DNA of 64,000 nucleotides from Chlorobiota bacterium (GTDB taxonomy: Bacteria; Bacteroidota; Ignavibacteria; OLB7). A program made the position numbers and the translations under genes. Every line of letters begins with the position of its first letter. Positions within the stretch are counted from its first letter, which is position 1. Under the pieces are notes generated by a model. It did not search any database, was not told the origin of the DNA, and worked only from the letters and a program-made list of their open reading frames with translations. This document shows, piece by piece, positions 1 to 64,000 of the stretch. The stretch covers positions 1,883,788 through 1,947,787 of the forward strand of contig CP065014.1 in NCBI GenBank assembly GCA_016700335.1. The letters are read 5' to 3'.

Positions 1-1
1 A

Positions 2-607
2 TTAGGCAAACCAGAAGGAAGAAATGCTGGGTATTACAAATTGAATTTAAACACAATGGAGCGAGAGTTGATACTTGAGCATTACTCAAGTTTTGGTCGT
101 AATGAAATAGTTAATGGGTTTGACATAAGCCCAGACGGGAAAAATTTGTTATTTACAGATGTAGGGAGTTATAGACCACCTATAATAGTTAGTTATAATT
201 TGGAGACAAAACGTAAGCAAGCGTTATACCAATTTGATTCACCTAATCGTGCTTTACTTTGGATGCGTTATAATAATGATGGAACAAAGATATTATACTC
301 AAACTATGGTCAGCGAGCTTTTATAGGTGGTCCGTGCGATCCATCAAAACTAGGAGTATTGAATCTTAAATCATTGGAAGATAAAAATATAGTATTTAAA
401 CCAGATAACAGTTCATGGGATAGATGGACAGCCTCGTTTCCAAATTGGTCACCAGATAATAAACATATCGTTTATGGTATGGCAAAAATAGCTGACAAAA
501 GCGGAGCTGTAGGGAGTTATCAATTGTATGTAAGAATTAATATTGATGAGGAAATAAGCAGTGTGTTGAGTAAAAACCCAAAACCAAGAGTAATGAAATT
601 GGAATAA
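2..607 (+). CDS. TolB-like PD40/WD40-like beta-propeller repeat protein, C-terminal part (5' end outside window)
   Basis: The frame is open from the window edge (LGKPEGRNAGYYK precedes the TTG at 41). PD40-like motifs are FDISPDGKNLLF, YNNDGTKILYS and NWSPDNKHIVYG. A hairpin terminator follows. Confidence 0.6.
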   Translation, partial: LGKPEGRNAGYYKLNLNTMERELILEHYSSFGRNEIVNGFDISPDGKNLLFTDVGSYRPPIIVSYNLETKRKQALYQFDSPNRALLWMRYNNDGTKILYSNYGQRAFIGGPCDPSKLGVLNLKSLEDKNIVFKPDNSSWDRWTASFPNWSPDNKHIVYGMAKIADKSGAVGSYQLYVRINIDEEISSVLSKNPKPRVMKLE

Positions 608-637
608 GTAAATTGTTAATAAATACTTAATAAATAT

Positions 638-680
638 AAAAACTTCCTATCAATTGATAAAATTTTTAGGAGGTTTTTTT
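638..680 (+). terminator. Rho-independent terminator after the beta-propeller gene
   Basis: Stem aacttcct / aggaggtt (one G-U pair) followed by a T-run (tttttt), about 35 nt after the stop at 607. Confidence 0.6.
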
Positions 681-907
681 ATGTATCAAAAATTGAGGTT
701 TAATATTATTTTATAATATAAGATTGCTTTTTAAAAATAGAGTTTAACTATGTAAGTTCTTGTTTTGAGTAATTATAAAAGCAATTTCATAATAAATGTA
801 GCTTTCAATTAATGAAAGCAAAGTACCTAGCTAACATTGTATTGATTTTATGCTAACAAACACTGCAATAATTGCTCACATAAAAGTTAATGATGTAATT
901 GCAATTT

Positions 908-1315
908 ATGATTCAGGGGCAGCTTGAGAAAAACAGTAGTAAAATAGTAACAACTGAGATAATAGATCCAATAAAAGGGCATTACATACCTGCTTGTGTA
1001 AATTTATTTCCACTTATAAAAAACGAAAGTAAAAAATTATTATCTTAAACACCAAAACAAATAGCCGATACAGGTTCATGCTTACAATTTACCTATGCTT
1101 CAGAATGGTTTGGAATAAATCAATCTAGCACAAAAGATTGGTTGGAAAAGGGTAAGATTGACACACACTTAGAAGCAAAACCGAATAAAGAGTATATTGT
1201 GTTTCTTGAAGTAAGGGATCTTTGTCATCAAGATTACATTAATTATTATACCCTTTATCCGTGCAGAGATAACAGTCGAATTCTCTATGTAAGTATTTAT
1301 CCAGTAATAAATTGA
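908..1315 (+). pseudogene. Possible stop-interrupted ORF (ATG 908, in-frame TAA 1046-1048, open to TGA 1313-1315)
   Basis: My own translation gives MIQGQLEKNSSKIVTTEIIDPIKGHYIPACVNLFPLIKNESKKLLS*TPKQIADTGSCLQFTYASEWFGINQSSTKDWLEKGKIDTHLEAKPNKEYIVFLEVRDLCHQDYINYYTLYPCRDNSRILYVSIYPVIN. An 88-codon stretch with no stop and no ATG is unusual in DNA this AT-rich. I recognise no family. Confidence 0.25.
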
Positions 1316-1344
1316 AACTGACGTTTTTATAATTTTTAGATTAA

Positions 1345-4320
1345 CTATTTAGTAATTAATAATTTACTCAAATATTTATTGTTATTTGAAACCATCATAA
1401 TTGTATAACTTCCACTTGGTAAATCAGAAAGATCAAAAATAAAAGTATTAATTCCCTTCTTGAATATAATTGAATTAACTAACACTTTAACTTCATTCCC
1501 TGTTAAATCATATAAGGAAACATTTATATTTTCATCATTTACGAGTCCTATATAAACTTTAGCAATTCCACTAGTAACTGGATTGGGGAAAGAAGAAGTA
1601 ATGAAATTTGCTGATGCTTTTACACCAAAACTTAGTTTATTGTTGCACCAATCAGAACCTGCTTGAAGAGATAGTAACATGTTAATATTAAACGGTATTA
1701 CATCTTCATTTCCACATGCATCACCAACAATTAGTGTATCAGTTTGTTGATTTAGAGTAGAACCTTGAATACATATTGGAATTCTTACAAATGAATGGGG
1801 TGAAATTGTAATTGGAATAATAGATGGTGGCAAACTATAAACTATATTATTGTTAAATTTTAGAGAAGAAATAATTTTAGATTTACTTCCATAATTAACA
1901 ATTTCAATACTATCAGAACATCTCCAAGTTAATGAATTTAATGTATCTAATTCAACTCCTTTACCAAATCTCAAGCCAACTGAATCTCTAGATTTTGTAT
2001 CTAAAGTTGCTAAAGTAAAACCACTTAATGTATCAGTTTTTGTAGATGTATTCCCTATTTTATCAGTCGTAATAATAGTTACATAACCATCATGATATTT
2101 ATCTTTCAATCTTATATCAACTTTAATTTCATCTGTAGGAAAATCTGATGAGTTTGGCAATACAACTACTTCACAATTTTTTAGAAGACTAAAATTTACA
2201 CTATTAACACCGGTTCCAATTTTTCTTGACTCCGAAACTTGATATGTTAAATTTGATGGGCAAGGAGGAATCAAAGTTTCAATTTTAGGTGGGAGAGTAT
2301 CAACCAAACTTTGTAAAGGGATATTAGCAATCACTCTTTCATTACACAAATTTTTAATTCTTATTTCAGTATTTATCTCAGCCATTCCTAACCATCCACT
2401 TATACAAATAGAATATTTTACCTTCTCACCTGGTTTTAAAGTTATTGGTAAAATTCCTTTTATCTTAATGTTGTTTTGTAATAACGCATTCTTAAGAGTA
2501 TCTGAAATTAATACTTCTGTAATAGTTTGTGGGAAATTTCCATAATTCTCAATCTCAAAATCCCTACAAGTATCATTTGCAGAATTTATAATAATTAAAG
2601 AATCCAAAACAATAGGTGTATTACCATTCATTCCAATTGTCCGCAAAGTGAAGCCAGGTATTGTTTTAAAAAAACTAATCTCCCTTCCTCCTGAATCAAT
2701 TGCTTTAATACCAATTTTACCATCATTATATTTATCAACTAAAGTTGCTTTAAAATAAACTGTATCAATCCCTTTAGAAAAAGCAGGAATAGTAACTTTT
2801 GTATTTTCTTGTGTTAAAACTATAATTGAGTCAATACCAGTATCAGTAATTTTACTATCAAATGCAATACCATCTAAATCTGAACATCTTAAAGAATCCT
2901 CAATTATAGGGGGATAAATATCACCAACTAATTTCCCAAAAACCATACTACCGCTGTAACCATAAGAATTTGCAGCTCCAAAACCATAAATTCCAATTCC
3001 AAATGAAGAATCACAATTAATTATATGCGAACCTTGTTGAACTTCAATTTGAGCATAAAGATAATTTGTTGTTGATACGGGTTTAAATTGGTTCGCATTT
3101 AACTTTTGTCCATCTAAAGTTAAATTTTTCAAACCATCTTTATGAATTGTTATATTAAAAAAATGACGTCTAAATTCTGGATCTATAATACTTTGAAAAA
3201 CATTGATAGAATCCCATTGCTCTATTGGTTGAATAATCATCATAAAAGGATCACCTAAAGCAGTTCCACCACTAAATGGATTTTTATTACTTTCTGCTGA
3301 ATGCTCATATTGGGCAATCAAAACTGGTAAATCTGAACTTATAAAGGAAGAGGCAGTGTATTCTTTCTCTACTGGAATCCCCTTTTGTAGAGGTGTTTGT
3401 ACAACTCCATTTAACTTCCAATTAGTATTATCAAATGCAGATAATATTCTGAAAATTGGTTTAAAAGGAGATGATGGTGTAATTACAAAATGAGGTGTAA
3501 CTATGTAATTTTTTCCCCATGTTTCTAATGGTGGAATTTGTTCACATAAATGATCACGACTTCTACCATCTAATACTGGTATAGATGCTCTTTTAACACC
3601 AGCAAATACTGCAACAGGTTTATTTCCTAAAATCTCAGTTCCACTAACATCTTGTGCATCTTTGTTAATTTCTGCTTGACCAAAGAAGACTTGTCCTTTA
3701 TTCAAATTTACATTAAATGTAGCTCCTTTTTGATTACCATTAATTTTAGCCAGAGGAGAAGAAGTAATTCTTAAAACAGTATTATCAGCAGTAGCAACAA
3801 CTGCAAATTCAGAAGGCGTATCAAAAGTTCCATTATTCCCTTGAATCAAATATCCATTTGAATAAGATAAAACAATATATCGTGGGGTCAGAACTTTTTC
3901 AGGAATTGCAACAAAAGCATCTGCAGATTTATCTCTAATTGATACACCATAAATAGTAATTTCATCATCAGCTTCAACTATTACACTTTTATTACTTACA
4001 CCAGTATTAGAATTATCTAATTCTAGATTAAATGGAATTTTAATTTCAAGTGGAGTATTTACTTGTTGAATATCATAATTGATTGGGGCAGAAAAATTAT
4101 TATTTAAAATAATTTTCAATTTTGTTAATTTGTCGCAAGACGCATATAACCTTAACTTTGAGCCATTAGTATTGCTTCCTAAATTTTCCATAAAAGCAAT
4201 ATAAAATTGCTTCCCTCGAGTATCTGATCTTACTGTTTGTGCTTGAATTAATTGAGAAGTTATAAAGTAAATTGCAATACAAAAAGTTACAATTTTATTA
4301 TAATTAATATAAATTTTCAT
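1345..4320 (-). CDS. Large secreted T9SS-cargo protein: IgGFc-binding-protein-N-terminal-like domain, Ig-like repeats and T9SS C-terminal sorting domain
   Basis: The ATG at 4320 gives the signal peptide MKIYINYNKIVTFCIAIYFITSQLIQAQ; the ORF-track start at 4392 is an upstream in-frame Met. The N-terminal region GKQFYIAFMENLG...YGYSGSMVFG resembles the IgGFc_binding N-terminal domain. There is an internal repeat (LVDKYNDGKIGIKAIDSGG...GFTLRT vs LKDKYHDGYVTIITTDKIG...GFTLAT). The last ~80 aa (FPNPVTSG...LYDLTGNEV...LPSGSYTIMM...KLLITK) look like a T9SS type-A sorting domain. Confidence 0.8.
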   Translation of the reverse strand: MKIYINYNKIVTFCIAIYFITSQLIQAQTVRSDTRGKQFYIAFMENLGSNTNGSKLRLYASCDKLTKLKIILNNNFSAPINYDIQQVNTPLEIKIPFNLELDNSNTGVSNKSVIVEADDEITIYGVSIRDKSADAFVAIPEKVLTPRYIVLSYSNGYLIQGNNGTFDTPSEFAVVATADNTVLRITSSPLAKINGNQKGATFNVNLNKGQVFFGQAEINKDAQDVSGTEILGNKPVAVFAGVKRASIPVLDGRSRDHLCEQIPPLETWGKNYIVTPHFVITPSSPFKPIFRILSAFDNTNWKLNGVVQTPLQKGIPVEKEYTASSFISSDLPVLIAQYEHSAESNKNPFSGGTALGDPFMMIIQPIEQWDSINVFQSIIDPEFRRHFFNITIHKDGLKNLTLDGQKLNANQFKPVSTTNYLYAQIEVQQGSHIINCDSSFGIGIYGFGAANSYGYSGSMVFGKLVGDIYPPIIEDSLRCSDLDGIAFDSKITDTGIDSIIVLTQENTKVTIPAFSKGIDTVYFKATLVDKYNDGKIGIKAIDSGGREISFFKTIPGFTLRTIGMNGNTPIVLDSLIIINSANDTCRDFEIENYGNFPQTITEVLISDTLKNALLQNNIKIKGILPITLKPGEKVKYSICISGWLGMAEINTEIRIKNLCNERVIANIPLQSLVDTLPPKIETLIPPCPSNLTYQVSESRKIGTGVNSVNFSLLKNCEVVVLPNSSDFPTDEIKVDIRLKDKYHDGYVTIITTDKIGNTSTKTDTLSGFTLATLDTKSRDSVGLRFGKGVELDTLNSLTWRCSDSIEIVNYGSKSKIISSLKFNNNIVYSLPPSIIPITISPHSFVRIPICIQGSTLNQQTDTLIVGDACGNEDVIPFNINMLLSLQAGSDWCNNKLSFGVKASANFITSSFPNPVTSGIAKVYIGLVNDENINVSLYDLTGNEVKVLVNSIIFKKGINTFIFDLSDLPSGSYTIMMVSNNNKYLSKLLITK

Positions 4321-4453
4321 TCGTACATTCTTTTTTATGAAATGGAATTGTAAAATAAATGAAACTTTTAGATTATATAAATTAAAATGCAATATTTATC
4401 TAACAAAAGTTATAAATTATAAAATAAATTTTTTAAAATATATTAAGAACAAA

Positions 4454-5590
4454 TTAAATTTTTTTAACAAGATTTTGAACAATCTCATTCTTCCATTCTA
4501 AAAAATTTCCTGTTAATATTTTCTCTCTTGACGACCTCATTAATTGCAAATAAAAATGAATGTTATGAATTGTTGATAAAGTACAAGCAGTAATTTCATC
4601 AACATTAAATAAATGCCTTATATAAGAAAGTGAATATCCTTTGCAAGTTAAACAATCACAATTGGAATCAATTGGCGATTCGTCATATTTAAATTTTAGA
4701 TTTCTTACATTTAACCTTCCTTTTGAAGTAAACAAGGTTGCATTTCTAGCATTTCTAGTTGGCATTACACAATCAAACATATCAACCCCACGAGAAATGG
4801 CTTCTAGAAGATTTTCTGGAGTACCCACTCCCATCAAGTATCTTGGTCGATTTTCGGGTAGGAAAGGGATTGTAAAGTCAATTACATCATACATCACATT
4901 GGTAGGTTCACCTACAGCTAACCCACCAATAGCAAATCCATCAAATCCAACTTTAACTGTTTCAATTGCACTAAATTCTCGAAGCTGTTTGTTAGTCCCT
5001 CCTTGAATTATGGAAAATAATGCTTGAGTAAATCCATAGGGATAATCTATTTTATTGTGATATTCTTTTGCTCTAATTGCCCATCTTAAAGACCTTTCTG
5101 CAGCCTCTCGATGTTCATTTACAGGTAAATCTGGTGATCTAAATTCATCTAACACCATCATTATATCAGATCCTATAGCTCTCTGAATATCAATTACCTT
5201 TTCGGGAGTTAAATTAATTTTTGCTCCATCAATATGAGATTGGAATTTCACACCATCTTCATTTACTTTGCATAATTCCTTTAACGAAAAAATTTGGAAT
5301 CCTCCAGAGTCAGTAAGAATAGATCTATTCCAATTCATAAATTTATGCAAACCACCTATTTTCAACAAAACATCTAAGCCAGGTCTTGTAAATAAATGAT
5401 AAGTATTTGAAAGAATAATTTCTGAGTTTGACCTTAATAAGTCTTCACTTAATAAAGTTTTAACTGCCCCACGAGTACCAACAGGCATAAATACTGGAGT
5501 ATTGAAAGTTCCATGATCTGTTTCAATAATTCCAGCTCTTGCCTTTGATACAATATCAGTTTGTAATAATTCAAATTTCATATCTTTCAA
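4454..5590 (-). CDS. tgt: tRNA-guanine transglycosylase (queuine tRNA-ribosyltransferase)
   Basis: MKFELLQTD..ARAG..TDHGTFNTPVFMPVGTRGAVK, DSGGFQ, and the Zn motif CDCLTC..YSLSYIRHL. The start could be Met1 or Met4. Confidence 0.95.
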   Translation of the reverse strand: MKDMKFELLQTDIVSKARAGIIETDHGTFNTPVFMPVGTRGAVKTLLSEDLLRSNSEIILSNTYHLFTRPGLDVLLKIGGLHKFMNWNRSILTDSGGFQIFSLKELCKVNEDGVKFQSHIDGAKINLTPEKVIDIQRAIGSDIMMVLDEFRSPDLPVNEHREAAERSLRWAIRAKEYHNKIDYPYGFTQALFSIIQGGTNKQLREFSAIETVKVGFDGFAIGGLAVGEPTNVMYDVIDFTIPFLPENRPRYLMGVGTPENLLEAISRGVDMFDCVMPTRNARNATLFTSKGRLNVRNLKFKYDESPIDSNCDCLTCKGYSLSYIRHLFNVDEITACTLSTIHNIHFYLQLMRSSREKILTGNFLEWKNEIVQNLVKKI

Positions 5591-5731
5591 AAATAGCTAA
5601 CAAAATTTAAAGAAATAACTCCAATAAAATGAAGAAATAGATTTAATACATTTACATTAATTTTAAATATTTATTTCAAGAACAACACTTAATTTAGGCG
5701 TATAATAATATTTTTTTATTTACAATTAATC

Positions 5732-6970
5732 ATGTCCAAACAAGATTTTAAAAAGGTTTTATCTTGGTCATTCTTCGATTTTGCTAACACTGGATTTTAT
5801 GTCATAATGATGACTGTTGTTTATCCTGTTTACTTTAAAAATTCATTAGCAAATGGGAATGAAGCTTATTGGGGAAGGGCTGTATCAATTTCAATGCTGC
5901 TTACTGCTTTACTTGCACCTTTACTTGGTGCAATTGCAGATGCAGGAAATAAAAAGAAATTATTCTTAGCTGCTTTAACAATCTTTACCATTGCTGCCAC
6001 ATTCGGACTTTTTTTTACATGGACATTATGGATTGCAATGGTTTTAATAATTATTGCAAATTTTGGATTTGAAGGTGGAACTGTATTTTATGATGCAATT
6101 TTACCTGATATTTCTGAACCTAAAGATTATGCAAAAGTATCGGGATATGGTTTTGCAATGGGTTACTTAGGTTCATTTATAATACTTGGAATTTCAATGT
6201 ATTTTTTGCAAGGATCACCAACTGATTCAGATATAAGAACGCTAATTGCAATCTCTGGATTTTTCTTTGCTATTTTTTCTTTGCCATTATTTTTTAATAT
6301 AAAAGAGAATAAATCAAGTACTATTTTAAAATCATCAATTGCTAAAGGTTATAAAAGTGTAGTTAATACTATTAAGGAAATTAAAAATTATAAGGAGGTA
6401 AATAAATTTTTAATTGCATTTTTTATTTACAATGATGGTATATTAACTGTTATACTTTTTGCAAGTTTATATGCTGAATCCACTTTAGGATTTAATACAC
6501 AAGAAAGACTAGTTTTATTTATTATAGTTCAAGGTTCAGCATTGATTGGATCTTTATTATTTGGTTCTTTAACGAATAGGTTTGGTGCTAGAAATGTGAT
6601 AATAATCACACTTACAATATGGGTAATTGTGGTTATATCTGCTTTCTTTGTTACTACTAAACCTTTTTTTTATATTATTGGAATTGTTGCAGGTATTGGT
6701 TTAGGGTCATCTCAAAGCACTAGTAGAGCAATGATGGCATTATTAACACCTCAAAACAAAAGAACTGAATTTTTTGGATTTTATGATGGATTTTGTGGAA
6801 AAGCTTCGGCAATTATTGGTCCACTTTTGTTTGGTGAAGCATCAAATTATTTTGGTCAACGAAAAGCAATTTTAATAATAGGGTTATTTTTCCTATTTGG
6901 AATTTTAATGATTTCTAAAGTTAAAGATGTTAGAATTAATGGATCTGATTTAATAGAAATTAAAGAATGA
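5732..6970 (+). CDS. MFS transporter, UMF1/Atg22-like family
   Basis: About 12 predicted TM helices. The N-terminus SWSFFDFANTGFYVIMMTVVYPVYF is typical of UMF1-family MFS proteins. Confidence 0.7.
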   Translation: MSKQDFKKVLSWSFFDFANTGFYVIMMTVVYPVYFKNSLANGNEAYWGRAVSISMLLTALLAPLLGAIADAGNKKKLFLAALTIFTIAATFGLFFTWTLWIAMVLIIIANFGFEGGTVFYDAILPDISEPKDYAKVSGYGFAMGYLGSFIILGISMYFLQGSPTDSDIRTLIAISGFFFAIFSLPLFFNIKENKSSTILKSSIAKGYKSVVNTIKEIKNYKEVNKFLIAFFIYNDGILTVILFASLYAESTLGFNTQERLVLFIIVQGSALIGSLLFGSLTNRFGARNVIIITLTIWVIVVISAFFVTTKPFFYIIGIVAGIGLGSSQSTSRAMMALLTPQNKRTEFFGFYDGFCGKASAIIGPLLFGEASNYFGQRKAILIIGLFFLFGILMISKVKDVRINGSDLIEIKE

Positions 6971-7179
6971 GCTATATAAATTTAAATAATATTTTTTAAA
7001 TTTTGAAACCTAAATATCAGATATTTAAAACATTTAAATTAAGATTTAGAATTTAAATTTTAATGTAAAATTTAGAATCTATTTCATTTAAATTCGTCAT
7101 TATACTATTATTACTTATTCAATAAGGTATCTAATGTATTTAAAATTTAAAATTACCATTTTATTTATACTTTAACAAT

Positions 7180-7698
7180 TTGACTGATAACAAGAATATT
7201 TTAGACCAATTTAAAACAAATAAAGGATTTACAATTTATGAAATGTCATTTGTTAAACCAATAATGGTAGTATTTATAAGGCATACTGGATGTTTGTTTT
7301 GCAAAGAGACACTTTCAGATATTAATAAAAATTGGAAAAAGATATTAAAAAATGGTACTGAAATAGTTATTGTGCATCACTCAGACTCTATTTCTTTTCA
7401 AAATTTAATTGAGAAATACAATATTTCAAAGATACCATATATAGTAGACAAAGATAGAATTTTGTATAAAGCTTTAAATCTTAAAGAAGTTACATTTAAA
7501 AATATGATAAACTTGAAAACTATTGTTGGATCATTTAGAGCAATTTTGAATGGTAATTTTCAGACTAAATCTACTGGAAATGAAAAACAATTAGGAGGTG
7601 TATTTTTAATTTTTAAAGGAGAGTTTGTGAAGAAATTTATTTATAATACACCATCAGATAATGTTAATTATTCAGAGTATTCTGTTTGTAATATTTAG
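7180..7698 (+). CDS. AhpC/TSA-like thioredoxin-fold redox protein (peroxiredoxin-like)
   Basis: Thioredoxin-fold CxxC motif in FIRHTGCLFCKE and a conserved QLGGVFL near the C-terminus. TTG start at 7180; the true start is uncertain. Confidence 0.5.
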   Translation: MTDNKNILDQFKTNKGFTIYEMSFVKPIMVVFIRHTGCLFCKETLSDINKNWKKILKNGTEIVIVHHSDSISFQNLIEKYNISKIPYIVDKDRILYKALNLKEVTFKNMINLKTIVGSFRAILNGNFQTKSTGNEKQLGGVFLIFKGEFVKKFIYNTPSDNVNYSEYSVCNI

Positions 7699-7708
7699 AA
7701 CTTTAGAG

Positions 7709-8452
7709 TTAAGGTACTTCGATTCTTTTATTCATTTTATAAGGTTTGCCATCAATTATTATTTCAACTACATAATCACCCATTAATACTTTAACCCCTT
7801 TATCATTCTTCATATCCCAATCAAAAGAATATGATCCAGTGTTCTGATTTGCATCAACTAAATTCCTTATTAAAATTGATGTATGATCATAAATTTTTAC
7901 TGATACTTTTGATTGTTTATTTATCATGTATTTAATTCTTGGTGTTACATCTTCAATTACTCCTAAAAATCTTCCAATTGACCCCATTGAAATAGATAAT
8001 GTAAATGGATACAAAGTAATAGGACGCTTAGAATCCCATCCGTAAAGAGACCTATAAATATCTTCATTTCTTCTTGAAACATCACGAGGGTCTGCTAAAA
8101 TATCTTTAGGATTAAAAGTCAAATTTCTTTTCATAATAGCAAGAGGCGTATTATTTATGCTGTCTAAAAGCTCGATTAATTCTTCTCTTTCAAAAGTAAA
8201 ATCCAATTTTAATTTATCTTTTTCTAATAATCTTTGAAACAATTTTTGTTGGAATAAACTATCTTGTTGTGGTGTGAAATTATTAATAGTATCACCGGTA
8301 GTAGGAATAATAGAATCGGTTTTATATATTCTAGATGTATCTATTAAATTAATATTTATAGAATTAGTAACTATTGTTTGAGAATATATTGTAATATTAA
8401 AAGACAATAAAAGTAAACTTAAAGTTATTACTTTGATAATGAAATTAGTCAA
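7709..8452 (-). CDS. Secreted hypothetical protein with C-terminal FlgD-Ig-like domain
   Basis: Signal peptide ITLSLLLLSFNITIYSQ. The C-terminus VSVKIYDHTSILIRNLVDANQNTGSYSFDWDMKNDKGVKVLMGDYVVEII resembles FlgD Ig-like / T9SS-like beta-sandwich domains. Confidence 0.55.
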   Translation of the reverse strand: MTNFIIKVITLSLLLLSFNITIYSQTIVTNSININLIDTSRIYKTDSIIPTTGDTINNFTPQQDSLFQQKLFQRLLEKDKLKLDFTFEREELIELLDSINNTPLAIMKRNLTFNPKDILADPRDVSRRNEDIYRSLYGWDSKRPITLYPFTLSISMGSIGRFLGVIEDVTPRIKYMINKQSKVSVKIYDHTSILIRNLVDANQNTGSYSFDWDMKNDKGVKVLMGDYVVEIIIDGKPYKMNKRIEVP

Positions 8453-8532
8453 ACCTTTTAAGTAAAGAATGTGTTGTTTTAAGAAAAATTAACATGCAAA
8501 AATTGAATTACTTACGAAAAAATTTGAAGATA

Positions 8533-10335
8533 TTATTTTACAAAATATCTAAAATTTTCTAGTTTAAATTTCAATTCATTATTTTTTACTAAACCTTCTG
8601 GAAAATATTCACCTTTTGTTGAAATTTCTGATGTTGCGTTTACTTTTATTTTGTTTGGTTTTCCTTCTTTAAAATAAATCTCTATCTTATCTCCAGACAC
8701 TTGTTCAACTCCATTTGGGTTTTCATTATCATACAAATAATAGATGCTACTGGCATATTTGATACAATTCACTTTTCTAATTGTATCACTTTTAATTATA
8801 AAGAATAATGAATCAGCATAAATTTGATCAAACCTATTTTCTAACTTATTCTTCATAACTGTTAGTCCTTTCCCTATAGCATTTATTGAATTGATTTTTT
8901 TGTTAGCTAATCCAATAGAGATAGAGTCAGCACTTATTTGAGAATTTTCATACCAAATAACAGGAATTGATGGTCGAGTATTAGAACAATCTGAGTTAAT
9001 AATTTTCTGCGATATAGAAGAATCTTTGTTCAAAAAATTAGTATCAATTAATTCACCAGTTATAGGTTTGTCTATTAATTTTACTGTATTTTTTGATAAT
9101 ATTATAACACTTTCTTTTACAAAATATTTTCCAATATCGGCAACTGCTTTCATTGAACCTTTTACAATTTTAAAATTTCCATTTCCAATATAGTTTTGGT
9201 TTGTATCATTTTTAAATGATTCAATAGTATCTGCAGTTATAATAGTTGTATCCCCATTTTGTTTACCTGTGGAGCTTTCATTTTTAATTGTTTCAACAAA
9301 TACAATTTTAGGGTTTCCAAATGCTTTTGAATATCCTTCTTTGCTTTTATTTATCATTGTATCACCAGTAATCAATGTATTCTCTTTTTTCAAATACAAT
9401 ACACCATTCCCAGTAATTATTGATTCACCAGTTTTTTTATTGAAATCAATTTTATTTGCATTTATTTTAATGGAATCATTTTCAACTGAAACAATTCCAT
9501 TTAACAAAGCTCTTCCAGTATTTATATCATAATTAATTTCATCAGCATAAGTAATTGTGCCTTTATCATTCATAATTACCTTACCTTTGAAATTTGCTTT
9601 TTTTGTTACATTATCAAATTCTACTTGTTCTGAAATAACGTTCATATTATTATTACTAACTTTTAAATTACCCCTGAAAACTGCTTTATTTGTCAAATTA
9701 TCAATCTCTCCAAAATCGGATGTTAAACTTAACTCTTTGTCAATAAGTACAACATTTCCAGAGAAAAAAGATTTTTTTGTAATAGTATAATAAGTTGCAT
9801 TGTTTGCTGATAAATTAGTAGTACCTTCAGAATAATTAACTCTTCCTTTAAATTCTACTTTTTTATCAATTGATGAATAGTCTGCTTGTGGAGCTTTAAC
9901 AATTGTATTTCCTTGTTTTACTATTACATCATTTAAAAATTTTGCTCTCTTATTATAAGTATTATAAACTCCAGTTTGAGCAGTAATGATAGCATTATCT
10001 TCAGTTAGTGAAATTCCATCAGTACCAGTGGCTAATCTTGTTGATCCATCATAATCTCCATTACCGGCGGTAATAACTAAACCAGGTTGTTCAATTTTTA
10101 CATTTCCATTAAATGTTGCTCTATTTTCTTTTGAAAATAATTTAATTACATCAGATTGAATTTTAACAACACCTTGAATAACAGATACATTTCCAGAAAA
10201 TATTTCTTCACCTGTAATTGCTTTACCAATTAACGAATCTGCATGTAAAAGTTTAATTTTTTGTGATGGTCCAGAAATTTGAGAAAAACATTTAACAATG
10301 CATGAATAAAAAATTATAAAAACAAATAATTTCAA
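8533..10335 (-). CDS. OstA/LptA-like repeat protein (extended OstA_N-type beta-jellyroll)
   Basis: Signal peptide. At least 7 repeats of the OstA-like unit: RATFNGNVKI, KRAKFLNDVIV, KKVEFKGRVNY, KKSFFSGNVVL, NKAVFRGNLKV, KKANFKGKVIM, GRALLNGIVSV. Confidence 0.65.
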   Translation of the reverse strand: MKLFVFIIFYSCIVKCFSQISGPSQKIKLLHADSLIGKAITGEEIFSGNVSVIQGVVKIQSDVIKLFSKENRATFNGNVKIEQPGLVITAGNGDYDGSTRLATGTDGISLTEDNAIITAQTGVYNTYNKRAKFLNDVIVKQGNTIVKAPQADYSSIDKKVEFKGRVNYSEGTTNLSANNATYYTITKKSFFSGNVVLIDKELSLTSDFGEIDNLTNKAVFRGNLKVSNNNMNVISEQVEFDNVTKKANFKGKVIMNDKGTITYADEINYDINTGRALLNGIVSVENDSIKINANKIDFNKKTGESIITGNGVLYLKKENTLITGDTMINKSKEGYSKAFGNPKIVFVETIKNESSTGKQNGDTTIITADTIESFKNDTNQNYIGNGNFKIVKGSMKAVADIGKYFVKESVIILSKNTVKLIDKPITGELIDTNFLNKDSSISQKIINSDCSNTRPSIPVIWYENSQISADSISIGLANKKINSINAIGKGLTVMKNKLENRFDQIYADSLFFIIKSDTIRKVNCIKYASSIYYLYDNENPNGVEQVSGDKIEIYFKEGKPNKIKVNATSEISTKGEYFPEGLVKNNELKFKLENFRYFVK

Positions 10336-10433
10336 AATTGGGAGTAATTTTTATTAAAAAGATATAATGGAAAATAAAATTCTATATTATCAGACTATTA
10401 TTAAAGTAAAAATAACTTAAAATTTGAAACTCT

Positions 10434-13296
10434 TAAAAACCAAAAAAGACCTCAAAGAAAAGAAAATCAATTCTCTTTAAGGTCTTTTTCTTATTTCTAT
10501 CCCTTTAATCTACTTCACTACTGTCATCATCTTTGTCTCTGTCCATACTCCCGACTTTATTGTGTAGTAATAATTTCCACTCGGTAAATTTCCTACATCT
10601 ACTGTTAACTCATAATTCCCTGCCTTTTGATCCTCCGATACCAATCTCTGTATCTCTTTTCCCTCCATATTCTGTAACACTATCTCTGTTCTTCCTTCTA
10701 ATCCTATACTGTACTTTATCTTTGTACTAGGATTAAATGGATTTGGGACATTTTGGCTCAGTGTATATGTTCCATTTATTAACTCTATTGCTCGTAAACT
10801 TAACCCACATATTGGATATATATCTATCTTTGTTGTTGATGGATTTATTGTTGTACAACCTTGATTTGTTATGATCTTTACATCTATTTCACGCTCTAAC
10901 TTCTCCGTTAATTGTACATCCATATTGAACTTTAACAACTCTCCTGATGTGGTAAATCCTCCAGGATTCTGTACATCTATTACATAGATGCCTGCTTTGC
11001 TTAAGTTATTCTTTGTATACGATACGCCTGCTCCTCCTATCTGGATACTTGACTCATCTATACTCAACTGTACTGGATCATAATTTATTGTTAACTGTAT
11101 GCTCTTTAAATCCACTAAATTACTAAACCCACCTAACAACGATACTACACAGCCTAACTTCCCGCCTATCTCTCCCTTATTATCCCTTGTGCCTGTTAAC
11201 ACTACTCCACTACTTATTGTCTCTGCATAACTGCTTCCACTTATATCTAATAACATTGGGCTCGTTGGTGTGCCTGCATCATGAGTTACTTCTAGTTTCC
11301 CTACTTCCTTACCTGTTTTGCTTGGACTATACTTTATCCCTATCTGTCGCTTCTCGCCTGGCTTTAATGTGAAACTTGTTACTCCACTTACCAAACTGAA
11401 ATCTCCTGATAAACCTATCAACTTTAACCCTAATACCTTCACATCCTTCTGACCACTATTGCTTACCTCTGCATTTAATATCGTATCCTTTGGTGCACAT
11501 ATATTATCCGCATTCGCTCCTTTCCCAACTATACTCGTTGATAATGAAAATCCATTCCCTGACCACTTTGATGTTGTATCTACTCCATCTAATGTTATTG
11601 CTTTCATTCTTGCTACTCTTTGTCCTACCGCTTTCGCTATGAATGATCCTTTCATTGTATAGGTCGTATTCCCTGGCTTTAATACTATTGGGGTTGCTAA
11701 CTTTACATTTACCACACTCTCACTTGAGCTGTAATCGTTCTCTGGGGTTTGATTACTAAACTCCCACTCTGTTATTGTTACTGAATCTAAATACTGTCCT
11801 ACTGCTTGAAATTCTACATCTCTGATTGTACTTACTGTTGTCCCTACTTCCATTGTTCCATAATCATAATCTTGGGTTATCAACCCTGGACGGGTGCCAA
11901 ATCCATCTAATGTTGATTTTACTCCACTTGGTCCTTGTACCACATTGTAGTTCATCACCATCTGTCTCCCTGCTGTTGTTGTTGGATTAAACTCTACATC
12001 TAAACCTACTGAATCATTCGCTGATATATTTAAATCTGACAATGCATCTAATGTTGTTTGGGGTAATCTGAAATCATTTATATCTCCAGTACTTGCCAAC
12101 AACCCTCTTATTATCGCTGGGGCTGTTCCATAATTCTTTAACATCACTTTTCCTGTATACCATCCTGTCCCTACTCGCTTCCTTCCCCAATCATAATTTG
12201 TTGCTATCAATTGTGGTTGTATTCCCTTTCCTTGCAATATCCCCAAACTATCTACACCTGTTGCATTACTGCTGAATACTATTGTATCTAAATAACTTGC
12301 TACACTTCCTGGACTAAATGTTATTCTTAACGTCTTTGATTCTCCTGGGGCTAAATCAAATGGAAATGCCAACATTCCATCTACTAATTTAAACTCTAGC
12401 TTCTTTGGTCCTTTTGCTCCTGTTACCGTTAGTATCGCATCACTTAATGCTGGATCTATTGGATTTGATACTTCTATTGTATATGCTGGACTTGTTGTAT
12501 TTACTATCAATGTTCCAAAGTCTTTATCTGTTACATTTATCAATGGGGCTCCTACTTTTGCTTTTATCAATGATATGTATTTCTTATTACATTCATTCTC
12601 TATGCCTACTGAATCCTCATACTTCCCATTTGTTGTTGATGTGAATTCTATTTGAGCTACTATGCTTGAGCCTGGATCACCCGCTTTTGATAACGTAAAA
12701 CCGCCTATTGGGCTTAGTATCTTAAATCCTGGCGTATTCCTTTGTAGTTGGATATTCTTTAACTTTACTTCTCGTTCTGCTAAGTTTGTTATTGTTAATT
12801 TCTTTACTACTTTTACGCCTGGAAATAATGTGCCAAAGTTTACTGGGGATGGCGTTATTGTTACATTGAATGCATTATACTGTATTGTATCTATTGTATA
12901 ATTCCCTGCTTGGTCTGATATTATAACTACTGCTTGGGCATTCTGACTTAAATCTATTACTTTCAATGAATACTTTACTTCCCTATCCGTGCCTGGTATG
13001 AAATCTGCTACTGTTATACTATAATTATATGTTGCATCTGGATCTAAATCTATTGTTGATATATTGCTCCTTATTTTACTGTCATCTGGTAAATCTGTTG
13101 TGGTTGCTTCATAGTTTCCAAAACAATCAATTGTATCTTTTATTACTGGTGCATCCTTATCTGGTCTTGACAAATCTCCTACAGCAACTGATAATGGATA
13201 TCCATAACTATCAAAACTTCCAAATCCATATATATATCCTGCAAATGGCTTAGGACCTCTTACTCTGTATGTTCCTGGATTTATTGCTATTGTTTT
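10434..13296. repeat. Copy A of a near-identical 2.86-kb direct repeat (3' UTR/terminator plus 3' two-thirds of the T9SS paralog gene)
   Basis: Matches 14782-17644 at a constant offset of 4348 bp. I found only three substitutions (12817, 13069, 13129). The ORF-track proteins are identical from AINPGTYRVRGPKPF to the C-terminus. Confidence 0.95.
10437..10487 (-). terminator. Rho-independent terminator of T9SS paralog A
   Basis: On the minus strand: AGACCTTAAAG...CTTTGAGGTCT (11-bp stem, one G-U pair) followed by TTTTTT. Lies about 25 nt after the stop at 10510. Duplicated at 14785-14835. Confidence 0.75.
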
Positions 13297-14598
13297 CCCA
13301 ATGTATGTTACCCCATTTATTTTAGTTGGGAACTTTTTAACATCAAATCCAAATTTGCTTGGGAAAGACTCCCATTTATCTGTACCGCCTTGAGCTATTT
13401 CAATGTCATTATAACCAGCAGAATCACATACAAAATTTACATAATTTTTTGGGAAATCAGCTGATGGAGTAGTAAATATTAATTGATTTTGATATTGCTC
13501 AACAGGAGTAAGAACTAACATAAAAGGATCACTTTCTACTCCATCCCAGTTTTGAGAATTATTATATTGAGCTATATAAATAGGTTTATCCCCAGTAAAT
13601 TCTATTAACTCCCTTTTATTATGCAAATAATTAAACCAGCCTTCTCCTTCTTTACCACCTTTTTTAGGTAATTTACCCCAAACAGTACCATTTATTGATA
13701 CTGTTGTGTTATCTTCACCAGCAAAAATTCTATACATATCGGTCTTGATTCTTGTAGCAAATGGAATTGAATGATATAATTTACCCCACGCTGAAACTGG
13801 CAACATCATTTCTTCAATGTGATCACAAGCTGCAAACCGTGCATCAGGTAAATATGTACAATTTTGACCACTCATAACCGCAACAGGCTTACTACTCTGA
13901 ATTAAAGTACCTGTTAAATCTGCCAAAGTAACATCAGATAAAGCCCCAAATACGTCACCTTTATTCATTGAAATATTAAAAGGACCTTTAGAACCACTAT
14001 AATTTGGTAATTTTTGATCTGAAGGTAATGTAATCAAAACATCTGTTTCATCATAAGGAGAAACAATAACAAATTCAGAAGGTAATCTTTGAGTTGTTCC
14101 AATTTCAGCAGCAGATGCAACAAGATATTCTTTACCTAATCCATTTGTTGGAAGAATTAACATACCATCACTTGTAAAAGAAGTTCTGTTCATTCCATAA
14201 ACTACTATTGGTGCAACTGATTCAACATGAATTGCTTTATTTGGATAAACTTCAGCGTTCGGAATAGGAGAATTATCATCCCTTACTGTTCCATATTGAG
14301 CATCTACATTTGAAAGGTCATAAGTTATAATATCATATGGAACTGTAAATAAAGATTTTAATATCTTAGAAGTCCCAATAGAAATAGTAACTTTGGTTCT
14401 AGTACCTGCTGTAATGTACAATCTACAATATTTAATGGTTGCTCCAAATTCCCAATTATGTGGAAATGAAAACCAATAATCTTTGCCAGAATTACTTGGT
14501 CCGAAAGGGATTGATGGTAAGTTCTTACCCCCTTGAGAGAATATAGTTCCATTAAGCAACAAGATAGTTAAAGATACAAAAAGTAATAATTTTTTCAT
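10510..14598 (-). CDS. Giant secreted T9SS-cargo protein, paralog A: IgGFc-binding-N-terminal-like domain, multiple Ig-like (choice-of-anchor-D/PapD-like) repeats, cohesin-like region and T9SS sorting domain
   Basis: Signal peptide MKKLLLFVSLTILLLNGTIFSQ. N-terminal region GKDYWFSFPHNWE...YGYPLSVAVGDL. Repeated units of the form 'FG.l..G......T.tN.g...v.i' (e.g. VNFGTLFPGVKVVKKLTITNLAEREVKLKNIQL). LVDLKSIQLTINYDPVQLSID is cohesin-like. The C-terminus LSQNVPNPFNPSTKIKYSI...LPSGNYYYTIKSG...MMTVVK is a classic T9SS type-A CTD. Confidence 0.85.
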   Translation of the reverse strand: MKKLLLFVSLTILLLNGTIFSQGGKNLPSIPFGPSNSGKDYWFSFPHNWEFGATIKYCRLYITAGTRTKVTISIGTSKILKSLFTVPYDIITYDLSNVDAQYGTVRDDNSPIPNAEVYPNKAIHVESVAPIVVYGMNRTSFTSDGMLILPTNGLGKEYLVASAAEIGTTQRLPSEFVIVSPYDETDVLITLPSDQKLPNYSGSKGPFNISMNKGDVFGALSDVTLADLTGTLIQSSKPVAVMSGQNCTYLPDARFAACDHIEEMMLPVSAWGKLYHSIPFATRIKTDMYRIFAGEDNTTVSINGTVWGKLPKKGGKEGEGWFNYLHNKRELIEFTGDKPIYIAQYNNSQNWDGVESDPFMLVLTPVEQYQNQLIFTTPSADFPKNYVNFVCDSAGYNDIEIAQGGTDKWESFPSKFGFDVKKFPTKINGVTYIGKTIAINPGTYRVRGPKPFAGYIYGFGSFDSYGYPLSVAVGDLSRPDKDAPVIKDTIDCFGNYEATTTDLPDDSKIRSNISTIDLDPDATYNYSITVADFIPGTDREVKYSLKVIDLSQNAQAVVIISDQAGNYTIDTIQYNAFNVTITPSPVNFGTLFPGVKVVKKLTITNLAEREVKLKNIQLQRNTPGFKILSPIGGFTLSKAGDPGSSIVAQIEFTSTTNGKYEDSVGIENECNKKYISLIKAKVGAPLINVTDKDFGTLIVNTTSPAYTIEVSNPIDPALSDAILTVTGAKGPKKLEFKLVDGMLAFPFDLAPGESKTLRITFSPGSVASYLDTIVFSSNATGVDSLGILQGKGIQPQLIATNYDWGRKRVGTGWYTGKVMLKNYGTAPAIIRGLLASTGDINDFRLPQTTLDALSDLNISANDSVGLDVEFNPTTTAGRQMVMNYNVVQGPSGVKSTLDGFGTRPGLITQDYDYGTMEVGTTVSTIRDVEFQAVGQYLDSVTITEWEFSNQTPENDYSSSESVVNVKLATPIVLKPGNTTYTMKGSFIAKAVGQRVARMKAITLDGVDTTSKWSGNGFSLSTSIVGKGANADNICAPKDTILNAEVSNSGQKDVKVLGLKLIGLSGDFSLVSGVTSFTLKPGEKRQIGIKYSPSKTGKEVGKLEVTHDAGTPTSPMLLDISGSSYAETISSGVVLTGTRDNKGEIGGKLGCVVSLLGGFSNLVDLKSIQLTINYDPVQLSIDESSIQIGGAGVSYTKNNLSKAGIYVIDVQNPGGFTTSGELLKFNMDVQLTEKLEREIDVKIITNQGCTTINPSTTKIDIYPICGLSLRAIELINGTYTLSQNVPNPFNPSTKIKYSIGLEGRTEIVLQNMEGKEIQRLVSEDQKAGNYELTVDVGNLPSGNYYYTIKSGVWTETKMMTVVK

Positions 14599-14781
14599 AA
14601 TGAAAATTAATTATATTTATAAATAAAGAGATTAAAATTTAAGATTATTTCTAAATTGATTTTTAATAAAACAAACGATTTTTTTACATATTAATAGAAT
14701 TCAAACATATAAAATATAAATGAATTAAAATTAAATTTTATTGGTAAATAAATAACAATCTCAATCTCAAATTATTACATT

Positions 14782-17644
14782 AAAAAACCAAAAAAGACCT
14801 CAAAGAAAAGAAAATCAATTCTCTTTAAGGTCTTTTTCTTATTTCTATCCCTTTAATCTACTTCACTACTGTCATCATCTTTGTCTCTGTCCATACTCCC
14901 GACTTTATTGTGTAGTAATAATTTCCACTCGGTAAATTTCCTACATCTACTGTTAACTCATAATTCCCTGCCTTTTGATCCTCCGATACCAATCTCTGTA
15001 TCTCTTTTCCCTCCATATTCTGTAACACTATCTCTGTTCTTCCTTCTAATCCTATACTGTACTTTATCTTTGTACTAGGATTAAATGGATTTGGGACATT
15101 TTGGCTCAGTGTATATGTTCCATTTATTAACTCTATTGCTCGTAAACTTAACCCACATATTGGATATATATCTATCTTTGTTGTTGATGGATTTATTGTT
15201 GTACAACCTTGATTTGTTATGATCTTTACATCTATTTCACGCTCTAACTTCTCCGTTAATTGTACATCCATATTGAACTTTAACAACTCTCCTGATGTGG
15301 TAAATCCTCCAGGATTCTGTACATCTATTACATAGATGCCTGCTTTGCTTAAGTTATTCTTTGTATACGATACGCCTGCTCCTCCTATCTGGATACTTGA
15401 CTCATCTATACTCAACTGTACTGGATCATAATTTATTGTTAACTGTATGCTCTTTAAATCCACTAAATTACTAAACCCACCTAACAACGATACTACACAG
15501 CCTAACTTCCCGCCTATCTCTCCCTTATTATCCCTTGTGCCTGTTAACACTACTCCACTACTTATTGTCTCTGCATAACTGCTTCCACTTATATCTAATA
15601 ACATTGGGCTCGTTGGTGTGCCTGCATCATGAGTTACTTCTAGTTTCCCTACTTCCTTACCTGTTTTGCTTGGACTATACTTTATCCCTATCTGTCGCTT
15701 CTCGCCTGGCTTTAATGTGAAACTTGTTACTCCACTTACCAAACTGAAATCTCCTGATAAACCTATCAACTTTAACCCTAATACCTTCACATCCTTCTGA
15801 CCACTATTGCTTACCTCTGCATTTAATATCGTATCCTTTGGTGCACATATATTATCCGCATTCGCTCCTTTCCCAACTATACTCGTTGATAATGAAAATC
15901 CATTCCCTGACCACTTTGATGTTGTATCTACTCCATCTAATGTTATTGCTTTCATTCTTGCTACTCTTTGTCCTACCGCTTTCGCTATGAATGATCCTTT
16001 CATTGTATAGGTCGTATTCCCTGGCTTTAATACTATTGGGGTTGCTAACTTTACATTTACCACACTCTCACTTGAGCTGTAATCGTTCTCTGGGGTTTGA
16101 TTACTAAACTCCCACTCTGTTATTGTTACTGAATCTAAATACTGTCCTACTGCTTGAAATTCTACATCTCTGATTGTACTTACTGTTGTCCCTACTTCCA
16201 TTGTTCCATAATCATAATCTTGGGTTATCAACCCTGGACGGGTGCCAAATCCATCTAATGTTGATTTTACTCCACTTGGTCCTTGTACCACATTGTAGTT
16301 CATCACCATCTGTCTCCCTGCTGTTGTTGTTGGATTAAACTCTACATCTAAACCTACTGAATCATTCGCTGATATATTTAAATCTGACAATGCATCTAAT
16401 GTTGTTTGGGGTAATCTGAAATCATTTATATCTCCAGTACTTGCCAACAACCCTCTTATTATCGCTGGGGCTGTTCCATAATTCTTTAACATCACTTTTC
16501 CTGTATACCATCCTGTCCCTACTCGCTTCCTTCCCCAATCATAATTTGTTGCTATCAATTGTGGTTGTATTCCCTTTCCTTGCAATATCCCCAAACTATC
16601 TACACCTGTTGCATTACTGCTGAATACTATTGTATCTAAATAACTTGCTACACTTCCTGGACTAAATGTTATTCTTAACGTCTTTGATTCTCCTGGGGCT
16701 AAATCAAATGGAAATGCCAACATTCCATCTACTAATTTAAACTCTAGCTTCTTTGGTCCTTTTGCTCCTGTTACCGTTAGTATCGCATCACTTAATGCTG
16801 GATCTATTGGATTTGATACTTCTATTGTATATGCTGGACTTGTTGTATTTACTATCAATGTTCCAAAGTCTTTATCTGTTACATTTATCAATGGGGCTCC
16901 TACTTTTGCTTTTATCAATGATATGTATTTCTTATTACATTCATTCTCTATGCCTACTGAATCCTCATACTTCCCATTTGTTGTTGATGTGAATTCTATT
17001 TGAGCTACTATGCTTGAGCCTGGATCACCCGCTTTTGATAACGTAAAACCGCCTATTGGGCTTAGTATCTTAAATCCTGGCGTATTCCTTTGTAGTTGGA
17101 TATTCTTTAACTTTACTTCTCGTTCTGCTAAGTTTGTTATTGTTAATTTCTTTACTACTTTTACACCTGGAAATAATGTGCCAAAGTTTACTGGGGATGG
17201 CGTTATTGTTACATTGAATGCATTATACTGTATTGTATCTATTGTATAATTCCCTGCTTGGTCTGATATTATAACTACTGCTTGGGCATTCTGACTTAAA
17301 TCTATTACTTTCAATGAATACTTTACTTCCCTATCCGTGCCTGGTATGAAATCTGCTACTGTTATACTATAATTATATGTTGCATCTGGATCTAAATCTA
17401 TTGTTGATATATTGCTTCTTATTTTACTGTCATCTGGTAAATCTGTTGTGGTTGCTTCATAGTTTCCAAAACAATCGATTGTATCTTTTATTACTGGTGC
17501 ATCCTTATCTGGTCTTGACAAATCTCCTACAGCAACTGATAATGGATATCCATAACTATCAAAACTTCCAAATCCATATATATATCCTGCAAATGGCTTA
17601 GGACCTCTTACTCTGTATGTTCCTGGATTTATTGCTATTGTTTT
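14782..17644. repeat. Copy B of the near-identical 2.86-kb direct repeat
   Basis: See copy A; the offset is 4348 bp. Confidence 0.95.
14785..14835 (-). terminator. Rho-independent terminator of T9SS paralog B
   Basis: Sequence identical to the terminator at 10437-10487. Confidence 0.75.
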
Positions 17645-18952
17645 AGCAATGTAAGTAACCCCATTTATTTTAGTTGGAAATCTTTTGAAATCAAATCCAA
17701 ATTTGCTTGGGAAAGACTCCCATTTATCTGTACCGCCTTGAGCTATTTCAATGTCATTATAACCAGCAGAATCACATACAAAATTTACAAAATTTGCTGG
17801 ATAATCAGCTGATGGGGTAGTGAATAACAATTGAGTTTGATATTGCTCAACAGGAGTAAGAACTAACATAAAAGGATCGCTTTCTACTCCATCCCAGTTC
17901 TGAGAATTGTTAATCTGTTGTACATAAATAGGTTTATCTCCAGTAAATTCTATTAATTCTCTTTTATCATGTAAATAACTAAACCAACCTTCACCTTCAT
18001 TCCCACCTTTTTTATTTAAAGTACCCCATTCAGTACCATTTATAAATATTTTAGTATTATCAGCACCAGCAAAAACTCTATAAAGATCTGTTTTTCTTCT
18101 TGTTGCGAAAGGAATTGAATGATATATTTTACCCCAAGCGGTAACTGGTAACATCATTTCTTCAATATGATCACAAGCTGAGTATCTTGGGTCAGGTAAC
18201 CAAGGGCATAAACATCCAGAACAAACTGATATTGGTTTATTAGCAATTATTTTAGTTCCAGAAAAATCTGCATATTGATCAATAGATTGACAAGAAAATC
18301 CATCTCCTTTATTCATTGTAATATTAAAAGGACCATTTTTTCCATTATGATTAGGAGATCTTTGTCCAGAAGGTAATTCAATAGTAATTTCTGTATCATC
18401 AAATGGAGATGATATAACGAATTGAGATGGGAATTTTCCAGCAAAAGCAGATCCCTGTAAATTATCTGGTCCGGCTGCAATAATATATTCTTTTCCGATA
18501 GCATTTGTTGGTAATAACAACATACCATCACTTGTAAACGAAGTTCTGTTCATTCCATAAACTACAATTGGTGCATCAGCTTTTACATAAACAGCTTTAC
18601 CTGGATAAACTTGATCGTCACTTACTGGATCAGTAGTTGAAAATGGAAACATCTGTGCATCTATTGTAGATAAATCATAAGTAACAATATCAAATGGTAC
18701 AGTATAAATTGTTTTCTTATTTTTAGAGCCAATTGCAATTGTTACTTTGGTTCTAACTCCAGCAGTAATATATAACCTACAATACTTAATTGAAGCACCA
18801 TATTCATAATTTGCAGGAAAATTAAAATAATATTCTTTTCCAGAATTTGAAGGTCCGAATGGAATATTTGGTAATGGCTTACCATTTTGAGCAAATGAAA
18901 AACTTAATACAATTAGAAAATTAATTGTAAATAGTAGTAGATTTCTGTACAT
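14858..18952 (-). CDS. Giant secreted T9SS-cargo protein, paralog B (same architecture as paralog A)
   Basis: Signal peptide MYRNLLLFTINFLIVLSFSFAQ. The N-terminal ~437 aa are homologous to paralog A but diverged, with indels. The remaining ~927 aa are identical to A. Confidence 0.85.
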   Translation of the reverse strand: MYRNLLLFTINFLIVLSFSFAQNGKPLPNIPFGPSNSGKEYYFNFPANYEYGASIKYCRLYITAGVRTKVTIAIGSKNKKTIYTVPFDIVTYDLSTIDAQMFPFSTTDPVSDDQVYPGKAVYVKADAPIVVYGMNRTSFTSDGMLLLPTNAIGKEYIIAAGPDNLQGSAFAGKFPSQFVISSPFDDTEITIELPSGQRSPNHNGKNGPFNITMNKGDGFSCQSIDQYADFSGTKIIANKPISVCSGCLCPWLPDPRYSACDHIEEMMLPVTAWGKIYHSIPFATRRKTDLYRVFAGADNTKIFINGTEWGTLNKKGGNEGEGWFSYLHDKRELIEFTGDKPIYVQQINNSQNWDGVESDPFMLVLTPVEQYQTQLLFTTPSADYPANFVNFVCDSAGYNDIEIAQGGTDKWESFPSKFGFDFKRFPTKINGVTYIAKTIAINPGTYRVRGPKPFAGYIYGFGSFDSYGYPLSVAVGDLSRPDKDAPVIKDTIDCFGNYEATTTDLPDDSKIRSNISTIDLDPDATYNYSITVADFIPGTDREVKYSLKVIDLSQNAQAVVIISDQAGNYTIDTIQYNAFNVTITPSPVNFGTLFPGVKVVKKLTITNLAEREVKLKNIQLQRNTPGFKILSPIGGFTLSKAGDPGSSIVAQIEFTSTTNGKYEDSVGIENECNKKYISLIKAKVGAPLINVTDKDFGTLIVNTTSPAYTIEVSNPIDPALSDAILTVTGAKGPKKLEFKLVDGMLAFPFDLAPGESKTLRITFSPGSVASYLDTIVFSSNATGVDSLGILQGKGIQPQLIATNYDWGRKRVGTGWYTGKVMLKNYGTAPAIIRGLLASTGDINDFRLPQTTLDALSDLNISANDSVGLDVEFNPTTTAGRQMVMNYNVVQGPSGVKSTLDGFGTRPGLITQDYDYGTMEVGTTVSTIRDVEFQAVGQYLDSVTITEWEFSNQTPENDYSSSESVVNVKLATPIVLKPGNTTYTMKGSFIAKAVGQRVARMKAITLDGVDTTSKWSGNGFSLSTSIVGKGANADNICAPKDTILNAEVSNSGQKDVKVLGLKLIGLSGDFSLVSGVTSFTLKPGEKRQIGIKYSPSKTGKEVGKLEVTHDAGTPTSPMLLDISGSSYAETISSGVVLTGTRDNKGEIGGKLGCVVSLLGGFSNLVDLKSIQLTINYDPVQLSIDESSIQIGGAGVSYTKNNLSKAGIYVIDVQNPGGFTTSGELLKFNMDVQLTEKLEREIDVKIITNQGCTTINPSTTKIDIYPICGLSLRAIELINGTYTLSQNVPNPFNPSTKIKYSIGLEGRTEIVLQNMEGKEIQRLVSEDQKAGNYELTVDVGNLPSGNYYYTIKSGVWTETKMMTVVK

Positions 18953-19124
18953 TAATATTAGATTTTGTTTAAATGATATGCTTAACTTTTTATTATTTAA
19001 GGTTACTAATAAAATCTAACTAGATTTAAATTAGAAACAATTATATTTTATTAAAAAATATTCATAATAGAATTTTTAAAGACACTCAAAACTATACAAA
19101 AGATTCAAATAATTAAATTAAAAT

Positions 19125-19739
19125 ATGATATACATAACTATTCTGTTTAGTCTTAACTTGTTAAATTCTATAGAGTTTAAAACTGATGTAACTCAATTTG
19201 TAAATAAAACCAAACAATTTTATTCTAGTGTTAATACAGCGGAAATTTCTTTTGAACAAACAAGTGCTAATTCTGATAAAATCAGAGGTAAAATGTATTA
19301 TTCTAAAGGTAATAAATACAACATCTGGTATGGGGATAAAACAATAATCTGCAATGGTGTAAAAGTATGGAATATTAATTCTAAATTAAGTCAAGTAATT
19401 ATAACAAAGGCAATTACAAAAAGAAAATCTATCTTACCAAGTGATATTTTTACATCATTTCCTGGAGATTACAATTCAGAATATGTTTCCGAAAATAAAG
19501 GGTCTATGATAATTAAATGTACACCACAAAATATAAGTAAAACAATTTCTGATATTAGTTCAGCAGTCTTGCATATCAATAAAAAAGATAATACTTTTCA
19601 AAGACTAATTTTAAATAATGATTCTTTTGGTGAGATTAATATTAAAATCCTAAGTTCAAAGTATAATACTATTATAAATCCAAATAAATTTTCATATAAC
19701 CCATCACCTAACGTTAAAATTATTGATTTAACTAAATAG
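19125..19739 (+). CDS. LolA-like outer-membrane lipoprotein carrier family protein
   Basis: FEQTSANSDKIRGKMYYSKGNKYNIWYGDKTIICNGVKVWNINSKLSQVII matches the LolA-family pattern; size is about 200 aa. Confidence 0.55.
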   Translation: MIYITILFSLNLLNSIEFKTDVTQFVNKTKQFYSSVNTAEISFEQTSANSDKIRGKMYYSKGNKYNIWYGDKTIICNGVKVWNINSKLSQVIITKAITKRKSILPSDIFTSFPGDYNSEYVSENKGSMIIKCTPQNISKTISDISSAVLHINKKDNTFQRLILNNDSFGEINIKILSSKYNTIINPNKFSYNPSPNVKIIDLTK

Positions 19740-19758
19740 TTTTAATTCCATTTTATTT

Positions 19759-20670
19759 ATGTTTCTATTTTATTCTAAAGTGAAAAATTATTTGAAAAAA
19801 GTATTTGATTTATTTAAAAATATTTATTCCCATATATTAGATTTCTCAAATTCTACAACTGAACATCACATATATATGATGGCAAGTGGGATTGCTTTTA
19901 CAATCATTACATCTATAGTACCAACAATTTTAATAATACTTTTTGTGTTAGGGTACATATTGGATTCTCAAACGATTATAAACCAATTAAATATTTATGC
20001 AAAAGATTTTTTTGTTGTAGGATATAGACAAGATATTATTGATCATATTAAAGAACAGATTAATGTAATAGTTGATAATAGAGGAATTGCAGGATTTTTA
20101 GGAATTGCTGGTTTACTATGGACATCATCAGCATTAGCAACATCTATTAGAACAGGTGTAAACACAGTATTTAATTTACAAAACGAAAAACATTTCCTTA
20201 TTTACAAACTTTATGATATTTGTGTGATTATGATAATGGGAATTCTAATTTATGCTTCAGTTTTGATAGGTCCAATTTTTAAACTTATTTTTTCAATGAA
20301 TAATCAACTAAATCAATGGGCTTCCTTAAATTTAGTTAGTTCGTTTGTAAGTGAAGTAATAATAATTTTTAGTTCTTTATTTGTTTTTCTTTCAATTTTT
20401 AGATTTATGCCCTATAAAAGATTAAATAATAAAACCCTTTGGATGTCAACAATATTCAGCTCAATTTTATGGGAGGTTTCTAGAATTGCATTTGAATTTT
20501 ATGTTACTTCATTCAAATCATTTTCTAGAGTTTATGGAGTGTATGCTATTTTTGCAGCCTCTGCAATATGGATATATTTTTCAGCATTAGTTATGTTATT
20601 TGGAGCAGAATTATCTTTAATAATCAATAAAAATTCATTCTTAAAAAATAATTCTAAATCATATAATTAA
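19759..20670 (+). CDS. YihY/BrkB (ribonuclease BN-like) family membrane protein
   Basis: Six-TM profile with family-typical motifs ASGIAFTIITSIVPTILI, GLLWTSSAL and LFGAELS. Confidence 0.7.
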   Translation: MFLFYSKVKNYLKKVFDLFKNIYSHILDFSNSTTEHHIYMMASGIAFTIITSIVPTILIILFVLGYILDSQTIINQLNIYAKDFFVVGYRQDIIDHIKEQINVIVDNRGIAGFLGIAGLLWTSSALATSIRTGVNTVFNLQNEKHFLIYKLYDICVIMIMGILIYASVLIGPIFKLIFSMNNQLNQWASLNLVSSFVSEVIIIFSSLFVFLSIFRFMPYKRLNNKTLWMSTIFSSILWEVSRIAFEFYVTSFKSFSRVYGVYAIFAASAIWIYFSALVMLFGAELSLIINKNSFLKNNSKSYN

Positions 20671-20809
20671 TACTTATTTTAATGAATTAGAATTTGTTTT
20701 TTATAACTGTAGAATTTTTTCAATCAATATTTCAAAACACTTACTTTGTTGTTATAATCAGTTACAAAAATTTGTTTTATCAAATTAAACAGAAAACTTA
20801 AATTTAGAG

Positions 20810-21400
20810 ATGAAAGATTTTAGCAAAATTAAAAAACATGTTTTAGACAAACTCAAAAAAGAGTTACCAATGGATTTGTATTATCATGGAATGCACCATA
20901 CATTATCTGTTGTAGATTCTATTAACATAATTTGTGAACATGAAAAAATTACTTCAAATGAATTATTCCTTCTAAATGTTGGAGGACTTTATCACGATAT
21001 TGGGTTTGTACATGTTTACAAAAATCATGAAGAAGAGGGTTGCAAAATAGCTAAGGAAGAGCTCCCAAAGTTTGGTTTATCTGATGATGAGGTTAATATT
21101 GTTTGTGGTTTGATAATGGCTACTAAAATTCCACAAAGTCCAAAAACTCATTTAGAACAAATTATTGCTGATGCAGATTTAGAATATTTAGGTACTGCAG
21201 ATTATTGGGATGTTGGAAGAACTCTTTTTGATGAATTAAAAATTTACATGGATGTTTCAAATGAATCTCAGTGGAACATTATTCAAATGAATTTTTTAAA
21301 AAAACATCAATATTTTACTGATTTTTGTAAGATGTATAGAGAGCCAAAGAAAAAAGAATATTTAGAACAAATAATTAAGATTGTTGAAAATCCTGATTAA
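20810..21400 (+). CDS. HD-domain phosphohydrolase
   Basis: YHGMHHTLSVV ... GLYHDIGF ... IADADLEYLG (H..HD..D metal-binding pattern). Confidence 0.7.
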   Translation: MKDFSKIKKHVLDKLKKELPMDLYYHGMHHTLSVVDSINIICEHEKITSNELFLLNVGGLYHDIGFVHVYKNHEEEGCKIAKEELPKFGLSDDEVNIVCGLIMATKIPQSPKTHLEQIIADADLEYLGTADYWDVGRTLFDELKIYMDVSNESQWNIIQMNFLKKHQYFTDFCKMYREPKKKEYLEQIIKIVENPD

Positions 21401-21885
21401 TTCGATTTAACTTTTTCATTAGCATTTCTTAATCTTTTGCTAAGCATTTTTATAATACCCTTTGCAACTTCCACCCTTGTATCCATTAATTCAAATAAAT
21501 CTTCTTGATCTAATTTCAATAAGAGTGTATCTGTTATTGTTGTTGCGCTAGCACTTCTAGCTTCAGTATCTAACAAAGACATTTCACCAAAAAGATCTTT
21601 TTCTTTAAGAATAGCAACAACAACTCCACCCTTATGTATTTTAACTTCTCCTTTGAAAATTACATACATACATTGACCAATTTCACCTTCATTAAAGATT
21701 AAGCTATTAGCTTCCAATTCTAGTTCTTCTAAAATTTCACTCACCTCCACTAAAACATTTGTTGGAGTTTCAGAAAAAATGTCTAATGATTTTAAAGTTA
21801 GAATTTTTTCAATTTGTAATAATCTCTCACTTGAATCGCTTTCTTTTTTATGCATTTGAACTAAATTTTTATAATTATTAGGCAA
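21397..21885 (-). CDS. Cyclic-nucleotide-binding (cNMP/CAP-effector) domain protein
   Basis: FNEGEIGQCMYVIFKGEVKIH...LFGEMSLLD..ARSASATT is the canonical cNMP-binding cassette. No DNA-binding HTH follows. The start overlaps the upstream gene's stop by 8 bp. Confidence 0.8.
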   Translation of the reverse strand: MPNNYKNLVQMHKKESDSSERLLQIEKILTLKSLDIFSETPTNVLVEVSEILEELELEANSLIFNEGEIGQCMYVIFKGEVKIHKGGVVVAILKEKDLFGEMSLLDTEARSASATTITDTLLLKLDQEDLFELMDTRVEVAKGIIKMLSKRLRNANEKVKSN

Positions 21886-24655
21886 TACTCATTGCAGTCT
21901 CTTTAATTAAATTATCACTACTTAAAGTTAAGAAATCTATATACTCATTTTTATTATTCCCATGATATTCGTTTAGAGAATAAGTACATGCTGCTTTAGT
22001 CCATCTATCAAAAAAATATATTTCATCATAAATTATGATTTGGAATATATCATTTTCTGTATATGATGAATTTGATTTATCATTAAATTTCAAACTTTTA
22101 ATTTTCATATCATTAGGTTCAAATAATTCAATAAATCTTAGAGAAATATCTTTATCAACTTCAATTTCAAAAACTTCTAATGCATTTGCAATTGTATCCT
22201 TTTTATTGTAATGAAAAGCAGTTCTAACTTTTTTTATTTTATTAGAATCATAAATGAATGATAGTATTAATAATAATACTTCTCTTAATTTTTCTAATTC
22301 ATATACCAATGCGTCTAACAGATGATGCATTCCATCAGTTTGAGAAAGGAAATTTATCATATTAGTAATTTTAGTAGCAACATTTAAAGACTCTTGAATT
22401 AAATCATTAAAAAATAATTTATTATCTTCTTTAACTCTAAAATCAGTTATATGGAGAGCTTGTAAAATAGTATATCTATTTACTTTATCAAATTTTAAAT
22501 GTTCTAATAATACCTTAATAGATAAACTTGAATTAATATTCCCAAGAATGTAAATTAATTTTTGGTTTTGATTCTGAGTTAATGTATTTATATATAATAT
22601 CTTTTTAATTTCAACAACAGAATTATCACCTCCATTAATCAATGCATCGATACATATTTTTTCATATTTAATATCTTTAAATAATTTAACTACTTTTTCA
22701 ATTAAATACTTGTTTTTAATTTTACCACATGCAATTATACTTTCTTTCACAACTATAAATTCTTCATCATTTAAAAGTTTTAAAATTGGTTTGTAAAATG
22801 AATTTGTTTTTAAATCTCCTATAATTTCAGCTGCAGTTTTTCTTATTATAGTATAAGGTGAATTTATCATTTCAATTAATTTTTGTCCAGCAACTACAAT
22901 TGCAGATATTCCACCACTACTCATCAAACCGATAATAGCAGATTTTGATAATTCTATATTATCAGAATTCACATAAATTTCTGATTCATCAACATTTTCA
23001 GGTGTAAGCAAACAAATCGACTTTATTAAATCTGGGAGTATAAATAAATATGATTCATCATTTATCATTTTATTAATTAAAGGAACAGCATTAATTAATT
23101 TTAAATGAGTTATCAAAGCAATACTTTCTCTAATAACAATTTCATTTTTATTTTCTAACCCAGCAAGAACAATCTCAGATAATTCTGGTGTGAACCTTTT
23201 GCCTACTATGTTTAAAGTATGCATAGCTTCAGATTGATCACCAAATTTTACTTTTTCTAAAAAAACTGATTTTGTTCTCTCATTAGTAATATCTAGTTCT
23301 GATCCAAAGGAATATCGTTTGCTAATTGCTTTAACTAAAGTTCTAACATATTCATTTTCAATTAAAAATATTATCAGAATCCATACAATAATAAATACAA
23401 CTATTAAACCACTTAAGGCAATTATATTAAGTCCTTCATCGCTTGTTCCTTTTGTAAAATGAACGAATAGAAAAGAAATTATACCACTAAATACTAAAGC
23501 AAAAGGATCTACAACACCTTTAACAACAGCATGACTTTTAAGTCTTAGTTGCAAAGAAAGTGGCTGCATCATTGACAAAAAAACTGGATCTTGTATAGAT
23601 GTTTTAAGCATTTCAGATAAAACAGCTGCTAATCCAAACAAATATAAAGTTGAAGTAATTGAATTGTTATTACTTAATAATGAGTTTATTAAAATGTATC
23701 CTAAAATTAATATTAGAATAATTGGAGATATTAATAATGAGAATTTTAAACCAATTCTGTTCATTACTCTACCAGTTAGAACTAATCTTATTAATAATGC
23801 TAAAAGCCTACCAAGTGCAAAAAATTTACTTATAAATCCAGCAAGTTCAATATCTGTGTGAGAATGATGTTTTACTTCAACATAAAAACCAAAATTTATT
23901 AATGTAACAATTGTTATAATTATAAATGATAAAATTGATAAGTATTTTATTAGTTTATTGACAAAAAAATCTGATAATGAAAATGACCCTAATAAATCAG
24001 TGGTACCATGTTCCAATTTAATTTTATTATGATGTACATGTTTTACTTCAATGTCTAACTTACCAGCTTTATCTAAATTTCTGCAAACAAAAAAAGAAGA
24101 CAAAATGAAAAATGATGATACATATAATGCATTTTCTGTTGAAACATAATGCAATAATATTGGAACTACAGAATACCCAATTAATTTTGCAGGAATATCT
24201 CCTGCACCAATAATACCAAACAATCTTTTACTTTGCCTTATATCAAAAGTCAATGCTGCAACTCCCCAAAATTCTAAATTATTTAAAAGGTAAATTGCAT
24301 AATACCAACAGAACATAAAAAAAATGACCCAGGGAGATTGGTCATAAATTAAAAAGAATCTTAAAAGCAAAATACTAAATCCCATAAAGAGAATTACCCC
24401 TGGAGCAGTTTTCTTAACTGGCAATTTATGTTCTATTTTAGTATAAAAATATCCTATAACAAGCAACAAAGCACCTGAAACTACATAAACATTTGAAAGT
24501 AATGATGGTTGAAATCTATTAAGAAATAATGTTAAAGCGATTGTATTAAAAACAGCTACTCCTATTCCTTGTAACAATTGAAGTAAGAAAAATCTTGATA
24601 CAAGGAATACCTCATCATCATGAATATTTAACAATTGTAAAATTCTTTTTTTCAT
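21878..24655 (-). CDS. Multi-pass membrane protein (ATP/ADP-translocase/MFS-like, ~12 TM) fused to a HEAT-repeat cytoplasmic domain
   Basis: The N-terminal ~430 aa are hydrophobic helices resembling the TLC/Npt-type MFS fold. Residues ~470-720 show HEAT/PBS-lyase-like repeats (AGLENKNEIVIRESIALITHL; SPYTIIRKTAAEIIGDL; LLNDEEFIVVKESIIACGKI). The C-terminal ~200 aa are unassigned. Confidence 0.55.
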   Translation of the reverse strand: MKKRILQLLNIHDDEVFLVSRFFLLQLLQGIGVAVFNTIALTLFLNRFQPSLLSNVYVVSGALLLVIGYFYTKIEHKLPVKKTAPGVILFMGFSILLLRFFLIYDQSPWVIFFMFCWYYAIYLLNNLEFWGVAALTFDIRQSKRLFGIIGAGDIPAKLIGYSVVPILLHYVSTENALYVSSFFILSSFFVCRNLDKAGKLDIEVKHVHHNKIKLEHGTTDLLGSFSLSDFFVNKLIKYLSILSFIIITIVTLINFGFYVEVKHHSHTDIELAGFISKFFALGRLLALLIRLVLTGRVMNRIGLKFSLLISPIILILILGYILINSLLSNNNSITSTLYLFGLAAVLSEMLKTSIQDPVFLSMMQPLSLQLRLKSHAVVKGVVDPFALVFSGIISFLFVHFTKGTSDEGLNIIALSGLIVVFIIVWILIIFLIENEYVRTLVKAISKRYSFGSELDITNERTKSVFLEKVKFGDQSEAMHTLNIVGKRFTPELSEIVLAGLENKNEIVIRESIALITHLKLINAVPLINKMINDESYLFILPDLIKSICLLTPENVDESEIYVNSDNIELSKSAIIGLMSSGGISAIVVAGQKLIEMINSPYTIIRKTAAEIIGDLKTNSFYKPILKLLNDEEFIVVKESIIACGKIKNKYLIEKVVKLFKDIKYEKICIDALINGGDNSVVEIKKILYINTLTQNQNQKLIYILGNINSSLSIKVLLEHLKFDKVNRYTILQALHITDFRVKEDNKLFFNDLIQESLNVATKITNMINFLSQTDGMHHLLDALVYELEKLREVLLLILSFIYDSNKIKKVRTAFHYNKKDTIANALEVFEIEVDKDISLRFIELFEPNDMKIKSLKFNDKSNSSYTENDIFQIIIYDEIYFFDRWTKAACTYSLNEYHGNNKNEYIDFLTLSSDNLIKETAMSIA

Positions 24656-24831
24656 ATTAGGAGAATTTATTGTTTTTTAAAATATGAATATTAAAGAAAT
24701 AATTATAAATCAATTTTGTTAAACTCATTTATATTCTACTAATATTTAATGTTAATAATTTTTTAAATAAAATTTTTGTATCTATTGTATTCAAGTTACT
24801 TCTAACTAACAAAATCCTATTATCTTTGCAA

Positions 24832-25491
24832 ATGGATTCAATCGAATTTTGGTCCGTTTGTGCAAGCAACGGTTTACCACTCTCACAAGAACAAATGGCC
24901 TCTTTTGAAAGATATGCCAATGATTTGTTGTATTGGAATGAAAAAGTGAATTTAATATCTCGTAGGGATACAGAGCAAATTTGGTTAAGGCATTTATTAC
25001 ATTCTCTTACCCCAATATTAATGAAGTTTATTCCTGATGTAAAATCTAAAATTTTAGATATTGGATCTGGAGGAGGTCTACCTGGTATTCCATTAAAAAT
25101 TGCATATCCAAAAATTGAAATGATTCTATTAGATTCAATTGCTAAAAAAGTGCAAACAACTAGTATGTTAGCTTCTCATATTACTAAATTTGGATTGAAA
25201 TCTATAAGAAATCGAGCTGAAGAAATGCCAAATGATCCTAATTCAAAAATTAAATTCGACTTTGTTGTTTCTAGAGCAGTTGCCCCTTTGGTCGATTTAA
25301 TGAAATGGAGCAAGCCTATTTTGAAACCCGATTCTCCAATTGTAACACTTAAAGGTGGAGATTTAACAAATGAGATTCTTCAAGCTCAAACTAAATTCCC
25401 ATTAGCTAAAATTGAAGTGTTTGATATAGAGATAGAAGGGACTGATTGGTTTCTTACTGAAGAGAAAAAAATTGTAAAGGTGAATTTTTAA
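24832..25491 (+). CDS. rsmG: 16S rRNA (guanine527-N7)-methyltransferase
   Basis: FERYANDLLYWNEKVNLISRRDTEQIWLRHLLHSL and the SAM motif ILDIGSGGGLPGIPL. I prefer the ATG at 24832 over the TTG at 24826. Confidence 0.9.
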   Translation: MDSIEFWSVCASNGLPLSQEQMASFERYANDLLYWNEKVNLISRRDTEQIWLRHLLHSLTPILMKFIPDVKSKILDIGSGGGLPGIPLKIAYPKIEMILLDSIAKKVQTTSMLASHITKFGLKSIRNRAEEMPNDPNSKIKFDFVVSRAVAPLVDLMKWSKPILKPDSPIVTLKGGDLTNEILQAQTKFPLAKIEVFDIEIEGTDWFLTEEKKIVKVNF

Positions 25492-25575
25492 TTATAATTT
25501 TAACAATTCTTTGATTTACAAATATTGGTGTAGATATTACTTATGATAAATAAATTAATTTTGGAATAAATAAAA

Positions 25576-26373
25576 TTGGAAAACGAAAATATTTTAGATT
25601 CAGATGGAAAACTTGATTCTGAATTAACAAATGAGATGGGATTCTTTGATCATCTTGAAGAGCTAAGAGGTAAAATAATTAAATCTCTATTTGCATTGAT
25701 CTTGTGTTCAACTATCTGCGGTGTGTTTTATAGGTTTATCATTGAAAAAATATTATTAGGTCCTGCAAATAATGTAACACCACCGATAAAAATGCAAAAC
25801 TTTGAGCCAATGGGGCAAATTACAATGGCAATTCAAGTTGTAATGTTTAGTGGATTAATATTATCTATACCATTTATTATTTGGCAGTTCTGGCAATTTG
25901 TTAAACCTGGATTGTATAAAAGAGAACAAAAATATATAGGTGCAATTGCAATTGCTACTATATTTTGTTTTTTATTAGGAGTTGTTTTTGCTTACTTCCT
26001 ATTGATTCCAACTTCACTTGAATTTACTAGCAAAATTGAATTTGGAACAATTGAAAATAGGTTCTCGATATCTTCATATTTTAGTTTTGTATTAGGGTTT
26101 TTATTAGCTTGTGGAGTAGTATTTGAAATGCCAGTTATAAGTTATGCTTTATCTCGTTTAGGAATTGTTACTCCCCCTTTTTTAAGACATTACTGGAGGC
26201 ATGCTGTTGTTGTTATTTTAATTGTATCTGCAATAATTACACCTACTCCAGATCCTATCAACTGCTTATTTTTAGCTATCCCACTTTATGGGCTTTATGA
26301 GATTAGTATTTTAGTTTCAAAATTAGCATTAAAGAGTAGAACTATTTCAAATGTTAATTCAGATTTGGAATGA
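25576..26373 (+). CDS. tatC: Twin-arginine translocase subunit TatC
   Basis: FFDHLEELRGKIIKSL, six TM helices and the W.FV.PGLY motif (FWQFVKPGLYKRE). TTG start. Confidence 0.9.
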   Translation: MENENILDSDGKLDSELTNEMGFFDHLEELRGKIIKSLFALILCSTICGVFYRFIIEKILLGPANNVTPPIKMQNFEPMGQITMAIQVVMFSGLILSIPFIIWQFWQFVKPGLYKREQKYIGAIAIATIFCFLLGVVFAYFLLIPTSLEFTSKIEFGTIENRFSISSYFSFVLGFLLACGVVFEMPVISYALSRLGIVTPPFLRHYWRHAVVVILIVSAIITPTPDPINCLFLAIPLYGLYEISILVSKLALKSRTISNVNSDLE

Positions 26374-26439
26374 TTTTAACGATTTTAATATAATAACCTC
26401 TATTGTACTATTTACTTCAAAAGTTCGTCTTTAAATTAA

Positions 26440-27426
26440 ATGCCACTCAAAGAAATATCAAAACCAATAGAAATTTACTTAAAAGAATTTGACAAATTTT
26501 ACAAGAATTCGTTACGTTCAAAAGTATTTTTATTAGATGTTGTTATAAAATATATTTTAAGACAAAAAGGTAAAAAGATAAGACCATTATTGGTACTTTT
26601 ATCAGCTGAAGCTTGCGGAGGTGTAAACAGAAGATCCTACATAGCAGCTTCAATGATTGAACTTCTTCATACAGCCACTTTAGTACATGATGATGTTGTA
26701 GATGAAGCAGACGAAAGACGTGGGTTCCCATCCATTAATTCTGTTTGGAAAAATAAAATTTCAGTTCTTGCAGGTGATTACATTCTTAGTCAAGGATTAA
26801 TAATAGCAAACGAAAATGATGAATTCGGATTTTTAAAAGCTACTTCTAGAGCCGTAAAAAGGATGAGTGAAGGTGAACTTTTCCAGATTTATAAATCTAA
26901 AAGTTTGAATATTAAAGAAGAAGAATACTTCAGAATTATCTCAGATAAAACTGCTTCATTAATCTCAGTCTGTTGTGAAATTGGTGCTCTAAGTTCATCT
27001 AATGATGAAAATATTCAAATTGCAATGAGAGATTTTGGAGAGTATGTTGGAATTATTTTTCAAATTAAAGATGATTTATTTGATTATACTTCTACTCATA
27101 AAAAAATTGGGAAACCAATAGGTAATGATATTCTAGAAAAAAAATTAACATTGCCAGTAATTTATGCATTAAGTAAAGCAACTAAAACTGAATCAAAATC
27201 AATTATCAAACTTATTAGATCCTTGAAGTTAAATGATGATTCAAATGAAGAAAAAACTAAGATTGTTACTGAATTTGTAAATAAATTTGGAGGAGTAGAT
27301 TATTCAATTAAAATTGCTAATGAATATAGGCTAAAAGCTTTAAATGCTTTAAGTATATTACCAGATAACCAATCTAAAAATTCTTTAATTTTATTTGTTG
27401 ATTTTGCTTTAAACAGAGATAGTTAA
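26440..27426 (+). CDS. Long-chain polyprenyl diphosphate synthase (IspB/HepT-like)
   Basis: Two Asp-rich motifs, LVHDDVVDEADERRG and FQIKDDLFDY. Confidence 0.85.
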   Translation: MPLKEISKPIEIYLKEFDKFYKNSLRSKVFLLDVVIKYILRQKGKKIRPLLVLLSAEACGGVNRRSYIAASMIELLHTATLVHDDVVDEADERRGFPSINSVWKNKISVLAGDYILSQGLIIANENDEFGFLKATSRAVKRMSEGELFQIYKSKSLNIKEEEYFRIISDKTASLISVCCEIGALSSSNDENIQIAMRDFGEYVGIIFQIKDDLFDYTSTHKKIGKPIGNDILEKKLTLPVIYALSKATKTESKSIIKLIRSLKLNDDSNEEKTKIVTEFVNKFGGVDYSIKIANEYRLKALNALSILPDNQSKNSLILFVDFALNRDS

Positions 27427-27497
27427 CAATAAAAATATTTTTCAAATTTATTGCTTTTATAAACATTATTATATTTGTAAAAAATTAATCTAATTAT

Positions 27498-28370
27498 ATG
27501 CTTCTAAGATATGCTGCTGATCGGAGATCTATTGCTTTTATGATTATTACAACTACAATTTTTATAATCCAATGGTATTTAACCGATATCAATTATTTAT
27601 TATATTCAATTAGCCTTTTCTTTTCTGTTGCTGTAGCAATTATGGCTCATAATCATAATCATTTACCTATGTGGAAAAAGAAATATTTGAATGTAATAAC
27701 CGATTATTGGTTAACATTATTTTATGGTTTTCCTGCTTTTGGATGGATACCTACTCATAATAAAAATCATCATTTCTATAATAATAAATCAGGTGATTAC
27801 ACTATAACATATCGTTGTAGTGAAAAAAATAATATGGCAACACTTATGAGTTATCCTTCTATAAGTAGTTTTCATCAACAAAAGCCAATTGCAGATTATT
27901 TAAAGATGTTATTCAAAACTAATAGAACAGATTTCTATGGTGCTATTTTTCAATATGTTGCTTTAGGTGTTTTGTATATTCTTGCTTTTTATTTTAATTG
28001 GCACAAAGCAATAATTCTGATTTTAATTCCTCATCAGTTTTCTTTAATTAGCATTTTAATTTTTAATTATGTTCAGCATGTGCATGCAGATGAAGAATCT
28101 GATATTAACCATTCAAGGAATTTTGTTGGACCAATGTTAAATGCATTTTTATTTAATAATGGATTTCATACCGTACATCATGATAGAGCCGGAACTCATT
28201 GGAGTTTAACTCCAGATCTTCATAAAAAAGTAGCTGATAAAATTGACCCAGTTTTAAACCAAAAAAGCTTTTGGGGTTATATGATTAGAGCCTATGTTTT
28301 AGGTATTTTTTCCAAAAATTTTAAAACTGATTCAATGAGGTTAAGAAGATTAAATATAAATCAATCTTAA
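27498..28370 (+). CDS. Membrane fatty-acid-desaturase-family di-iron enzyme
   Basis: Three His boxes (HNHNH, HNKNHH, HTVHH) in a multi-TM protein. The substrate cannot be assigned. Confidence 0.65.
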   Translation: MLLRYAADRRSIAFMIITTTIFIIQWYLTDINYLLYSISLFFSVAVAIMAHNHNHLPMWKKKYLNVITDYWLTLFYGFPAFGWIPTHNKNHHFYNNKSGDYTITYRCSEKNNMATLMSYPSISSFHQQKPIADYLKMLFKTNRTDFYGAIFQYVALGVLYILAFYFNWHKAIILILIPHQFSLISILIFNYVQHVHADEESDINHSRNFVGPMLNAFLFNNGFHTVHHDRAGTHWSLTPDLHKKVADKIDPVLNQKSFWGYMIRAYVLGIFSKNFKTDSMRLRRLNINQS

Positions 28371-28416
28371 TTTATTCTTTTAAGGAATACCTATTTAAAA
28401 CATCACATATTAATAT

Positions 28417-29661
28417 ATGAAAGCAGCTATTTTATCTATAGGTGATGAACTTTTAATTGGGCAAGTTTCAAATACAAATGCTACCTGGTTAGGAATTGAG
28501 TTAACAAAATTAGGTTACATTATTTCTGAAGTAAGAACTATTGGAGATAATTTCTCACTTGCTTATGATACAATATCACTCCTTTCAAAATCAAATGATT
28601 TAATTATAATTACCGGTGGTTTGGGTCCTACTCACGACGATATAACCAAATTTGTAATTTGTGATCTCCTTAATAAATGCAAATTGAAAATTTTTCATTC
28701 TCAATTAGATTTTATAAAAAAAAGATTATCTGAAAGAGGTCATTTAATAAACGAAAGAAATGAAAATCAAGCCCTAATTCCAGAAAATTCAACTGGATTA
28801 TTTAATAATTATGGAACTGCTGCCGGAATTAAGTTTGTTTTAAACCAAGCAAGCATTTATTCTCTTCCAGGGGTTCCAGTTGAAATGAAAGGAATTTTTC
28901 AAGATTGTATCATTAATGATATTAAACTTAAAAATATTTCAAATAATCAACAAACTTTTGTTGCTGTTGGCATTCCAGAATCTATACTTGCTGATTATTT
29001 AATTGCATGTGAAGAATTAGTTAATGAATTTGTTTCTTTAGCTTACCTACCTAATTATTCTATGATTAGACTTAGAGTTATGAGGAAAAATGATTCTAAA
29101 GATTCTATCAATAGGTATAATAAAATAATTGAAGTAATTAATGATAAAGCCAAAGAATATATTATTTGGGATTTTGATGAGAAATTAGAAGTCATACTTG
29201 GAAAAAAATTAATTAAAAAGTCATTAACTATTTCTACTGTAGAATCTTGTACTGGAGGACTATTAGGATCTGCAATAACGTCTGTTGCTGGTTCTAGCGA
29301 ATATTATATAGGAGGAATAATTGCATATTCAAATGAAATTAAATGCAAAGAATTGAATGTTCCAATTGATATATTGGAAAATTTTGGAGCAGTTAGTAAA
29401 GAAACAGCAGAGATACTTGCTTATGAACAAAGACTTAAATTTAAAACTGATTTATCAATTTCAATAACTGGGATTGCTGGTCCAGCAGGTGGCTCTTTAG
29501 AAAAACCAGTTGGCACAGTTTATATTGGAATATCAACAAAATTTAAAACATTTTCAAAATTAATTTCTATGGGATTAGGTCGTGATTCTGTTAGACAAAA
29601 AACAGTTATTACTGCACTAATAATGTTAATAAAAGAAATTGATTTGATTGATTTAATCTAA
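28417..29661 (+). CDS. cinA: CinA-family competence/damage-inducible protein (MoCF-binding domain plus NMN amidohydrolase PncC domain)
   Basis: MKAAILSIGDELLIGQVSNTNATWL, ITGGLGPTHDD and C-terminal ESCTGGLLG...GIAGPAGG. Confidence 0.9.
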   Translation: MKAAILSIGDELLIGQVSNTNATWLGIELTKLGYIISEVRTIGDNFSLAYDTISLLSKSNDLIIITGGLGPTHDDITKFVICDLLNKCKLKIFHSQLDFIKKRLSERGHLINERNENQALIPENSTGLFNNYGTAAGIKFVLNQASIYSLPGVPVEMKGIFQDCIINDIKLKNISNNQQTFVAVGIPESILADYLIACEELVNEFVSLAYLPNYSMIRLRVMRKNDSKDSINRYNKIIEVINDKAKEYIIWDFDEKLEVILGKKLIKKSLTISTVESCTGGLLGSAITSVAGSSEYYIGGIIAYSNEIKCKELNVPIDILENFGAVSKETAEILAYEQRLKFKTDLSISITGIAGPAGGSLEKPVGTVYIGISTKFKTFSKLISMGLGRDSVRQKTVITALIMLIKEIDLIDLI

Positions 29662-29666
29662 TTTAG

Positions 29667-30803
29667 TTATGAAATTGCTTGCTCAATATCATTTATCAAG
29701 TCTTCTACATTTTCAATTCCTATAGAAAATCTTACTAATCCATCAGTAATTCCTAATTTATCTCTTGTCTCTTTTGGTACCGAGCCATGTGTCATGGAAA
29801 CTGGATGGCAAAGTAAAGACTCAACTCCTCCTAATGACTCTGCAAATGTGAATATTTTGACGTTAGAACATAGTTTGTTTGCTAACTCAAAAGATCCTAA
29901 ATCAACTGAAATCATACCTCCAAAATTCTTCATTTGTTTTTTAGCCAATTCAAATTGAGGGAATGATTCTAAACCAGGATAATGTATATTTTGAAATTCT
30001 TTTTTTAATGATAAATGTTTAGAGATTTTTATAGCATTTTCACAGTGCTTTTCCATTCTAATAGCTAAAGTTTTTAATGACCTTAATGCTAAGAAGCAAT
30101 CTTGTGGACCTGGAATTGCCCCACATGCATTTTGAATGAATTTTAATTTTTCTGAAATAATTGCATCATTAGTAACAACAACTCCACCAACAACATCACT
30201 ATGTCCACCAATATATTTTGTAGATGAATGAAGTGAAATTGAAGCACCAAGTAATAAAGGATTTTGTAAATACGGACTCATAAAAGTATTATCAACAACA
30301 AAAATACAATCTGAATCTTTAGCAACAATTCCAATTGCAGATAAGTCACAAAGCCTCATCATTGGGTTTGTTGGAGTTTCGGCATAAATCATCTTAGTGT
30401 TACTAGTAATTGCATTCTTAACATTTTCGGGATCTCTCATATCAACATAAACGAATTCATAACCTAATGGCTTTAGTACTTTATCAAACAATCTAAAAGT
30501 ACCACCATACATATCATCACCAGCAATAACTCTATCACCTGGTTTTACAAGCTTCATTACAGCGTCAATTGCAGCCAAGCCACTACCAAAAGCAAAACCA
30601 TTTGTACCTTGTTCTAAACTTGCCATACAACCTTCAAATGCGAATCTTGTAGGATTTTGGGTTCGAGCATATTCAAAGCCTTTATGCTTACCTATACCTT
30701 CTTGTTTGTAAGTAGATGTTTGAAAAATTGGTACATTTACTGATCCAGTTATTTCTTCAGCCTCTTGAGAAGCATGTATTGCTCTAGTTGAAAAGCCTTG
30801 CAT
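29667..30803 (-). CDS. PLP-dependent trans-sulfuration enzyme (cystathionine gamma-lyase/gamma-synthase/beta-lyase family)
   Basis: FSTRAIHA, DNTFMSPYLQNPL and the PLP-lysine motif HSSTKYIGGHSDVVGG. Confidence 0.85.
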   Translation of the reverse strand: MQGFSTRAIHASQEAEEITGSVNVPIFQTSTYKQEGIGKHKGFEYARTQNPTRFAFEGCMASLEQGTNGFAFGSGLAAIDAVMKLVKPGDRVIAGDDMYGGTFRLFDKVLKPLGYEFVYVDMRDPENVKNAITSNTKMIYAETPTNPMMRLCDLSAIGIVAKDSDCIFVVDNTFMSPYLQNPLLLGASISLHSSTKYIGGHSDVVGGVVVTNDAIISEKLKFIQNACGAIPGPQDCFLALRSLKTLAIRMEKHCENAIKISKHLSLKKEFQNIHYPGLESFPQFELAKKQMKNFGGMISVDLGSFELANKLCSNVKIFTFAESLGGVESLLCHPVSMTHGSVPKETRDKLGITDGLVRFSIGIENVEDLINDIEQAIS

Positions 30804-30855
30804 TAGATATATTAATAAAATTTTTTGAACTATTAAGAGTAAATTGTTATTTTAT

Positions 30856-30898
30856 ACAAAAACCCGCAAAGCTCATTATTTATTGCTTTGCGGGTTTC
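30856..30898 (-). terminator. Rho-independent terminator downstream of tRNA-Ser
   Basis: Stem acccgcaaagc (30862-30872) / gctttgcgggt (30885-30895). The A-run on the plus strand gives a U-tract on the minus-strand transcript. Confidence 0.7.
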
Positions 30899-30903
30899 TT
30901 TTG

Positions 30904-30993
30904 CGGAGAGAGAGGGATTCGAACCCTCGGTAAGGATATAATCCCTACGACGGTTTAGCAAACCGTTGATTTCAACCGCTCATCCATCTCTCC
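30904..30993 (-). tRNA. tRNA-Ser (anticodon GCT)
   Basis: 90-nt manual fold: acceptor GGAGAGA/TCTCTCC, anticodon arm ACGGT-TTGCTAA-ACCGT, long variable arm, T-arm GAGGG-TTCGAAT-CCCTC, discriminator G. No CCA is encoded. Confidence 0.9.
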
Positions 30994-31039
30994 GATTTTT
31001 GATTGAAATTATTTTTTAATATAACTAATTTATAAACAG

Positions 31040-31113
31040 TACCGAAGGAGGGATTTGAACCCCCGACACACGGATTATGATTCCGTTGCTCTAACCTACT
31101 GAGCTACTTCGGC
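31040..31113 (-). tRNA. tRNA with CAT anticodon (Met elongator, or Ile2 if lysidine-modified)
   Basis: 74-nt manual fold: GCCGAAG acceptor (G1-U72 wobble), D-arm GCTC..GAGC, anticodon arm ACGGA-ATCATAA-TCCGT, T-arm GGGGG-TTCAAAT-CCCTC. Not initiator-like: no C1xA72 mismatch and no GGG/CCC anticodon stem. Confidence 0.85.
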
Positions 31114-31599
31114 AAAAATACAAGAAAGATTTTAAATTAAAAAAAGGAAATACGAAACAGGTATTCTTAAATCTTGTTTCCTATATCCTAATTTTCTTGA
31201 TATTACAATGGGTGCAAATGGATTCGATTCTAATTTTATTTACAAATCATTAATATTTTTATAAGCCATCTAATAGTATTAATTCCCTACAAAAACTCAA
31301 CGCTACAAGATTACAATACGAAAATAAGACATTTTTTACATTCGCATAAAATTTTTTATTAAAATTGTTATAACTTCAATATTTGAGTTATCTCAACTTC
31401 CAGAATATACTCAACTCCTGGAACTTTTTTTATATTGTGTCTGAACTACCATTTTTACAATATCATTGCTATGAATTTTCAAACATAATATCATATTATA
31501 GATGCTAGTATATTAAAACTATGTTACACAATTAATATTTTTTTTTTATAATTATTGCATTGGTCTTATTTTGTTAGTAATTTTAAACTTGATACTAAT

Positions 31600-31968
31600 T
31601 CAATAATTTATTTGTGTTATGTAATTCAATTCTAAACTCAGGCTTTTATCCAAATTGGTTCGAGTATCACAAATACTAAAACCATCACTATATTTTGGAA
31701 TTTTGTTTTTTACACCATAAAATAATTTTTGTAAAAAATAATTAAATTTAATATCTTTATTGTATTTGGTATATCTCAAAATCCAGTCATCTAATCCATC
31801 ACCATTTATATCACCTATACTACCAGTATTTACTCCCAAGTTTCCCCTTCCCCATATTTGCTTTAACTCTACTGCCTTTGGGTTCGGTTTTATTTTATCT
31901 ATTTGCTGGGCTTTTGATGTGCTTGTTATTGCTAGCATTATTAACATTATTTTTATTGCTTTTTTCAT
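31600..31968 (-). CDS. Short secreted protein with a single FG-GAP/VCBS-like Ca-binding motif (possibly a truncated remnant)
   Basis: Signal peptide MKKAIKIMLIMLAITSTSKAQ. GDINGDGLDDWI is an FG-GAP-type motif. At 122 aa it is far shorter than usual FG-GAP repeat proteins, and it sits in a gene-poor tRNA-flanked region. Confidence 0.4.
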   Translation of the reverse strand: MKKAIKIMLIMLAITSTSKAQQIDKIKPNPKAVELKQIWGRGNLGVNTGSIGDINGDGLDDWILRYTKYNKDIKFNYFLQKLFYGVKNKIPKYSDGFSICDTRTNLDKSLSLELNYITQINY

Positions 31969-32333
31969 AAATTTTTTTTGTTTATACTTTATTTTTTTTT
32001 GGTATTATTTTATTCTATAAAAAAATTCTAAATATTTCATATTTAATCTTGAATTGGATTTACAATAGTAGGAGTTTTTCAATATAATTATTCCATTGTG
32101 ATTCTGTTTTTTGATTTTTGTTTTTGAATCATGAATAAAGTTTGGCGTGATGTTGATTTGTATGTGAGGTATATTACTATTGTATAAGTTTATAGCAACC
32201 TTTATTTAACCATTTGTATCCTTAATAACAAAAGTCATTTGTAATTCTTCATTGAATATCCATTTTTTTTTAACTGTTAATGCAAATGGTTCTTCATTTT
32301 CTGTTATGCATATTTTTATAGTATAAACCCAAT

Positions 32334-32370
32334 AAAAAAAGCGGAACAATTTAGTTGTTCCGCTTTTTTT
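32334..32370 (-). terminator. Hairpin terminator (bidirectional form) immediately downstream of tRNA-Val
   Basis: aaaaaaa-GCGGAACAA-tttag-TTGTTCCGC-ttttttt: a perfect 9-bp stem flanked by an A-run and a T-run. Confidence 0.8.
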
Positions 32371-32395
32371 ATGATTATTTCATTTTAATTATTTG

Positions 32396-32470
32396 TGGGC
32401 GCTGAGGGATTCGAACCCCCGACCCCCTGCTTGTAAGGCAGGTGCTCTGAACCAGCTGAGCTAAGCGCCC
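32396..32470 (-). tRNA. tRNA-Val (anticodon TAC)
   Basis: 75-nt manual fold: GGGCGCT/AGCGCCC acceptor, anticodon arm CCTGC-CTTACAA-GCAGG, T-arm GGGGG-TTCGAAT-CCCTC, discriminator A. Confidence 0.9.
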
Positions 32471-32607
32471 ATTATTCTAAAAAATAGAATGCAAATATAA
32501 ATTTATTCTTTGAATTGAACGAATATAATTTAGATTTATTTTTAAGTTAACTTGAATTTGTAGTTTTTAATCTTAATATTTTATTTGATTTTAAATTATA
32601 ATTTTAA

Positions 32608-33729
32608 TCAAATCTCTTTTTCATATAAAGCATACTTTTTATAAACCTCACCATTCATCATTTCTAAAGAACGATTCATCAATATGTTGTCATCTAAAAT
32701 CCATGATGCTTCTCCCTCAGAATATGGATATTTCTTAGTCATTGCTGTACCAACTTCGTAATACAATATTGAATCAATTCCTCTTTTTTGAAACTCTGGT
32801 AAAACTCCTAAAACTAATATTCTTCCTCTTGTAATATTTTTCTTTTTAAATAACAAACAATAAATTGCACCAATCAAGGAACCTCCTTTGTTGAACTTAA
32901 AAGCTTGGTTGATATCAGGTAATCCTAATGCAAAACCTACAACTTTACCCTCCGATTCAGCTATAACAACAAAATCATCAATAACTATTTGTTTTAAATC
33001 TTCAGCTAAAAAATCAAATTCTTCGTCAGTCATTTTTACAAATCCCCAGTTAGGTTCCCAAGCAGAATTGTAAATTGTTTTTATAATTTTTACATCCTCA
33101 ATAAAATATTTTTTAGGTTTTAATCTTATTTTTCTGACTGTAATTTTTTCTCTAATTCTTACTAGATTTTGTACCCTTTCTAATTTTGGAGAGATAAATT
33201 TATCTGCCATTAATCTGTAAGCAAGTAAAGTTTTTACTTTTTTAAACCCAAAATTTTCAATTAACAAAATATAATATTCAGGATTATAAGTCATTAAAAT
33301 TTGTGGTGAATCGTTAAAGCCTTCAATCAATAACCCAGCTTCATCATTTAAAGAAGGGTTAACGGGTCCCCTAATATGAGTACAACCTTTTGTTTTAAGC
33401 CATTGTTCAGCAGTTTGAAATAATAAATCTGAAACAGATTGATCATTTATAGATTCAAAGAATCCAAAAAATCCAATTTTATCATTGAAAGTGTTATTGT
33501 GATTGTAATTTATAATTGCTCCAATTCTACCAATAATTTCTCCATTATTTTCACAATAAAACAACTCCATTTCAGAATGTTTGAAAAATGGATTCTTTTG
33601 TTTATCTAATAATTTTATTCTGTCAGCTAAAATTGGTGGAACCCAATTGACATCATTTTTATAAATTTTCCAAACTATTTTAATAAATTTCTTAAGCTCA
33701 GAACTATTTGATACAGTAATAATTTTCAT
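32608..33729 (-). CDS. GNAT-family N-acetyltransferase-like protein
   Basis: The C-terminal half has an acetyl-CoA motif-A-like segment, VVGFALGLPD...RILVLGVLPEFQKRGIDSILY. Confidence 0.5.
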   Translation of the reverse strand: MKIITVSNSSELKKFIKIVWKIYKNDVNWVPPILADRIKLLDKQKNPFFKHSEMELFYCENNGEIIGRIGAIINYNHNNTFNDKIGFFGFFESINDQSVSDLLFQTAEQWLKTKGCTHIRGPVNPSLNDEAGLLIEGFNDSPQILMTYNPEYYILLIENFGFKKVKTLLAYRLMADKFISPKLERVQNLVRIREKITVRKIRLKPKKYFIEDVKIIKTIYNSAWEPNWGFVKMTDEEFDFLAEDLKQIVIDDFVVIAESEGKVVGFALGLPDINQAFKFNKGGSLIGAIYCLLFKKKNITRGRILVLGVLPEFQKRGIDSILYYEVGTAMTKKYPYSEGEASWILDDNILMNRSLEMMNGEVYKKYALYEKEI

Positions 33730-33795
33730 ATAAAGTCTTTTGAAACAATAATTAATTTGAAAAAATGTTTTACTCTATAAAACTGCTAATAATAT

Positions 33796-34278
33796 TTATG
33801 AAAGTTCTTTTATTTGATCTGGAGTTAATTTTAAATCATTAGTTAACTTAGATAAAGTTGGTGCCGAAAAATACATAAAAAGTAAGATAATTCCCACAGG
33901 GATTAACAATTTATAATCCGCTGTTAACATAAATCCTACTACACATAGCAACGCCGGGGCTTCTAATAATGCTAGTTTCAAGATAAATGCACCAGTAAAG
34001 ATTGCAAATTTATCTTTGATATTATAACTTTCAATTATAGTATCAATTTTTTTCTTATATAAAATATTCGATAGAAATATTCCAGTTACAAATAGCAAAA
34101 CAGCAATTAATAAAATTAAAGTGCTGGAAATTCCAGTTACTCCAAAAGACTCACCTAAACTTACAAGATATGCCATTGCAATTGCAAATATTAATGGTCC
34201 TGTACAAATTGCTAAGTGCATTATTTTAACAGTATTAAATATTTGCTTTGGTGATTTACCTTCCATTGAATTATTCAT
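33796..34278 (-). CDS. Hypothetical integral membrane protein (4 TM)
   Basis: Four hydrophobic helices; I recognise no family. Confidence 0.45.
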   Translation of the reverse strand: MNNSMEGKSPKQIFNTVKIMHLAICTGPLIFAIAMAYLVSLGESFGVTGISSTLILLIAVLLFVTGIFLSNILYKKKIDTIIESYNIKDKFAIFTGAFILKLALLEAPALLCVVGFMLTADYKLLIPVGIILLFMYFSAPTLSKLTNDLKLTPDQIKELS

Positions 34279-34492
34279 TTATAAATAAAATAATTAATTA
34301 AATTTTTTTTTGAATTTAAGTGTTTAATGTGAACAAGCAATACTTAGATTTAGTCTTAACTACATTGATAATTTTAAAAATAATTTTTTAATTATTAATT
34401 TTTTTATTTCAACTAATATCTTTGATTGAAATTCGTATATTTGCAATCCTTTTTAATAATCATCTGTATAGTTCAATAAATTTTGTTTACTA

Positions 34493-34565
<73 letters not shown>

Positions 34566-34689
34566 CTAAACTTATATTTTATTATAATTTGTTATAATTC
34601 CTTTCATATTCTTACTTCCCGATTTTCACTATTCTAATTTTTTTCAATTGATTTTCAAAATTAATTAAAGTTTTAAATTTATATTCTTT

Positions 34690-36168
34690 ATGATTCATCT
34701 ATTAGCTCAATCAATTTTTCCAAGACTTGAATGTTCCAGATATTTTTACGATAAAGAATATTCCAAATATATAAATAACTTAATTGACGTTAAGAATGTT
34801 GGAGGTTTTGTTATCTTTGATGGTACAGTTGATGAGGTATATATACTAACTCGAGAATTACAAAAAAGAAGTGAGGGCTCATTATTATTTGCAGCTGATT
34901 GTGAAGATGGCGTAACAATGAGGTTTAAAGGCGGCACTGAATTCCCTAACATGTGGGCTTTAGGTTCTATTAACGATTTATCTGTTACTTATACCGTGGC
35001 TCAAAGCATTGCATTGGAAATGAAATATTTGGGTTTACATTGGAATTTAGCTCCAGTTGTTGATGTGAACATTAACCCTAATAACCCTATAATCAATACC
35101 AGATCATTTGGCGAAGATGTTAAGTTTGTAGCTAAGCACACAGAAGCATATTTAAAGGGCATTCAAGATGTTGGCATAATTGCTTGTGCTAAACACTTTC
35201 CTGGTCATGGTGACACAGATATTGATTCACATTCAGATCTTCCAATTCTTAATTTTAATCTTGATAGAATAAATCAAATTGAACTTCCCCCTTTTAAGAA
35301 ATCAATTAGTAGTGGAGTTTTATCAATTATGACAGCCCATTTAAGTGTTCCCATAATTGATGAATCTAATTTACCAGCTTCATTATCATATAAAATCACT
35401 ACTGAATTACTTAGAAATAAATTAGGTTTTAATGGCGTTGTTATTACTGATGCAATGGATATGAAAGCCATTACTAAATCATATTCAAATGGAAAAGCCA
35501 GTTTAATGGCTTATGTTGCAGGTGCTGATATACTTGAAACTATGCCTAGTGCAGAGGATTCTTTAACAAGTTTAATAAAAGGTTTTAAAAATGGACAAAT
35601 TTCAGAAGAGAGGGTTTATGAATCTTCAAATAGAATTTTGAAAATGAAAAAATTTATAACAGAATTTGATTTATCTAATAAAGATAGAGTTTTTACAATA
35701 GAAAATAATTTCAATGTTGCAATTCATACAGCAAAAAAATCTATAAAAATTAGTGGGAAAATAGTTAAGCCAGAATCAAATTCTTTACTACTTGCGTTCT
35801 CAAATAAAGTTAATACTAACAAAGCTGAAGAATGGATTAGTGTTATGTTTGATAGTGCTCCAGAAGCAATTGGAGCTGTTATCTCAGATGATATAAATGA
35901 TAATGAAGTTGAAACTTTGATTCAAGGAATTAAAGAAAATAATTCTGTTATTTTAGGGTTATTTATCAAACCAAATGCATATACTGGAAATATAGGATTT
36001 AGTACGAATCAATTTAAGATAATTCAAGTTGCATTAAATTACAATTGTGCAATTATGAATTTTGGAAACCCATATTTATTAAAAGATGAAATATTTAAAT
36101 ATAGGATTGATGCATATAGTACTTCCGAAGCTAGTATTATTGAGGCTTGCGAGGTTTTTAAAAAATAG
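34690..36168 (+). CDS. Glycoside hydrolase family 3 (NagZ-like beta-N-acetylhexosaminidase) with an extra C-terminal region
   Basis: GH3 N-terminal domain motifs NLAPVVDV and KHFPGHGDTDIDSHSDLP, and the nucleophile region ITDAMDM. Confidence 0.8.
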   Translation: MIHLLAQSIFPRLECSRYFYDKEYSKYINNLIDVKNVGGFVIFDGTVDEVYILTRELQKRSEGSLLFAADCEDGVTMRFKGGTEFPNMWALGSINDLSVTYTVAQSIALEMKYLGLHWNLAPVVDVNINPNNPIINTRSFGEDVKFVAKHTEAYLKGIQDVGIIACAKHFPGHGDTDIDSHSDLPILNFNLDRINQIELPPFKKSISSGVLSIMTAHLSVPIIDESNLPASLSYKITTELLRNKLGFNGVVITDAMDMKAITKSYSNGKASLMAYVAGADILETMPSAEDSLTSLIKGFKNGQISEERVYESSNRILKMKKFITEFDLSNKDRVFTIENNFNVAIHTAKKSIKISGKIVKPESNSLLLAFSNKVNTNKAEEWISVMFDSAPEAIGAVISDDINDNEVETLIQGIKENNSVILGLFIKPNAYTGNIGFSTNQFKIIQVALNYNCAIMNFGNPYLLKDEIFKYRIDAYSTSEASIIEACEVFKK

Positions 36169-36236
36169 ATTTTAAATGATTTATCTTTTACAATTTGAAT
36201 AAAAATTTTGTAAAATTTATTTAAACTAATAGAAAG

Positions 36237-38447
36237 TTAAACATAAGAGTTGATAAGTTTTAATTCAAAACCTGAAACTTCTAACTTTAATCTTTCAAGA
36301 TTTGCGTTTAATGCTGATATTTCAAATTCATATTTTTTGATTTGGGATCCTAAATCGTGATATTCATATTGTTTATTTAACAATCTATTCTCAATAGAAA
36401 CAACATCTTCTCTAATATCTTTTCTATCATTAGATTTGTTTTTCGAGAAAACTATTTTCCCAATAATTCCAGCACAAACAAATAAAAAAAATGGAGCTAA
36501 AATAAAGCTTGCACTTCTTAAAATGTCTTGAGTTTTAACTTCAATTGGAAAAGATTTTACAGTTAAAAGTAGTAAAATAAATATTGCTAAAAAAAACAAA
36601 CTAGTTCTGAATATAAGATTTTCTTTTGAAGTCATTGACCCTGAATTATCTCTTTTTAAATTTCTAAACTCAACTTTTAAGTCGCTCATTGACCTTTCAG
36701 CTTCATTTCGAAGAGTATTATTCATTTCTAAATCAGCGTTAGTTTTAATTATTTGTTTATTAATTTCTTGAATAGAAACTTCTCTTTCATTAATTTCTTT
36801 TTCCAAATAATTTCTTCTCCAAAACCATAATTCTCTAACTTCGTCTAATATTTTTAAATAATTTGTTTTATCAACACACCTATTATATCTTCTTAATTTA
36901 TTTGCAATATCTTCGTTCATACTGAAGATACTATTTTTATTTTCAATTAAATCTGTTGAATTAGAAATCAACTCGCGAACAATATGTGCCTCACCGCCAA
37001 AACACCTTGCAATTGCTTCATCATCAAAATTATGAAAGTAAGCTAATCTTCTAATAAGATGTTTTTCATGATTTTGATATTTTTCAAGAAATGAGAATGA
37101 ATCATAAAAAGACTGAGCGGCTTCTTGAAACTCAATTGCCATTTCTGTACTTTCCTGCCAAGTAGAATCTCTTAAAGAAGTTCTAATAATTTCATAAACT
37201 TCAAACTTTCCTTCTTTTTTTTGACTTGGTTGAACAATTTCACTTGAGTATCTTAAGTAATCATATGCTTCAGTTGCAACCATTTCATTAGGAATACATG
37301 GGAAACATTGTAAAGCATCAGAATCAAACCACTCAAGAAAAGAAGCACATCTAATCCAATTACATTGCTCTGGTGTCTTGTACCAAAATATCCTTTGTTC
37401 TGCTAAAGAATTCATTAGAGCTTTATCATCTCCAATTAAATTATTTTTATTTGAATCAATCCATAGTGAAGCTAAATAGGGCAACCCATGAGTAAGATTC
37501 ATAACATTTTCAATCTCTTGTTTTGAGTTTAACCCAATATCCGATAAATAATTTTTTAATTCATCTTCATTAAATGGTTCAATTCTAACTTCAGTAATAC
37601 CAGTTCTAAATCTATCCCATCTTCTTTCAACATCAGTCATAGTAAGCTTTTCACGACCTGCAATTACAAATCGAACATCAAAAAAATCTCTTATAAAAGC
37701 ATCTTCTGGTAAATATGATGATTTATAAATTTGAAGATCACCAAATCTTTTAGTGTAGAAATAGGGTAATAAAGATTCAAGCAACCAAGGATTTACTAAA
37801 GGAGAAATTTTTTCAAAAGTGTCAATAAAAAATATAATTTTTCTAGGTGCTTCATTATTGGATATATAATCTTGGAGCGACTGCATTTTCTCCAATAATG
37901 GGAAATGAGTTGTCATCATATCAATAATAAAACTTTCAGTTACAACTTTAGAAGTATCAAGAATTAATTTTTGATCATCTGAACTGTTAAATTGATTTTT
38001 AATTGCAATTTCAAGAGCTAATTTTTCATTTTCTAAAACTTTGTAATCTTCGCTATTTTGCAAAGCAAGATTATTATTTCTAAGTTCTCTTAAAACAGGT
38101 ATAACATCAATTCCAAGTTTACCAATAATTTGTAAATATCTTCTTCTACGTGAATCAGTTTCATCTAAATTAAATCTTGGTTTTGCTTTGCCTAATGGTT
38201 TGAATGTTGATGCAAGTGAATAAACAAATTCAGGTAATGTACTTATTGTAATGTCTTCATTTGTAACATAAATTCCATCTGAGTTACCTTCAGAAATAAT
38301 ATTATTTACAACTTCATTAAGTAAAGTAGTTTTGCCAGAACCGAATAGTCCTGAAACCCCTATAATAAGTGACTTATCAGGGGATTCTCTTTTACCTTTT
38401 AATAGGTTTGTAATAGTTCCTAATTCTTTTTTTCTACCTATGAACAA
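36237..38447 (-). CDS. NB-ARC/STAND-like P-loop NTPase with C-terminal coiled-coil, 2-TM hairpin and second coiled-coil
   Basis: N-terminal FIGRKKEL (AAA_16/STAND-type). Walker A GLFGSGKTT (aa 33-41, nt 38325-38351). Walker B IIFFIDTFE (aa ~204-212). Sensor-like RFVIAGRE (259-266). IEPFNEDELKNYL (289-301). GLPLA-like HGLPYLASL (320-328). Two hydrophobic helices at aa ~610-667 (nt 36447-36620) are flanked by heptad-like charged segments. Only a TTG start is available, at 38447; a stop lies 2 codons upstream. Confidence 0.7.
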   Translation of the reverse strand: MFIGRKKELGTITNLLKGKRESPDKSLIIGVSGLFGSGKTTLLNEVVNNIISEGNSDGIYVTNEDITISTLPEFVYSLASTFKPLGKAKPRFNLDETDSRRRRYLQIIGKLGIDVIPVLRELRNNNLALQNSEDYKVLENEKLALEIAIKNQFNSSDDQKLILDTSKVVTESFIIDMMTTHFPLLEKMQSLQDYISNNEAPRKIIFFIDTFEKISPLVNPWLLESLLPYFYTKRFGDLQIYKSSYLPEDAFIRDFFDVRFVIAGREKLTMTDVERRWDRFRTGITEVRIEPFNEDELKNYLSDIGLNSKQEIENVMNLTHGLPYLASLWIDSNKNNLIGDDKALMNSLAEQRIFWYKTPEQCNWIRCASFLEWFDSDALQCFPCIPNEMVATEAYDYLRYSSEIVQPSQKKEGKFEVYEIIRTSLRDSTWQESTEMAIEFQEAAQSFYDSFSFLEKYQNHEKHLIRRLAYFHNFDDEAIARCFGGEAHIVRELISNSTDLIENKNSIFSMNEDIANKLRRYNRCVDKTNYLKILDEVRELWFWRRNYLEKEINEREVSIQEINKQIIKTNADLEMNNTLRNEAERSMSDLKVEFRNLKRDNSGSMTSKENLIFRTSLFFLAIFILLLLTVKSFPIEVKTQDILRSASFILAPFFLFVCAGIIGKIVFSKNKSNDRKDIREDVVSIENRLLNKQYEYHDLGSQIKKYEFEISALNANLERLKLEVSGFELKLINSYV

Positions 38448-38504
38448 TGTTTAGATAATTATTTACAGTTTAAATATAATTAGCAAAATACTAATATTAA
38501 ATAA

Positions 38505-38981
38505 TCAACTTTCTGTATTCTTTTTAAGTATTTTATACAAATATATTACAACTAATACATTTATTACAATTATAGTAACTTTTATTAATGTTGGATTTAA
38601 AACTAGATGATAAAACTCAAAAGGAATCAAACTCGAAGTAGAAATTATTATAAGATATTCCGCCCATTTTTTCTGAAGATAAACTCCAATCCCTTCTGTT
38701 ATTAAAACAATTGAATAAACTATTGCTAAAACCCCAGTAGTTTGTAAATTTCCCTTTTCTAAAAAGGTAAGTACTTTGTTTAAGATCCATTTTATATAGC
38801 TTAGATGTTCAATCATCAATTCTTCTTGAATATTCAATACTATATTTTCAATGTAATTTAGTTTGATGTAAAAAAGAGATGATATCCCAAATACAAGAAG
38901 AAAAATTCCTTTAATAAATTTCCAAATTGCAATATATACCAATCCTTTATCATGTTTAACTTTTGTATCTAAATTTTTCAT
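38505..38981 (-). CDS. DUF2127-family membrane protein
   Basis: Four TM helices. KGLVYIAIWKFIKGIFLLVFG and ITEGIGVYLQKKWAEYL are typical of DUF2127. Confidence 0.6.
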   Translation of the reverse strand: MKNLDTKVKHDKGLVYIAIWKFIKGIFLLVFGISSLFYIKLNYIENIVLNIQEELMIEHLSYIKWILNKVLTFLEKGNLQTTGVLAIVYSIVLITEGIGVYLQKKWAEYLIIISTSSLIPFEFYHLVLNPTLIKVTIIVINVLVVIYLYKILKKNTES

Positions 38982-38988
38982 AAAAAAA

Positions 38989-40710
38989 CTAATCTTCTTT
39001 TTTTGATTTTATTGAATCTTCTTTTAAATTATTTATTCTTAAAATTGATTTTGATTTAATCTCTTTTAAAATTATATCAAGTTTGGAATTTTTATTAATA
39101 GGAATTAGTTCACCCTCATGTCTTTTTCTATAAATGTAAGTAGAAATTATCCTCATTTCGTCAATTTCAGGCTTAGATAAATTCACTTTAATATTAACTT
39201 TATTAAAATATATATCATCAATAATTTCTTTAATTTTATAACTGTCAAATCTAATAACTTCATATTGCAATACATGCCCCACTTTACCTCTTACAATGAA
39301 TATTGCTTCAAGTATATCTTCATCAATAGTTGAAATAAAAACTCCATTTTTATTATTAATACTACCAGTTAATTCTGAAGTATTTTGAAAAACTTTATTT
39401 AGATTTTGAATCAAATTTCTAACATTTACTGCTGTTTCAAAATCAAGAATATCTGAAGCAGTTTTCATTTGAGCTGTTAATAAATCTATAACTCCGCCAT
39501 CATTTCCACTTAAAAAATTTTTTACATTATGAAGTTCTTTTTTATAATCAATTTCACTTTGTAACAAAGCACAAGGAGCATCACATTTGTCAATTTGATA
39601 GTATATACAAGGAATTACTTCTTCTGATGGGGTGGGCATATTTATACATTTTCTAAGTTTGAAACTTTTTTCAATAACCTGCTGAATAGTTAAAGCTGAA
39701 TCAAAATTTGGGAAAGGTCCATAATATTCACTTTCATGATTATCAATTTCTCTTACAATAGAAATCATTGGAAATTTTTCAATATAGTCTATCTTTAAAA
39801 ATGCAGAACCCTTATACCTTTTTTGTAGTGTATTATACTCAGGTCTTAATTCTTTAATCAATTTTGATTCTAAGATCAACGCTTCAATCTCTGAATTTGT
39901 TTCAATTATATTTACCTCTCTTGCCAAAGAAACCATTTTTGAAATCTTTTTTGCTAAAGTTGAGGAAACAGAAAAATAATCTGATAATCGATTTTTCAAA
40001 TTTTTTGCTTTACCAACATATAAAACTTCTTTTTTTGAATTTATAATTTTATAAACTCCGCAAGAATTAGGGAAAGTTTTTATTGAATTTGAAATTTTTG
40101 AAACATGCTTAGGAAGAGTTTTTAGATTTGTTAATGTTTTATGCTGGAATCTTAAAACATCATCTAAATATTCACAATCGTGTTCATTTTGAAGTATCTC
40201 TAATAATTCAATCAGGATATTTGCTGTTGCCCTGGCATCGTCTATTGCTGAATGATGATTCTTTAATCTAATTCCAAAGTATGAAGCCAAGCTAGATAAA
40301 CCATTTCTTCTTCTTTTAGACAAAATTCTTTTTGCTAATCTTAATGTGCAAAGATTTGGTGCATGTAGGGGTAAAATATTATGCCTTTGAAATTCAGCTT
40401 GAACAAAATTAAAATCAAAGGCTAAATTATGAGCCGTAAATACTGCTTCTTTAGGATACCACTCTCTTATTAAAGGTAGGGTCTCAGATGCTTTTGGAGC
40501 ATTTATAGCAATTGCATTTGATATACCAGTCATTTCCTGAACATAAGGTGGGATAAATTGTTCGGGGTTTATTAATGCATGGTTTTCACTAATAATTTTT
40601 CCATTTAACACATTTACACATCCGATTTCCATAATTCTATTTTTGCTTGCACTAGAGCCAGTTGTTTCAACATCTGTTACAGCAAAAGTAATTTCTTCTA
40701 TTAATGGCAT
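38989..40710 (-). CDS. DEDDh (DnaQ/epsilon-like) 3'-5' exonuclease fused to a UvrC-N-terminal-like GIY-YIG nuclease (Cho-type fusion)
   Basis: Exo motifs FAVTDVETTG, AHNLAFDFNF and HHSAIDDARATA. GIY-YIG motif CGVYKIINSKKEVLYVGKAKNLKNRLSDYF...E..LI....P.YN. A Cys-rich UvrC-like segment follows. Confidence 0.8.
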   Translation of the reverse strand: MPLIEEITFAVTDVETTGSSASKNRIMEIGCVNVLNGKIISENHALINPEQFIPPYVQEMTGISNAIAINAPKASETLPLIREWYPKEAVFTAHNLAFDFNFVQAEFQRHNILPLHAPNLCTLRLAKRILSKRRRNGLSSLASYFGIRLKNHHSAIDDARATANILIELLEILQNEHDCEYLDDVLRFQHKTLTNLKTLPKHVSKISNSIKTFPNSCGVYKIINSKKEVLYVGKAKNLKNRLSDYFSVSSTLAKKISKMVSLAREVNIIETNSEIEALILESKLIKELRPEYNTLQKRYKGSAFLKIDYIEKFPMISIVREIDNHESEYYGPFPNFDSALTIQQVIEKSFKLRKCINMPTPSEEVIPCIYYQIDKCDAPCALLQSEIDYKKELHNVKNFLSGNDGGVIDLLTAQMKTASDILDFETAVNVRNLIQNLNKVFQNTSELTGSINNKNGVFISTIDEDILEAIFIVRGKVGHVLQYEVIRFDSYKIKEIIDDIYFNKVNIKVNLSKPEIDEMRIISTYIYRKRHEGELIPINKNSKLDIILKEIKSKSILRINNLKEDSIKSKKED

Positions 40711-41236
40711 ATTCTACACTTAATTTAATAACAAAATAATAATTCATCTCAAATAATTTTCATTAATTACTTATTATTTAAATTTAAATATTTTTTGGTA
40801 CAAATTATTTTTTAGAAACCTTTTAATTAAATTGATATTTTATATATTTATAATTTATGTATAAATTCAAATTAAAGCAAAACTTTATTATACAAATTAT
40901 ACATATTAATCATATTAATTATACACAAAGCAGGCATGGAGATAGCTCCACGCCTACTTATGTAATGTTTAGTGACCTATTATTTAACGATTGATATCAA
41001 AAAATTTGAATTGTTAAGGCCAATGCTTTAAGACAAAAAATTGTATCAGTTTTAATTGAATCTAATTCAAGTTTATATTCTAAATAAATATTAAATTGAA
41101 TTATTAACTTTGCTATTATAAACCAAATTTGTATTTATAAAGGAATAAAATGTTGGAAAGTATTTTTATATATAATTGTCAAATCTATTTCAATTAAATT
41201 TAAAATAAATATTAATCAGTTAGATGGAAATGGATC

Positions 41237-42730
41237 TTACAAACTCCTCATCATTGGATAAAAAATTACATCTCGAATAGAATCTTGACCCGTTAACAAA
41301 ATAGTTAATCTATCAATTCCAATACCAACCCCGGCAGTTGGTGGCAAACCAACTTCTAATGCATTGAGAAAATCTTCGTCAATCAACATTGCTTCATCAT
41401 CACCATCTGCCCTTAGTTTTAATTGTTCTTCAAACCTAGATCTTTGATCTCGAGGATCATTTAACTCACTAAAACATGGTCCAATTTCTTGTCCATTAAT
41501 AAATAAATCCCATGCTTCAACAAGTCCATTTTTAGTTCTATGTTTTTTTGCTAAAGGAACCATTTCAAGTGGTTGATCCATAACAAAAGTAGGTTGAATC
41601 AAATCAGGTTGAATTACTTCAGAAAATATTTCATCAATTAATTTTCCTTTTCCCATAGAGTTGTTAGTTTGAACTCCTAACTCTTGAGCAATTTTTCGGA
41701 TTTCATCTACATTCATTTCAGAAACATCATGTCCAATTTTTTCGCTAATTAAATCTAACATACATACTTTTCTATACGGTGGAGCAAAATTAATATCAAT
41801 ACCTTTATATTTTACGGTAGTAGAACCATTAACCTTCAAAGCAACTTCACTTAAAAGTTCTTCAATTTTAATCATCATCCAATTATAATCTTTGTATGCA
41901 ACATATAGCTCCATCATAGTAAACTCAGGATTGTGAGTTTTATCAATTCCTTCATTTCTAAAATTTTTTCCAATTTCGTAAACTCCATCAAAACCTCCAA
42001 CAATTAATTTTTTCAAATTTAATTCTAAAGATATTCTCATAAACAAAGGAATATCTAAAGCATTTAAATGAGTTCCAAAGGGTCTTGCAGCAGCACCACC
42101 ATAAGTGTTATGAAGAACAGGAGTTTCAACTTCTAACCAATCATTTCTATCCATAAAAGATCTAATACATGAAATAATTTTTGCTCTTTTTCTAAAAACA
42201 TCACGAACATCATAATTAATATTTAAATCTAAATATCTCTGTCTGTATCTTTGTTCTTTGTCAGTAAATGCATCATAAACAATTTTATTACCAGCCTCAT
42301 CAATTTCTTCTTTTGCAACTGGCAAAGGAACTAAGCACTTTGTAAGCAATTCAAATTCAGTAGAATGAATGCTTATCTCACCTGTTTTAGTTCTAAACAA
42401 ATAACCTTTAACTCCAATAATATCACCTAAATCTAGGAGTCTAAGCATATCATAGTTTTGAAGATCATCTTTTTTTAGATAAATTTGAATCCTACCAACA
42501 GTATCTTGAATTTGAACAAAACTAGCCTTTCCCATTTTTCTAATTGCTACAATTCTTCCTGCTTGAGAAATATTAATAGGTTCTTCGCTTTGAGTTAACT
42601 CCTTATTCTCAAATTGTTTTTTAGCATCTATTGAATTACAATTTATCTCGAATGAATATGGATAAGCTAAAATTCCACTAGTTTCAATTTCATTTAGTTC
42701 TTCGTATCTGTGAAATGACTGTTCTGACAT
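41237..42730 (-). CDS. lysS: Lysine--tRNA ligase (class II)
   Basis: OB-fold N-terminal domain, EQRYRQRYLDL, and class II motifs (FRNEGID..HNPEFT; GIGIDRL). Confidence 0.95.
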   Translation of the reverse strand: MSEQSFHRYEELNEIETSGILAYPYSFEINCNSIDAKKQFENKELTQSEEPINISQAGRIVAIRKMGKASFVQIQDTVGRIQIYLKKDDLQNYDMLRLLDLGDIIGVKGYLFRTKTGEISIHSTEFELLTKCLVPLPVAKEEIDEAGNKIVYDAFTDKEQRYRQRYLDLNINYDVRDVFRKRAKIISCIRSFMDRNDWLEVETPVLHNTYGGAAARPFGTHLNALDIPLFMRISLELNLKKLIVGGFDGVYEIGKNFRNEGIDKTHNPEFTMMELYVAYKDYNWMMIKIEELLSEVALKVNGSTTVKYKGIDINFAPPYRKVCMLDLISEKIGHDVSEMNVDEIRKIAQELGVQTNNSMGKGKLIDEIFSEVIQPDLIQPTFVMDQPLEMVPLAKKHRTKNGLVEAWDLFINGQEIGPCFSELNDPRDQRSRFEEQLKLRADGDDEAMLIDEDFLNALEVGLPPTAGVGIGIDRLTILLTGQDSIRDVIFYPMMRSL

Positions 42731-42799
42731 TTTTAAAGTTATTTTGATTTTAAAATTCTTATTGCCAAGTTTATTTTGTTCGTAAAATTACACAAGTTT

Positions 42800-43390
42800 T
42801 TAATTACAATCTGATAGTAAATCTATAACTTCTTTTTCTAATGAAATGGAATTATCAAAAAATGAAATTGAAGCAACTCCATAACAGCCAACTTCGAAAC
42901 ATTTTTTAATATTTAAAACAGATATTCCACCAAGAGCAAATACTTTAATTTTTGTGTAATCTACAATAAGCTTTAACTTACTAATACCTTTACCATTAGT
43001 ATTTAAATGAGATTGAGTAGTAAATATTGGGCTGTAAGTTAAGTATTCTGCTTTGTATTTTTCTGCAATTTGTACATCATTAATATTATGACAAGAAGCA
43101 CCAAATTTCAAATTTAAATTATTCATAAAATTTTTATCATTTAATTGATAAGAATTTACATGCAAAAAATCAGCTCTATAATTTGAGAATGAATTAACTA
43201 TTAAAGGTACATTTAAATAATATTTTTGAAAATATATTTCAATTAATTTCTCTAAATCAAATTGATTATGATTAACATCTCTTAACATAATGCAAATTTT
43301 AATTGAAGGATATTTTAAAATAAATTCTAAAACATTTTTTAAATTTTTTTCATTATTAATTATTGCAATTATTTTGAAATTAATGTTCAT
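42800..43390 (-). CDS. Thiamine-phosphate synthase family protein (ThiE/TenI-like)
   Basis: Pattern LHVNSYQL ... FGASCHN ... AEYLTYSPIFTTQSH ... VFALGGIS ... GCYGVASISFF matches the TMP-TENI fold motifs. Confidence 0.6.
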   Translation of the reverse strand: MNINFKIIAIINNEKNLKNVLEFILKYPSIKICIMLRDVNHNQFDLEKLIEIYFQKYYLNVPLIVNSFSNYRADFLHVNSYQLNDKNFMNNLNLKFGASCHNINDVQIAEKYKAEYLTYSPIFTTQSHLNTNGKGISKLKLIVDYTKIKVFALGGISVLNIKKCFEVGCYGVASISFFDNSISLEKEVIDLLSDCN

Positions 43391-43556
43391 ACTTTGATAC
43401 TAAGTAATTAAGTTTGTTTTCTTAAAACACTAAAAACCATTACTTCAAAAGAAAATTTAAGATTAATTTTGTAACTTAAATTTAATTTGTTTCAATTCGT
43501 CATTCGTAAAATGCAATCAAATTATTTTATTCAACAAATTTAACAAATCTATTATT

Positions 43557-44000
43557 ATGAATTTACAACCTTTATATGACCCATTTTTGACTCAACCAAT
43601 GAGAGACGAACTTACATCAATTGGTATAAAAGAACTCCGTACTGCAGAAGAAGTTGATGAAACGCTCAAGTTATCTGGAACCACAATGGTATATGTCAAT
43701 TCTGTTTGTGGCTGTGCAGCTGGTGGAGCAAGGCCTGCAATGAAAATTATTATGCAAAATGAGATACTTCCTGATAGAATAGTTACTGTTTTTGCTGGAC
43801 AAGATAGAGAAGCTGTTTCAAGAGCAAGAGAATATTTTGTTGGTTATCCTCCTTCTTCGCCTCAAGTGGCTTTATTAAAAGATGGGAAGTTAATTGCTAT
43901 GATGCAAAGGCAACATATTGAAGGATATCCTCCTGAAGCTATTGCTACAACGTTGATTGATGTTATTAATCAAGTTTGTGTAAAAGAAGGATCAATATAA
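43557..44000 (+). CDS. Bacilliredoxin (BrxA/BrxB, YphP/YqiW, DUF1094 family)
   Basis: LYDPFLTQPMRDELTSIGIKELRTAEEVDE ... VNSVCGCAAGGARP, with the CGC redox motif characteristic of bacilliredoxins. Confidence 0.8.
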   Translation: MNLQPLYDPFLTQPMRDELTSIGIKELRTAEEVDETLKLSGTTMVYVNSVCGCAAGGARPAMKIIMQNEILPDRIVTVFAGQDREAVSRAREYFVGYPPSSPQVALLKDGKLIAMMQRQHIEGYPPEAIATTLIDVINQVCVKEGSI

Positions 44001-44014
44001 TTTTTTAAGTTTAT

Positions 44015-44218
44015 ATGAAATTATTTGAACGAGATCCATTTACATTAATGACTTTTCATAAAGTTCTAATTGTATTTGGTATTTTATTCAGTCTGTTTTT
44101 TTCTTGGTGGAATATCTTTTATTTTTCTCAAATTAAATCTATATGGTCATCAATATTTTCTCTTATAATAGCAATTTTATTAATTATCTATTTAAGTAGA
44201 ATTTGGAATAAAAAATAA
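44015..44218 (+). CDS. Small hypothetical membrane protein (2 TM)
   Basis: 67 aa with two hydrophobic helices. Starts 14 nt after the bacilliredoxin stop. Confidence 0.4.
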   Translation: MKLFERDPFTLMTFHKVLIVFGILFSLFFSWWNIFYFSQIKSIWSSIFSLIIAILLIIYLSRIWNKK

Positions 44219-44330
44219 TTTTTGGAATTCGGATATAGATTCTTTTTTTATCAACTTAGATAATTTTAAGTTATATCAAAATAGGTTTAAAATTTATACA
44301 ATAAAATTTAACAATTAAAATTTAAAAAAA

Positions 44331-45443
44331 ATGATTATAGGTGTTCCTAAGGAAATCAAATCAAATGAAAATCGCGTTGGAGCAGTTCCTTCTGGGGTTG
44401 AGATGTTGATAAAAAATGGTCATAGAGTTATAGTTGAAAATAATGCGGGATCTGGCTCGGGTTATAACAATGAATCTTATACAAATGTAGGTGCTTCAAT
44501 TGTAGATACAGCAGCTGAAGTATATAAAGTGGCTGATATGATTGTTAAAGTAAAAGAACCTATTGAATCTGAATATAACTTAATTAGGGAAGGTCAAATT
44601 TTATTTACGTATTTTCATTTTGCAGCTAATAAACCACTTACAGAAGCTATTGTAAAATCAAAATGTATTGCTATTGCTTACGAAACAGTTCAACTGCCAG
44701 ATAGATCATTACCATTGTTAATTCCAATGAGTGAAGTTGCAGGAAGAATGGCACCACAAGAAGGTGCAAAATATTTAGAAAAAGCAATGGGTGGAAGAGG
44801 TATTTTATTAGGTGGAATTCCAGGAACAAAGCCTGCTAATGTTTTGGTTTTAGGCGGTGGAATTGTTGGGATAAATGCTGCTAAAATTGCTGCTGGTTTC
44901 GGTGCTAATGTAACTATATTCGATACAAGTTTACCAAGGCTTCGTTATTTAGATGATGTTATGCCTAAGAATGTTCAAACCATGATGTCTACAAATTCAA
45001 ATATCAGAGAGGCAGTTAGAACTGCTGATTTAGTGATTGGAGCTGTGTTGATTCCTGGAGCAAAAGCACCATTCTTAATCACAAAAGATATGCTGTGTAC
45101 AATGCCCGTAGGATCTGTTATAGTTGATGTTGCAGTAGATCAGGGTGGTTGTGTGGAAACTACAAAAGCAACTACTCATGACAACCCTACTTATGTTGTT
45201 GATGGTGTTGTTCATTACTGTGTTGCAAATATGCCAGGAGGAGTTCCATTTACTTCAACATTAGGCTTAACAAATGCAACTTATGTTTATATGATCCAAC
45301 TTGCAAACTTAGGTTGGAAAGAAGCTATGAAAAAATCTCCAGAACTAGTTCATGGATTAAATATTGTAGATGGGAAAATTACTTTTAAAGGCGTAAGCGA
45401 TGCTTTTGAAATGCAATATACTCCTGTGAAAGAAGTTTTATAA
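44331..45443 (+). CDS. ald: Alanine dehydrogenase
   Basis: MIIGVPKEIKSNENRVGAVPSGV, the NAD motif VLVLGGGIVGINAA, and VDVAVDQGG. Confidence 0.95.
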   Translation: MIIGVPKEIKSNENRVGAVPSGVEMLIKNGHRVIVENNAGSGSGYNNESYTNVGASIVDTAAEVYKVADMIVKVKEPIESEYNLIREGQILFTYFHFAANKPLTEAIVKSKCIAIAYETVQLPDRSLPLLIPMSEVAGRMAPQEGAKYLEKAMGGRGILLGGIPGTKPANVLVLGGGIVGINAAKIAAGFGANVTIFDTSLPRLRYLDDVMPKNVQTMMSTNSNIREAVRTADLVIGAVLIPGAKAPFLITKDMLCTMPVGSVIVDVAVDQGGCVETTKATTHDNPTYVVDGVVHYCVANMPGGVPFTSTLGLTNATYVYMIQLANLGWKEAMKKSPELVHGLNIVDGKITFKGVSDAFEMQYTPVKEVL

Positions 45444-45465
45444 ATACAATTTATATTTTATATTA

Positions 45466-45504
45466 ACCTATAAAGTTGTAAATCACAATTTATAGGTTTT
45501 TTTT
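45466..45504 (+). terminator. Rho-independent terminator of ald
   Basis: Stem acctataaa (45466-45474) / tttataggt (45489-45497) followed by a T-run. It overlaps the 3' end of the convergent methyltransferase gene. Confidence 0.65.
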
Positions 45505-46255
45505 ATTTTTTATTTTTCCTACTAATCAAAATCATTCTTTCAGATTTGTTCTGATCATATTCAATTCCATCATAATCTCCAAACAATTTTACACTATCAA
45601 ATCCTATTTCTAATAGCAAATCTAATATTTGATTCATTGAATAAAGTCTAACTTTTTCATTGAAATTAATCTCTTTTATTGGTGATTTCAAATTAATTTC
45701 TTTAACAACAAAATCATCTATAATATATCTTTTTTCAACAACTTCTAAATCTTCAATTTTCTTAATAGAATTAGAAACTAAATTATTTAACAAATAATTT
45801 TTATTTATCAAATCAAGAATGTAAAATCCCCCTATTTCCAATGCTCTAAAATTATTTGCCAAAACCAACTTATCATCTTCAATACAATCAAAATATCCAA
45901 AGCTTGTAAATAATTGAACTATTAATCTGAATTCATTTTCAAATGTAATATTCCTCATATCTGATAACAAATATGTTATATCTAATTTTTCAGCTAAAGA
46001 ATCATTTATTGCAATTTTCAATAAGTTTGAGGAGAGATCTACACCAGTAACAATTGCATTCTTTTTTGCTAATTCAATTGAATGTCTGCCAGCACCACAA
46101 GCTAAATCTAGTACTTTGATTCTATCATTAATATTTAGAAAACTATATATCAAACTAATTGCTTTCTTAGCTTCATTTTGATTTCTATTACTGTACAATT
46201 TCAAATAATGATCTGAAGCAAACCAATCTTCATACCATTCAGATTTTTCAATCAT
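45503..46255 (-). CDS. Class I SAM-dependent methyltransferase
   Basis: Motif I VLDLACGAGRHSIELA. The substrate is unknown. Confidence 0.75.
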   Translation of the reverse strand: MIEKSEWYEDWFASDHYLKLYSNRNQNEAKKAISLIYSFLNINDRIKVLDLACGAGRHSIELAKKNAIVTGVDLSSNLLKIAINDSLAEKLDITYLLSDMRNITFENEFRLIVQLFTSFGYFDCIEDDKLVLANNFRALEIGGFYILDLINKNYLLNNLVSNSIKKIEDLEVVEKRYIIDDFVVKEINLKSPIKEINFNEKVRLYSMNQILDLLLEIGFDSVKLFGDYDGIEYDQNKSERMILISRKNKK

Positions 46256-46453
46256 TTGAATTTCAATTTTTAAATTAAATTTTTTATTAAAACTTGAGCA
46301 AATTTATTTATAAATTTTTAATATTATTATTAAGTAAATTATATACTTTAAGTTACAAAATGCAATGGAACGATTTTTTTTAGAATAGGAACATAAATAA
46401 TTTATATTATATGAGTAAATAATTTTACCAATAATTCCTAATCAAAATGAAAA

Positions 46454-46708
46454 ATGGAAAATGCAAATGAACTAAAAACAATCCAGATTCGTGCTGGAAA
46501 AAGAACTTATTTTATTGATGTAAATACAGCTTCAAATGGTAATAAGTATTTGAAAATAAACGAAAGTTTATATGAGTCTGAAGGTAAATACAAACGTAAT
46601 GGGATTATGGTATTTGAGAATCATATCAAAGAGTTTATTGATGCAATAATAAGCTCTGTGAAGCAATTTCCAAATCCAAAAAAAGAGATTAATGAAGTTC
46701 CATTTTAA
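46454..46708 (+). CDS. PUR-alpha-like ssDNA/RNA-binding protein (DUF3276)
   Basis: IRAGKRTYFIDVNTASNGNKYLKINES..........GIMVFENHIKEF is the DUF3276/PUR repeat pattern. Confidence 0.7.
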   Translation: MENANELKTIQIRAGKRTYFIDVNTASNGNKYLKINESLYESEGKYKRNGIMVFENHIKEFIDAIISSVKQFPNPKKEINEVPF

Positions 46709-46752
46709 GAAGATTTATTTCTAATAAATCTTGTAATCAAAAATTATTCTTC

Positions 46753-46792
46753 AAAAAAAGTCAAATCAATTTAATTTGATTTGACTTTTTTT
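46753..46792. terminator. Bidirectional hairpin terminator between the DUF3276 gene and hemH
   Basis: aaaaaa-AGTCAAATCAA-tttaat-TTGATTTGACT-tttttt: a perfect 11-bp stem (46759-46769 / 46776-46786). Confidence 0.75.
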
Positions 46793-47813
46793 ACTTGACT
46801 ATTTCACAAACACATTCCACCCATAAGTCACTACTATTTAAACTCTCAACTAAATCCCATTGCTCTCCACCATTATGCATAAAAATCTCTTTATATTCTT
46901 CACCAACTTCTGAAGTTGTTTCCAAACAATCTGCTACAAATGCTGGTGAGAAAGCAAGTACTTTCTTTTTTCCATTTTTGGGTAATTCAGCAGACACTTC
47001 TTCTGAATATGGCTCTAACCAAGGCTCTTTACCCAATCTTGATTGGAAACAAATTGAGTAATCATCTTCTTTTAAACCTAATTCTTTTGCAATTAAATAT
47101 GAAGTTTCATAACAAGATGATCTATAACAATACATATTTTCATCTTTTCCTTGTGAGCAATTACTAGCGCAATCTGGGAAATTACATTTGTTAAAATCTT
47201 TACCTGCATTCCTTAAATGCCTTTCTGGAATACCATGGTAACTAAATAATATATGATCATATTTATTTTCTGCTAGAAATTTTTTTCCATTTTCAGCAAA
47301 CGCTTTTATAAACTTTGGATGAATGTAAAAAGCTTGGATAATTTTTAATTCAGGTATTACATTCCAATTTGAAATCTCTTTTATTACCTTTTCAGCAACC
47401 GAACCACTTGTTGCAGATGCATACTGCGGGAATAAGGGCAATACAGTAATACTAGAAACTTTTTGTTGTTTTAACTTTTCTAAACCTATTTTTATACTTG
47501 GGTTTTGATACCTCATAGCTAATTCAACAGAATATTCATCCCCTAATTTTTCTTTAACTTTAGCTAATAAATTTAAACCGTGGTACATTAATGGTGATCC
47601 TTCTTTTAACCAAAGATTTTCATATAATTTAACAACTCTATTTAGTCTTAATGGAATTATTAAAAATCTTACTAAAAAATTTCTTAACAAAAAAGAATAA
47701 TCAATCACTCTTTTATCAGTTAAAAATTCAATTAAATATTTTTTAACATCCTTTTTTTTAAAACTATCTGGTGTACCTAAATTTACAATTAAAATTCCTT
47801 TTTTGTTTGGCAT
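46791..47813 (-). CDS. hemH: Ferrochelatase
   Basis: GILIVNLGTPDS...YLIEFLTDKRVI, LPLFPQYASATSGS and SYHGIPERH. Confidence 0.9.
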   Translation of the reverse strand: MPNKKGILIVNLGTPDSFKKKDVKKYLIEFLTDKRVIDYSFLLRNFLVRFLIIPLRLNRVVKLYENLWLKEGSPLMYHGLNLLAKVKEKLGDEYSVELAMRYQNPSIKIGLEKLKQQKVSSITVLPLFPQYASATSGSVAEKVIKEISNWNVIPELKIIQAFYIHPKFIKAFAENGKKFLAENKYDHILFSYHGIPERHLRNAGKDFNKCNFPDCASNCSQGKDENMYCYRSSCYETSYLIAKELGLKEDDYSICFQSRLGKEPWLEPYSEEVSAELPKNGKKKVLAFSPAFVADCLETTSEVGEEYKEIFMHNGGEQWDLVESLNSSDLWVECVCEIVK

Positions 47814-47814
47814 A

Positions 47815-48912
47815 TTATTTTTTTAGGAATGGAGTTTTCACAACAATTCCCATTGATTCATTGCCTCTTATCAAAACATTTAATTCTGTACCAGCTTTAG
47901 AATATTGAGTTTCTACATAACCCATTGCTATTCCCTTATTCAAACTTGGAGACATAGTTCCACTTGTAATTACTCCAATAATTTTTCCATCTTTTGAAAC
48001 CTCATAGCCATGTCTTGGAATAGCTCTTTCAAGCAATTCTATAGCAACAAGTTTTCTTTTAGGACCTTCCATTTTTGTTTCAACTATCACCGATTTACCA
48101 TTAAAATCATTTTTGTTAATCTTAGTAATCCAACCCAATCCAGCTTCAATTGGATTTGTCGTTTCATCAACATCATTTCCATATAAGCAATAACCCATTT
48201 CCAATCTAAGTGTGTCTCTAGCTCCAAGACCAGTAGGTTCAATTCCATATACAGATCCTTTTTCCATAATTGAATTCCATACTGATTCACAATCAAATTT
48301 ATTGCTAGAAATATACAATTCAAATCCTAACTCACCAGTGTAACCAGTTCTTGAAATAATAGCCTTTACACCATTTATATAACCTTCAACAAAATAATAA
48401 TATTCAATTTTACTTAAATTTGTTTCAGTTAATTGTTGTAAAATCTCCAGTGATTTTGGTCCTTGTAATGCTAATAAAGAATATTCATCGGAAACATTAG
48501 TTAGCTCTACACCATCAATTTTATTTTCAAGCATCCAATTGAAATCTTTGTCTATGTTTGATGCATTAATAACTAATAAATAATTATTTTCATCTCTTTT
48601 ATAAACCAATAAGTCATCAATAATCCCTCCATTTTTTAGACACATTGCACTATATTGAGCCTGACCATTTATTAATACACTTGCATCATTTATAGTGATT
48701 TTTTGAATAAATTCTAAAGCACTTTCACCTGTTACTGATACTTCGCCCATATGGGAAACATCAAATAGTCCAGCATTATTTCTTACAGCCAAATGTTCAG
48801 AAATAATTCCTTTATATGAAACTGGCATTTCAAAGCCAGCAAAAGGTACAATTTTAGCTCCTAATTTTTCATGAATATCAAATAGCGATGTTCTTTTTAA
48901 TTTATCAGACAT
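47815..48912 (-). CDS. gcvT: Glycine cleavage system aminomethyltransferase (T protein)
   Basis: KRTSLFDIHEKLGAKIVPFAGFEMPVSY, GLFDVSHMGE and GARDTLRLE. Confidence 0.95.
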   Translation of the reverse strand: MSDKLKRTSLFDIHEKLGAKIVPFAGFEMPVSYKGIISEHLAVRNNAGLFDVSHMGEVSVTGESALEFIQKITINDASVLINGQAQYSAMCLKNGGIIDDLLVYKRDENNYLLVINASNIDKDFNWMLENKIDGVELTNVSDEYSLLALQGPKSLEILQQLTETNLSKIEYYYFVEGYINGVKAIISRTGYTGELGFELYISSNKFDCESVWNSIMEKGSVYGIEPTGLGARDTLRLEMGYCLYGNDVDETTNPIEAGLGWITKINKNDFNGKSVIVETKMEGPKRKLVAIELLERAIPRHGYEVSKDGKIIGVITSGTMSPSLNKGIAMGYVETQYSKAGTELNVLIRGNESMGIVVKTPFLKK

Positions 48913-49090
48913 TGTAAACTAATTATTGATTTAATATTTTTTAATGAATGCAAACATAAATAAAGTAAATTTTATGGAATACAAAAACTAAAAATTTGTT
49001 TTTTACAAAACTATAATTATTGCTTATTAATATATTTAGTATAAAATGAACTTAACAATTAAAATTATTTTTTTACGTCTTTAGATTATC

Positions 49091-50596
49091 ATGACAAAAA
49101 ATATTATGAGGTTTCTATTTCTTTTTTTTATACTATTCTCAGTTAATAAATTAAAGGCTGATGCAATAGATGATAACATTATGAAAGGTTTAGAATTACT
49201 ATACAATGTAAATTTCGACGAGGCTAAATCATACTTTGACAAATCTATTTCAATAGATCCAACAGATCCAAGGGGTTATCTTTTCAGCTCAAATGTTCAC
49301 CTTTGGAGTTACTTATTCGATAATAAAGATGAACAATTATCTTACTTCATAACATTAAATGATAAAACAATTTCTGTAGCTGAAAAAAGAATTAAAAATA
49401 ATCCAAATGATATTCGAAGTAAATTGATGTTAGGAATGGCTTATGGTTATAGAGCTATTGGAAACATTAGAGCTGAAAATTTTGTTGCAGGTGCTATGTC
49501 AGGAAGAACTTGTTACGATAAATTAATGGAGGTTGTTAAAGTTAACAATAAAGAATGGGATGCTTATTTGGGACTTGGGATTTTCCATTTTGCATTTGGT
49601 TCAATACCTCAAATTGGACAGTTTGTTACAGGACTTTCAGGTATAAAAGGAGATTCAAAATTAGGTCTTCAAGAAATATTAGTTACATCTGCAAGGGGAT
49701 ATTATTTCAAGCATGATGCCAAATTTATAAATGCTTTATTAGATATTTACTATAAGAATGAGAAATCTAAAGGGCTAGGAGTACTTCAAGATATGAATAT
49801 TAAATATCCTAAAAGTGTACCTTTATATTATGTGATTGGAACAGCTTACAGTGAGGCAGGGGAAGTACAAAAAGCTTTACCATATTTTGATAAGATAATA
49901 AAAGATAATAATAAAGATTTCAAAGTATTTACAGCATTGAGTTATGCAAGATCTGGCATGTCATATTTTTTGATGAATGATTTCTCTAAATCAAAAATTT
50001 ACTTGCAATCTTTTCTAAAAAATTATAACGAGAAATTATTCAAAACTCAAGTTTGGTCATACCTTGGTATTTGTTACGAAATTGAGGGGAATAGAGAAAA
50101 TGCATTAAAATCATATCAACGTGCAAAATCAACTTTTGGTAAAACTGGAGAAGATATTTCTTCAAAAATTAAAATAATGAAGTTAATTTCTAATCCTTTA
50201 GATGCAATTGATATTGATATTATAAAGGGATTAAATTTTATTCAAGTGGAAAATTTCAATGATGCTTTAACAATTTCAAAAAAATTATCTAATCAACAAA
50301 AACTGAAACCAGAACAAATCTCACAAATTAATTATATCTTAGGCTCAGCATATTTTGGATTGAAAAATTACAATATTGCAAATGATTTTTTTGCAAAGGC
50401 AATTGCTTCCTCTGTAAATAGTGAAGAAAAATGGGTACCTCCATTTTGTTATTTTTATATGAGTGAAGGGTTTAAAATATTAGGTGATTTAAAAAAATCA
50501 AAAGATTATTTACAGAGTGCTAGAAATTTTAAAAATTATGAGAATGAGCATTTGTTAAGATTTAAAATTGAAAGGAATATTACATTAATAGATTAA
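49091..50596 (+). CDS. Secreted TPR-repeat protein
   Basis: Signal peptide, then multiple TPR-like A..YF.KAI..DP repeats (e.g. FDEAKSYFDKSISIDPTDP, VQKALPYFDKIIKDN, ALKSYQRAKS). Confidence 0.6.
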   Translation: MTKNIMRFLFLFFILFSVNKLKADAIDDNIMKGLELLYNVNFDEAKSYFDKSISIDPTDPRGYLFSSNVHLWSYLFDNKDEQLSYFITLNDKTISVAEKRIKNNPNDIRSKLMLGMAYGYRAIGNIRAENFVAGAMSGRTCYDKLMEVVKVNNKEWDAYLGLGIFHFAFGSIPQIGQFVTGLSGIKGDSKLGLQEILVTSARGYYFKHDAKFINALLDIYYKNEKSKGLGVLQDMNIKYPKSVPLYYVIGTAYSEAGEVQKALPYFDKIIKDNNKDFKVFTALSYARSGMSYFLMNDFSKSKIYLQSFLKNYNEKLFKTQVWSYLGICYEIEGNRENALKSYQRAKSTFGKTGEDISSKIKIMKLISNPLDAIDIDIIKGLNFIQVENFNDALTISKKLSNQQKLKPEQISQINYILGSAYFGLKNYNIANDFFAKAIASSVNSEEKWVPPFCYFYMSEGFKILGDLKKSKDYLQSARNFKNYENEHLLRFKIERNITLID

Positions 50597-50679
50597 TTAT
50601 CAATCCCAAATTTAGTTAATTATTCAATTTTAATACTATAAATTGCAAGAAATTTAAAAGTTAATTTAGCAATTTATTT

Positions 50680-53184
50680 ATGTTAGTTGAAGTTGCTGTT
50701 CCAGTCCCATTATTCCAGACGTTTACTTACAAACTTCCAGAAGAATTTTTAATCTTAACACATATTGGTTGTAGAGTAATTGTACCATTTGGAAAAAGAA
50801 CATTTACAGGAATAATTATATCCTTTATTGAATCATCAAGTATACCCAAATTAAAATCAGTATTAGATGTATTAGATGAATCACCTGCAATTTCCCCAAG
50901 AATGATAAAATTTGCTAATTGGTTAAGTGAATATTACTTATCACCAATTGGTGAAACTTTGAAAACTATGTTACCTCAAGGAATGAGTAATGAATCTTCA
51001 CAGTTAATTCAATTAAACGATATAAATTATTATGATGTAATCCAAGAATTGAGGAAATCAGCTCCTAGGCAAAGCGCAATTATTACTGCATTAACAGATC
51101 ATAAAGAAGGAATACAATTATCATCACTCAGAAAAGCAGTTGGTTCAAATAATTTAACAACCCAACTTAAATCGTTAGAAGAGAAAGGATATATAAACAT
51201 AAGTAGTTTTACAAAAAAATTAATTAAACCTAAAACATGCCTAGCTATAAAATTAAATGATTCATTTTTATTAAATGAAGAAAAATTAAAAATTTTACTA
51301 AATGATTTAGACTTAAAAGCCCCTAAGCAAGCAGATATAATGCTTGCTTTGCTTTACCAACTAGATAAAAACAAAACTGAACATATTTTAGCAAGTAATA
51401 TTTTATCAATTACAAATGCTAGTGAGTCAGCATTAAAGGGCTTACTTAATAAGAAAGCAATTGAAATTTATGAAATTGAAATTTCTCGTGAAGATGTGAT
51501 TAGCTTAGATTCTTATGAAAATTTGAAAGTAAATTCATTACCTATAATTCCAAATTCAGAACAAAAAATTTTAATTGATGAAATCAATAATTCAATTGAT
51601 TCAGATATTTATAAATGTTTTCTATTACATGGTGTAACTGGTTCTGGTAAAACTATAGTTTACATTGAAGCAATAAAAAATTGTATTAAAAATAAAAAAA
51701 CTGCTTTAATGTTGGTTCCTGAAATAGCATTAACCATGCAATTAGTTGAAAGATTTACATTAATTTTTGGTAATAGAGTTGTGGTTATGCATTCAAGGAT
51801 GAGTGAAGGTGAAAGATATGATGGATGGAGAAGGGTAAATGAAAATGGATGTGATTTAGTTATAGGTGCAAGGTCTGCATTGTTTGCTCCATTAAAAAAT
51901 TTAGGCTTAATAATTGTTGATGAAGAGCATGAAAGCAGCTTCAAACAATATGATCAACAGCCAAGATATCAAGCACGAGATGCTGCTGTTGTACGAGGTT
52001 CAATTGAAGGAACAGTTGTTATACTTGGATCAGCAACTCCTTCAGTTGAATCTTACTTCAATGCATTAAATGGGAAGTATAAACTTATTGAGCTAAATCA
52101 AAGAGCAGATAAAGCTACTGAACCAAAAATGATAATTGTCGATATTGCAAAAGCTAGAAAAGAGAACAAAATGATAGGAGCTTTATCAGATAAATTGATT
52201 GAATTAATTAAACAAAAGAAAATTAAAAATGAGGGGGTTATTTTATTCCAAAATAGAAGGGGTTTTGCTACTAGAATTGAATGTTCTAATTGTTCACATT
52301 CTCCAATGTGCCCTAACTGTGCTGTAGCTTTAACATACCACAAAACAAAAGATGAACTACATTGTCATTATTGTAATTATCAAAGAATTGTTGAAAAAAG
52401 TTGTACTATTTGCGGAAGTAAAGATTTAAAACAACCAGGCGTTGGTACTCAAAAAGTGGAGGAAGAATTGTTAGAAAAAATTGCAGATATTAAAGTACTT
52501 AGAATGGATTTAGACACTACTTCTAAAAAAGGTTCACACAAAAAAATATTAGATGATTTTGCAATTGGAAATGCTGATGTTTTGTTAGGAACACAAATGG
52601 TAACTAAAGGATTAGATTTTAATAGAGTATCATTAGTTGGAGTTGTTTCAGCAGATTCATCTTTAATGATTCCAGACTTTCGTTCATCAGAAAGAACTTA
52701 TCAATTAATAACTCAAGTTGCTGGAAGAGCAGGAAGAAGAAGTGGTCTTGAAGCAGACGTAATTATACAAACATCTCAACCAGAAAATCCTGCAATACAA
52801 TCTAGCTTTACTAAAGACTATTTGTCTATGTTCCATTATGAAATACAAAATAGAAAAGAACTTAGATATCCTCCATTTTCAAGATTTATAGTTATAGAAA
52901 TTAGAAGTGAAGACAAAACTTTAGCAGAAGGTCATTCTGAAATTTTTAAAAAATTATTACCTTCAAAAGATTTAAGTATGGAAATTCTCGGTCCATCACC
53001 TGCTTTAATTTGGAAGTTAAGAAGTTTGTATAGATTTCAAATTATTGTAAAAAATATTAAAATAATAGATCCAAGCGGGAAAAAATTTATGAAAATCTTT
53101 ACATCAGCATATGATACTTATATGAAAAGATTTGCAAAAAAAGATGTTCAAATAATTATCGATGTTGATGCTCAGGGGATATAA
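50680..53184 (+). CDS. priA: Primosomal protein N' (replication restart helicase PriA)
   Basis: LVEVAVPVPLFQTFTYKLP, Walker A HGVTGSGKT, DEEH, and the Cys-rich Zn region CSNCSHSPMCPNCAVALTYH...CHYCNY...CTICGS. Confidence 0.95.
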   Translation: MLVEVAVPVPLFQTFTYKLPEEFLILTHIGCRVIVPFGKRTFTGIIISFIESSSIPKLKSVLDVLDESPAISPRMIKFANWLSEYYLSPIGETLKTMLPQGMSNESSQLIQLNDINYYDVIQELRKSAPRQSAIITALTDHKEGIQLSSLRKAVGSNNLTTQLKSLEEKGYINISSFTKKLIKPKTCLAIKLNDSFLLNEEKLKILLNDLDLKAPKQADIMLALLYQLDKNKTEHILASNILSITNASESALKGLLNKKAIEIYEIEISREDVISLDSYENLKVNSLPIIPNSEQKILIDEINNSIDSDIYKCFLLHGVTGSGKTIVYIEAIKNCIKNKKTALMLVPEIALTMQLVERFTLIFGNRVVVMHSRMSEGERYDGWRRVNENGCDLVIGARSALFAPLKNLGLIIVDEEHESSFKQYDQQPRYQARDAAVVRGSIEGTVVILGSATPSVESYFNALNGKYKLIELNQRADKATEPKMIIVDIAKARKENKMIGALSDKLIELIKQKKIKNEGVILFQNRRGFATRIECSNCSHSPMCPNCAVALTYHKTKDELHCHYCNYQRIVEKSCTICGSKDLKQPGVGTQKVEEELLEKIADIKVLRMDLDTTSKKGSHKKILDDFAIGNADVLLGTQMVTKGLDFNRVSLVGVVSADSSLMIPDFRSSERTYQLITQVAGRAGRRSGLEADVIIQTSQPENPAIQSSFTKDYLSMFHYEIQNRKELRYPPFSRFIVIEIRSEDKTLAEGHSEIFKKLLPSKDLSMEILGPSPALIWKLRSLYRFQIIVKNIKIIDPSGKKFMKIFTSAYDTYMKRFAKKDVQIIIDVDAQGI

Positions 53185-53217
53185 TTATTAAATAAAAAAG
53201 TAAATTAATTAAATGAT

Positions 53218-54918
53218 CTAAAGTTGTTTATCTATAAGTTCTTTTGCCATTTTAAGGCTTGTTTCAGTAATATTATCACTACTCATAATTCTTGCAACTT
53301 CAGTTATATGTTCAAGGTCAGATAATATTCTAACTGAAGTAATATTCCTTTCTTTCTTTGTTATTTTTTCAACAACATAATGATGATGCCCCATTGCAGC
53401 AATTTGAGCTAGATGTGTTATAGCAATAATTTGATGGAAATCTGCCAAGTTTTTCATTGCATTTCCTACCTTAGAAGCAATTCTACCAGAAATTCCAGTA
53501 TCTATTTCATCAAAAACAAGTAAAGGTAATTTATTGTTTTTTGCTAAAATTGTTTTCAATGCAAGCATGACTCTGCTAATTTCACCTCCAGAAGCAACTT
53601 TAACCAATGGCTTTGGTTCTTCTCCTTTATTAGTTGAAATAAAGAACTCAATGTTGTCTATCCCTTTTTCATTTGCTTTGAATTCTATATTATCACTCAA
53701 AACAGTTGATTCAGAATTATTTATCAATAATATATCAACAATAAATTTACTTTTTTCTATGCCAAGTTGAGATAAAGTTTTCTCAATAGATTTTTCAATT
53801 TTTCTAGCAGTCTCTTTTCTTTTTTGAGATAATCTTAATGCGAATTCTCCAGCAATTTTTTTGAGTGAAAATATTTCATTTTTTATTTTAACTATTTCTA
53901 AATCAAAATTATTAGATAACTCAATCTCTGACTCAACTTTATTTTTGTATGCTAATACACTTTCTAAAGTTCCTCCAAATCTTTTTCTTAATGAGTTTAT
54001 CTGCGATAATCTTTCTCTTCTGTTTTCTAATCGTTCAGAACTATAATCTATCTTTGATGAATAACTTTGCAAAAATTTCATTATCTCATCTATAATTGCA
54101 ACTGAATTCACAATTTCATCTCTTTGTTCTTGAAATACAGGATCTATAATTAAAAGTTGATCAAGAATATTCCTAGCTCTTAAAATGCGGTCTCTGGCAG
54201 AATTTTCATCTTCATACAATGAATAATTAATACTATTTATTGAGCTAACAATTCTTTCAGAATTTTCCAAAATCAATAGCTCTTGTTTTATTATCTCATC
54301 TTCATTTGGGTCTGGAGAAACTTCATTAATTTGATCTAAATGATATCTGTACAAATCTTGTTTTTCTCTTAATTGAACTTCTCTATTTAAAATTGTTGAA
54401 AGTTCTTTAAGTTTAAAATTGAGTTTTTGGTAAGAAGTTTTATAATCAAATAATATTTTTTCAAGTCCACCAGCATTATCTAGCATATCAATATGAGTCT
54501 CATTGTCTAGTAGCATTTGATGATCATGTTGACCATGCAAATCAACTAAATTAACACCTAATTCTTTCAATATATTCAAAGGTACTGGAGAGTCATTTAT
54601 AAAAGCTCTAGAAGTACCTTTCAAAGTAAGTTCTCTTCTTATAATAAGTTCTTCTCCGTTTGCATATTCATGCTTAATTAGTACAGAATGTGCAGGTTCA
54701 TTATGTTCAATAGTAAACTTACCTTCTATAATTGCTTTTTCACAACCAGTACGAATTGATTCTTGATTAGATCTTTCTCCAAGCAGCAAACCTAAAGCAC
54801 CAATTAGAATTGATTTACCTGCTCCTGTTTCTCCAGTTAAAACATTAAATCCACTTTTAAAATTAATTGTTAATTCTTCAATTAATGCGAAGTTATTTAT
54901 GTATAAAGATTGTAGCAA
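53218..54918 (-). CDS. recN: DNA repair protein RecN
   Basis: LQSLYINNFALIEELTINFKSGFNVLTGETGAGKSI, a long coiled coil, and C-terminal SGGEISRVMLALK..LLVFDEIDTGISG. TTG start. Confidence 0.95.
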   Translation of the reverse strand: MLQSLYINNFALIEELTINFKSGFNVLTGETGAGKSILIGALGLLLGERSNQESIRTGCEKAIIEGKFTIEHNEPAHSVLIKHEYANGEELIIRRELTLKGTSRAFINDSPVPLNILKELGVNLVDLHGQHDHQMLLDNETHIDMLDNAGGLEKILFDYKTSYQKLNFKLKELSTILNREVQLREKQDLYRYHLDQINEVSPDPNEDEIIKQELLILENSERIVSSINSINYSLYEDENSARDRILRARNILDQLLIIDPVFQEQRDEIVNSVAIIDEIMKFLQSYSSKIDYSSERLENRRERLSQINSLRKRFGGTLESVLAYKNKVESEIELSNNFDLEIVKIKNEIFSLKKIAGEFALRLSQKRKETARKIEKSIEKTLSQLGIEKSKFIVDILLINNSESTVLSDNIEFKANEKGIDNIEFFISTNKGEEPKPLVKVASGGEISRVMLALKTILAKNNKLPLLVFDEIDTGISGRIASKVGNAMKNLADFHQIIAITHLAQIAAMGHHHYVVEKITKKERNITSVRILSDLEHITEVARIMSSDNITETSLKMAKELIDKQL

Positions 54919-54983
54919 TGTGTTTTTTTTTTGTAATTATTAAGTACTGATTTATTATTACTATTCTGCAAATTTTACAAATT

Positions 54984-55703
54984 TTATTTCAAAGATTTTT
55001 TTGCTGATTCTAAAATTTGACTAACCCAAATTGCATATAGTTTTGGCGAAGGATGCAAACCGTCAGTTGTAACCATTGATGGGTCATTGCCATATTTTCT
55101 AGATATTTCTGTAATATCTACATATCTAACTTTATATTCTTCTGAAACAGATTTATTAACCTTATTGTATTCATCAATTTCCCTTGCAATTAATGCTCTA
55201 TCTCGTCCTTCAGCAAATGGTGTAACTCCCCAATCTGGTATTGAAATTACTATAACTCTTTTAGGATTACCTTGTGCATATGCAATAGAACGCTTTAGAA
55301 GGATAGTAAATTGTTCTCTATAATCTTCAATTTGATAATTCCTATATTGATTATTTACTCCAATTAGTAAAGTTACTAATGAATAATCTATAGGTGGAGC
55401 AGTAGCATCAATTGCTAATTGCAATTCATCAGTTGTCCAACCAGTTTTAGCAATTACTTCTGGATCATTTACATTTACACCATACTTTCGTAATGAATCT
55501 GATAACTGCATAGGGAATCTTAAATCTTCTGGAACTCCTTCCCCAATTGTGTATGAGTCTCCTAGTGCTAAATATTTCATTAGATTTACTGAATAATCAA
55601 GTGGTTTTTTCTTTAAGGTATAACAATTAAAAGATAAAAATACTACAGATAAAACTATAGCTCGAACAATAATATTTTTAATTAATATTTTATTTAATTT
55701 CAT
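54984..55703 (-). CDS. SGNH/GDSL-family hydrolase (secreted or lipoprotein)
   Basis: Block I ALGDSYTIGEG, GVNN, and the C-terminal D..HP block (TDGLHPS). Confidence 0.75.
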   Translation of the reverse strand: MKLNKILIKNIIVRAIVLSVVFLSFNCYTLKKKPLDYSVNLMKYLALGDSYTIGEGVPEDLRFPMQLSDSLRKYGVNVNDPEVIAKTGWTTDELQLAIDATAPPIDYSLVTLLIGVNNQYRNYQIEDYREQFTILLKRSIAYAQGNPKRVIVISIPDWGVTPFAEGRDRALIAREIDEYNKVNKSVSEEYKVRYVDITEISRKYGNDPSMVTTDGLHPSPKLYAIWVSQILESAKKSLK

Positions 55704-55800
55704 TTAAAATTTATTTGAACTTAAAAATAAAAACAATAATTCAACTGATTATATTTGTTTATCAAAAATGATAATTAAATTTGTAATATAAATTTTAAAA

Positions 55801-56811
55801 ATGAGTTATAAAAAATCAGTATTATGTTTTTTCCACTTCCCTTGTCCTGATGGTGCAACTGCTGCAGTGGCTTTGAAGCATAGATTAATTGAATCAAATT
55901 ACTTAAATAATGACTTCCAATTTTCATTTTGTCCAATAACACATTATGGATCTTGGGATGATTTACTCCCAATCAATTATGTTGAAAAAAATATTGAACC
56001 AAAATATGAGGTTCATGAAATTTTTATTGTAGATATTTGTTTATCAGAAGTTAAACTAAATCAAATTATTAATCAATTAAGATATGAAAGAAAAATTACA
56101 ACTAAAGATAATCCACCTGTAATTTGTATTGATCATCATAAAACTGCTTTAGAAAAAATTAATGAAATTAGTTTATATTGCAATGAAGTTTTCATTAAAA
56201 TTGCTCCAGGAATGAGTGGTGCTACTTTAGTTTGGGAATATTGCAATATTAGATTTAATGAAGATAAAGATATTCCTTTAATGTTAAAATATGTTGCTGA
56301 TCAAGATTTATGGGAATGGGAACTTGAAAATTCAAAAGAAGTAAATGCAACTATTAATTTAAATGAAGATAGAGTTGAAGGTATAGAAAATGAATTTATA
56401 GAATCAATTAATAATTCTCAAATTTGGCTAGAAAATTCTACTTTAAAAGGTATCGGAATTAGTGCAATGATTGATTCACAAACAAGAAAAACATTATCTC
56501 ATACTAAAAGAATTAATTATTTGGATACTCATTTATTAATTACAAACGCAACTTCTTTTGCCTCAGAAACTGGTAATTTATTATGTGAAGAGTTTAACAA
56601 AAAACCAAATTGTGTTGCTGTTATATATACAATTTTAGATTCTGGAAGTGTTAGGTGTTCATTTAGATCCATTAGTGGTGGAAATAAGTCTGCAAGAGAA
56701 ATTGCAGAAATGTTTGGCGGTGGAGGACATGAAAATGCTGCTGGATGTAGATTCAATTCATTTTTAGATTTTGCAAAAGCATTTAATTTAATTGAATACT
56801 ATAACAATTAA
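55801..56811 (+). CDS. DHH/DHHA1-family phosphoesterase
   Basis: FHFPCPDGATAA (motif I-like), IDHHKT (DHH motif) and DHHA1 GGGGHENAAGCRF. Confidence 0.7.
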   Translation: MSYKKSVLCFFHFPCPDGATAAVALKHRLIESNYLNNDFQFSFCPITHYGSWDDLLPINYVEKNIEPKYEVHEIFIVDICLSEVKLNQIINQLRYERKITTKDNPPVICIDHHKTALEKINEISLYCNEVFIKIAPGMSGATLVWEYCNIRFNEDKDIPLMLKYVADQDLWEWELENSKEVNATINLNEDRVEGIENEFIESINNSQIWLENSTLKGIGISAMIDSQTRKTLSHTKRINYLDTHLLITNATSFASETGNLLCEEFNKKPNCVAVIYTILDSGSVRCSFRSISGGNKSAREIAEMFGGGGHENAAGCRFNSFLDFAKAFNLIEYYNN

Positions 56812-56856
56812 AGATATTTATTTGTAACCAAATTTTTTAAATAATTTAAAAATCAG

Positions 56857-58140
56857 ATGATTCTTTTCAAAAATATAAGATTAATTAGTCCAATTCAAAA
56901 TTTAGACAGAAGAACTGATATATTAATAGTTGATGGTATTATTTCTAAAATTGAAGATAATATTATACCTGAAGTGAATTCTGAAAGTTTTGACGGTTCA
57001 AAATGGATTTGTTCAGTTGGGCTTTACGACATGCATGTGCATCTAAGAGAACCAGGTGGAACACACAAGGAGACAATTGAGACTGGATGTTCAGCTGCAT
57101 CTAACGGTGGCTTTACTGGTGTTTGTTGTATGCCAAATACTAACCCAACTATTGATTCAGTTGAAGTTGTACATTCTATTCAATTTAAATCTCAGAACTT
57201 ACCTGTTGATGTACATTGTTCAGCTGCTATTACTAAAAATAGAAAAGGAGAAGAATTATCCAATATTGGTTCTTTGTATGAATCTGGAGTAAGATTGTTT
57301 ACAGACGATGGTGATTGTCTAAAGTCTCCAGAAGTTATGAGGCGAGCCTTCGAATACTTATCTATGTTTGAAGGAGCAACTTTGAGCCAACATTGCGAAG
57401 AAAACAGTATGACGAAAAATTCAATTATGAATGAAGGGTTCAATTCAACTAAACAAGGTTACAAAGGTTACCCATCTGTTGCTGAAGAGATTATTGTAAA
57501 TAGAGATATTCAAATTTCATCTTTCTGTGATAACGGTAGATATCATGTTCAACATTTAAGTACAAAAGGAACTGTAGATATTGTAAGGAAAGCAAAAGCA
57601 AGTGGAGTTAAAAATGTTACTTGTGAAGTTACACCTCATCATTTTGTATTAACTGATGATGCTATTGAGTTGTATGGATCTAATGCTAAAATGAATCCTC
57701 CGTTAAGGTTACAATCAGATATTGATGAAGTTATTAATGGTTTAATAGATGGGACTATAGATGTAATTGCTACAGACCATGCACCACATTCTTTTCAAGA
57801 AAAGGAGCAAGAAATTAATCAAACACCGAATGGTATTATTGGGCTAGAAACTTCCTTGGGATTAACTCTTACATATCTTGTAAATAAGAATCATATTTCA
57901 GTTAATAAAATGATTGAGTTAATGTCTATTAATCCACGAAAAATAATGGGTTTAAAAGATATAAAAATTGATGTTGGTGAGGTAGCTAATTTATCAATTT
58001 TTGATCCTATTGAAAATTGGATTGTTGATTCTAAGAAATTTAAAACTAAATCTTTGAACACCCCATTCAATTCATTTGCTCTTAGTGGAAAACCAATTTG
58101 TATTATTAATAAAAGTAAAATTGTTTGGTCTGAATTATAA
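56857..58140 (+). CDS. pyrC: Dihydroorotase
   Basis: DMHVHLREPG, HVQHLST and ATDHAPH. Confidence 0.9.
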   Translation: MILFKNIRLISPIQNLDRRTDILIVDGIISKIEDNIIPEVNSESFDGSKWICSVGLYDMHVHLREPGGTHKETIETGCSAASNGGFTGVCCMPNTNPTIDSVEVVHSIQFKSQNLPVDVHCSAAITKNRKGEELSNIGSLYESGVRLFTDDGDCLKSPEVMRRAFEYLSMFEGATLSQHCEENSMTKNSIMNEGFNSTKQGYKGYPSVAEEIIVNRDIQISSFCDNGRYHVQHLSTKGTVDIVRKAKASGVKNVTCEVTPHHFVLTDDAIELYGSNAKMNPPLRLQSDIDEVINGLIDGTIDVIATDHAPHSFQEKEQEINQTPNGIIGLETSLGLTLTYLVNKNHISVNKMIELMSINPRKIMGLKDIKIDVGEVANLSIFDPIENWIVDSKKFKTKSLNTPFNSFALSGKPICIINKSKIVWSEL

Positions 58141-58180
58141 AAAAATCTCCTCAAATATTTTATAGAAGAGATTTTTTTAG
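58141..58180. terminator. Hairpin terminator between convergent pyrC and the OMP gene
   Basis: aaaa-ATCTCCTC...GAAGAGAT-tttttt (7/8 bp paired), flanked by an A-run and a T-run. Confidence 0.55.
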
Positions 58181-58192
58181 ATTGAATTAATT

Positions 58193-58720
58193 TTATTTAA
58201 AATACATTTGTAAACTTATTTCTGGTAATGGGAGAATTTGTGAAGTAGATGGGAAATATGTAATAGGTAAGGCAAAAGAAGTTGCAAATCTTTTGTTTAA
58301 AAACCATTCATAACCAATCCCCAAACCAATTCTAAATGGATTTGCAATTCTATTACCTGGGTACCCTACTTCATCTGTTGTTGAATTAAAATATGCTAAT
58401 CCTAAAGTTGCATAATATCTACTATCCTTTTCTCTTATAAAAGAATATTGTCCTTCAGCTCCAAAATTGAAATGAGTCCAATCTCCTAAAGTTATTGCAA
58501 AAACACTTGCTCCAATAACAAATCCTTTTTCAGATACAAATCTTCCAGTTAATCCAGTTCCTGACGTTAAGCCAAGTCTAACACCTGCACCAAAGTAATT
58601 TCCTCTATAGTAAAAATCATCTGAAGAATCAGCCTTTGATACATTATTTAAATTTGTTTGTGATAGTAAAAAAGATTCAGAAGTCAATAGGATTATAATT
58701 GTTAGAATTACTTTATTCAT
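58193..58720 (-). CDS. Small outer-membrane beta-barrel protein (OmpW/OmpA-barrel-like)
   Basis: Signal peptide, alternating-hydrophobicity beta-strands, aromatic C-terminal residue pattern (...ISLQMYFK). Confidence 0.55.
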   Translation of the reverse strand: MNKVILTIIILLTSESFLLSQTNLNNVSKADSSDDFYYRGNYFGAGVRLGLTSGTGLTGRFVSEKGFVIGASVFAITLGDWTHFNFGAEGQYSFIREKDSRYYATLGLAYFNSTTDEVGYPGNRIANPFRIGLGIGYEWFLNKRFATSFALPITYFPSTSQILPLPEISLQMYFK

Positions 58721-58780
58721 TGTTTATTTATATTTAAATAGATTTAATGATTTTTAATTAGATTACTTGTATAAATTAAC

Positions 58781-59473
58781 TTATTTATTGTACATTTTAG
58801 AAATATCATTTCTTAGTGTTTCTCCAATTTTTTTCCCAACCTCTATCCCAGTCATATCAATTATCTTACTTAAATCTTCATCTTTCATTGAATTAAGTTT
58901 TACTGCATTCATTACACTTGTTCCAGTTTTTACAACATTTGGAGCTACAATTGCTAACCAAGTATCTGAAATTGTAAAGCTATGAGTTTCATCATCTTCC
59001 CAAACAATTGCACCTGTTGACCTATGAATTATCCTAGAATTCCCACATGCATTTGCCGACAAGCCATATTCATTTGATATAATTTGGTACTTTGTTAATT
59101 TTGTTTCAACAATATATTCAGGGTTTTCAGACATGTCTTTTACAGGCTTAATATTTAAATAATCTATCATTGCGAATTTCATACCTTGTGATATAAACAT
59201 TGCAATCGAATCAGGATTAACCACTCTATTTAATTTTTTTTGTGCAAGTTCAGATGCAACTCCGCTTCCAACTGCTGATACAATTTCTACTATTACATTT
59301 TTTGATGGACTCGAAACAGAAGAGTAAGCTGACCCGCCTTCTTTTGCTGAAACTCTAAATATAACCGGAGCTCCAGCTATCTTATATTTTGATAAATTAT
59401 TTGTATGGCTGCAAGAAGTTAATATAATAGTAGAGAATACAAATACAAACAAACCTAAAATTCTTTTTGACAT
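58781..59473 (-). CDS. Hypothetical lipoprotein
   Basis: Lipobox-like ILTSC after a hydrophobic signal sequence. I recognise no family. Confidence 0.5.
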   Translation of the reverse strand: MSKRILGLFVFVFSTIILTSCSHTNNLSKYKIAGAPVIFRVSAKEGGSAYSSVSSPSKNVIVEIVSAVGSGVASELAQKKLNRVVNPDSIAMFISQGMKFAMIDYLNIKPVKDMSENPEYIVETKLTKYQIISNEYGLSANACGNSRIIHRSTGAIVWEDDETHSFTISDTWLAIVAPNVVKTGTSVMNAVKLNSMKDEDLSKIIDMTGIEVGKKIGETLRNDISKMYNK

Positions 59474-59567
59474 ATTTAATAATGAATGATTGTTTAGAAT
59501 AGAAATTAATCAAGATAATTACAATAGTAATTTATTTTCTATTTTGGTTTAAAATTATTTTTAGAAA

Positions 59568-60572
59568 TTAAACCCAAATTTCTTTTTTTGATGACCTAGT
59601 CATTAATTCATAAATTGCTTTTTTAGGGTCTTTATCTTTAAATAATATTTCATAAACTTGATTTGTGATTGGTAGTTCTACTTTATTTTTTTTAGCATAC
59701 TTAAAAGCAGATTCTGTAGTTGCAATTCCTTCAGCTATCATATTCATTTCTTGAATAATCTGAGATAGTTTTTTACCTTTTCCTATTTGCTCTCCAACAA
59801 ATCTATTTCTACTATGTTTACTTGTGCAAGTTACAACTAAATCACCCATACCAGCTAAGCCACTAAAAGTATGAGCTTCTGCACCTAAACTTATTCCTAA
59901 TCTTGTTATCTCAGCTAAACCACGGGTTATCAAAGCTGCTTTAGTATTATCACCATAGCCTACTCCATCAATTATACCAGCACAAACTGCAATAACATTT
60001 TTTAATGCTCCACCTAATTCAACTCCAATCAAATCATGACTTTCATAAACCCTTAGGTTTTCATTTGAAAATAATCTTACAATTTTTTTTGCAATATCTT
60101 CATTCAAACTTGCAGAAACTAGAGTTGTAGGAATTCCTCGACTCATTTCTTCAGCGTGACTAGGACCTGATAAACAAATAAAATTATTAATATCTATCTG
60201 ATGAGTTTGTACAAAAATTTCAGATATTCTTAAAAGTGATTCAACTTCAATTCCTTTAGAAGCACTTATCAAAATCTTATTTTTAAACAAATCATCTGGA
60301 ACATTTGAAAGTGTTGATCTTATAAATTGAGTAGGAATTGCACAAAGAATTATTTTACAATTTAAGGCATAAATCAAATTACCAGTAACATTTAGTTTTT
60401 CTGGGAACTTAACTCCAGGTAAATATTTTTTATTTTCCCTATCATCATTCATTAATTCAATCTGATCTTTACTTCTTGACCAAAGGAATGTATCAATATC
60501 TTTATTAGCCAAATGAATTGCTAAAGCTGTTCCCCAACTACCATTTCCTATAACACCAACTGTTGTTTTCAA
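59568..60572 (-). CDS. gpsA: NAD(P)H-dependent glycerol-3-phosphate dehydrogenase
   Basis: VGVIGNGSWGTALAIHLA, GPSHAEE and GALKNVIA. Confidence 0.95.
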   Translation of the reverse strand: MKTTVGVIGNGSWGTALAIHLANKDIDTFLWSRSKDQIELMNDDRENKKYLPGVKFPEKLNVTGNLIYALNCKIILCAIPTQFIRSTLSNVPDDLFKNKILISASKGIEVESLLRISEIFVQTHQIDINNFICLSGPSHAEEMSRGIPTTLVSASLNEDIAKKIVRLFSNENLRVYESHDLIGVELGGALKNVIAVCAGIIDGVGYGDNTKAALITRGLAEITRLGISLGAEAHTFSGLAGMGDLVVTCTSKHSRNRFVGEQIGKGKKLSQIIQEMNMIAEGIATTESAFKYAKKNKVELPITNQVYEILFKDKDPKKAIYELMTRSSKKEIWV

Positions 60573-60595
60573 ACTAAATTTAAAATTAATAATAA

Positions 60596-60622
60596 TAAAA
60601 AAAGGTAGACAAATAGTCTACC
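60596..60622 (-). terminator. Rho-independent terminator of gyrB
   Basis: Stem ggtagac / gtctacc (60604-60610 / 60616-60622). The preceding plus-strand A-run gives a U-tract on the minus transcript. Confidence 0.65.
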
Positions 60623-60657
60623 CAATTTAATAAAAAAATTAGATATTAATTGACTTA

Positions 60658-62670
<2,013 letters not shown>

Positions 62671-62714
62671 TTAAATATTTTATTTAGTTTTTTAAATTCA
62701 ATCAAAAAAAATTT

Positions 62715-62993
62715 CTATCTAACAATAATTTCTAAAATAACTTCACTACCAAAATGAATGTTAACTTTTTTTCTAATTTCTTCACTTCTTATTATAATTT
62801 CTGTTCTCCAAGTTGAATTCTGAGTTTTTAAAAACATTTTCCCATTTTCAATTTTTTCAACCTCTGTATTCTTAGCTAAAATTTCCCCAACTATTTCTTT
62901 CCAATAAAGTGGAACAGATTCTTGAGCAACTTTTTGTTCCAAGTTATTTTTTCTTAACCATTCTTTTATAGCTGATCCAATTGATTCAGTCAT
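62715..62993 (-). CDS. DUF721-domain protein (DciA-family-like)
   Basis: 92 aa in the conserved recF-DUF721-gyrB position. The pattern W..IVG..... T....I..G.L.....S.W..E resembles DUF721. Confidence 0.6.
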   Translation of the reverse strand: MTESIGSAIKEWLRKNNLEQKVAQESVPLYWKEIVGEILAKNTEVEKIENGKMFLKTQNSTWRTEIIIRSEEIRKKVNIHFGSEVILEIIVR

Positions 62994-63033
62994 ACATTTA
63001 AATTGTTCTATTTATTTAAATATTTTATAATCT

Positions 63034-63999
63034 TCAAACAAACTCATTCAAACTAACCTCTCCATTTTTTACATTTATTATCCCTGATTCTATGTTACTA
63101 TAAAATGGAATATTTTTAATTGAAACAGTTGTAATAAATATTTGTGCTAATGAATGAGTTGCATGAAAAACCTTTTCAGAGCGTTCCTCATCTAATTCAC
63201 TAAAAATATCATCTAACAATATAATAGGTGTTTCCCCAAGTTTGCTCGATAAGAATCTAAATTCAGCAATTTTCATAGCAGTAATTAAAGTTTTATGTTG
63301 ACCTTGACTAGCTGAAAGACGAGCTTCTAAGCCATTAATCTTGATCTTCAATTCATCTCTATGAGCTCCAAACAATGTTGCTCCCCTTCTTAATTCTTCT
63401 TTTTTAATCTGTTTACTTTTTAACCATAATGCATCACGATAATCATCGATTAATGGTAAAGGTTTGTGAACTGAATTAGGGGAATATTTTAATTCTACAA
63501 TATCATTATTATTTGATAATTCTAAAACTGTTTTGGTAAAAACAATCTCGAATTCAGCTATAAATAATGCTCTTTCAAACATTAACTTTGCAGATAAATT
63601 TATTAGCATCTCGTCGAATGGTTCTAACAAAATATCTGGTATAGTTTTGTTATTTTTAACTGAATCAATTAAAAGAGCATTCCTATGTTTTAATACTCTT
63701 CTATAATCAATTAGTGTATCTAAGTAACTTCTTTTAGCTTGTGATATAACAATATCTATAAATCTTCTTCTTTCAGATGGTGCTCCATTAGTGATTATCT
63801 TTAAATCTGGAGATAAAACAATTGTTGGAGCAACACCTATAATTGATGCAGCTGAGCTAACTTTTTCACCATCCAACCAAATTGTTTTCCCCTGGGCTGT
63901 ATCATATAAAACTTCAATTTTTCTTTTAACTCCTAAGTCAGTTTGAAACTCTAATATAGCTTCAATTTTTTTTTCACCACTTCTAATAATATTCTGTTC
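63034..63999 (-). CDS. recF: DNA replication/repair protein RecF (N-terminus outside window)
   Basis: LFGAHRDEL, SQGQHKTLITAMKIAE and ILLDDIFSELDEERS. The frame stays open upstream of the TTG at 63876 to the window edge (my translation: ...EQNIIRSGEKKIEAILEFQTDLGVKRKIEVLYDTAQGKTIWLDGEK). Confidence 0.9.
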   Translation of the reverse strand, partial: EQNIIRSGEKKIEAILEFQTDLGVKRKIEVLYDTAQGKTIWLDGEKVSSAASIIGVAPTIVLSPDLKIITNGAPSERRRFIDIVISQAKRSYLDTLIDYRRVLKHRNALLIDSVKNNKTIPDILLEPFDEMLINLSAKLMFERALFIAEFEIVFTKTVLELSNNNDIVELKYSPNSVHKPLPLIDDYRDALWLKSKQIKKEELRRGATLFGAHRDELKIKINGLEARLSASQGQHKTLITAMKIAEFRFLSSKLGETPIILLDDIFSELDEERSEKVFHATHSLAQIFITTVSIKNIPFYSNIESGIINVKNGEVSLNEFV

Positions 64000-64000
64000 A

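Follow-up and report, generated by a model that had tools for sequence, protein, structure and literature searches.

Bacterial surface proteins with a shared and a variable part have been described in several settings. In Neisseria pilE/pilS and Borrelia vlsE, variable segments from silent promoterless cassettes are transferred to one expression site, which creates diversity. In the babA/babB and homA/homB pairs of Helicobacter pylori, the 3' segment is reported to be in concerted evolution (Pride and Blaser 2002, cited in PMC2795765). The KLIKK proteases of Tannerella forsythia share a CTD that ends a C-terminal extension on unrelated protease domains, and the passages searched in PMC4404884 mention neither "recombination" nor "duplication". 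For the hagA/rgpA/kgp adhesin repeats of Porphyromonas gingivalis, the emphasis is on domain rearrangement and allelic exchange between strains (PMC5266723).

Here we describe two tandem genes, A and B, located within a 64,000-nucleotide stretch of DNA that was analysed as a whole (the window). Their features are listed below with positions in the window.

10510..14598, minus strand: gene A, an ORF of 1362 aa
14858..18952, minus strand: gene B, an ORF of 1364 aa, tandem paralog of A with the same orientation and architecture
10435..13296, minus strand: homogenised block, A copy (codons 435-1362, the stop codon and 75 nt of 3' UTR)
14783..17644, minus strand: homogenised block, B copy
10435..10490, minus strand: intrinsic terminator of A (20-bp stem and U-run), the final bases of the block
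14783..14838, minus strand: terminator of B, identical to that of A
13297..13518, minus strand: transition zone in A (codons about 361-434, intermediate pS of 0.20)
17645..17866, minus strand: transition zone in B
13519..14598, minus strand: diverged head of A (codons 1-360, pS 0.46-0.65, indels relative to B)
17867..18952, minus strand: diverged head of B
14599..14782, minus strand: unique intergenic spacer, the upstream region of A, without alignment to the upstream region of B
18953..19124, minus strand: upstream region of B, unique

The product of gene A carries a PF17517 IgGFc_binding domain (aa 144-458) in an all-beta head, four choice-of-anchor D Ig-like stretches, and a T9SS type A C-terminal sorting domain at aa 1285-1355 (or 1285-1356). 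The sorting domain passes the curated thresholds, only just: PF18962 (Por_Secre_tail) scored 29.6 bits in A and 29.0 bits in B with a cut-off of 27, and TIGR04183 scored 23.3 bits against 23. These scores uphold the T9SS-cargo label of the first-pass annotation, which had been made from the sequence letters. Both proteins open with a run of hydrophobic residues up to an SQ or AQ, a putative signal peptide, and in the structure model residues 2-15 form a helix that leads into a disordered linker. Given the Kapaibacteria/Bacteroidota lineage and the many CTD-bearing homologs, the source genome likely possesses the T9SS machinery. The head, an all-beta PF17517 domain, is presumably the ligand-binding part; its structure model is confident (pLDDT 88.9), but an attempt to read its function from the fold with Foldseek against the PDB returned only spurious matches (TM about 0.1). 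Each gene has its own start codon, terminator and distinct upstream region (184 and 172 bp), and the similarity between the two upstream regions is no better than that of shuffled sequence. A sigma-70 promoter scan gave fewer matches than shuffles, the model being uninformative for a Bacteroidota-type lineage.

Base-by-base comparison of 10435-13296 with 14783-17644, at an offset of 4348, revealed exactly three mismatches (3/2862 bases, 0.1%): 12817 G/A, 13069 C/T and 13129 A/G. All three are third-position synonymous (Gly594/596, Arg510/512 and Ile490/492) and the two proteins are identical from about aa 436/438 on. The first-pass annotation had reported this match with its offset and three substitutions, which stands, and a start at 10434, which does not, since there is a T vs A mismatch at that position and the block starts at 10435. 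Its further reading was accurate: codon positions confirm the Gly, Arg and Ile substitutions as silent, the first mismatches on the 5' side fall at 13297-13298 (TTTTCCCA vs TTTTAGCA on the plus strand), and the block contains the stop codon, the 75-nt UTR and the 20-bp terminator hairpin. The hairpin is followed by a U-run and has a predicted energy of -26.4 kcal/mol (z = -3.9 vs shuffles). Identity thus spans the non-coding 3' UTR and the terminator and ends right after it, the flanks beyond having never been homologous. Moreover, the three differences all lie in the 5'-most 480 nt of the block and the remaining 2382 nt have none (p about 0.005), identity over 10435-12816 being 100%; this distribution points to nested tracts.

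Over the heads, 330 of 1298 aligned bases are different (25%), and the contrast with the 0.1% of the block is far beyond chance. At the protein level the heads are about 65% identical with indels, in agreement with the earlier description of some 435 diverged N-terminal residues in ORFs of 1362 and 1364 aa. Silent-site divergence drops about 100-fold from head to tail, with pS of 0.645 for codons 1-120, 0.458 for codons 121-360, 0.199 for codons 361-440 and 0.005 for the block (Fisher p = 0.008, 0.0014 and 5e-10 for the successive steps). The first-pass annotation had argued from uneven divergence against a single old duplication and had proposed a dS profile along the gene pair as a check; the profile is indeed stepped, not even, and a single old duplication cannot account for it. 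The transition zone in A is a mosaic in which nine differences within 45 nt (13297-13341) are followed by 100 identical bases (13342-13441) and another patch. The dN/dS of the heads rises to about 0.7 near codons 160-240, and positive selection on them was rejected, as no window of the A vs B comparison has dN/dS >1.

Comparison with related genomes, also suggested in the first-pass annotation, showed that the tail is the homogenised part in further pairs. In the complete chromosome L037, tandem copies have 6 differing sites over 12386-14336, a stretch that extends 64 nt beyond the stop, together with graded head divergence, although the many 1-bp indels in the second copy weigh against this case. 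In CP058732.1, copies L051 and L053 lie 1 Mb apart and share a 2723-nt tail with 10 differences, their heads being 65-75% identical. The relatives with the recurrent pattern are distant from A (about 30% aa identity). As far as these sequences tell, tail homogenisation recurs in two distant Kapaibacteria lineages, one of them with dispersed copies. Locus L038 presents a weaker case of the pattern, in which the assembly could have written a collapsed repeat twice.

The nearest sampled species is about 45% identical, and orthologous tails are likewise about 45% identical at the protein level. Orthologs of the A-type or B-type head were absent among 78 related loci, the protein database contained no form of A or B whose tail is unhomogenised in the range from 47% to 100% identity, and flanking synteny with the nearest relatives is not conserved. 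The nearest relatives have a short paralog upstream and a long one downstream; we considered whether A and B are orthologous to these and rejected it, both heads being about equally similar to each. In the head tree the A and B heads are sisters and heads cluster by genome; discordance is seen elsewhere in the family, where the upstream/downstream copies of L033 and L043, like the short/long paralogs of L011 and L018, fall with their orthologs. The age of the A/B duplication would be judged from head dS alone, no outgroup placing the heads before speciation.

The first-pass annotation had cautioned that the duplication could be an assembly error, and this concern is answered as far as assemblies allow. 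Over 17.6 kb the window is matched at 99.93% by a closed genome, GCA_016722625.1 (L010), in which the three A/B differences are identical; two separately assembled single-contig genomes (3,152,895 and 3,138,347 bp) therefore agree on the arrangement and on the copy-specific differences. Short-read contigs from several samples (L001-L009) cover all four junctions: two SPAdes contigs, L007 and L008, connect the LolA flank with the A head by way of the whole of B and the spacer, L001-L003 and L009 link the spacer across A to the downstream flank, and the exact A protein occurs in six short-read contigs. That a single gene, or alleles of co-existing strains, was written as a tandem pair with a doubled consensus tail would fit the mishandling of the locus by short-read assemblers (L004 is a cyclic path of A head, tail and spacer) and the inconsistent phasing of the three SNPs and the 13297-13341 patch between contigs. 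However, besides the agreement of the closed genomes and the contigs that carry through B, spacer, A and flanks, the spacer-to-tail junction is possible only in a tandem arrangement, and the copies are imperfectly identical, which is unexpected if one consensus tail had been written twice. We regard such an artefact as very improbable and, judging from the assemblies, the tandem pair as real. Variants P0127, P0129 and P0131, taken as candidate natural recombinants with variable tract ends, are most likely assembler chimeras, because short-read contigs combine the three marker SNPs in several mutually inconsistent ways, with random phase, the 13297-13341 patch is swapped reciprocally between contigs of one study, and this patch adjoins 100 identical bases, longer than typical k-mers. 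For metagenomics, the lesson is that short-read assemblies of this locus yield chimeric pseudo-recombinants and only closed genomes are reliable here.

Extreme purifying selection on the tail and not on the heads, after a duplication of uniform age and without conversion, would agree with the structural and secretion functions of the tail and with its being, across species, no less conserved than the head (alignment A1), yet it is hardly credible: head and tail are 100-fold apart at silent sites, identity extends to the non-coding 3' UTR, and the orthologous tails of other species, with their 45% protein identity, are not intrinsically frozen. Identity through the 3' UTR and terminator cannot be explained by selection on the protein, and the dS contrast, to which the tail contributes 620 synonymous sites, has effectively refuted this reading already. 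An unlikely but less remote scenario is a recent whole-gene tandem duplication in which one head was then replaced by an imported diverged allele. It would explain the locally sharp boundary, with nine differences in 45 nt (13297-13341) beside a block diverged by 0.1%, and recombination could have left the mosaic patches of the transition zone as scars. However, the best non-self head matches in 5.8 billion proteins are 52% identical (B head) and 47-49% (A head), and no foreign donor of the B head was found among them, whereas between A and B the heads share 65% identity and are sisters in the tree. Moreover, divergence is graded across 1.3 kb, not uniform, the unalignable upstream regions imply that the duplication is not recent there, and the dispersed pair 1 Mb apart with the same pattern does not resemble a recent tandem duplication. 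The shuffling of heads onto a common module, as put forward in the first-pass annotation, was accordingly not sustained, there being two full-length copies only, with heads that are mutual closest relatives. The same holds for its proposal of cassette-like diversification. Programmed diversification of the head, by cassette antigenic variation, a shufflon or a diversity-generating retroelement, is suggested by surface exposure, variable N-terminal domains and head windows with dN/dS up to about 0.7, but none of these exceeds 1. Silent cassettes are absent, the sole other paralog in the window (1345-4392) being 26% identical, and no recombinase, invertase or reverse transcriptase is encoded among the genes about 10 kb either side. 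Within the window we found no single expression locus served by silent promoterless donors; each copy is a complete gene that has an upstream region and a terminator to itself. The differences extend along 1.3 kb, and the head substitutions are mixed, fitting an AT-rich composition and not adenine-specific mutagenesis. We give programmed diversification almost no weight. What operates at this locus keeps the tail uniform; it is not a source of head diversity.

Repeated homologous gene conversion between A and B is, in our assessment, the probable explanation of the homogenised tails. It is preferred on the stepped silent divergence, the non-coding identity up to the end of the duplicated unit and the recurrence in independent lineages, and the first-pass annotation, which had offered conversion as one of two alternatives, is supported in this. 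At silent sites, the block with its pS of 0.005 contrasts with the heads at 0.20-0.65, a pattern characteristic of interlocus conversion. We infer the recombination mechanism, the direction of transfer, the number of events and the reason why heads are spared as follows. An old duplication of the whole gene unit, ending just past the terminator, would have given rise to the tandem paralogs. RecA-type homologous recombination may then, time and again, have overwritten the 3' part of one gene non-reciprocally with that of its partner, with the 3' limit of tracts set by the end of homology at the terminator end and with variable 5' ends. Tracts reaching into the heads would be rare or selected against, because the heads have diverged functionally and are too different to recombine. 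The outcome would be concerted evolution of the Ig-like stalk and the T9SS sorting signal, while the two all-beta heads evolve independently, i.e. a modular surface protein with a uniform secretion and stalk module and exposed heads free to diverge.

Furthermore, GC3 is 0.257 in the tail and 0.126-0.161 in the heads, with 0.154 +/- 0.023 for 30 other genes of the window. The tail excess is present in the other homogenised lineages and absent from 46 other family genes (Mann-Whitney p = 0.0018 by lineage). The raised GC3 hints at GC-biased conversion, among other possible causes. Tentatively, and with more doubt than confidence, tail-specific concerted evolution could be a recurrent property of T9SS proteins with IgGFc_binding heads in Kapaibacteria, in tandem as well as megabase-distant copies, bearing a signature of GC-biased conversion in that GC3 is raised only in homogenised tails of very AT-rich genomes. 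If so, this would be a rare within-genome, paralog-level readout of such conversion in bacteria, and identical stalks might be selected, e.g. if the paralogs share one surface attachment or assembly partner. Should the GC3 excess hold up, the family would provide a test of bacterial GC-biased conversion with head and tail as internal controls.

Compared with pilE/pilS and vlsE, the A/B pair would share non-reciprocal homologous recombination between paralogous surface-protein sequences; here, however, the conserved part is copied, both genes are complete and silent copies are absent. The P. gingivalis hagA/rgpA/kgp repeats also defeat automated short-read assembly (PMC5266723), but their shared units are internally repeated adhesin domains, whereas A and B share a single contiguous 3' tract. 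In what PMC4404884 relates of them, the KLIKK proteases are a close precedent, with the difference that A and B have 928 residues of stalk and CTD in common and homologous heads. From the sources cited above, H. pylori babA/babB and homA/homB follow the same logic and polarity, the 3' anchoring or structural part being homogenised within the genome and the exposed 5' or middle part diverging. They belong to another phylum and encode autotransporter-like Hop outer-membrane beta-barrels, not a T9SS C-terminal sorting domain; their copies are dispersed and conversion also swaps expression loci, whereas A and B are in tandem with a tract that includes the terminator; and conversion was shown there experimentally and is inferred here. 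Tail-homogenising evolution of surface-protein families is thus already known in bacteria, and what is new is the Kapaibacterium group, in which A and B would represent a clean, well-bounded case of segmental concerted evolution in uncultured Kapaibacteria of activated sludge.

The tandem paralogs A and B, which encode large T9SS surface proteins, were compared base by base, with the two copies offset by 4348 bp throughout.

10510-14598, minus strand: gene A, 1362-aa ORF
14858-18952, minus strand: gene B, 1364-aa ORF

Positions 10435-13296 in A are identical to 14783-17644 in B except at 12817, 13069 and 13129, all third-position synonymous differences in Gly, Arg and Ile codons. In the heads, the diverged N-terminal parts, 330 of 1298 aligned bases differ; the proteins share ~65% identity with indels up to approximately residue 436 and are identical from there on. 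The homogenised block takes in the final 25 residues of the head domain, the entire stalk and the sorting signal. It continues past the stop codon for another 75 nt, which form a 20-bp hairpin with a U-run behind it (-26.4 kcal/mol, z = -3.9); directly past this structure identity stops. The first-pass annotation had described this near-identical 3' module behind ~435 diverged N-terminal residues, the three synonymous substitutions, first mismatches beyond 13296 at 13297-13298, and a stop codon, 3' UTR and terminator hairpin inside the block. All of this was recovered, and its block coordinates needed correction only at the start base, as 10434 is already mismatched.

Both proteins have the same order of leader, head domain, stalk and sorting domain.

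N-terminal, A and B: hydrophobic leader
aa 144-458, A and B: PF17517 IgGFc_binding domain (E = 1e-57)
four stretches, A and B: choice-of-anchor D Ig-like domain (NF012200)
A and B: T9SS type A sorting domain, clearing curated thresholds by a narrow margin

The AlphaFold model of residues 1-563 is all-beta and confident (pLDDT 88.9), and comparison with the PDB gave no meaningful structural match (TM ~0.1). A third, distant family member of about 1015 aa lies at 1345-4392 (minus strand), and over residues 38-492 its PF17517-type head shares 26% identity with A; the sister-genome counterpart (991 aa) carries IgGFc_binding and Por_Secre_tail. Outside the window, the source genome encodes at least one further IgGFc-binding paralog (P0090, 1247 aa).

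A duplicated block of this kind could arise from misassembly, and short-read assemblers do scramble this locus. Contigs L001-L009, from the same species, carry the three SNPs in several inconsistent combinations, phased at random by the assemblers, a patch at 13297-13341 is reciprocally swapped between contigs of one study, and the path of L004 is cyclic, leading from the A head through the tail to the spacer, the intergenic stretch between the genes. The database proteins P0127, P0129 and P0131, which look recombinant, were therefore discounted as natural recombinants and are probably assembler chimeras. The artefact explanation nevertheless fails for the tandem pair itself. The sister genome GCA_016722625.1 (single contig of 3,138,347 bp, locus L010; 99.93% identity to the window over 17.6 kb) contains both copies in tandem with the same three copy-specific differences, and all four junctions are spanned by short-read contigs of several studies. 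L007 and L008 extend from the LolA flank across B in full and the spacer as far as the A head, and L001-L003 and L009 link the spacer, by way of A, to the downstream flank. Both proteins, A and B, are also on record with their exact sequence from one 3,152,895-bp contig. In L010 (7352-7700 and the 9743 region) gene B is annotated in pieces of 570 and 686 aa. Its 1-bp deletions, judged against the window sequence, are located within GGG and AAAAA runs, so the breaks are probably long-read consensus errors and not pseudogenisation.

Silent divergence along the pair, expressed as the proportion of synonymous differences (pS, Nei-Gojobori counts), falls in steps.

Codons 1-120: pS 0.645
Codons 121-360: pS 0.458
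Codons 361-440: pS 0.199
Homogenised block: pS 0.005

Adjacent tiers differ (Fisher p = 0.008, 0.0014 and 5e-10), and this 100-fold range rules out one duplication of a single age. The transition zone is a mosaic of 9 differences in 45 nt, 100 identical bases and a second dense patch; the three differences inside the block are confined to its 5'-most 480 nt, the other 2382 nt being perfectly identical (p ~0.005). Similarity between the upstream regions of the two genes does not exceed that of shuffled sequence. Pure purifying selection on the tail, the near-identical 3' part, fails against the same range of silent divergence and because the non-coding terminator is also identical, for which protein-level selection is insufficient. 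In the heads, mean dN/dS is 0.33, with a maximum close to 0.7 at codons ~160-240 and no head window above 1.

The first-pass annotation had offered gene conversion or a cassette-like shuffling of heads onto a common tail. The latter found no support. In a tree of 94 heads those of A and B group as sisters, the best match to the B head outside its own species is 52% identical, and neither head has a specific ortholog among the short or long tandem paralogs of the nearest relatives; thus nothing indicates an imported head. Programmed diversification likewise fails, since no recombinase, transposase or reverse transcriptase was found within ~10 kb on each side, where the neighbours are housekeeping genes (LolA, BrkB/YihY, HD, LptD_N/OstA-like, AhpC, TGT, TatC and others). 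Repeated non-reciprocal homologous recombination between A and B is the best-supported reading, favoured by the stepped pS, the identity through the terminator and the recurrence in other lineages; what we infer is the recombination pathway, which copy acted as donor and the selective reason. The 3' end of each tract would always be set by the end of the duplicated unit, and the 5' ends would vary and rarely enter the heads, where tracts might be selected against or the ~25% divergence might be too high for strand exchange.

Directly downstream of A, 8533-10335 (minus) encodes a 600-aa protein of OstA/LptD_N/LptC-like domains in which the LptD barrel was not detected, and beside it 7709-8452 (minus) encodes a protein of 247 aa whose FlgD Ig-like domain is of a kind frequent at the C-terminus of T9SS-type proteins. 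The 925-aa ORF at 21878-24655 (minus) joins an MFS transporter region to HEAT repeats, an unusual fusion also kept in the sister genome.

The host is an AT-rich uncultured Kapaibacterium (source label 'Chlorobi/Chlorobiota bacterium', GC about 27-28%), and the nearest proteins outside its species are at most 47% identical. The closest homologs (loci L011-L026, 42-47% aa identity) belong to Kapaibacteria with GC3 of 0.65-0.92 versus ~0.15 in the host genome, a very broad compositional range (GC3 ~0.15 to 0.92) inside a single protein family and class. A family survey with one genome per species returned 78 loci, among which tandem arrays are common, and two other lineages, only ~30% identical to A, have diverged heads with identical tails. 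On the complete chromosome OZ123195.1 (L037), tandem copies show 6 differences over 12386-14336, a stretch that reaches 64 nt beyond the stop codon; their middle is a mosaic and their heads diverge in a graded manner. The complete genome CP058732.1 (L051/L053) has one copy at 0.27 Mb and another at 1.29 Mb; their common 2723-nt tail shows 10 differences and terminates at the stop codon, and their heads are 65-75% identical. L038 (2471 identical bases) counts as a weak further case because it lies at a contig end. L033 shows only a gradient, and the pattern is absent from the multi-copy loci L056, L025, L011 and L022; tail homogenisation is recurrent in the family but not universal. Upstream of family genes on a Lac Pavin Kapaibacterium contig (L085), self-BLAST revealed a tandem repeat array of period ~39 bp at 375-720.

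The tails of A and B also depart in composition, with GC3 of 0.257 in both, rising to 0.30-0.32 in codons 900-1200, and background values in the heads (0.161 and 0.126). Thirty other window genes have GC3 of 0.154 +/- 0.023, which places the tails ~4 SD above the mean. The tail-minus-head difference is +0.06 to +0.19 in homogenised lineages, the excess being also present in L037, L038, L051 and L053, and averages 0.000 in 46 other family genes whose partner status is not established (Mann-Whitney p = 0.0018 by lineage). GC-biased gene conversion is a hypothesis proposed for bacteria, and this correlation across four lineages may be its signature.

Precedents place the A/B locus in an already known kind of system. 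According to PMC2795765, the 3' segments of H. pylori babA/babB and homA/homB evolve in concert via intragenomic recombination as other segments diverge, the same logic as in A/B. Among T9SS cargo, the N-terminal parts of the Tannerella KLIKK proteases are unique and are joined to a nearly identical CTD (PMC4404884), in parallel to A/B, and P. gingivalis hagA/rgpA/kgp provide a second parallel, having in common adhesin repeats of identical sequence on which automated assembly fails (PMC5266723). To these systems the A/B locus adds a very clean boundary structure, recurrence over distant Kapaibacteria with a dispersed pair included, and a possible signature of biased conversion.

Follow-up and report, generated by a model that had tools for sequence, protein, structure and literature searches.

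Two neighbouring genes in the analysed window (a stretch of 64,000 nt), here called A and B, change their codon usage abruptly within the reading frame. At the switch, T at 4-fold degenerate third positions (T3) drops from 0.53-0.56 to 0.05, i.e. by a factor of roughly 10, and purines take over. The anomaly is purely synonymous, since the silent choice is shifted while the amino-acid composition remains host-like. On the best reading, the 3′ 2.86 kb of A and B form one recombination block, which begins at codon ~427 in A and ~436 in B and includes the whole terminator. The explanation that we rank first, although we put it at somewhat below even chances, is that both genes are mosaics joined at a conserved motif and homogenised by gene conversion, and that the silent sites of the block were selected to be purine-rich and slippage-free in an unsampled relative.

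Tandem genes with a shared 3′ block

Both genes are located on the minus strand. Gene A (10510-14598) codes for 1362 aa and gene B (14858-18952), its tandem paralogue, for 1364 aa. The gene A protein has a signal peptide, a PF17517 IgGFc_binding-like domain (aa 144-458), a stalk of choice-of-anchor D/ASH/HYDIN-type Ig-like domains and a T9SS type A C-terminal sorting domain at its end (aa 1285-1355). Profile searches gave matches to PF17517 (E = 1.5e-57), NF012200 (101.7 bits, cut-off 45), PF18962 (29.6 bits, cut-off 27, aa 1285-1355) and TIGR04183 (23.3 bits, cut-off 23); a search of PDB sequences gave no match. Putative N-terminal Sec signal peptides, MKKLLLFVSLTILLLNGTIFSQ and MYRNLLLFTINFLIVLSFSFAQ, were read by eye from the translations. 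The two proteins share 68% identity over the N-terminal 430 aa and are identical in the remainder. Judging from their sequences, A and B are most likely old tandem paralogues for cell-surface proteins with predicted T9SS export. Two other proteins with a T9SS tail are encoded in the window, and an Rfam scan returned four tRNAs and nothing else. Gene C (1345-4320), which the original prediction had counted as the third paralogue, shares only 27% identity in the N-terminal domain and no clear homology in the module, and is therefore a distant relative; its host-like codons were correctly recognised.

The source organism is an uncultured bacterium of activated sludge; it is Kapabacteria-like and AT-rich (28% GC). 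In four metatranscriptomes gene A is the best-covered gene of the 4.5-24 kb region; gene B is transcribed as well, its contig depth being below that of A.

Positions 10435-13296 and 14783-17644 are repeats of each other with 3 mismatches in 2862 nt, and the repeat includes 75 nt past the stop codon. The three differences are synonymous (ATT/ATC, AGG/AGA and GGC/GGT, in A/B order). The recoded block proper occupies 10435-13324 in A (minus strand; codons ~427-1362, stop codon and 75-nt 3′ UTR) and 14783-17644 in B (minus strand; codons ~436-1364, stop codon and 3′ UTR). In the shared 3′ UTR (10435-10509 in the copy of A, minus strand), an intrinsic terminator consists of a 20-bp stem followed by UUUUUUGGUUUUU (minimum free energy -26.4 kcal/mol, z -3.5), and the identity between A and B stops about 3 nt or less from the end of its U tract. 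In two DNA runs, the unitig depth of the block is 39-45 versus 21-23 in the flanks, about twofold, and thus there are exactly two copies per genome. The original prediction had suggested looking for the module on other N-termini elsewhere in the genome. We reject further copies of this kind because the unitig depth corresponds to 2x exactly and because the 90% protein cluster has 19 members, all of them variants of A or B.

Since the genome is metagenome-derived and runs of antisense ORFs cover the module, we considered whether the pattern could stem from assembly or sequencing errors (a chimeric contig, a collapsed repeat) and whether the codons could be constrained by a gene on the antisense strand that overlaps them; we find both hardly credible. 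A protein identical to the gene A product is present in six independent assemblies. Gene A and its joint are reproduced in these assemblies and in Logan contigs from several studies, which vary at the three A/B sites only; moreover, an RNA contig (12344-14676) crosses the joint in A, and the depth is twofold. The Leu-rich antisense ORFs are low-complexity and 60-79 aa long. They are a passive by-product of the codon bias, as proposed in the original prediction: when sense position 3 is A, frame 2-3-1′ loses stop codons and gains NTN.

A purely synonymous change of codon usage

At 4-fold sites the module has A/C/G/T proportions of.72/.08/.15/.05 and hence a third-position purine fraction (R3) of 0.87, which bears out the almost exclusive use of A/G-ending codons noticed at first sight. 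The corresponding proportions are.37/.03/.06/.54 in the N-terminal part of A,.45/.03/.02/.50 in that of B,.43/.04/.05/.47 in gene C and.43/.05/.05/.475 in 43 other genes of the window. The 5′ parts, originally delimited as 13297-14598 and 17645-18952, thus have host-type codons as claimed; with the refined joint they lie at 13325-14598 (A) and 17645-18952 (B) on the minus strand and contain seven A/T runs of at least 5 each. In windows of 100 codons, T3 is at most 0.114 in 34/34 module windows, whereas 458 windows from other genes have a mean of 0.482 (s.d. 0.092) and a minimum of 0.231. The module thus falls entirely outside the range of these genes in the sliding-window statistics that had been proposed as a check. 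This codon comparison covered ~72 kb of the 3.15-Mb genome; in the 43 window genes and six genes beyond the window this codon pattern is absent, and other long or secreted genes (gene C and genes of 925 and 834 aa) do not have the bias.

The individual codons follow the same rule. Ile is encoded by ATA in 69/76 cases in the module versus 30% in the host, AAG reaches 63% (host 13%), GAG 62% (host 17%) and AGY Ser 59% (versus 22-25%). For Lys, Glu and Gln, the share of G-ending codons climbs from 0.33 to 0.79 toward the 3′ end of the module, and the wobble base depends on the following nucleotide, being G if the next base is A or T and A if it is G. In NAY codons C stays at 0.08-0.25. Runs of five or more A/T are missing from the 2.8-kb block, where 27 would be expected at the host rate; likewise, it contains no A5+ run, compared with 5.3±1.7 in synonymous shuffles. 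As a result, the plus strand of the module is pyrimidine-rich: the first counts of C+T (42/60 at 10510-10569 and 28/60 at 1381-1440) are exact, and overall each of the two modules has a fraction of 0.63, compared with 0.51 for either 5′ part and 0.52 for gene C. The sense strand of the block is 62.7% purine, while host genes average 54%, with A3 about equal to T3. T amounts to 23.7% in the module versus 34%, and the difference C-G is -0.094 versus -0.05.

None of this extends to the protein level. The amino acids of the module (FYMINK 0.291, GARP 0.222) are as predicted for a genome of ~28% GC, and GC at codon positions 1 and 2 is host-like. A high-GC donor followed by amelioration is therefore rejected, because the amino acids fit 28% GC and there is no increase of C-ending codons. 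GC-biased gene conversion is rejected as well, since the gain of G is strand-asymmetric (up to 0.79 in Lys/Glu/Gln codons, with C in NAY at 0.08-0.25). Selection for unstructured mRNA can also be discarded, as the predicted folding energy does not set the block apart from other genes (-21.4 versus -22.3 kcal/mol per 150 nt).

The use of AGY Ser, the context-dependent wobble and the complete lack of homopolymer runs argue for a silent-site pattern that was shaped by selection rather than by mutation, which is the reading we infer as the best one. Purines are used wherever the code permits (NNA/NNG, ATA, AGY Ser, AAG/GAG), and the outcome is an mRNA that is poor in U, has more G than C and is free of slippage sites. 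The first reading of the sequence had left a choice between a compositionally foreign and a specially constrained module. The latter receives some support from the context-dependent wobble and the zero homopolymers; for the former, the host-fitting amino acids, the lack of a donor and trees without clear discordance give no backing. Since the 5′ parts, which are old to judge by their 68% aa identity and many synonymous differences, keep host codons and homopolymers, the force that shaped the block must have spared the rest of the same mRNA in this genome, a point in favour of the mosaic.

The joint and the origin of the block

Change points were fitted on T3 at 4-fold plus Ile sites. In A the switch maps to codons 425-427 (13320-13324, support 13290-13338, delta lnL 107) and in B to codons 436-438 (17641-17645, delta lnL 100); a fit on all codons blurs the change point in A to ~13017. 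The composition changes as a step within ~10 codons, not as a gradient. The switch had been predicted within ~50 nt of the identity break at 13297, and we found it no more than ~25 nt away. The joint lies just before the most conserved motif of the PF17517 long-form family, PGTYRVRGPKPFAGYIYGFGSFDSYGYPLSVAVGDL, which is spanned by the joint zone in A (13129-13338, minus strand, codons ~421-490). The zone is patchy: a 45-nt island of A/B differences (codons 420-434), where GTA ACA GGG in A corresponds to GTT ACT GCT in B, is flanked by identical stretches on both sides, and 6 of the 24 residual T-ending codons of the module lie within its first 64 codons (433, 448-449, 471-472, 490). Upstream, the identity between A and B declines patchily, being 94% close to the joint and ~60% where the genes begin.

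The compositional step at the joint could be taken for a novel domain fusion, in which a native N-terminal domain was combined with an unrelated foreign module of ~950 aa. We regard such a fusion as very improbable. The joint falls within the PF17517 match (aa 144-458), so there is no domain border at this point, and every relative of the module has the same N-terminal domain and length. A search with the module alone, which had been suggested as a way to find homologues from another lineage, retrieved relatives (P0002-P0016; 18 loci from Kapabacteria/Ignavibacteria MAGs) that all share the full architecture of PF17517, choice-of-anchor D Ig-like domains and T9SS tail (1364-1436 aa), the best being 43% identical; loci L012-L027 also carry this long form. 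The ratios of module to N-terminus identity against the orthologues are ordinary (0.72-0.87). Hence the chimera proposed in the original prediction stands as a mosaic with a sharp joint at the repeat boundary, but not as a new combination of a native N-terminus with a foreign module.

In a donor search among 5.8 billion proteins the best non-self match was 43% identical, and scans of genomes, metagenomes and viruses revealed nothing closer. Phage origin is rejected, as no viral relatives were found. Gene C can be dismissed as a source of the N-termini in view of its 27% identity, and a short-form paralogue in the same role because the N-terminus of A has no match above 57% identity among proteins of any source. 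In the module tree, the block groups with P0002 (98% bootstrap), its closest relative, which comes from another low-GC relative. The N-terminal tree is without resolution, the P0002 N-terminus being divergent from all others, and there is no clear discordance between the two trees. Across the family, short-form and long-form N-termini group according to lineage; from these sequence comparisons, parts appear to have been swapped recurrently between paralogues.

The recombination mosaic would have arisen when a diverged homologue of the full-length gene recombined with the resident copy. The crossover would have taken place in or next to the motif that is best conserved in the family, leaving a patchy joint; on its other side the block would end just past the terminator. 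Gene conversion would then copy the block to the second paralogue and keep both copies alike. That the dialect was gained outside this lineage is part of the scenario that we infer, as are the direction in which conversion ran between A and B and the selective agent behind the dialect. It is reasonable to propose a mosaic because both genes have a sharp change point where the A/B identity breaks off, because the joint is patchy, with its island and clustered residual T-ending codons, beside the conserved motif, because the dialect is absent from the 43 window genes and the six outside genes, and because paralogues of the family recurrently exchange parts. Conversion is suggested by the presence of exactly two copies together with the patchy decay of upstream identity, which is typical of this process. 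Selection for purines is supported by the AGY Ser share, the neighbour-dependent wobble and the lack of homopolymers, and also by the composition of the module, whose low T and C<G are relevant to Rho.

Several observations count against the mosaic. The donor is absent among the 5.8 billion proteins although activated sludge is heavily sampled, and none of the ~30 Kapabacteria/Ignavibacteria orthologues (36-65% GC) has a codon step or a T3 near 5%; we know of no genome with such a value. The amino-acid composition of the module fits the host, and the grouping with P0002 is also expected from vertical descent. Neither recombinase nor mobile-element genes were found near A and B. Finally, no homology between A and B is visible past the terminator, although conversion needs homology at the 3′ end.

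Selection in place, mutation and known systems

The main rival to the mosaic is selection in place on the region of the block only, for example to avoid Rho. The block would be native, and conversion would merely keep the copies alike. Possible agents are premature termination dependent on Rho or T tracts, U-directed RNA cleavage and slippage, the premise being that the distal 2.8 kb of long, highly expressed mRNAs for secreted proteins are especially exposed. We consider this explanation rather unlikely, yet it has more in its favour than the other alternatives. Gene A gives the most abundant transcript of its neighbourhood in all four metatranscriptomes, the marks of selection described above (context-dependent wobble, homopolymer purge, AGY Ser) would be accounted for, and so would the host-like amino acids and the donor that was found nowhere. 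The rising G-share of Lys/Glu/Gln codons would be a positional effect. In addition, L007, the closest orthologue, shows a weak homopolymer deficit, with 3.6 runs/kb in its module compared with 7-11 in its N-terminus and neighbours. On the other hand, the change is abrupt, being completed within ~10 codons in the interior of a domain instead of forming a gradient; the 1.3 kb at the 5′ end of these mRNAs are untouched, as are further long or secreted genes; the orthologues in ~30 genomes lack the pattern; and the predicted folding of the block mRNA is ordinary. A conserved property of the gene family is rejected on the same comparison, as ~30 orthologues are without the step and only L007 has the weak deficit. 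It is likewise unlikely, in our estimate, that a native block has its silent sites actively held by region-specific selection so as to be immune to premature (Rho/T-tract) termination and slippage. If true, such a near-complete synonymous recoding of the distal 2.8 kb would exceed all other natural examples of a purine code for transcript completion and would show that the code can operate on a portion of a gene.

A link between purines and Rho has been described. According to Dierksheide et al. 2026 (PMC13323073), a gene-wide purine bias reflects Rho avoidance under runaway transcription, a U-poor composition with G>C protects transcripts from Rho, and the bias is genome-wide at ~54% purine. 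The average of 54% in the host genes equals that of runaway-transcription species (PMC13323073), in line with selection in place. The block resembles this bias in its wobble purines at 4-fold codons, low T, C<G and pyrimidine-rich antisense strand. Unlike the bias in PMC13323073, which is common to an organism's genes, the extreme here is confined to one 2.8-kb block at 63% purine (T3 5%), with 51% in the same transcript.

A strand-specific mutational process offers another alternative, for instance repeated conversion via a single-stranded or RNA/cDNA intermediate that starts from the 3′ end of the transcript, with purifying selection leaving synonymous changes only. It would fit the end of the block ~3 nt from the terminator U tract, i.e. 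at the predicted mRNA 3′ end, the strict strand asymmetry (G up in Lys/Glu/Gln codons, C not up in NAY) and the 3′-to-5′ gradient of G-ending codons. Nevertheless, we judge it improbable. We are aware of no process that would produce both T>A and A>G on the same strand. The avoidance of homopolymers and the dependence of the wobble base on its neighbour are features of selection, not of mutation, and the shift from TCN to AGY Ser requires multi-step changes. The window has no reverse transcriptase or DGR-like gene, and the three A/B differences are not adenine-specific.

Returning to the mosaic, intragenic recombination and gene conversion as such are familiar. Mosaic genes from recombination of diverged homologues include penA and pbp2x, and homology-facilitated illegitimate recombination is a further example. 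A and B share with the penA/pbp2x mosaics a sharp intragenic breakpoint, differing histories of the blocks, a crossover by a conserved stretch and a patchy joint. They differ in that no donor is known, in that the parts are set apart by silent-site dialect and not by protein divergence, and in that the block runs through the terminator and is tandemly duplicated. Concerted evolution by gene conversion is well known from tufA/tufB and rRNA operons. A and B have the same long identical tract (3/2862 nt differ), diverged flanks and patchy decay; unlike in tufA/tufB, the tract coincides with a codon-usage step and only the 3′ two-thirds are homogenised. Horizontally acquired DNA reportedly is compositionally atypical and ameliorates with time, as Lawrence and Ochman are said to have described. 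The block is similar as a bounded segment with codon usage far outside the host range, but it is part of a gene, has host-like amino acids and GC1/GC2, and lacks a donor or a nearby mobility gene. We know of no genome average with a bias as extreme as that of the block.

What is unusual in A and B is that T-ending codons drop 10-fold within a single transcript, in a purely synonymous manner and together with a total loss of homopolymers, and that public data contain no donor. Import of the block would point to an AT-rich lineage, so far unsampled, whose silent-site regime goes beyond that of any known genome, and would mean that homologues can swap 3′ gene segments together with their terminators. 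If the block is instead maintained in place, A and B would be a natural experiment in which one mRNA has a 'normal' and a 'purine-coded' part; the recently proposed connection of wobble purines with Rho and transcript completion could be tested on them, and the design of genes for AT-rich hosts might profit.

Diversity-generating retroelements (DGRs) come to mind because of the near-identical copies, the 3′ end of a surface-protein gene as target and the downstream hairpin. A DGR or other retroelement is rejected, as no RVT domain is present in window ORFs of at least 120 aa and the differences are T/C, G/A and C/T, not at adenines. Unlike in a DGR, the tract measures 2.9 kb instead of ~0.1 kb, and both copies are complete, expressed genes.

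Architecture and relatives of genes A and B

The tandem, co-oriented minus-strand genes A (10510-14598, 1362 aa) and B (14858-18952, 1364 aa) both encode an N-terminal signal peptide, a PF17517 'IgGFc_binding' domain (aa 144-458, E = 1e-57), several choice-of-anchor D/ASH/HYDIN-type Ig-like domains (NF012200, 101.7 bits) and a C-terminal T9SS type A sorting domain. This combination marks both as surface proteins that are exported, each built of a 'head' and a long 'stalk' of Ig-like domains; a sequence-related solved structure was not found for them. A and B share 68% identity over their N-terminal 430 residues and differ there at many synonymous sites, which indicates that the duplication is old. 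Gene C, a third gene (1345-4320), shares 27% identity with the A/B N-terminal domain and is no close paralogue.

When we searched with the block alone, i.e. the shared 3' part from codon ~427 (A) or ~436 (B) through the terminator, every protein retrieved was full-length (1364-1436 aa) and had the PF17517-plus-Ig-plus-CTD architecture (25-43% identity). Of the 18 loci that a genome scan yielded, nearly all belong to Kapabacteria/Ignavibacteria/'Chlorobiota' MAGs, and metagenome and viral scans gave no closer relative. In A and B the codon joint falls within the PF17517 match, and the motif that is most conserved in the family (PGTYRxRGPxPFAGYIYGF..YDSYGYPLSVAVGDL) follows it directly. Since all block relatives share one architecture and the joint is located within a domain, a new domain fusion can be rejected; the original prediction of chimeric genes holds in that they are mosaics with a junction at the identity break. 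In none of ~30 orthologous genes (36-65% GC) does A far exceed T at silent sites or codon usage change stepwise within the gene, and the module of the closest orthologue (L007, 36% GC) shows only a modest homopolymer deficit.

The codon switch

At four-fold sites the block uses A, C, G and T with shares of.72,.08,.15 and.05, compared with.43,.05,.05 and.475 in 43 other genes and T.50-.54 in the two 5' parts of A and B. Isoleucine is encoded by ATA in 69 of 76 cases (host genes, 30%), none of 79 serines by TCT, and AGY accounts for 59% of serines versus 22-25%; AAG and GAG reach 63% and 62% versus 13-17%, and C is not elevated in NAY codons. The T share at four-fold sites is at most 0.114 in all 34 block windows of 100 codons, whereas the minimum in 458 windows of other genes is 0.231, which places the block outside the host range without overlap. 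Six more genes just past the window are host-like. Third codon positions on the coding strand go from ~0.44 purine to ~0.70 on entering the block, and the shift is much stronger where codon choice is free; the pyrimidine counts reported originally proved exact on recount. A likelihood fit on degenerate sites located the change point at 13320-13324 in A (support 13290-13338) and at 17641-17645 in B (delta lnL > 100 in both). Thus, the switch sits on the A/B identity break, as had been proposed.

The anomaly affects synonymous choice only: codon positions 1 and 2 have nearly the base composition of the host. FYMINK and GARP contents follow GC in the 14 orthologues whose local GC is known, and the block (0.291 and 0.222) has the contents expected at about 28% GC; this excludes a recent import from the family's common high-GC members. 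Of the 'foreign or specially constrained' module first suggested, the aberrant silent sites stand, but the amino acid composition is host-like.

The silent sites have a fine structure of their own. Runs of at least five A or T are absent from the 2799 nt of the block, with 27 expected from the host-gene rate of 9.6 runs per kb (Poisson P about 2e-12), and seven are present in the 5' part of each gene; for A runs alone, 0 compares with 5.3+-1.7 in synonymous-codon shuffles within the block. The wobble base of Lys, Glu and Gln codons follows the next base (G before A/T, A before G). Along the block (10510-13324, A codons 427-1362) the G-ending share of these codons runs 5'->3' as 0.33, 0.41, 0.39, 0.44, 0.42, 0.60, 0.75, 0.78 and 0.79, so that the composition is not uniform; T avoidance is uniform and C usage flat. 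Of 24 residual T-ending codons, six occur among the first 64 codons of the block, some in neighbouring pairs. Together, homopolymer absence, wobble context, G gradient and clustered T codons point to silent-site selection plus a patchy recombination joint rather than to a simple mutational bias.

The repeat, its edges and the origin of the block

Except for three synonymous sites, 10435-13296 is identical to 14783-17644. The identity continues through the stop codon into the 3' UTR, whose 75 shared nt form a 20-bp hairpin with a U tract behind it, and stops at most ~3 nt from the end of this tract (10435/14783), the predicted mRNA 3' end. The coincidence may be accidental (odds of roughly 1 in 20 if the junction could fall at any intergenic position); a transcript-derived conversion tract would also end in this way. 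It is the sole hint of a mutational or RNA-mediated conversion mechanism, which is contradicted by the selective signatures and by the absence of a reverse transcriptase from the window. Upstream (5') of 13297 identity falls patchily to 94%, 92%, 80% and then about 60-70%. At the joint, an identical stretch of 87 nt (A codons 391-419) precedes a 45-nt island with nine differences (A codons 420-434, 13294-13338 versus 17642-17692), followed by the long identical tract; A codons 430, 431 and 434 are block-type, their B counterparts host-type. Such a patchwork is typical of a mismatch-repaired heteroduplex. Given the step beside the conserved motif, the patchy joint and the tract ending at the terminator, the sharp step is best explained as a recombination junction, and the near-identity of the two block copies by gene conversion. 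Both copies also contain an antisense, near-consensus sigma-70-type promoter match (plus strand, 13167-13195 and 17515-17543; TTGACA, 17 nt, GATAAT, 11/12) directed at the 5' part of the respective gene; Bacteroidota-like promoters differ from this consensus.

Protein A is identical in six independent assemblies, and their differences from the window, restricted to the three A/B sites, are due to repeat collapse. Two DNA runs give the repeat unitig a depth of 39-45 versus 21-23 for its flanks. Hence the block is present exactly twice per genome and is not joined to other N-termini, as had been considered originally, and an assembly artefact is ruled out. All 19 members of the query's own 90%-identity protein cluster (P0001) are A/B variants. 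In another near-complete assembly (3,138,347 nt) gene B is split into 686 + 570 aa (P0001 cluster), and in a short contig of GCA_049290935.1 (L004) gene A is fused to sequence downstream of B; the 2.9-kb repeat thus leads to wrong annotation and misassembly in public entries.

According to RNA contigs assembled without strand information, gene A is the best-covered gene within 4.5-24 kb in four metatranscriptomes (depth 13-33 versus 0-10). One contig (12344-14676) crosses the joint and reaches the 5' UTR of A; B is transcribed at a lower level. Contigs of RNA runs X20 and X26 show single-base differences from the window at 12718, 13487, 13624, 14984, 15011, 15080, 15686 and 15971, which indicate that a slightly different strain is transcribed; apart from this, the DNA assemblies of other studies are clonal.

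The silent-site usage may have been imported from an unsampled relative as AT-rich as the host. It is missing from the 5' 1.3 kb of the A and B transcripts, which are old and highly expressed, and likewise from all other genes within reach (window plus 8.6 kb) and from the ~30 orthologues, yet a donor is absent among 5.8 billion clustered proteins, the amino acids are host-like, and we know of no genome-wide codon usage as extreme. The main rival to import, selection in place on this region only, draws support from the selective fine structure, the G gradient and the high expression, but leaves a step inside a domain unexplained, and folding predictions for the block RNA give ordinary values. 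A recent study lends it weight by showing that, in bacteria with runaway transcription, a wobble-purine bias shields transcripts from Rho, which targets C>G, T-rich RNA (PMC13323073). By these composition measures the block (T 23.7% versus 34%; C-G -0.094 versus about -0.05; purine 62.7% versus 51.5% in the 5' part and 54.1% in other genes) is far less Rho-prone.

In neighbour-joining trees of corrected p-distances, the A and B blocks group with P0002, the nearest, low-GC relative (98% bootstrap). The N-terminus tree leaves A and B without resolution, with the P0002 N-terminus divergent from all others; discordance between block and N-terminus is therefore not established. The N-terminus search also revealed a ~680-aa 'short' paralogue family (PF17517, first ~150 aa of the block, CTD). 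Such paralogues with a T9SS tail (~680-785 aa; P0022-P0036, loci L017, L019 and L011) often share a contig with the long form in related genomes. Their N-termini group with the long form of their own lineage, indicating recurrent part exchange between paralogues; this tree pattern suggests that the head domain evolves in concert throughout the family.

Genomic setting

The portion read (64-kb window plus 8.6 kb, of a 3.15-Mb genome) is chromosomal, with a window GC of 28.4% and housekeeping genes tgt, lptD-like, lolA, tatC, lysS, gcvT, priA, recN and gyrB. Identical proteins are publicly named 'Chlorobi/Chlorobiota bacterium' and 'Candidatus Kapaibacterium sp.', and near-verbatim copies of the sequence occur in activated-sludge and wastewater runs of several studies (2015-2025). 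Consecutive minus-strand dnaN, recF, dciA and gyrB at the right end (60658-63876, and L039 1-9947 beyond it) indicate that the window probably adjoins the replication origin, although dnaA was not seen in the 8.6 kb past this end; A and B would then be leading-strand genes ~45-55 kb away. A 925-aa ORF (21878-24655, minus) unusually pairs an MFS transporter match (aa 133-346, weak, below the Pfam cut-off) with HEAT repeats (aa 591-661). Two tRNA genes have the anticodon CAT (31039-31113 and 34493-34566), and one of them could be a lysidine-modified tRNA-Ile2 reading ATA, the codon for 91% of block isoleucines.

What the first reader, a model, noticed from the sequence alone, without database searches (positions are those of the whole stretch)
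36237..38447. NB-ARC/STAND-like NTPase with a C-terminal coiled-coil, 2-TM hairpin and second coiled-coil: candidate novel defence or signalling protein
The 736-aa protein begins directly with the STAND-type 'FIGR..EL' element. Ordered NB-ARC-like motifs follow: Walker A GLFGSGKTT, Walker B IIFFIDTFE, RFVIAGRE, IEPFNEDELKNYL and a GLPLA-like HGLPYLASL. Next come a ~200-aa helical region and a heptad-rich segment. Two hydrophobic helices follow (aa ~610-667: LIFRTSLFFLAIFILLLLTV ... ILRSASFILAPFFLFVCAGIIGKIVF), then a second coiled-coil to the C-terminus. Characterised prokaryotic STAND defence proteins (Avs, bNACHT and similar) usually carry a recognisable N-terminal effector and a C-terminal TPR/WD sensor. 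Here there is no N-terminal effector, and the only effector-like element is a membrane hairpin embedded in coiled-coil. That layout is compatible with oligomerisation-driven membrane perturbation of the abortive-infection type. I do not recognise this architecture as a described system. TTG is the only possible start codon.
Basis: partly seen in the sequence, partly recalled or inferred. Interest (0 to 1): 0.7.

Follow-up and report, generated by a model that had tools for sequence, protein, structure and literature searches.

The report
Membrane-anchored STAND ATPase, undescribed family
This gene encodes an ATP-driven switch protein of the NOD/STAND type, held at the inner membrane by a fixed-length coiled-coil stalk tipped with two membrane helices. 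It belongs to a sizeable family that no database or paper I searched describes, and it looks like an inherited chromosomal gene rather than a mobile anti-phage gene.

Summary
ORF 36237-38447 (minus strand, TTG start, 736 aa) encodes an N-terminal STAND-type NOD. This is followed by a 71-residue helix, two strongly hydrophobic helices and a 60-residue heptad-rich helix.

An AlphaFold model (pLDDT 84) matches CED-4, plant NLRs and Orc1/Cdc6. The nearest relatives with a different architecture are AAA_16 STANDs with TPR arrays.

The protein belongs to an undescribed family. At least 95 full-length clusters at 50% identity (604-806 aa) share the same architecture, with no domain swapping. Named members come from Kapaibacteria, Ignavibacteria and Verrucomicrobiota MAGs.

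New findings:
- Both stalk arms have near-invariant, equal lengths (68±2 and 70±5 residues).
- The extreme C-terminus (L-x-E-P-Y/F-V/I) is the best-conserved segment and co-occurs with a conserved Trp at the stalk base.

The defence reading is not supported by context:
- There is one copy per locus, among housekeeping genes.
- Synteny is conserved within subclades.
- Divergence equals that of syntenic neighbours.
- No defence systems lie within about 5 kb in nine loci.
- No phage or plasmid copies were found, and there is no hypervariable region.

Defence is not excluded. Most likely this is a vertically inherited, membrane-anchored oligomerisation switch whose output is directed at the membrane. 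Its biological role is unresolved.

The parts
36237..38447 (-). Complete ORF, 736 aa plus stop, TTG start
   Evidence: ORF listing. Upstream in-frame TAA two codons before the TTG. Homologues begin at the same residues.
37578..38447 (-). Nucleotide-binding domain of the NOD (aa 1-290), with parallel strands 27-33, 58-61, 202-208, 256-264 and 284-289
   Evidence: AF2 secondary structure. Foldseek top hits are CED-4, RPP1 and Orc1/Cdc6. Sub-threshold AAA_16/ATPase_2/NB-ARC hits.
38325..38351 (-). Walker A motif GLFGSGKTT (aa 33-41; K39)
   Evidence: G33, G36, G38, K39 and T41 are invariant in A1. G33, G38 and K39 are invariant in the 27-member broad alignment.
37905..38165 (-). About 87-aa helical insertion between Walker A and Walker B (aa 95-181), containing the conserved KNQFN..DDQ(R/K)L.LD motif
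   Evidence: AF2 helices 95-181, with a pLDDT dip to 53-62 at aa 110-140. D157, D158 and L161 are invariant in A1. Its length varies across the wider family.
37812..37841 (-). Walker B strand KIIFFIDTFE (aa 203-212; D209, E212)
   Evidence: D209, T210 and E212 are invariant in A1. D209 is at least 90% conserved in A2.
37650..37673 (-). Sensor-1 strand RFVIAGRE (aa 259-266; R265)
   Evidence: R259, G264, R265 and E266 are invariant in A1. AF2 strand 256-264.
37428..37577 (-). HD1 helical lid with GxP motif HGLPYL (aa 291-340)
   Evidence: T319, L322, P323, Y324 and L325 are invariant. T.G.P.L is conserved in the broad family.
37194..37427 (-). Winged-helix domain (aa 341-418) with the motif EQRIFWYKTPEQ..WIR.A.F..WFD..L.CF. 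This is the most conserved segment in the close clade.
   Evidence: Helices plus beta-hairpin 405-417 in AF2. Lowest column entropy, 0.95 bits.
36861..37193 (-). HD2 / second small alpha-beta module (aa 419-529), with the family signature R.LAYF..FD (aa 466-475) and YN..D (aa 521-527)
   Evidence: AF2. The signature is present across the TM-bearing family and absent from TPR-STAND outgroups.
36648..36860 (-). Stalk arm 1: a single 71-residue helix (aa 530-600) that begins near conserved W541
   Evidence: AF2 helix with pLDDT 89-96. Heptad signal at 546-575. The distance from W541 to TM1 is 68.0±2.1 aa in 134 members.
36441..36629 (-). Two-helix transmembrane hairpin (aa 607-669) with a roughly 17-aa acidic periplasmic loop
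   Evidence: Hydropathy in all homologues. Positive-inside rule. AF2 helices 607-632 and 637-669.
36255..36431 (-). Stalk arm 2: a 60-residue heptad-rich helix (aa 673-731)
   Evidence: AF2 helix with pLDDT 85-95. Strongest heptad signal at 676-736. The distance from TM2 to the C-terminus is 70.5±4.8 aa in 134 members.
36240..36254 (-). Conserved C-terminal tail (INSYV here; family consensus L-x-E-P-Y/F-V/I at the C-terminus)
   Evidence: Y735 is invariant, and L731 and V736 are at least 90% conserved in A1. It is the lowest-entropy segment in the broad alignment. It co-occurs with W541: 86/112 vs 5/25, p=2e-7, not corrected for phylogeny.

Best explanation
The gene encodes a member of an undescribed, architecture-invariant family of inner-membrane-anchored STAND ATPases.

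Shown:
- A cytoplasmic NOD (NBD-HD1-WHD-HD2) with intact Walker A, Walker B, sensor-1 and GxP motifs.
- Two long helices of equal, near-invariant length flanking a tight 2-TM hairpin.
- N-in/C-in topology.
- A conserved C-terminal tail.
- Vertical inheritance in housekeeping surroundings.

Inferred:
- The two long helices pair as an antiparallel coiled-coil stalk of about 10 nm. This holds the NOD at a fixed distance from the membrane and returns the C-terminal tail to the NOD base, near W541.
- As in other STANDs, ATP binding drives self-association of the NODs. Because there is no enzymatic effector or repeat sensor, the stalk-hairpin module acts as both the regulatory (sensor/autoinhibitory) element and the output. 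Assembly gathers the membrane hairpins and changes the local membrane or a membrane-bound partner.
- The biological role is more probably a conserved cellular one (membrane/envelope-associated signalling or homeostasis) than mobile anti-phage defence.
For: STAND identity:
- Motifs are invariant.
- The AF2 model (pLDDT 84) hits CED-4 (E 5e-5), RPP1, Orc1/Cdc6 and a wheat resistosome.
- Some family members pass the Pfam AAA_16 or NB-ARC thresholds.
- The nearest outgroups are AAA_16-TPR STANDs.

Family and architecture:
- The profile search found 103 representatives at E<1e-30.
- Of the top 150, 95 full-length proteins (604-806 aa) and 20 fragments carry the C-terminal hydrophobic block, and none has extra domains.

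Stalk and tail:
- Arm lengths are 68.0±2.1 and 70.5±4.8 aa in 134 members, although the arms are the least conserved sequence.
- The tail and W541 co-occur.

Topology.

Cellular rather than mobile:
- Housekeeping neighbours in every locus examined.
- Subclade synteny.
- Divergence equal to that of neighbours.
- 43% identity retained between genomes of 28% and 64-67% GC.
- Native base composition.
- One copy per locus.
- PADLOC finds nothing but generic-domain cross-hits in 62 neighbouring proteins and in 27 family members.
- Nothing in phage or plasmid collections except NOD-only Streptomyces TPR-STANDs.
Against: - There is no functional data of any kind.
- The pairing of the two arms and the tail docking are inferred from lengths, co-occurrence and a monomer model whose coordinates I could not inspect.
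- The tail/Trp association is not corrected for phylogeny.
- Universality within the lineage was not tested. The genome scan used two very strict peptide patterns and found 13 species.
- About a third of STAND clades are defence-associated (PMC13581612), and membrane effectors are known in defence, so the prior for defence is not small.
- Family members are very divergent, with tiny 90% clusters. That is also compatible with fast evolution.
- No conserved partner gene was found to anchor a cellular role. The envelope-gene neighbourhood (OmpA, NfeD1b, Omp85-like) holds only in one subclade.
Confidence: 0.5

Rival explanations
1. One reading: a single-gene abortive-infection or defence STAND. 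A phage cue releases autoinhibition, the NODs oligomerise into a ring, and the clustered TM hairpins breach or depolarise the inner membrane. This would be a resistosome-like mechanism with a C-terminal, constitutively membrane-embedded effector.
For: - STAND fold with the closest structural matches to cell-death/immune NODs (CED-4, RPP1, G10 resistosome).
- The only effector-like element is the TM hairpin.
- Stand-alone gene with no partner.
- Membrane-acting P-loop defence proteins exist (Tmn, PifA; PMC13001434).
- 198 of 589 STAND clades are defence-associated, interspersed with non-defence clades (PMC13581612).
- The family is highly divergent.
Against: - No defence genes within about 5 kb in 9 loci.
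- Housekeeping synteny conserved within subclades, and divergence equal to neighbours.
- No copies on phages or plasmids.
- No effector or sensor swapping in at least 95 divergent clusters, unlike Avs families.
- No hypervariable region. The WHD and tail are the most conserved parts.
- TM cores are purely hydrophobic and poorly conserved in sequence, as expected of an anchor rather than a channel lining.
- No PADLOC family match in 27 members.
Confidence: 0.27
2. A membrane-remodelling or tethering NTPase analogous (not homologous) to mitofusin, atlastin or bacterial dynamin-like proteins. Nucleotide-dependent self-association of the head domains, transmitted through a rigid stalk to a wedge-like tight TM hairpin, would bend, tether, fuse or repair membrane.
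For: - The layout 'NTPase - helical region - coiled coil - tight TM hairpin - coiled coil' mirrors mitofusin/atlastin (established knowledge; layout).
- In many members the two TM helices are separated by only 3-5 residues.
- Strictly conserved stalk length.
- Two members give weak hits to the dynamin-like LeoBC model (4.4e-5).
- Dynein heavy chains, which combine AAA+ modules with an antiparallel coiled-coil stalk, appear among weaker Foldseek hits.
Against: - The NTPase is a STAND/AAA+-type NOD, not a dynamin-type G domain.
- No STAND is known to remodel membranes.
- The LeoBC and dynein hits are weak and probably reflect generic helices.
- No contextual link to membrane-repair genes.
Confidence: 0.12
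3. An Orc1/Cdc6-like AAA+ protein that uses its winged-helix domain to bind DNA and tether it to the membrane (chromosome or plasmid organisation).
For: Orc1/Cdc6 and ORC subunits are among the Foldseek hits (E 3e-4 to 1e-3). The WHD is the most conserved segment. In the window and its closest relatives (L018/L019, L025), the gene follows a DnaQ-exonuclease/GIY-YIG repair gene.
Against: - STAND-specific features (N-terminal FxGR..EL helix, GxP motif, HD2) are present, and the closest sequence outgroups are TPR-STANDs.
- The conserved WHD motif is acidic/aromatic rather than basic.
- The association with the repair gene is limited to one subclade.
Confidence: 0.04

Closest known systems
Bacterial AAA_16-type STAND NTPases with C-terminal TPR arrays (e.g. 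Streptomyces 'tetratricopeptide repeat protein'/ATP-binding proteins; MalT/AfsR-like MNS/SWACOS-type NODs)
   Same: Homologous NOD. The profile search reaches them at E 1e-18 to 1e-35 over profile positions about 1-450. tblastn to Streptomyces plasmid genes covers aa 2-425 at about 21% identity, E 2e-9. They share the N-terminal F-x-G-R..E-L helix, Walker A/B, sensor-1 and GxP motifs.
   Different: They carry long TPR sensor arrays (about 1000-1190 aa in total) and no membrane segments. Here the TPR array is replaced by a coiled-coil / TM hairpin / coiled-coil module and a conserved C-terminal tail, and an 87-aa helical insert sits inside the NBD.
Apoptosome/NLR NODs (CED-4, Apaf-1, plant NLRs such as RPP1 and CC-NLR resistosomes)
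   Same: Best structural matches of the model (Foldseek E 5e-5 to 6e-4, probability 1.0, about 450-500 aligned columns). By analogy, ATP-dependent ring assembly. CC-NLR resistosomes also act on membranes through helices.
   Different: Sequence identity is only 12-14%. Pfam NB-ARC is below threshold for the query. Resistosome helices are N-terminal, soluble until activation and amphipathic. Here the helices are C-terminal, strongly hydrophobic and presumably always in the membrane.
Avs (antiviral STAND) and bNACHT defence proteins
   Same: STAND core in a single large polypeptide.
   Different: The defining tripartite layout (N-terminal effector, NTPase, C-terminal repeat sensor) is absent. There is no PADLOC hit, no defence-island context and no effector diversity.
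Membrane-bound P-loop defence NTPases: KAP family (PifA type) and YobI family (Tmn)
   Same: A P-loop NTPase tied to the inner membrane by a pair of TM helices. Tmn forms a decameric membrane complex and acts on the membrane/ion balance (PMC13001434). This makes it a functional analogue for the defence rival.
   Different: In KAP and YobI/Tmn proteins the TM helices are inserted within or beside the P-loop domain, and the folds are not STAND (PMC13001434). Here the TM hairpin lies about 270 residues after the NOD's GxP motif, at the tip of a coiled-coil stalk. The KAP_NTPase Pfam hit scores 15.7 bits against a cut-off of 20, and there is no Tmn hit in PADLOC.
Mitofusin/atlastin-type fusogens and bacterial dynamin-like proteins
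   Same: Order of elements: NTPase head, helical stalk, tight membrane hairpin, C-terminal coiled-coil or helix.
   Different: These are unrelated NTPases (dynamin-type GTPase versus STAND ATPase). The resemblance is one of layout only.

Membership tests
STAND NTPase superfamily | P-loop NBD with Walker A (GxxxxGK[ST]) and Walker B (hhhhD) | tested here: met
   GLFGSGKTT (aa 33-41) and IIFFIDTFE (aa 204-212). The key residues are invariant in 23 homologues. G33/G38/K39 are invariant and D209 is at least 90% conserved in 27 diverse members.
STAND NTPase superfamily | Sensor-1 arginine at the end of the strand after Walker B (hhhTSR-like) | tested here: met
   RFVIAGRE, with G264, R265 and E266 invariant. 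It lies on AF2 strand 256-264.
STAND NTPase superfamily | Helical lid (HD1) with a GxP/GLPL motif, followed by a winged-helix domain | tested here: met
   HGLPYL, with L322, P323, Y324 and L325 invariant. AF2 shows a helical bundle followed by helices plus beta-hairpin 405-417. Foldseek aligns about 450-500 columns to CED-4, RPP1 and Orc1/Cdc6.
STAND NTPase superfamily | Recognition by curated profile models (AAA_16, NB-ARC, NACHT, nSTAND) above threshold | tested here: inconclusive
   The query is below all cut-offs (AAA_16 23.9 vs 32.6; NB-ARC 18.1 vs 23.5). Family members P0152 and P0175 pass AAA_16, and P0039 and P0064 pass NB-ARC marginally.
NB-ARC (AP-ATPase) clade specifically | Full-length PF00931 match, including the ARC subdomains and the MHD motif | tested here: not met
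   The PF00931 hit covers only aa 11-52 (profile positions 7-45 of 248), below threshold. No MHD-like His motif was identified in the WHD.
Avs / antiviral STAND | N-terminal effector domain plus C-terminal repeat (TPR-like) sensor | tested here: not met
   The NOD starts at residue 2. The C-terminal part is coiled coil / TM / coiled coil. No PADLOC Avs hit in the query or in 27 relatives.
Avs / antiviral STAND | Association with defence islands or mobile elements | tested here: not met
   No defence system within about 5 kb in the window or in 8 other loci with 52 neighbouring proteins. No phage or plasmid copies. The sample is small and was not tested genome-wide.
KAP NTPase / YobI (Tmn) | TM helices inserted within or adjacent to the P-loop domain; KAP or YobI-type NTPase fold | tested here: not met
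   The only hydrophobic segments are at aa 612-666, far downstream of the NOD. KAP_NTPase scores 15.7 bits, below the 20-bit cut-off. No Tmn hit. The definition is taken from PMC13001434.
Dynamin-like / mitofusin-type membrane NTPases | Dynamin-type G domain (G1-G4 motifs) | tested here: not met
   No dynamin or GTPase family hit. The fold is STAND/AAA+-like. There are only weak LeoBC hits in 2 of 27 relatives.
New family proposed here (TM-hairpin STAND) | NOD plus the R.LAYF..FD signature, a roughly 68-aa helix, a 2-TM hairpin, a roughly 70-aa helix and a C-terminal aromatic-aliphatic tail | tested here: met
   The window protein has all of these elements. Its tail (NSYV) lacks the E-P of the consensus but keeps Y-V.

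The most novel reading that the evidence does not exclude
A lineage-fixed bacterial 'membrane resistosome': a STAND/NLR-like protein whose death or immune effector is its own permanently membrane-embedded C-terminal hairpin. A ruler-like coiled-coil stalk would hold it inactive with the C-terminal tail docked on the NOD. ATP-driven ring assembly would convert 2N anchoring helices into a membrane lesion. This would be a new effector logic for prokaryotic NLR-like immunity or programmed cell death, encoded outside defence islands.
Probability: 0.25. Interest if true: 0.8.

Novelty: new variant of a known kind. Interest (0 to 1): 0.55.

Why it matters
STAND/NLR proteins are central switches of immunity and cell death in all domains of life. 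Described prokaryotic ones are either soluble effector-NOD-repeat proteins or transcription regulators.

This family differs. It has at least 95 clusters at 50% identity, found so far only in uncultured Kapaibacteria, Ignavibacteria, Verrucomicrobiota and unnamed metagenomic bacteria. Its NOD has no repeats and no enzymatic effector, and it is wired to the membrane through a stalk whose length is conserved to within about two residues.

If the role is cellular, it is a rare example of a non-defence, non-transcriptional STAND and a handle on envelope signalling in poorly studied phyla. If it is immune, it shows a new way for an NLR-like protein to kill through the membrane, and it illustrates that defence genes can hide outside islands.

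The fixed-length stalk and the conserved C-terminal tail give directly testable mutational targets.

Tried and rejected
1. A word-indexed homologue search with the diverse alignment A2 returned only the same 28 close relatives. A search with the Ignavibacteria member P0060 returned 3 proteins. Neither widened the set of members for which context can be retrieved.
3. A hand-made degenerate DNA pattern for R-N-L-A-Y-F-x-x-F-D returned 73 metagenome loci. Only 5 encode family members, all on contigs of about 3 kb or less with no usable context.
4. The viral-contig scan with the close-clade patterns found nothing. Foldseek against viral models gave nothing below E 1e-3. PHROGs gave nothing.
5. A PDB sequence-profile search gave only P-loop noise.
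6. I looked for covariation between the lengths of the two stalk arms as a test of pairing. It cannot be tested because neither length varies (r=0.06). The invariance itself became the finding.
7. Names and taxa for distant members: 30 look-ups yielded names for only about 6, all hypothetical or ATP-binding proteins from MAGs.
8. I considered a functional link to the upstream DUF2127 gene. It is adjacent only in the window's own low-GC subclade, so I rejected it as a family-wide partner. The same applies to HATPase_c_2 in L003 and to NfeD1b/OmpA in the high-GC subclade.
9. The PADLOC hits of neighbours (ZorB, CARF_LolE_TM, DEDDh, mad2/3/8, Cas3g) were rejected as generic-domain cross-hits. Pfam shows that the neighbours contain OmpA, FtsX, DnaQ, SAM-methyltransferase and helicase/ATPase domains. 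The per-protein assignment of the mad, Cas3g and PbeA hits was not shown by the tool.
10. A domain-only re-prediction for a cleaner Foldseek comparison was not run.
Full report
**1. The observation**

The ORF at 36237-38447 lies on the minus strand. It is 736 aa long and starts with TTG. An in-frame TAA sits two codons upstream, so no alternative start can precede the 'FIGR' element. All 22 aligned homologues start with M-F/L-[VI]-G-R at the same position. The gene has the base composition of its surroundings: GC 0.27 against 0.28 for the window.

Hydropathy finds exactly two hydrophobic segments, at aa 612-630 and 648-666. The same two are found in every homologue. Basic residues cluster on both outer flanks (5.3 and 5.5 K+R per 20 aa), against 2.0 in the net-acidic loop of about 17 aa. 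The NOD and both long helices are therefore cytoplasmic and the loop is periplasmic.

AlphaFold2, run with the 23-sequence alignment, gives mean pLDDT 84 and pTM 0.61. It predicts a five-stranded NBD, helical and winged-helix modules, one unbroken helix at 530-600, TM helices at 607-632 and 637-669, and another unbroken helix at 673-732. A simple heptad scan exceeds the 99th percentile of shuffled sequence at 546-575 and 676-736.

**2. What kind of NTPase it is**

For the query itself, Pfam gives only sub-threshold hits to AAA_16, ATPase_2, NB-ARC, nSTAND5 and KAP, all confined to aa 2-96. NCBIfam and PADLOC give nothing meaningful. A PDB sequence-profile search gives only P-loop noise.

The structure is informative. 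Foldseek against the PDB returns these hits, each over about 450-500 aligned columns with probability 1.0:
- CED-4, E 5e-5
- the plant NLR RPP1, E 3e-4
- archaeal Orc1/Cdc6, E 3e-4
- a wheat resistosome, E 6e-4
- ORC subunits

A profile search of 1.84 billion representatives shows that the closest proteins with a different architecture are AAA_16-type STANDs of 1000-1190 aa with long TPR arrays. tblastn against plasmids hits only Streptomyces STAND-TPR genes, over aa 2-425. Some divergent family members pass the Pfam thresholds for AAA_16 or NB-ARC.

The protein is therefore a genuine STAND NOD, of the AAA_16 type rather than NB-ARC proper. An 87-residue helical insertion (aa 95-181) separates Walker A from Walker B. 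It is conserved in the close clade (KNQFN..DDQRL.LD) but varies in length across the wider family.

**3. The family**

The word-indexed search found 28 full-length relatives at 33-68% identity. All come from metagenome-assembled Kapaibacteria or 'Chlorobi'-type bacteria and all are annotated as hypothetical. A scan of GTDB species representatives with two strict peptide patterns found 13 species of the same lineage.

The exhaustive profile search found far more: 103 representatives at E<1e-30 and 386 at E<1e-10. Among the top 150, the breakdown is as follows:
- 95 are full-length proteins of 604-806 aa (median 723) with the hydrophobic block 60-160 residues from the C-terminus.
- 20 are fragments with the same feature.
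- 35 lack the feature and are TPR-STANDs or N-terminal fragments.

The few named members are from Kapaibacterium, Bacteroidota, Ignavibacteria and Verrucomicrobiota MAGs.

No family member carries any additional domain. A signature R.LAYF..FD in HD2 separates the TM-bearing family from the TPR outgroups. No Pfam model covers the C-terminal half. PADLOC run on 27 diverse members gives only weak P-loop or helix cross-hits, the best being 2.7e-6. PHROGs gives nothing. Full-text searches turned up no description of this layout. The nearest described membrane NTPases, KAP and YobI/Tmn, have their TM helices within or beside the P-loop domain (PMC13001434).

**4. New structural regularities**

Across 134 full-length members sharing only 15-68% identity, two distances are almost constant:
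- From a conserved Trp (W541 here, at the start of the first long helix) to the hydrophobic block: 68.0±2.1 residues.
- From the end of the hydrophobic block to the C-terminus: 70.5±4.8 residues.

Yet the two helices and the TM hairpin are the least conserved parts in sequence. Equal and invariant arm lengths are what an antiparallel two-helix stalk of about 10 nm would require. This is an inference, because I could not inspect the model coordinates.

The last residues (consensus L-x-E-P-Y/F-V/I-COOH; INSYV here) form the lowest-entropy segment of the broad alignment. An aromatic-aliphatic tail is present in 86 of 112 members that keep the Trp, but in only 5 of 25 that have lost it. The odds ratio is 13 and p=2e-7, not corrected for phylogeny. 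The background frequency of such a tail in random ORFs is 5.5%. This fits a tail that returns to the base of the stalk and the NOD.

**5. Context and evolution**

The window is ordinary chromosome. Near the gene it encodes a polyprenyl synthase, CinA, a PLP lyase, four tRNAs, a GNAT, a GH3 hydrolase, the target gene, DUF2127, a DnaQ-exonuclease/GIY-YIG/UvrC-like fusion, LysRS, TenI, alanine dehydrogenase, ferrochelatase, GcvT and PriA.

PADLOC on ten neighbours gives only a generic DEDDh hit and a generic SAM-methyltransferase hit.

Context in other loci:
- The closest relative (68% identity) keeps DnaQ-GIY-YIG and DUF2127 upstream, but has ComEA-like, RsmD and L20/L35/IF3 genes downstream.
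- High-GC Kapaibacteria share the order E1 dehydrogenase - OmpA - 541-aa unknown - X - NfeD1b - Omp85-like, where X is the gene studied here.
- A third subclade shares a different block: D-Ala-D-Ala ligase, UDG, PurT and a hexapeptide transferase upstream, with an amidase and TatA/B downstream.
- Distant members sit between YCII and RelA/SpoT-Suf, or between BamD and Mfd.

No partner gene is conserved across subclades. There is one copy per locus.

PADLOC on 52 proteins lying within about 5 kb in eight loci gives only generic-domain cross-hits.

Relative to one reference locus, X is 53-58% identical in seven syntenic loci. This lies between NfeD/OmpA (62-68%) and the Omp85-like and 541-aa proteins (41-48%). 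X therefore evolves like its neighbours. The protein keeps 43% identity between a 28%-GC genome and genomes of 64-67% GC. No copy was found in phage genomes, viral contigs or plasmids.

**6. Interpretation**

Its functional reading, abortive infection by oligomerisation-driven membrane damage, is mechanistically reasonable, but none of the usual genomic hallmarks of defence support it:
- no island context
- no mobility
- no patchy signature that I could detect
- no effector or sensor shuffling
- no fast-evolving region

By the criteria used in the 2026 STAND census (defence genes within 5 kb, or a known effector domain; PMC13581612), this clade would fall among the roughly two-thirds of STAND clades that are not defence-associated.

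I therefore favour a vertically inherited, membrane-anchored STAND switch. The NOD oligomerises with ATP. The stalk-hairpin-tail module acts as both regulator and output. The cellular role is membrane- or envelope-associated. My confidence in this is about 0.5.

A chromosomally fixed immune or cell-death function is the main rival, at about 0.27. A mitofusin- or atlastin-like remodelling role is at about 0.12, and a DNA-tethering role at about 0.04.

What is shown: the fold class, motifs, topology, family size, invariant architecture, arm lengths, tail conservation, context, and divergence relative to neighbours.

What is inferred: arm pairing, tail docking, oligomerisation, membrane-directed output and biological role.

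**7. Limits**

- Universality within the lineage was not tested, because the single genome scan relied on strict patterns.
- All members come from uncultured organisms.
- Context is known for about 13 distinct loci only.
- The PADLOC release used dates from 2023.
- Coiled-coil and TM calls come from my own simple scans plus AlphaFold, not from dedicated predictors.

Noticed in passing
window 10510-14598 (-) and 14858-18952 (-): Two tandem paralogues of 1362 and 1364 aa, 89.6% identical. Each has an IgGFc_binding domain, Ig-like/ASH domains and a T9SS C-terminal sorting domain. They lie in a stretch with GC 0.33-0.35 against about 0.27 elsewhere, and with strongly negative GC skew. A similar 1437-aa protein lies near the family member in the Ignavibacteria locus L021.
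   Followed up: partly
window 38505-40710 (-): Three genes are co-directional and closely spaced: a DnaQ-type exonuclease / GIY-YIG / UvrC-motif fusion (573 aa), a 7-nt gap, a DUF2127 membrane protein (158 aa), a 57-nt gap, then the STAND gene. No terminator-like site was found. The same order occurs in the closest relatives (L018/L019, L025) but not in other subclades. A possible operon was not tested.
   Followed up: partly
L024 4987-13452; also L001, L005, L006, L008, L009, L014, L020: In high-GC Kapaibacteria the family member sits in a conserved block of envelope-related genes: OmpA-domain protein - 541-aa protein with no Pfam hit - STAND - NfeD1b membrane protease - Omp85-like barrel. 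This may hint at an envelope role, but it is restricted to one subclade.
   Followed up: partly
L003 9541-9948 (+): In one relative (P0022) a 135-aa HATPase_c_2 protein (RsbW-like anti-sigma kinase fold) lies 52 nt upstream of the STAND gene. It is preceded by a 594-650-aa protein with no Pfam hit. This was not seen elsewhere.
   Followed up: no
whole window vs loci L001-L024: The window genome is very AT-rich (GC 0.28), whereas relatives carrying the orthologue range up to GC 0.67. The compositional spread within one lineage is unusually wide. The organism was not identified beyond being Kapaibacteria-like, inferred from the homologues' names.
   Followed up: partly
window 30904-34565: Four tRNA genes are scattered among small ORFs with no family hits (122 aa at 31600-31968; 160 aa at 33796-34278), 2-5 kb from the STAND gene. 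No integrase or mobile-element signature was seen in the ORFs scanned.
   Followed up: partly
window 21878-24655 (-): A 925-aa protein combines an MFS transporter-like N-terminal part with HEAT repeats. This is an unusual fusion.
   Followed up: no
window 45503-46255 (-): A 250-aa protein hits the PADLOC 'mad2' model (8e-13). Pfam shows a generic UbiE-like SAM methyltransferase domain. It is probably a cross-hit rather than a defence gene.
   Followed up: yes
family members P0039, P0126, P0174, P0175: In several divergent subclades the two hydrophobic helices are separated by only 1-5 residues, against about 17 in the window protein. This implies a very tight or possibly re-entrant hairpin.
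   Followed up: no
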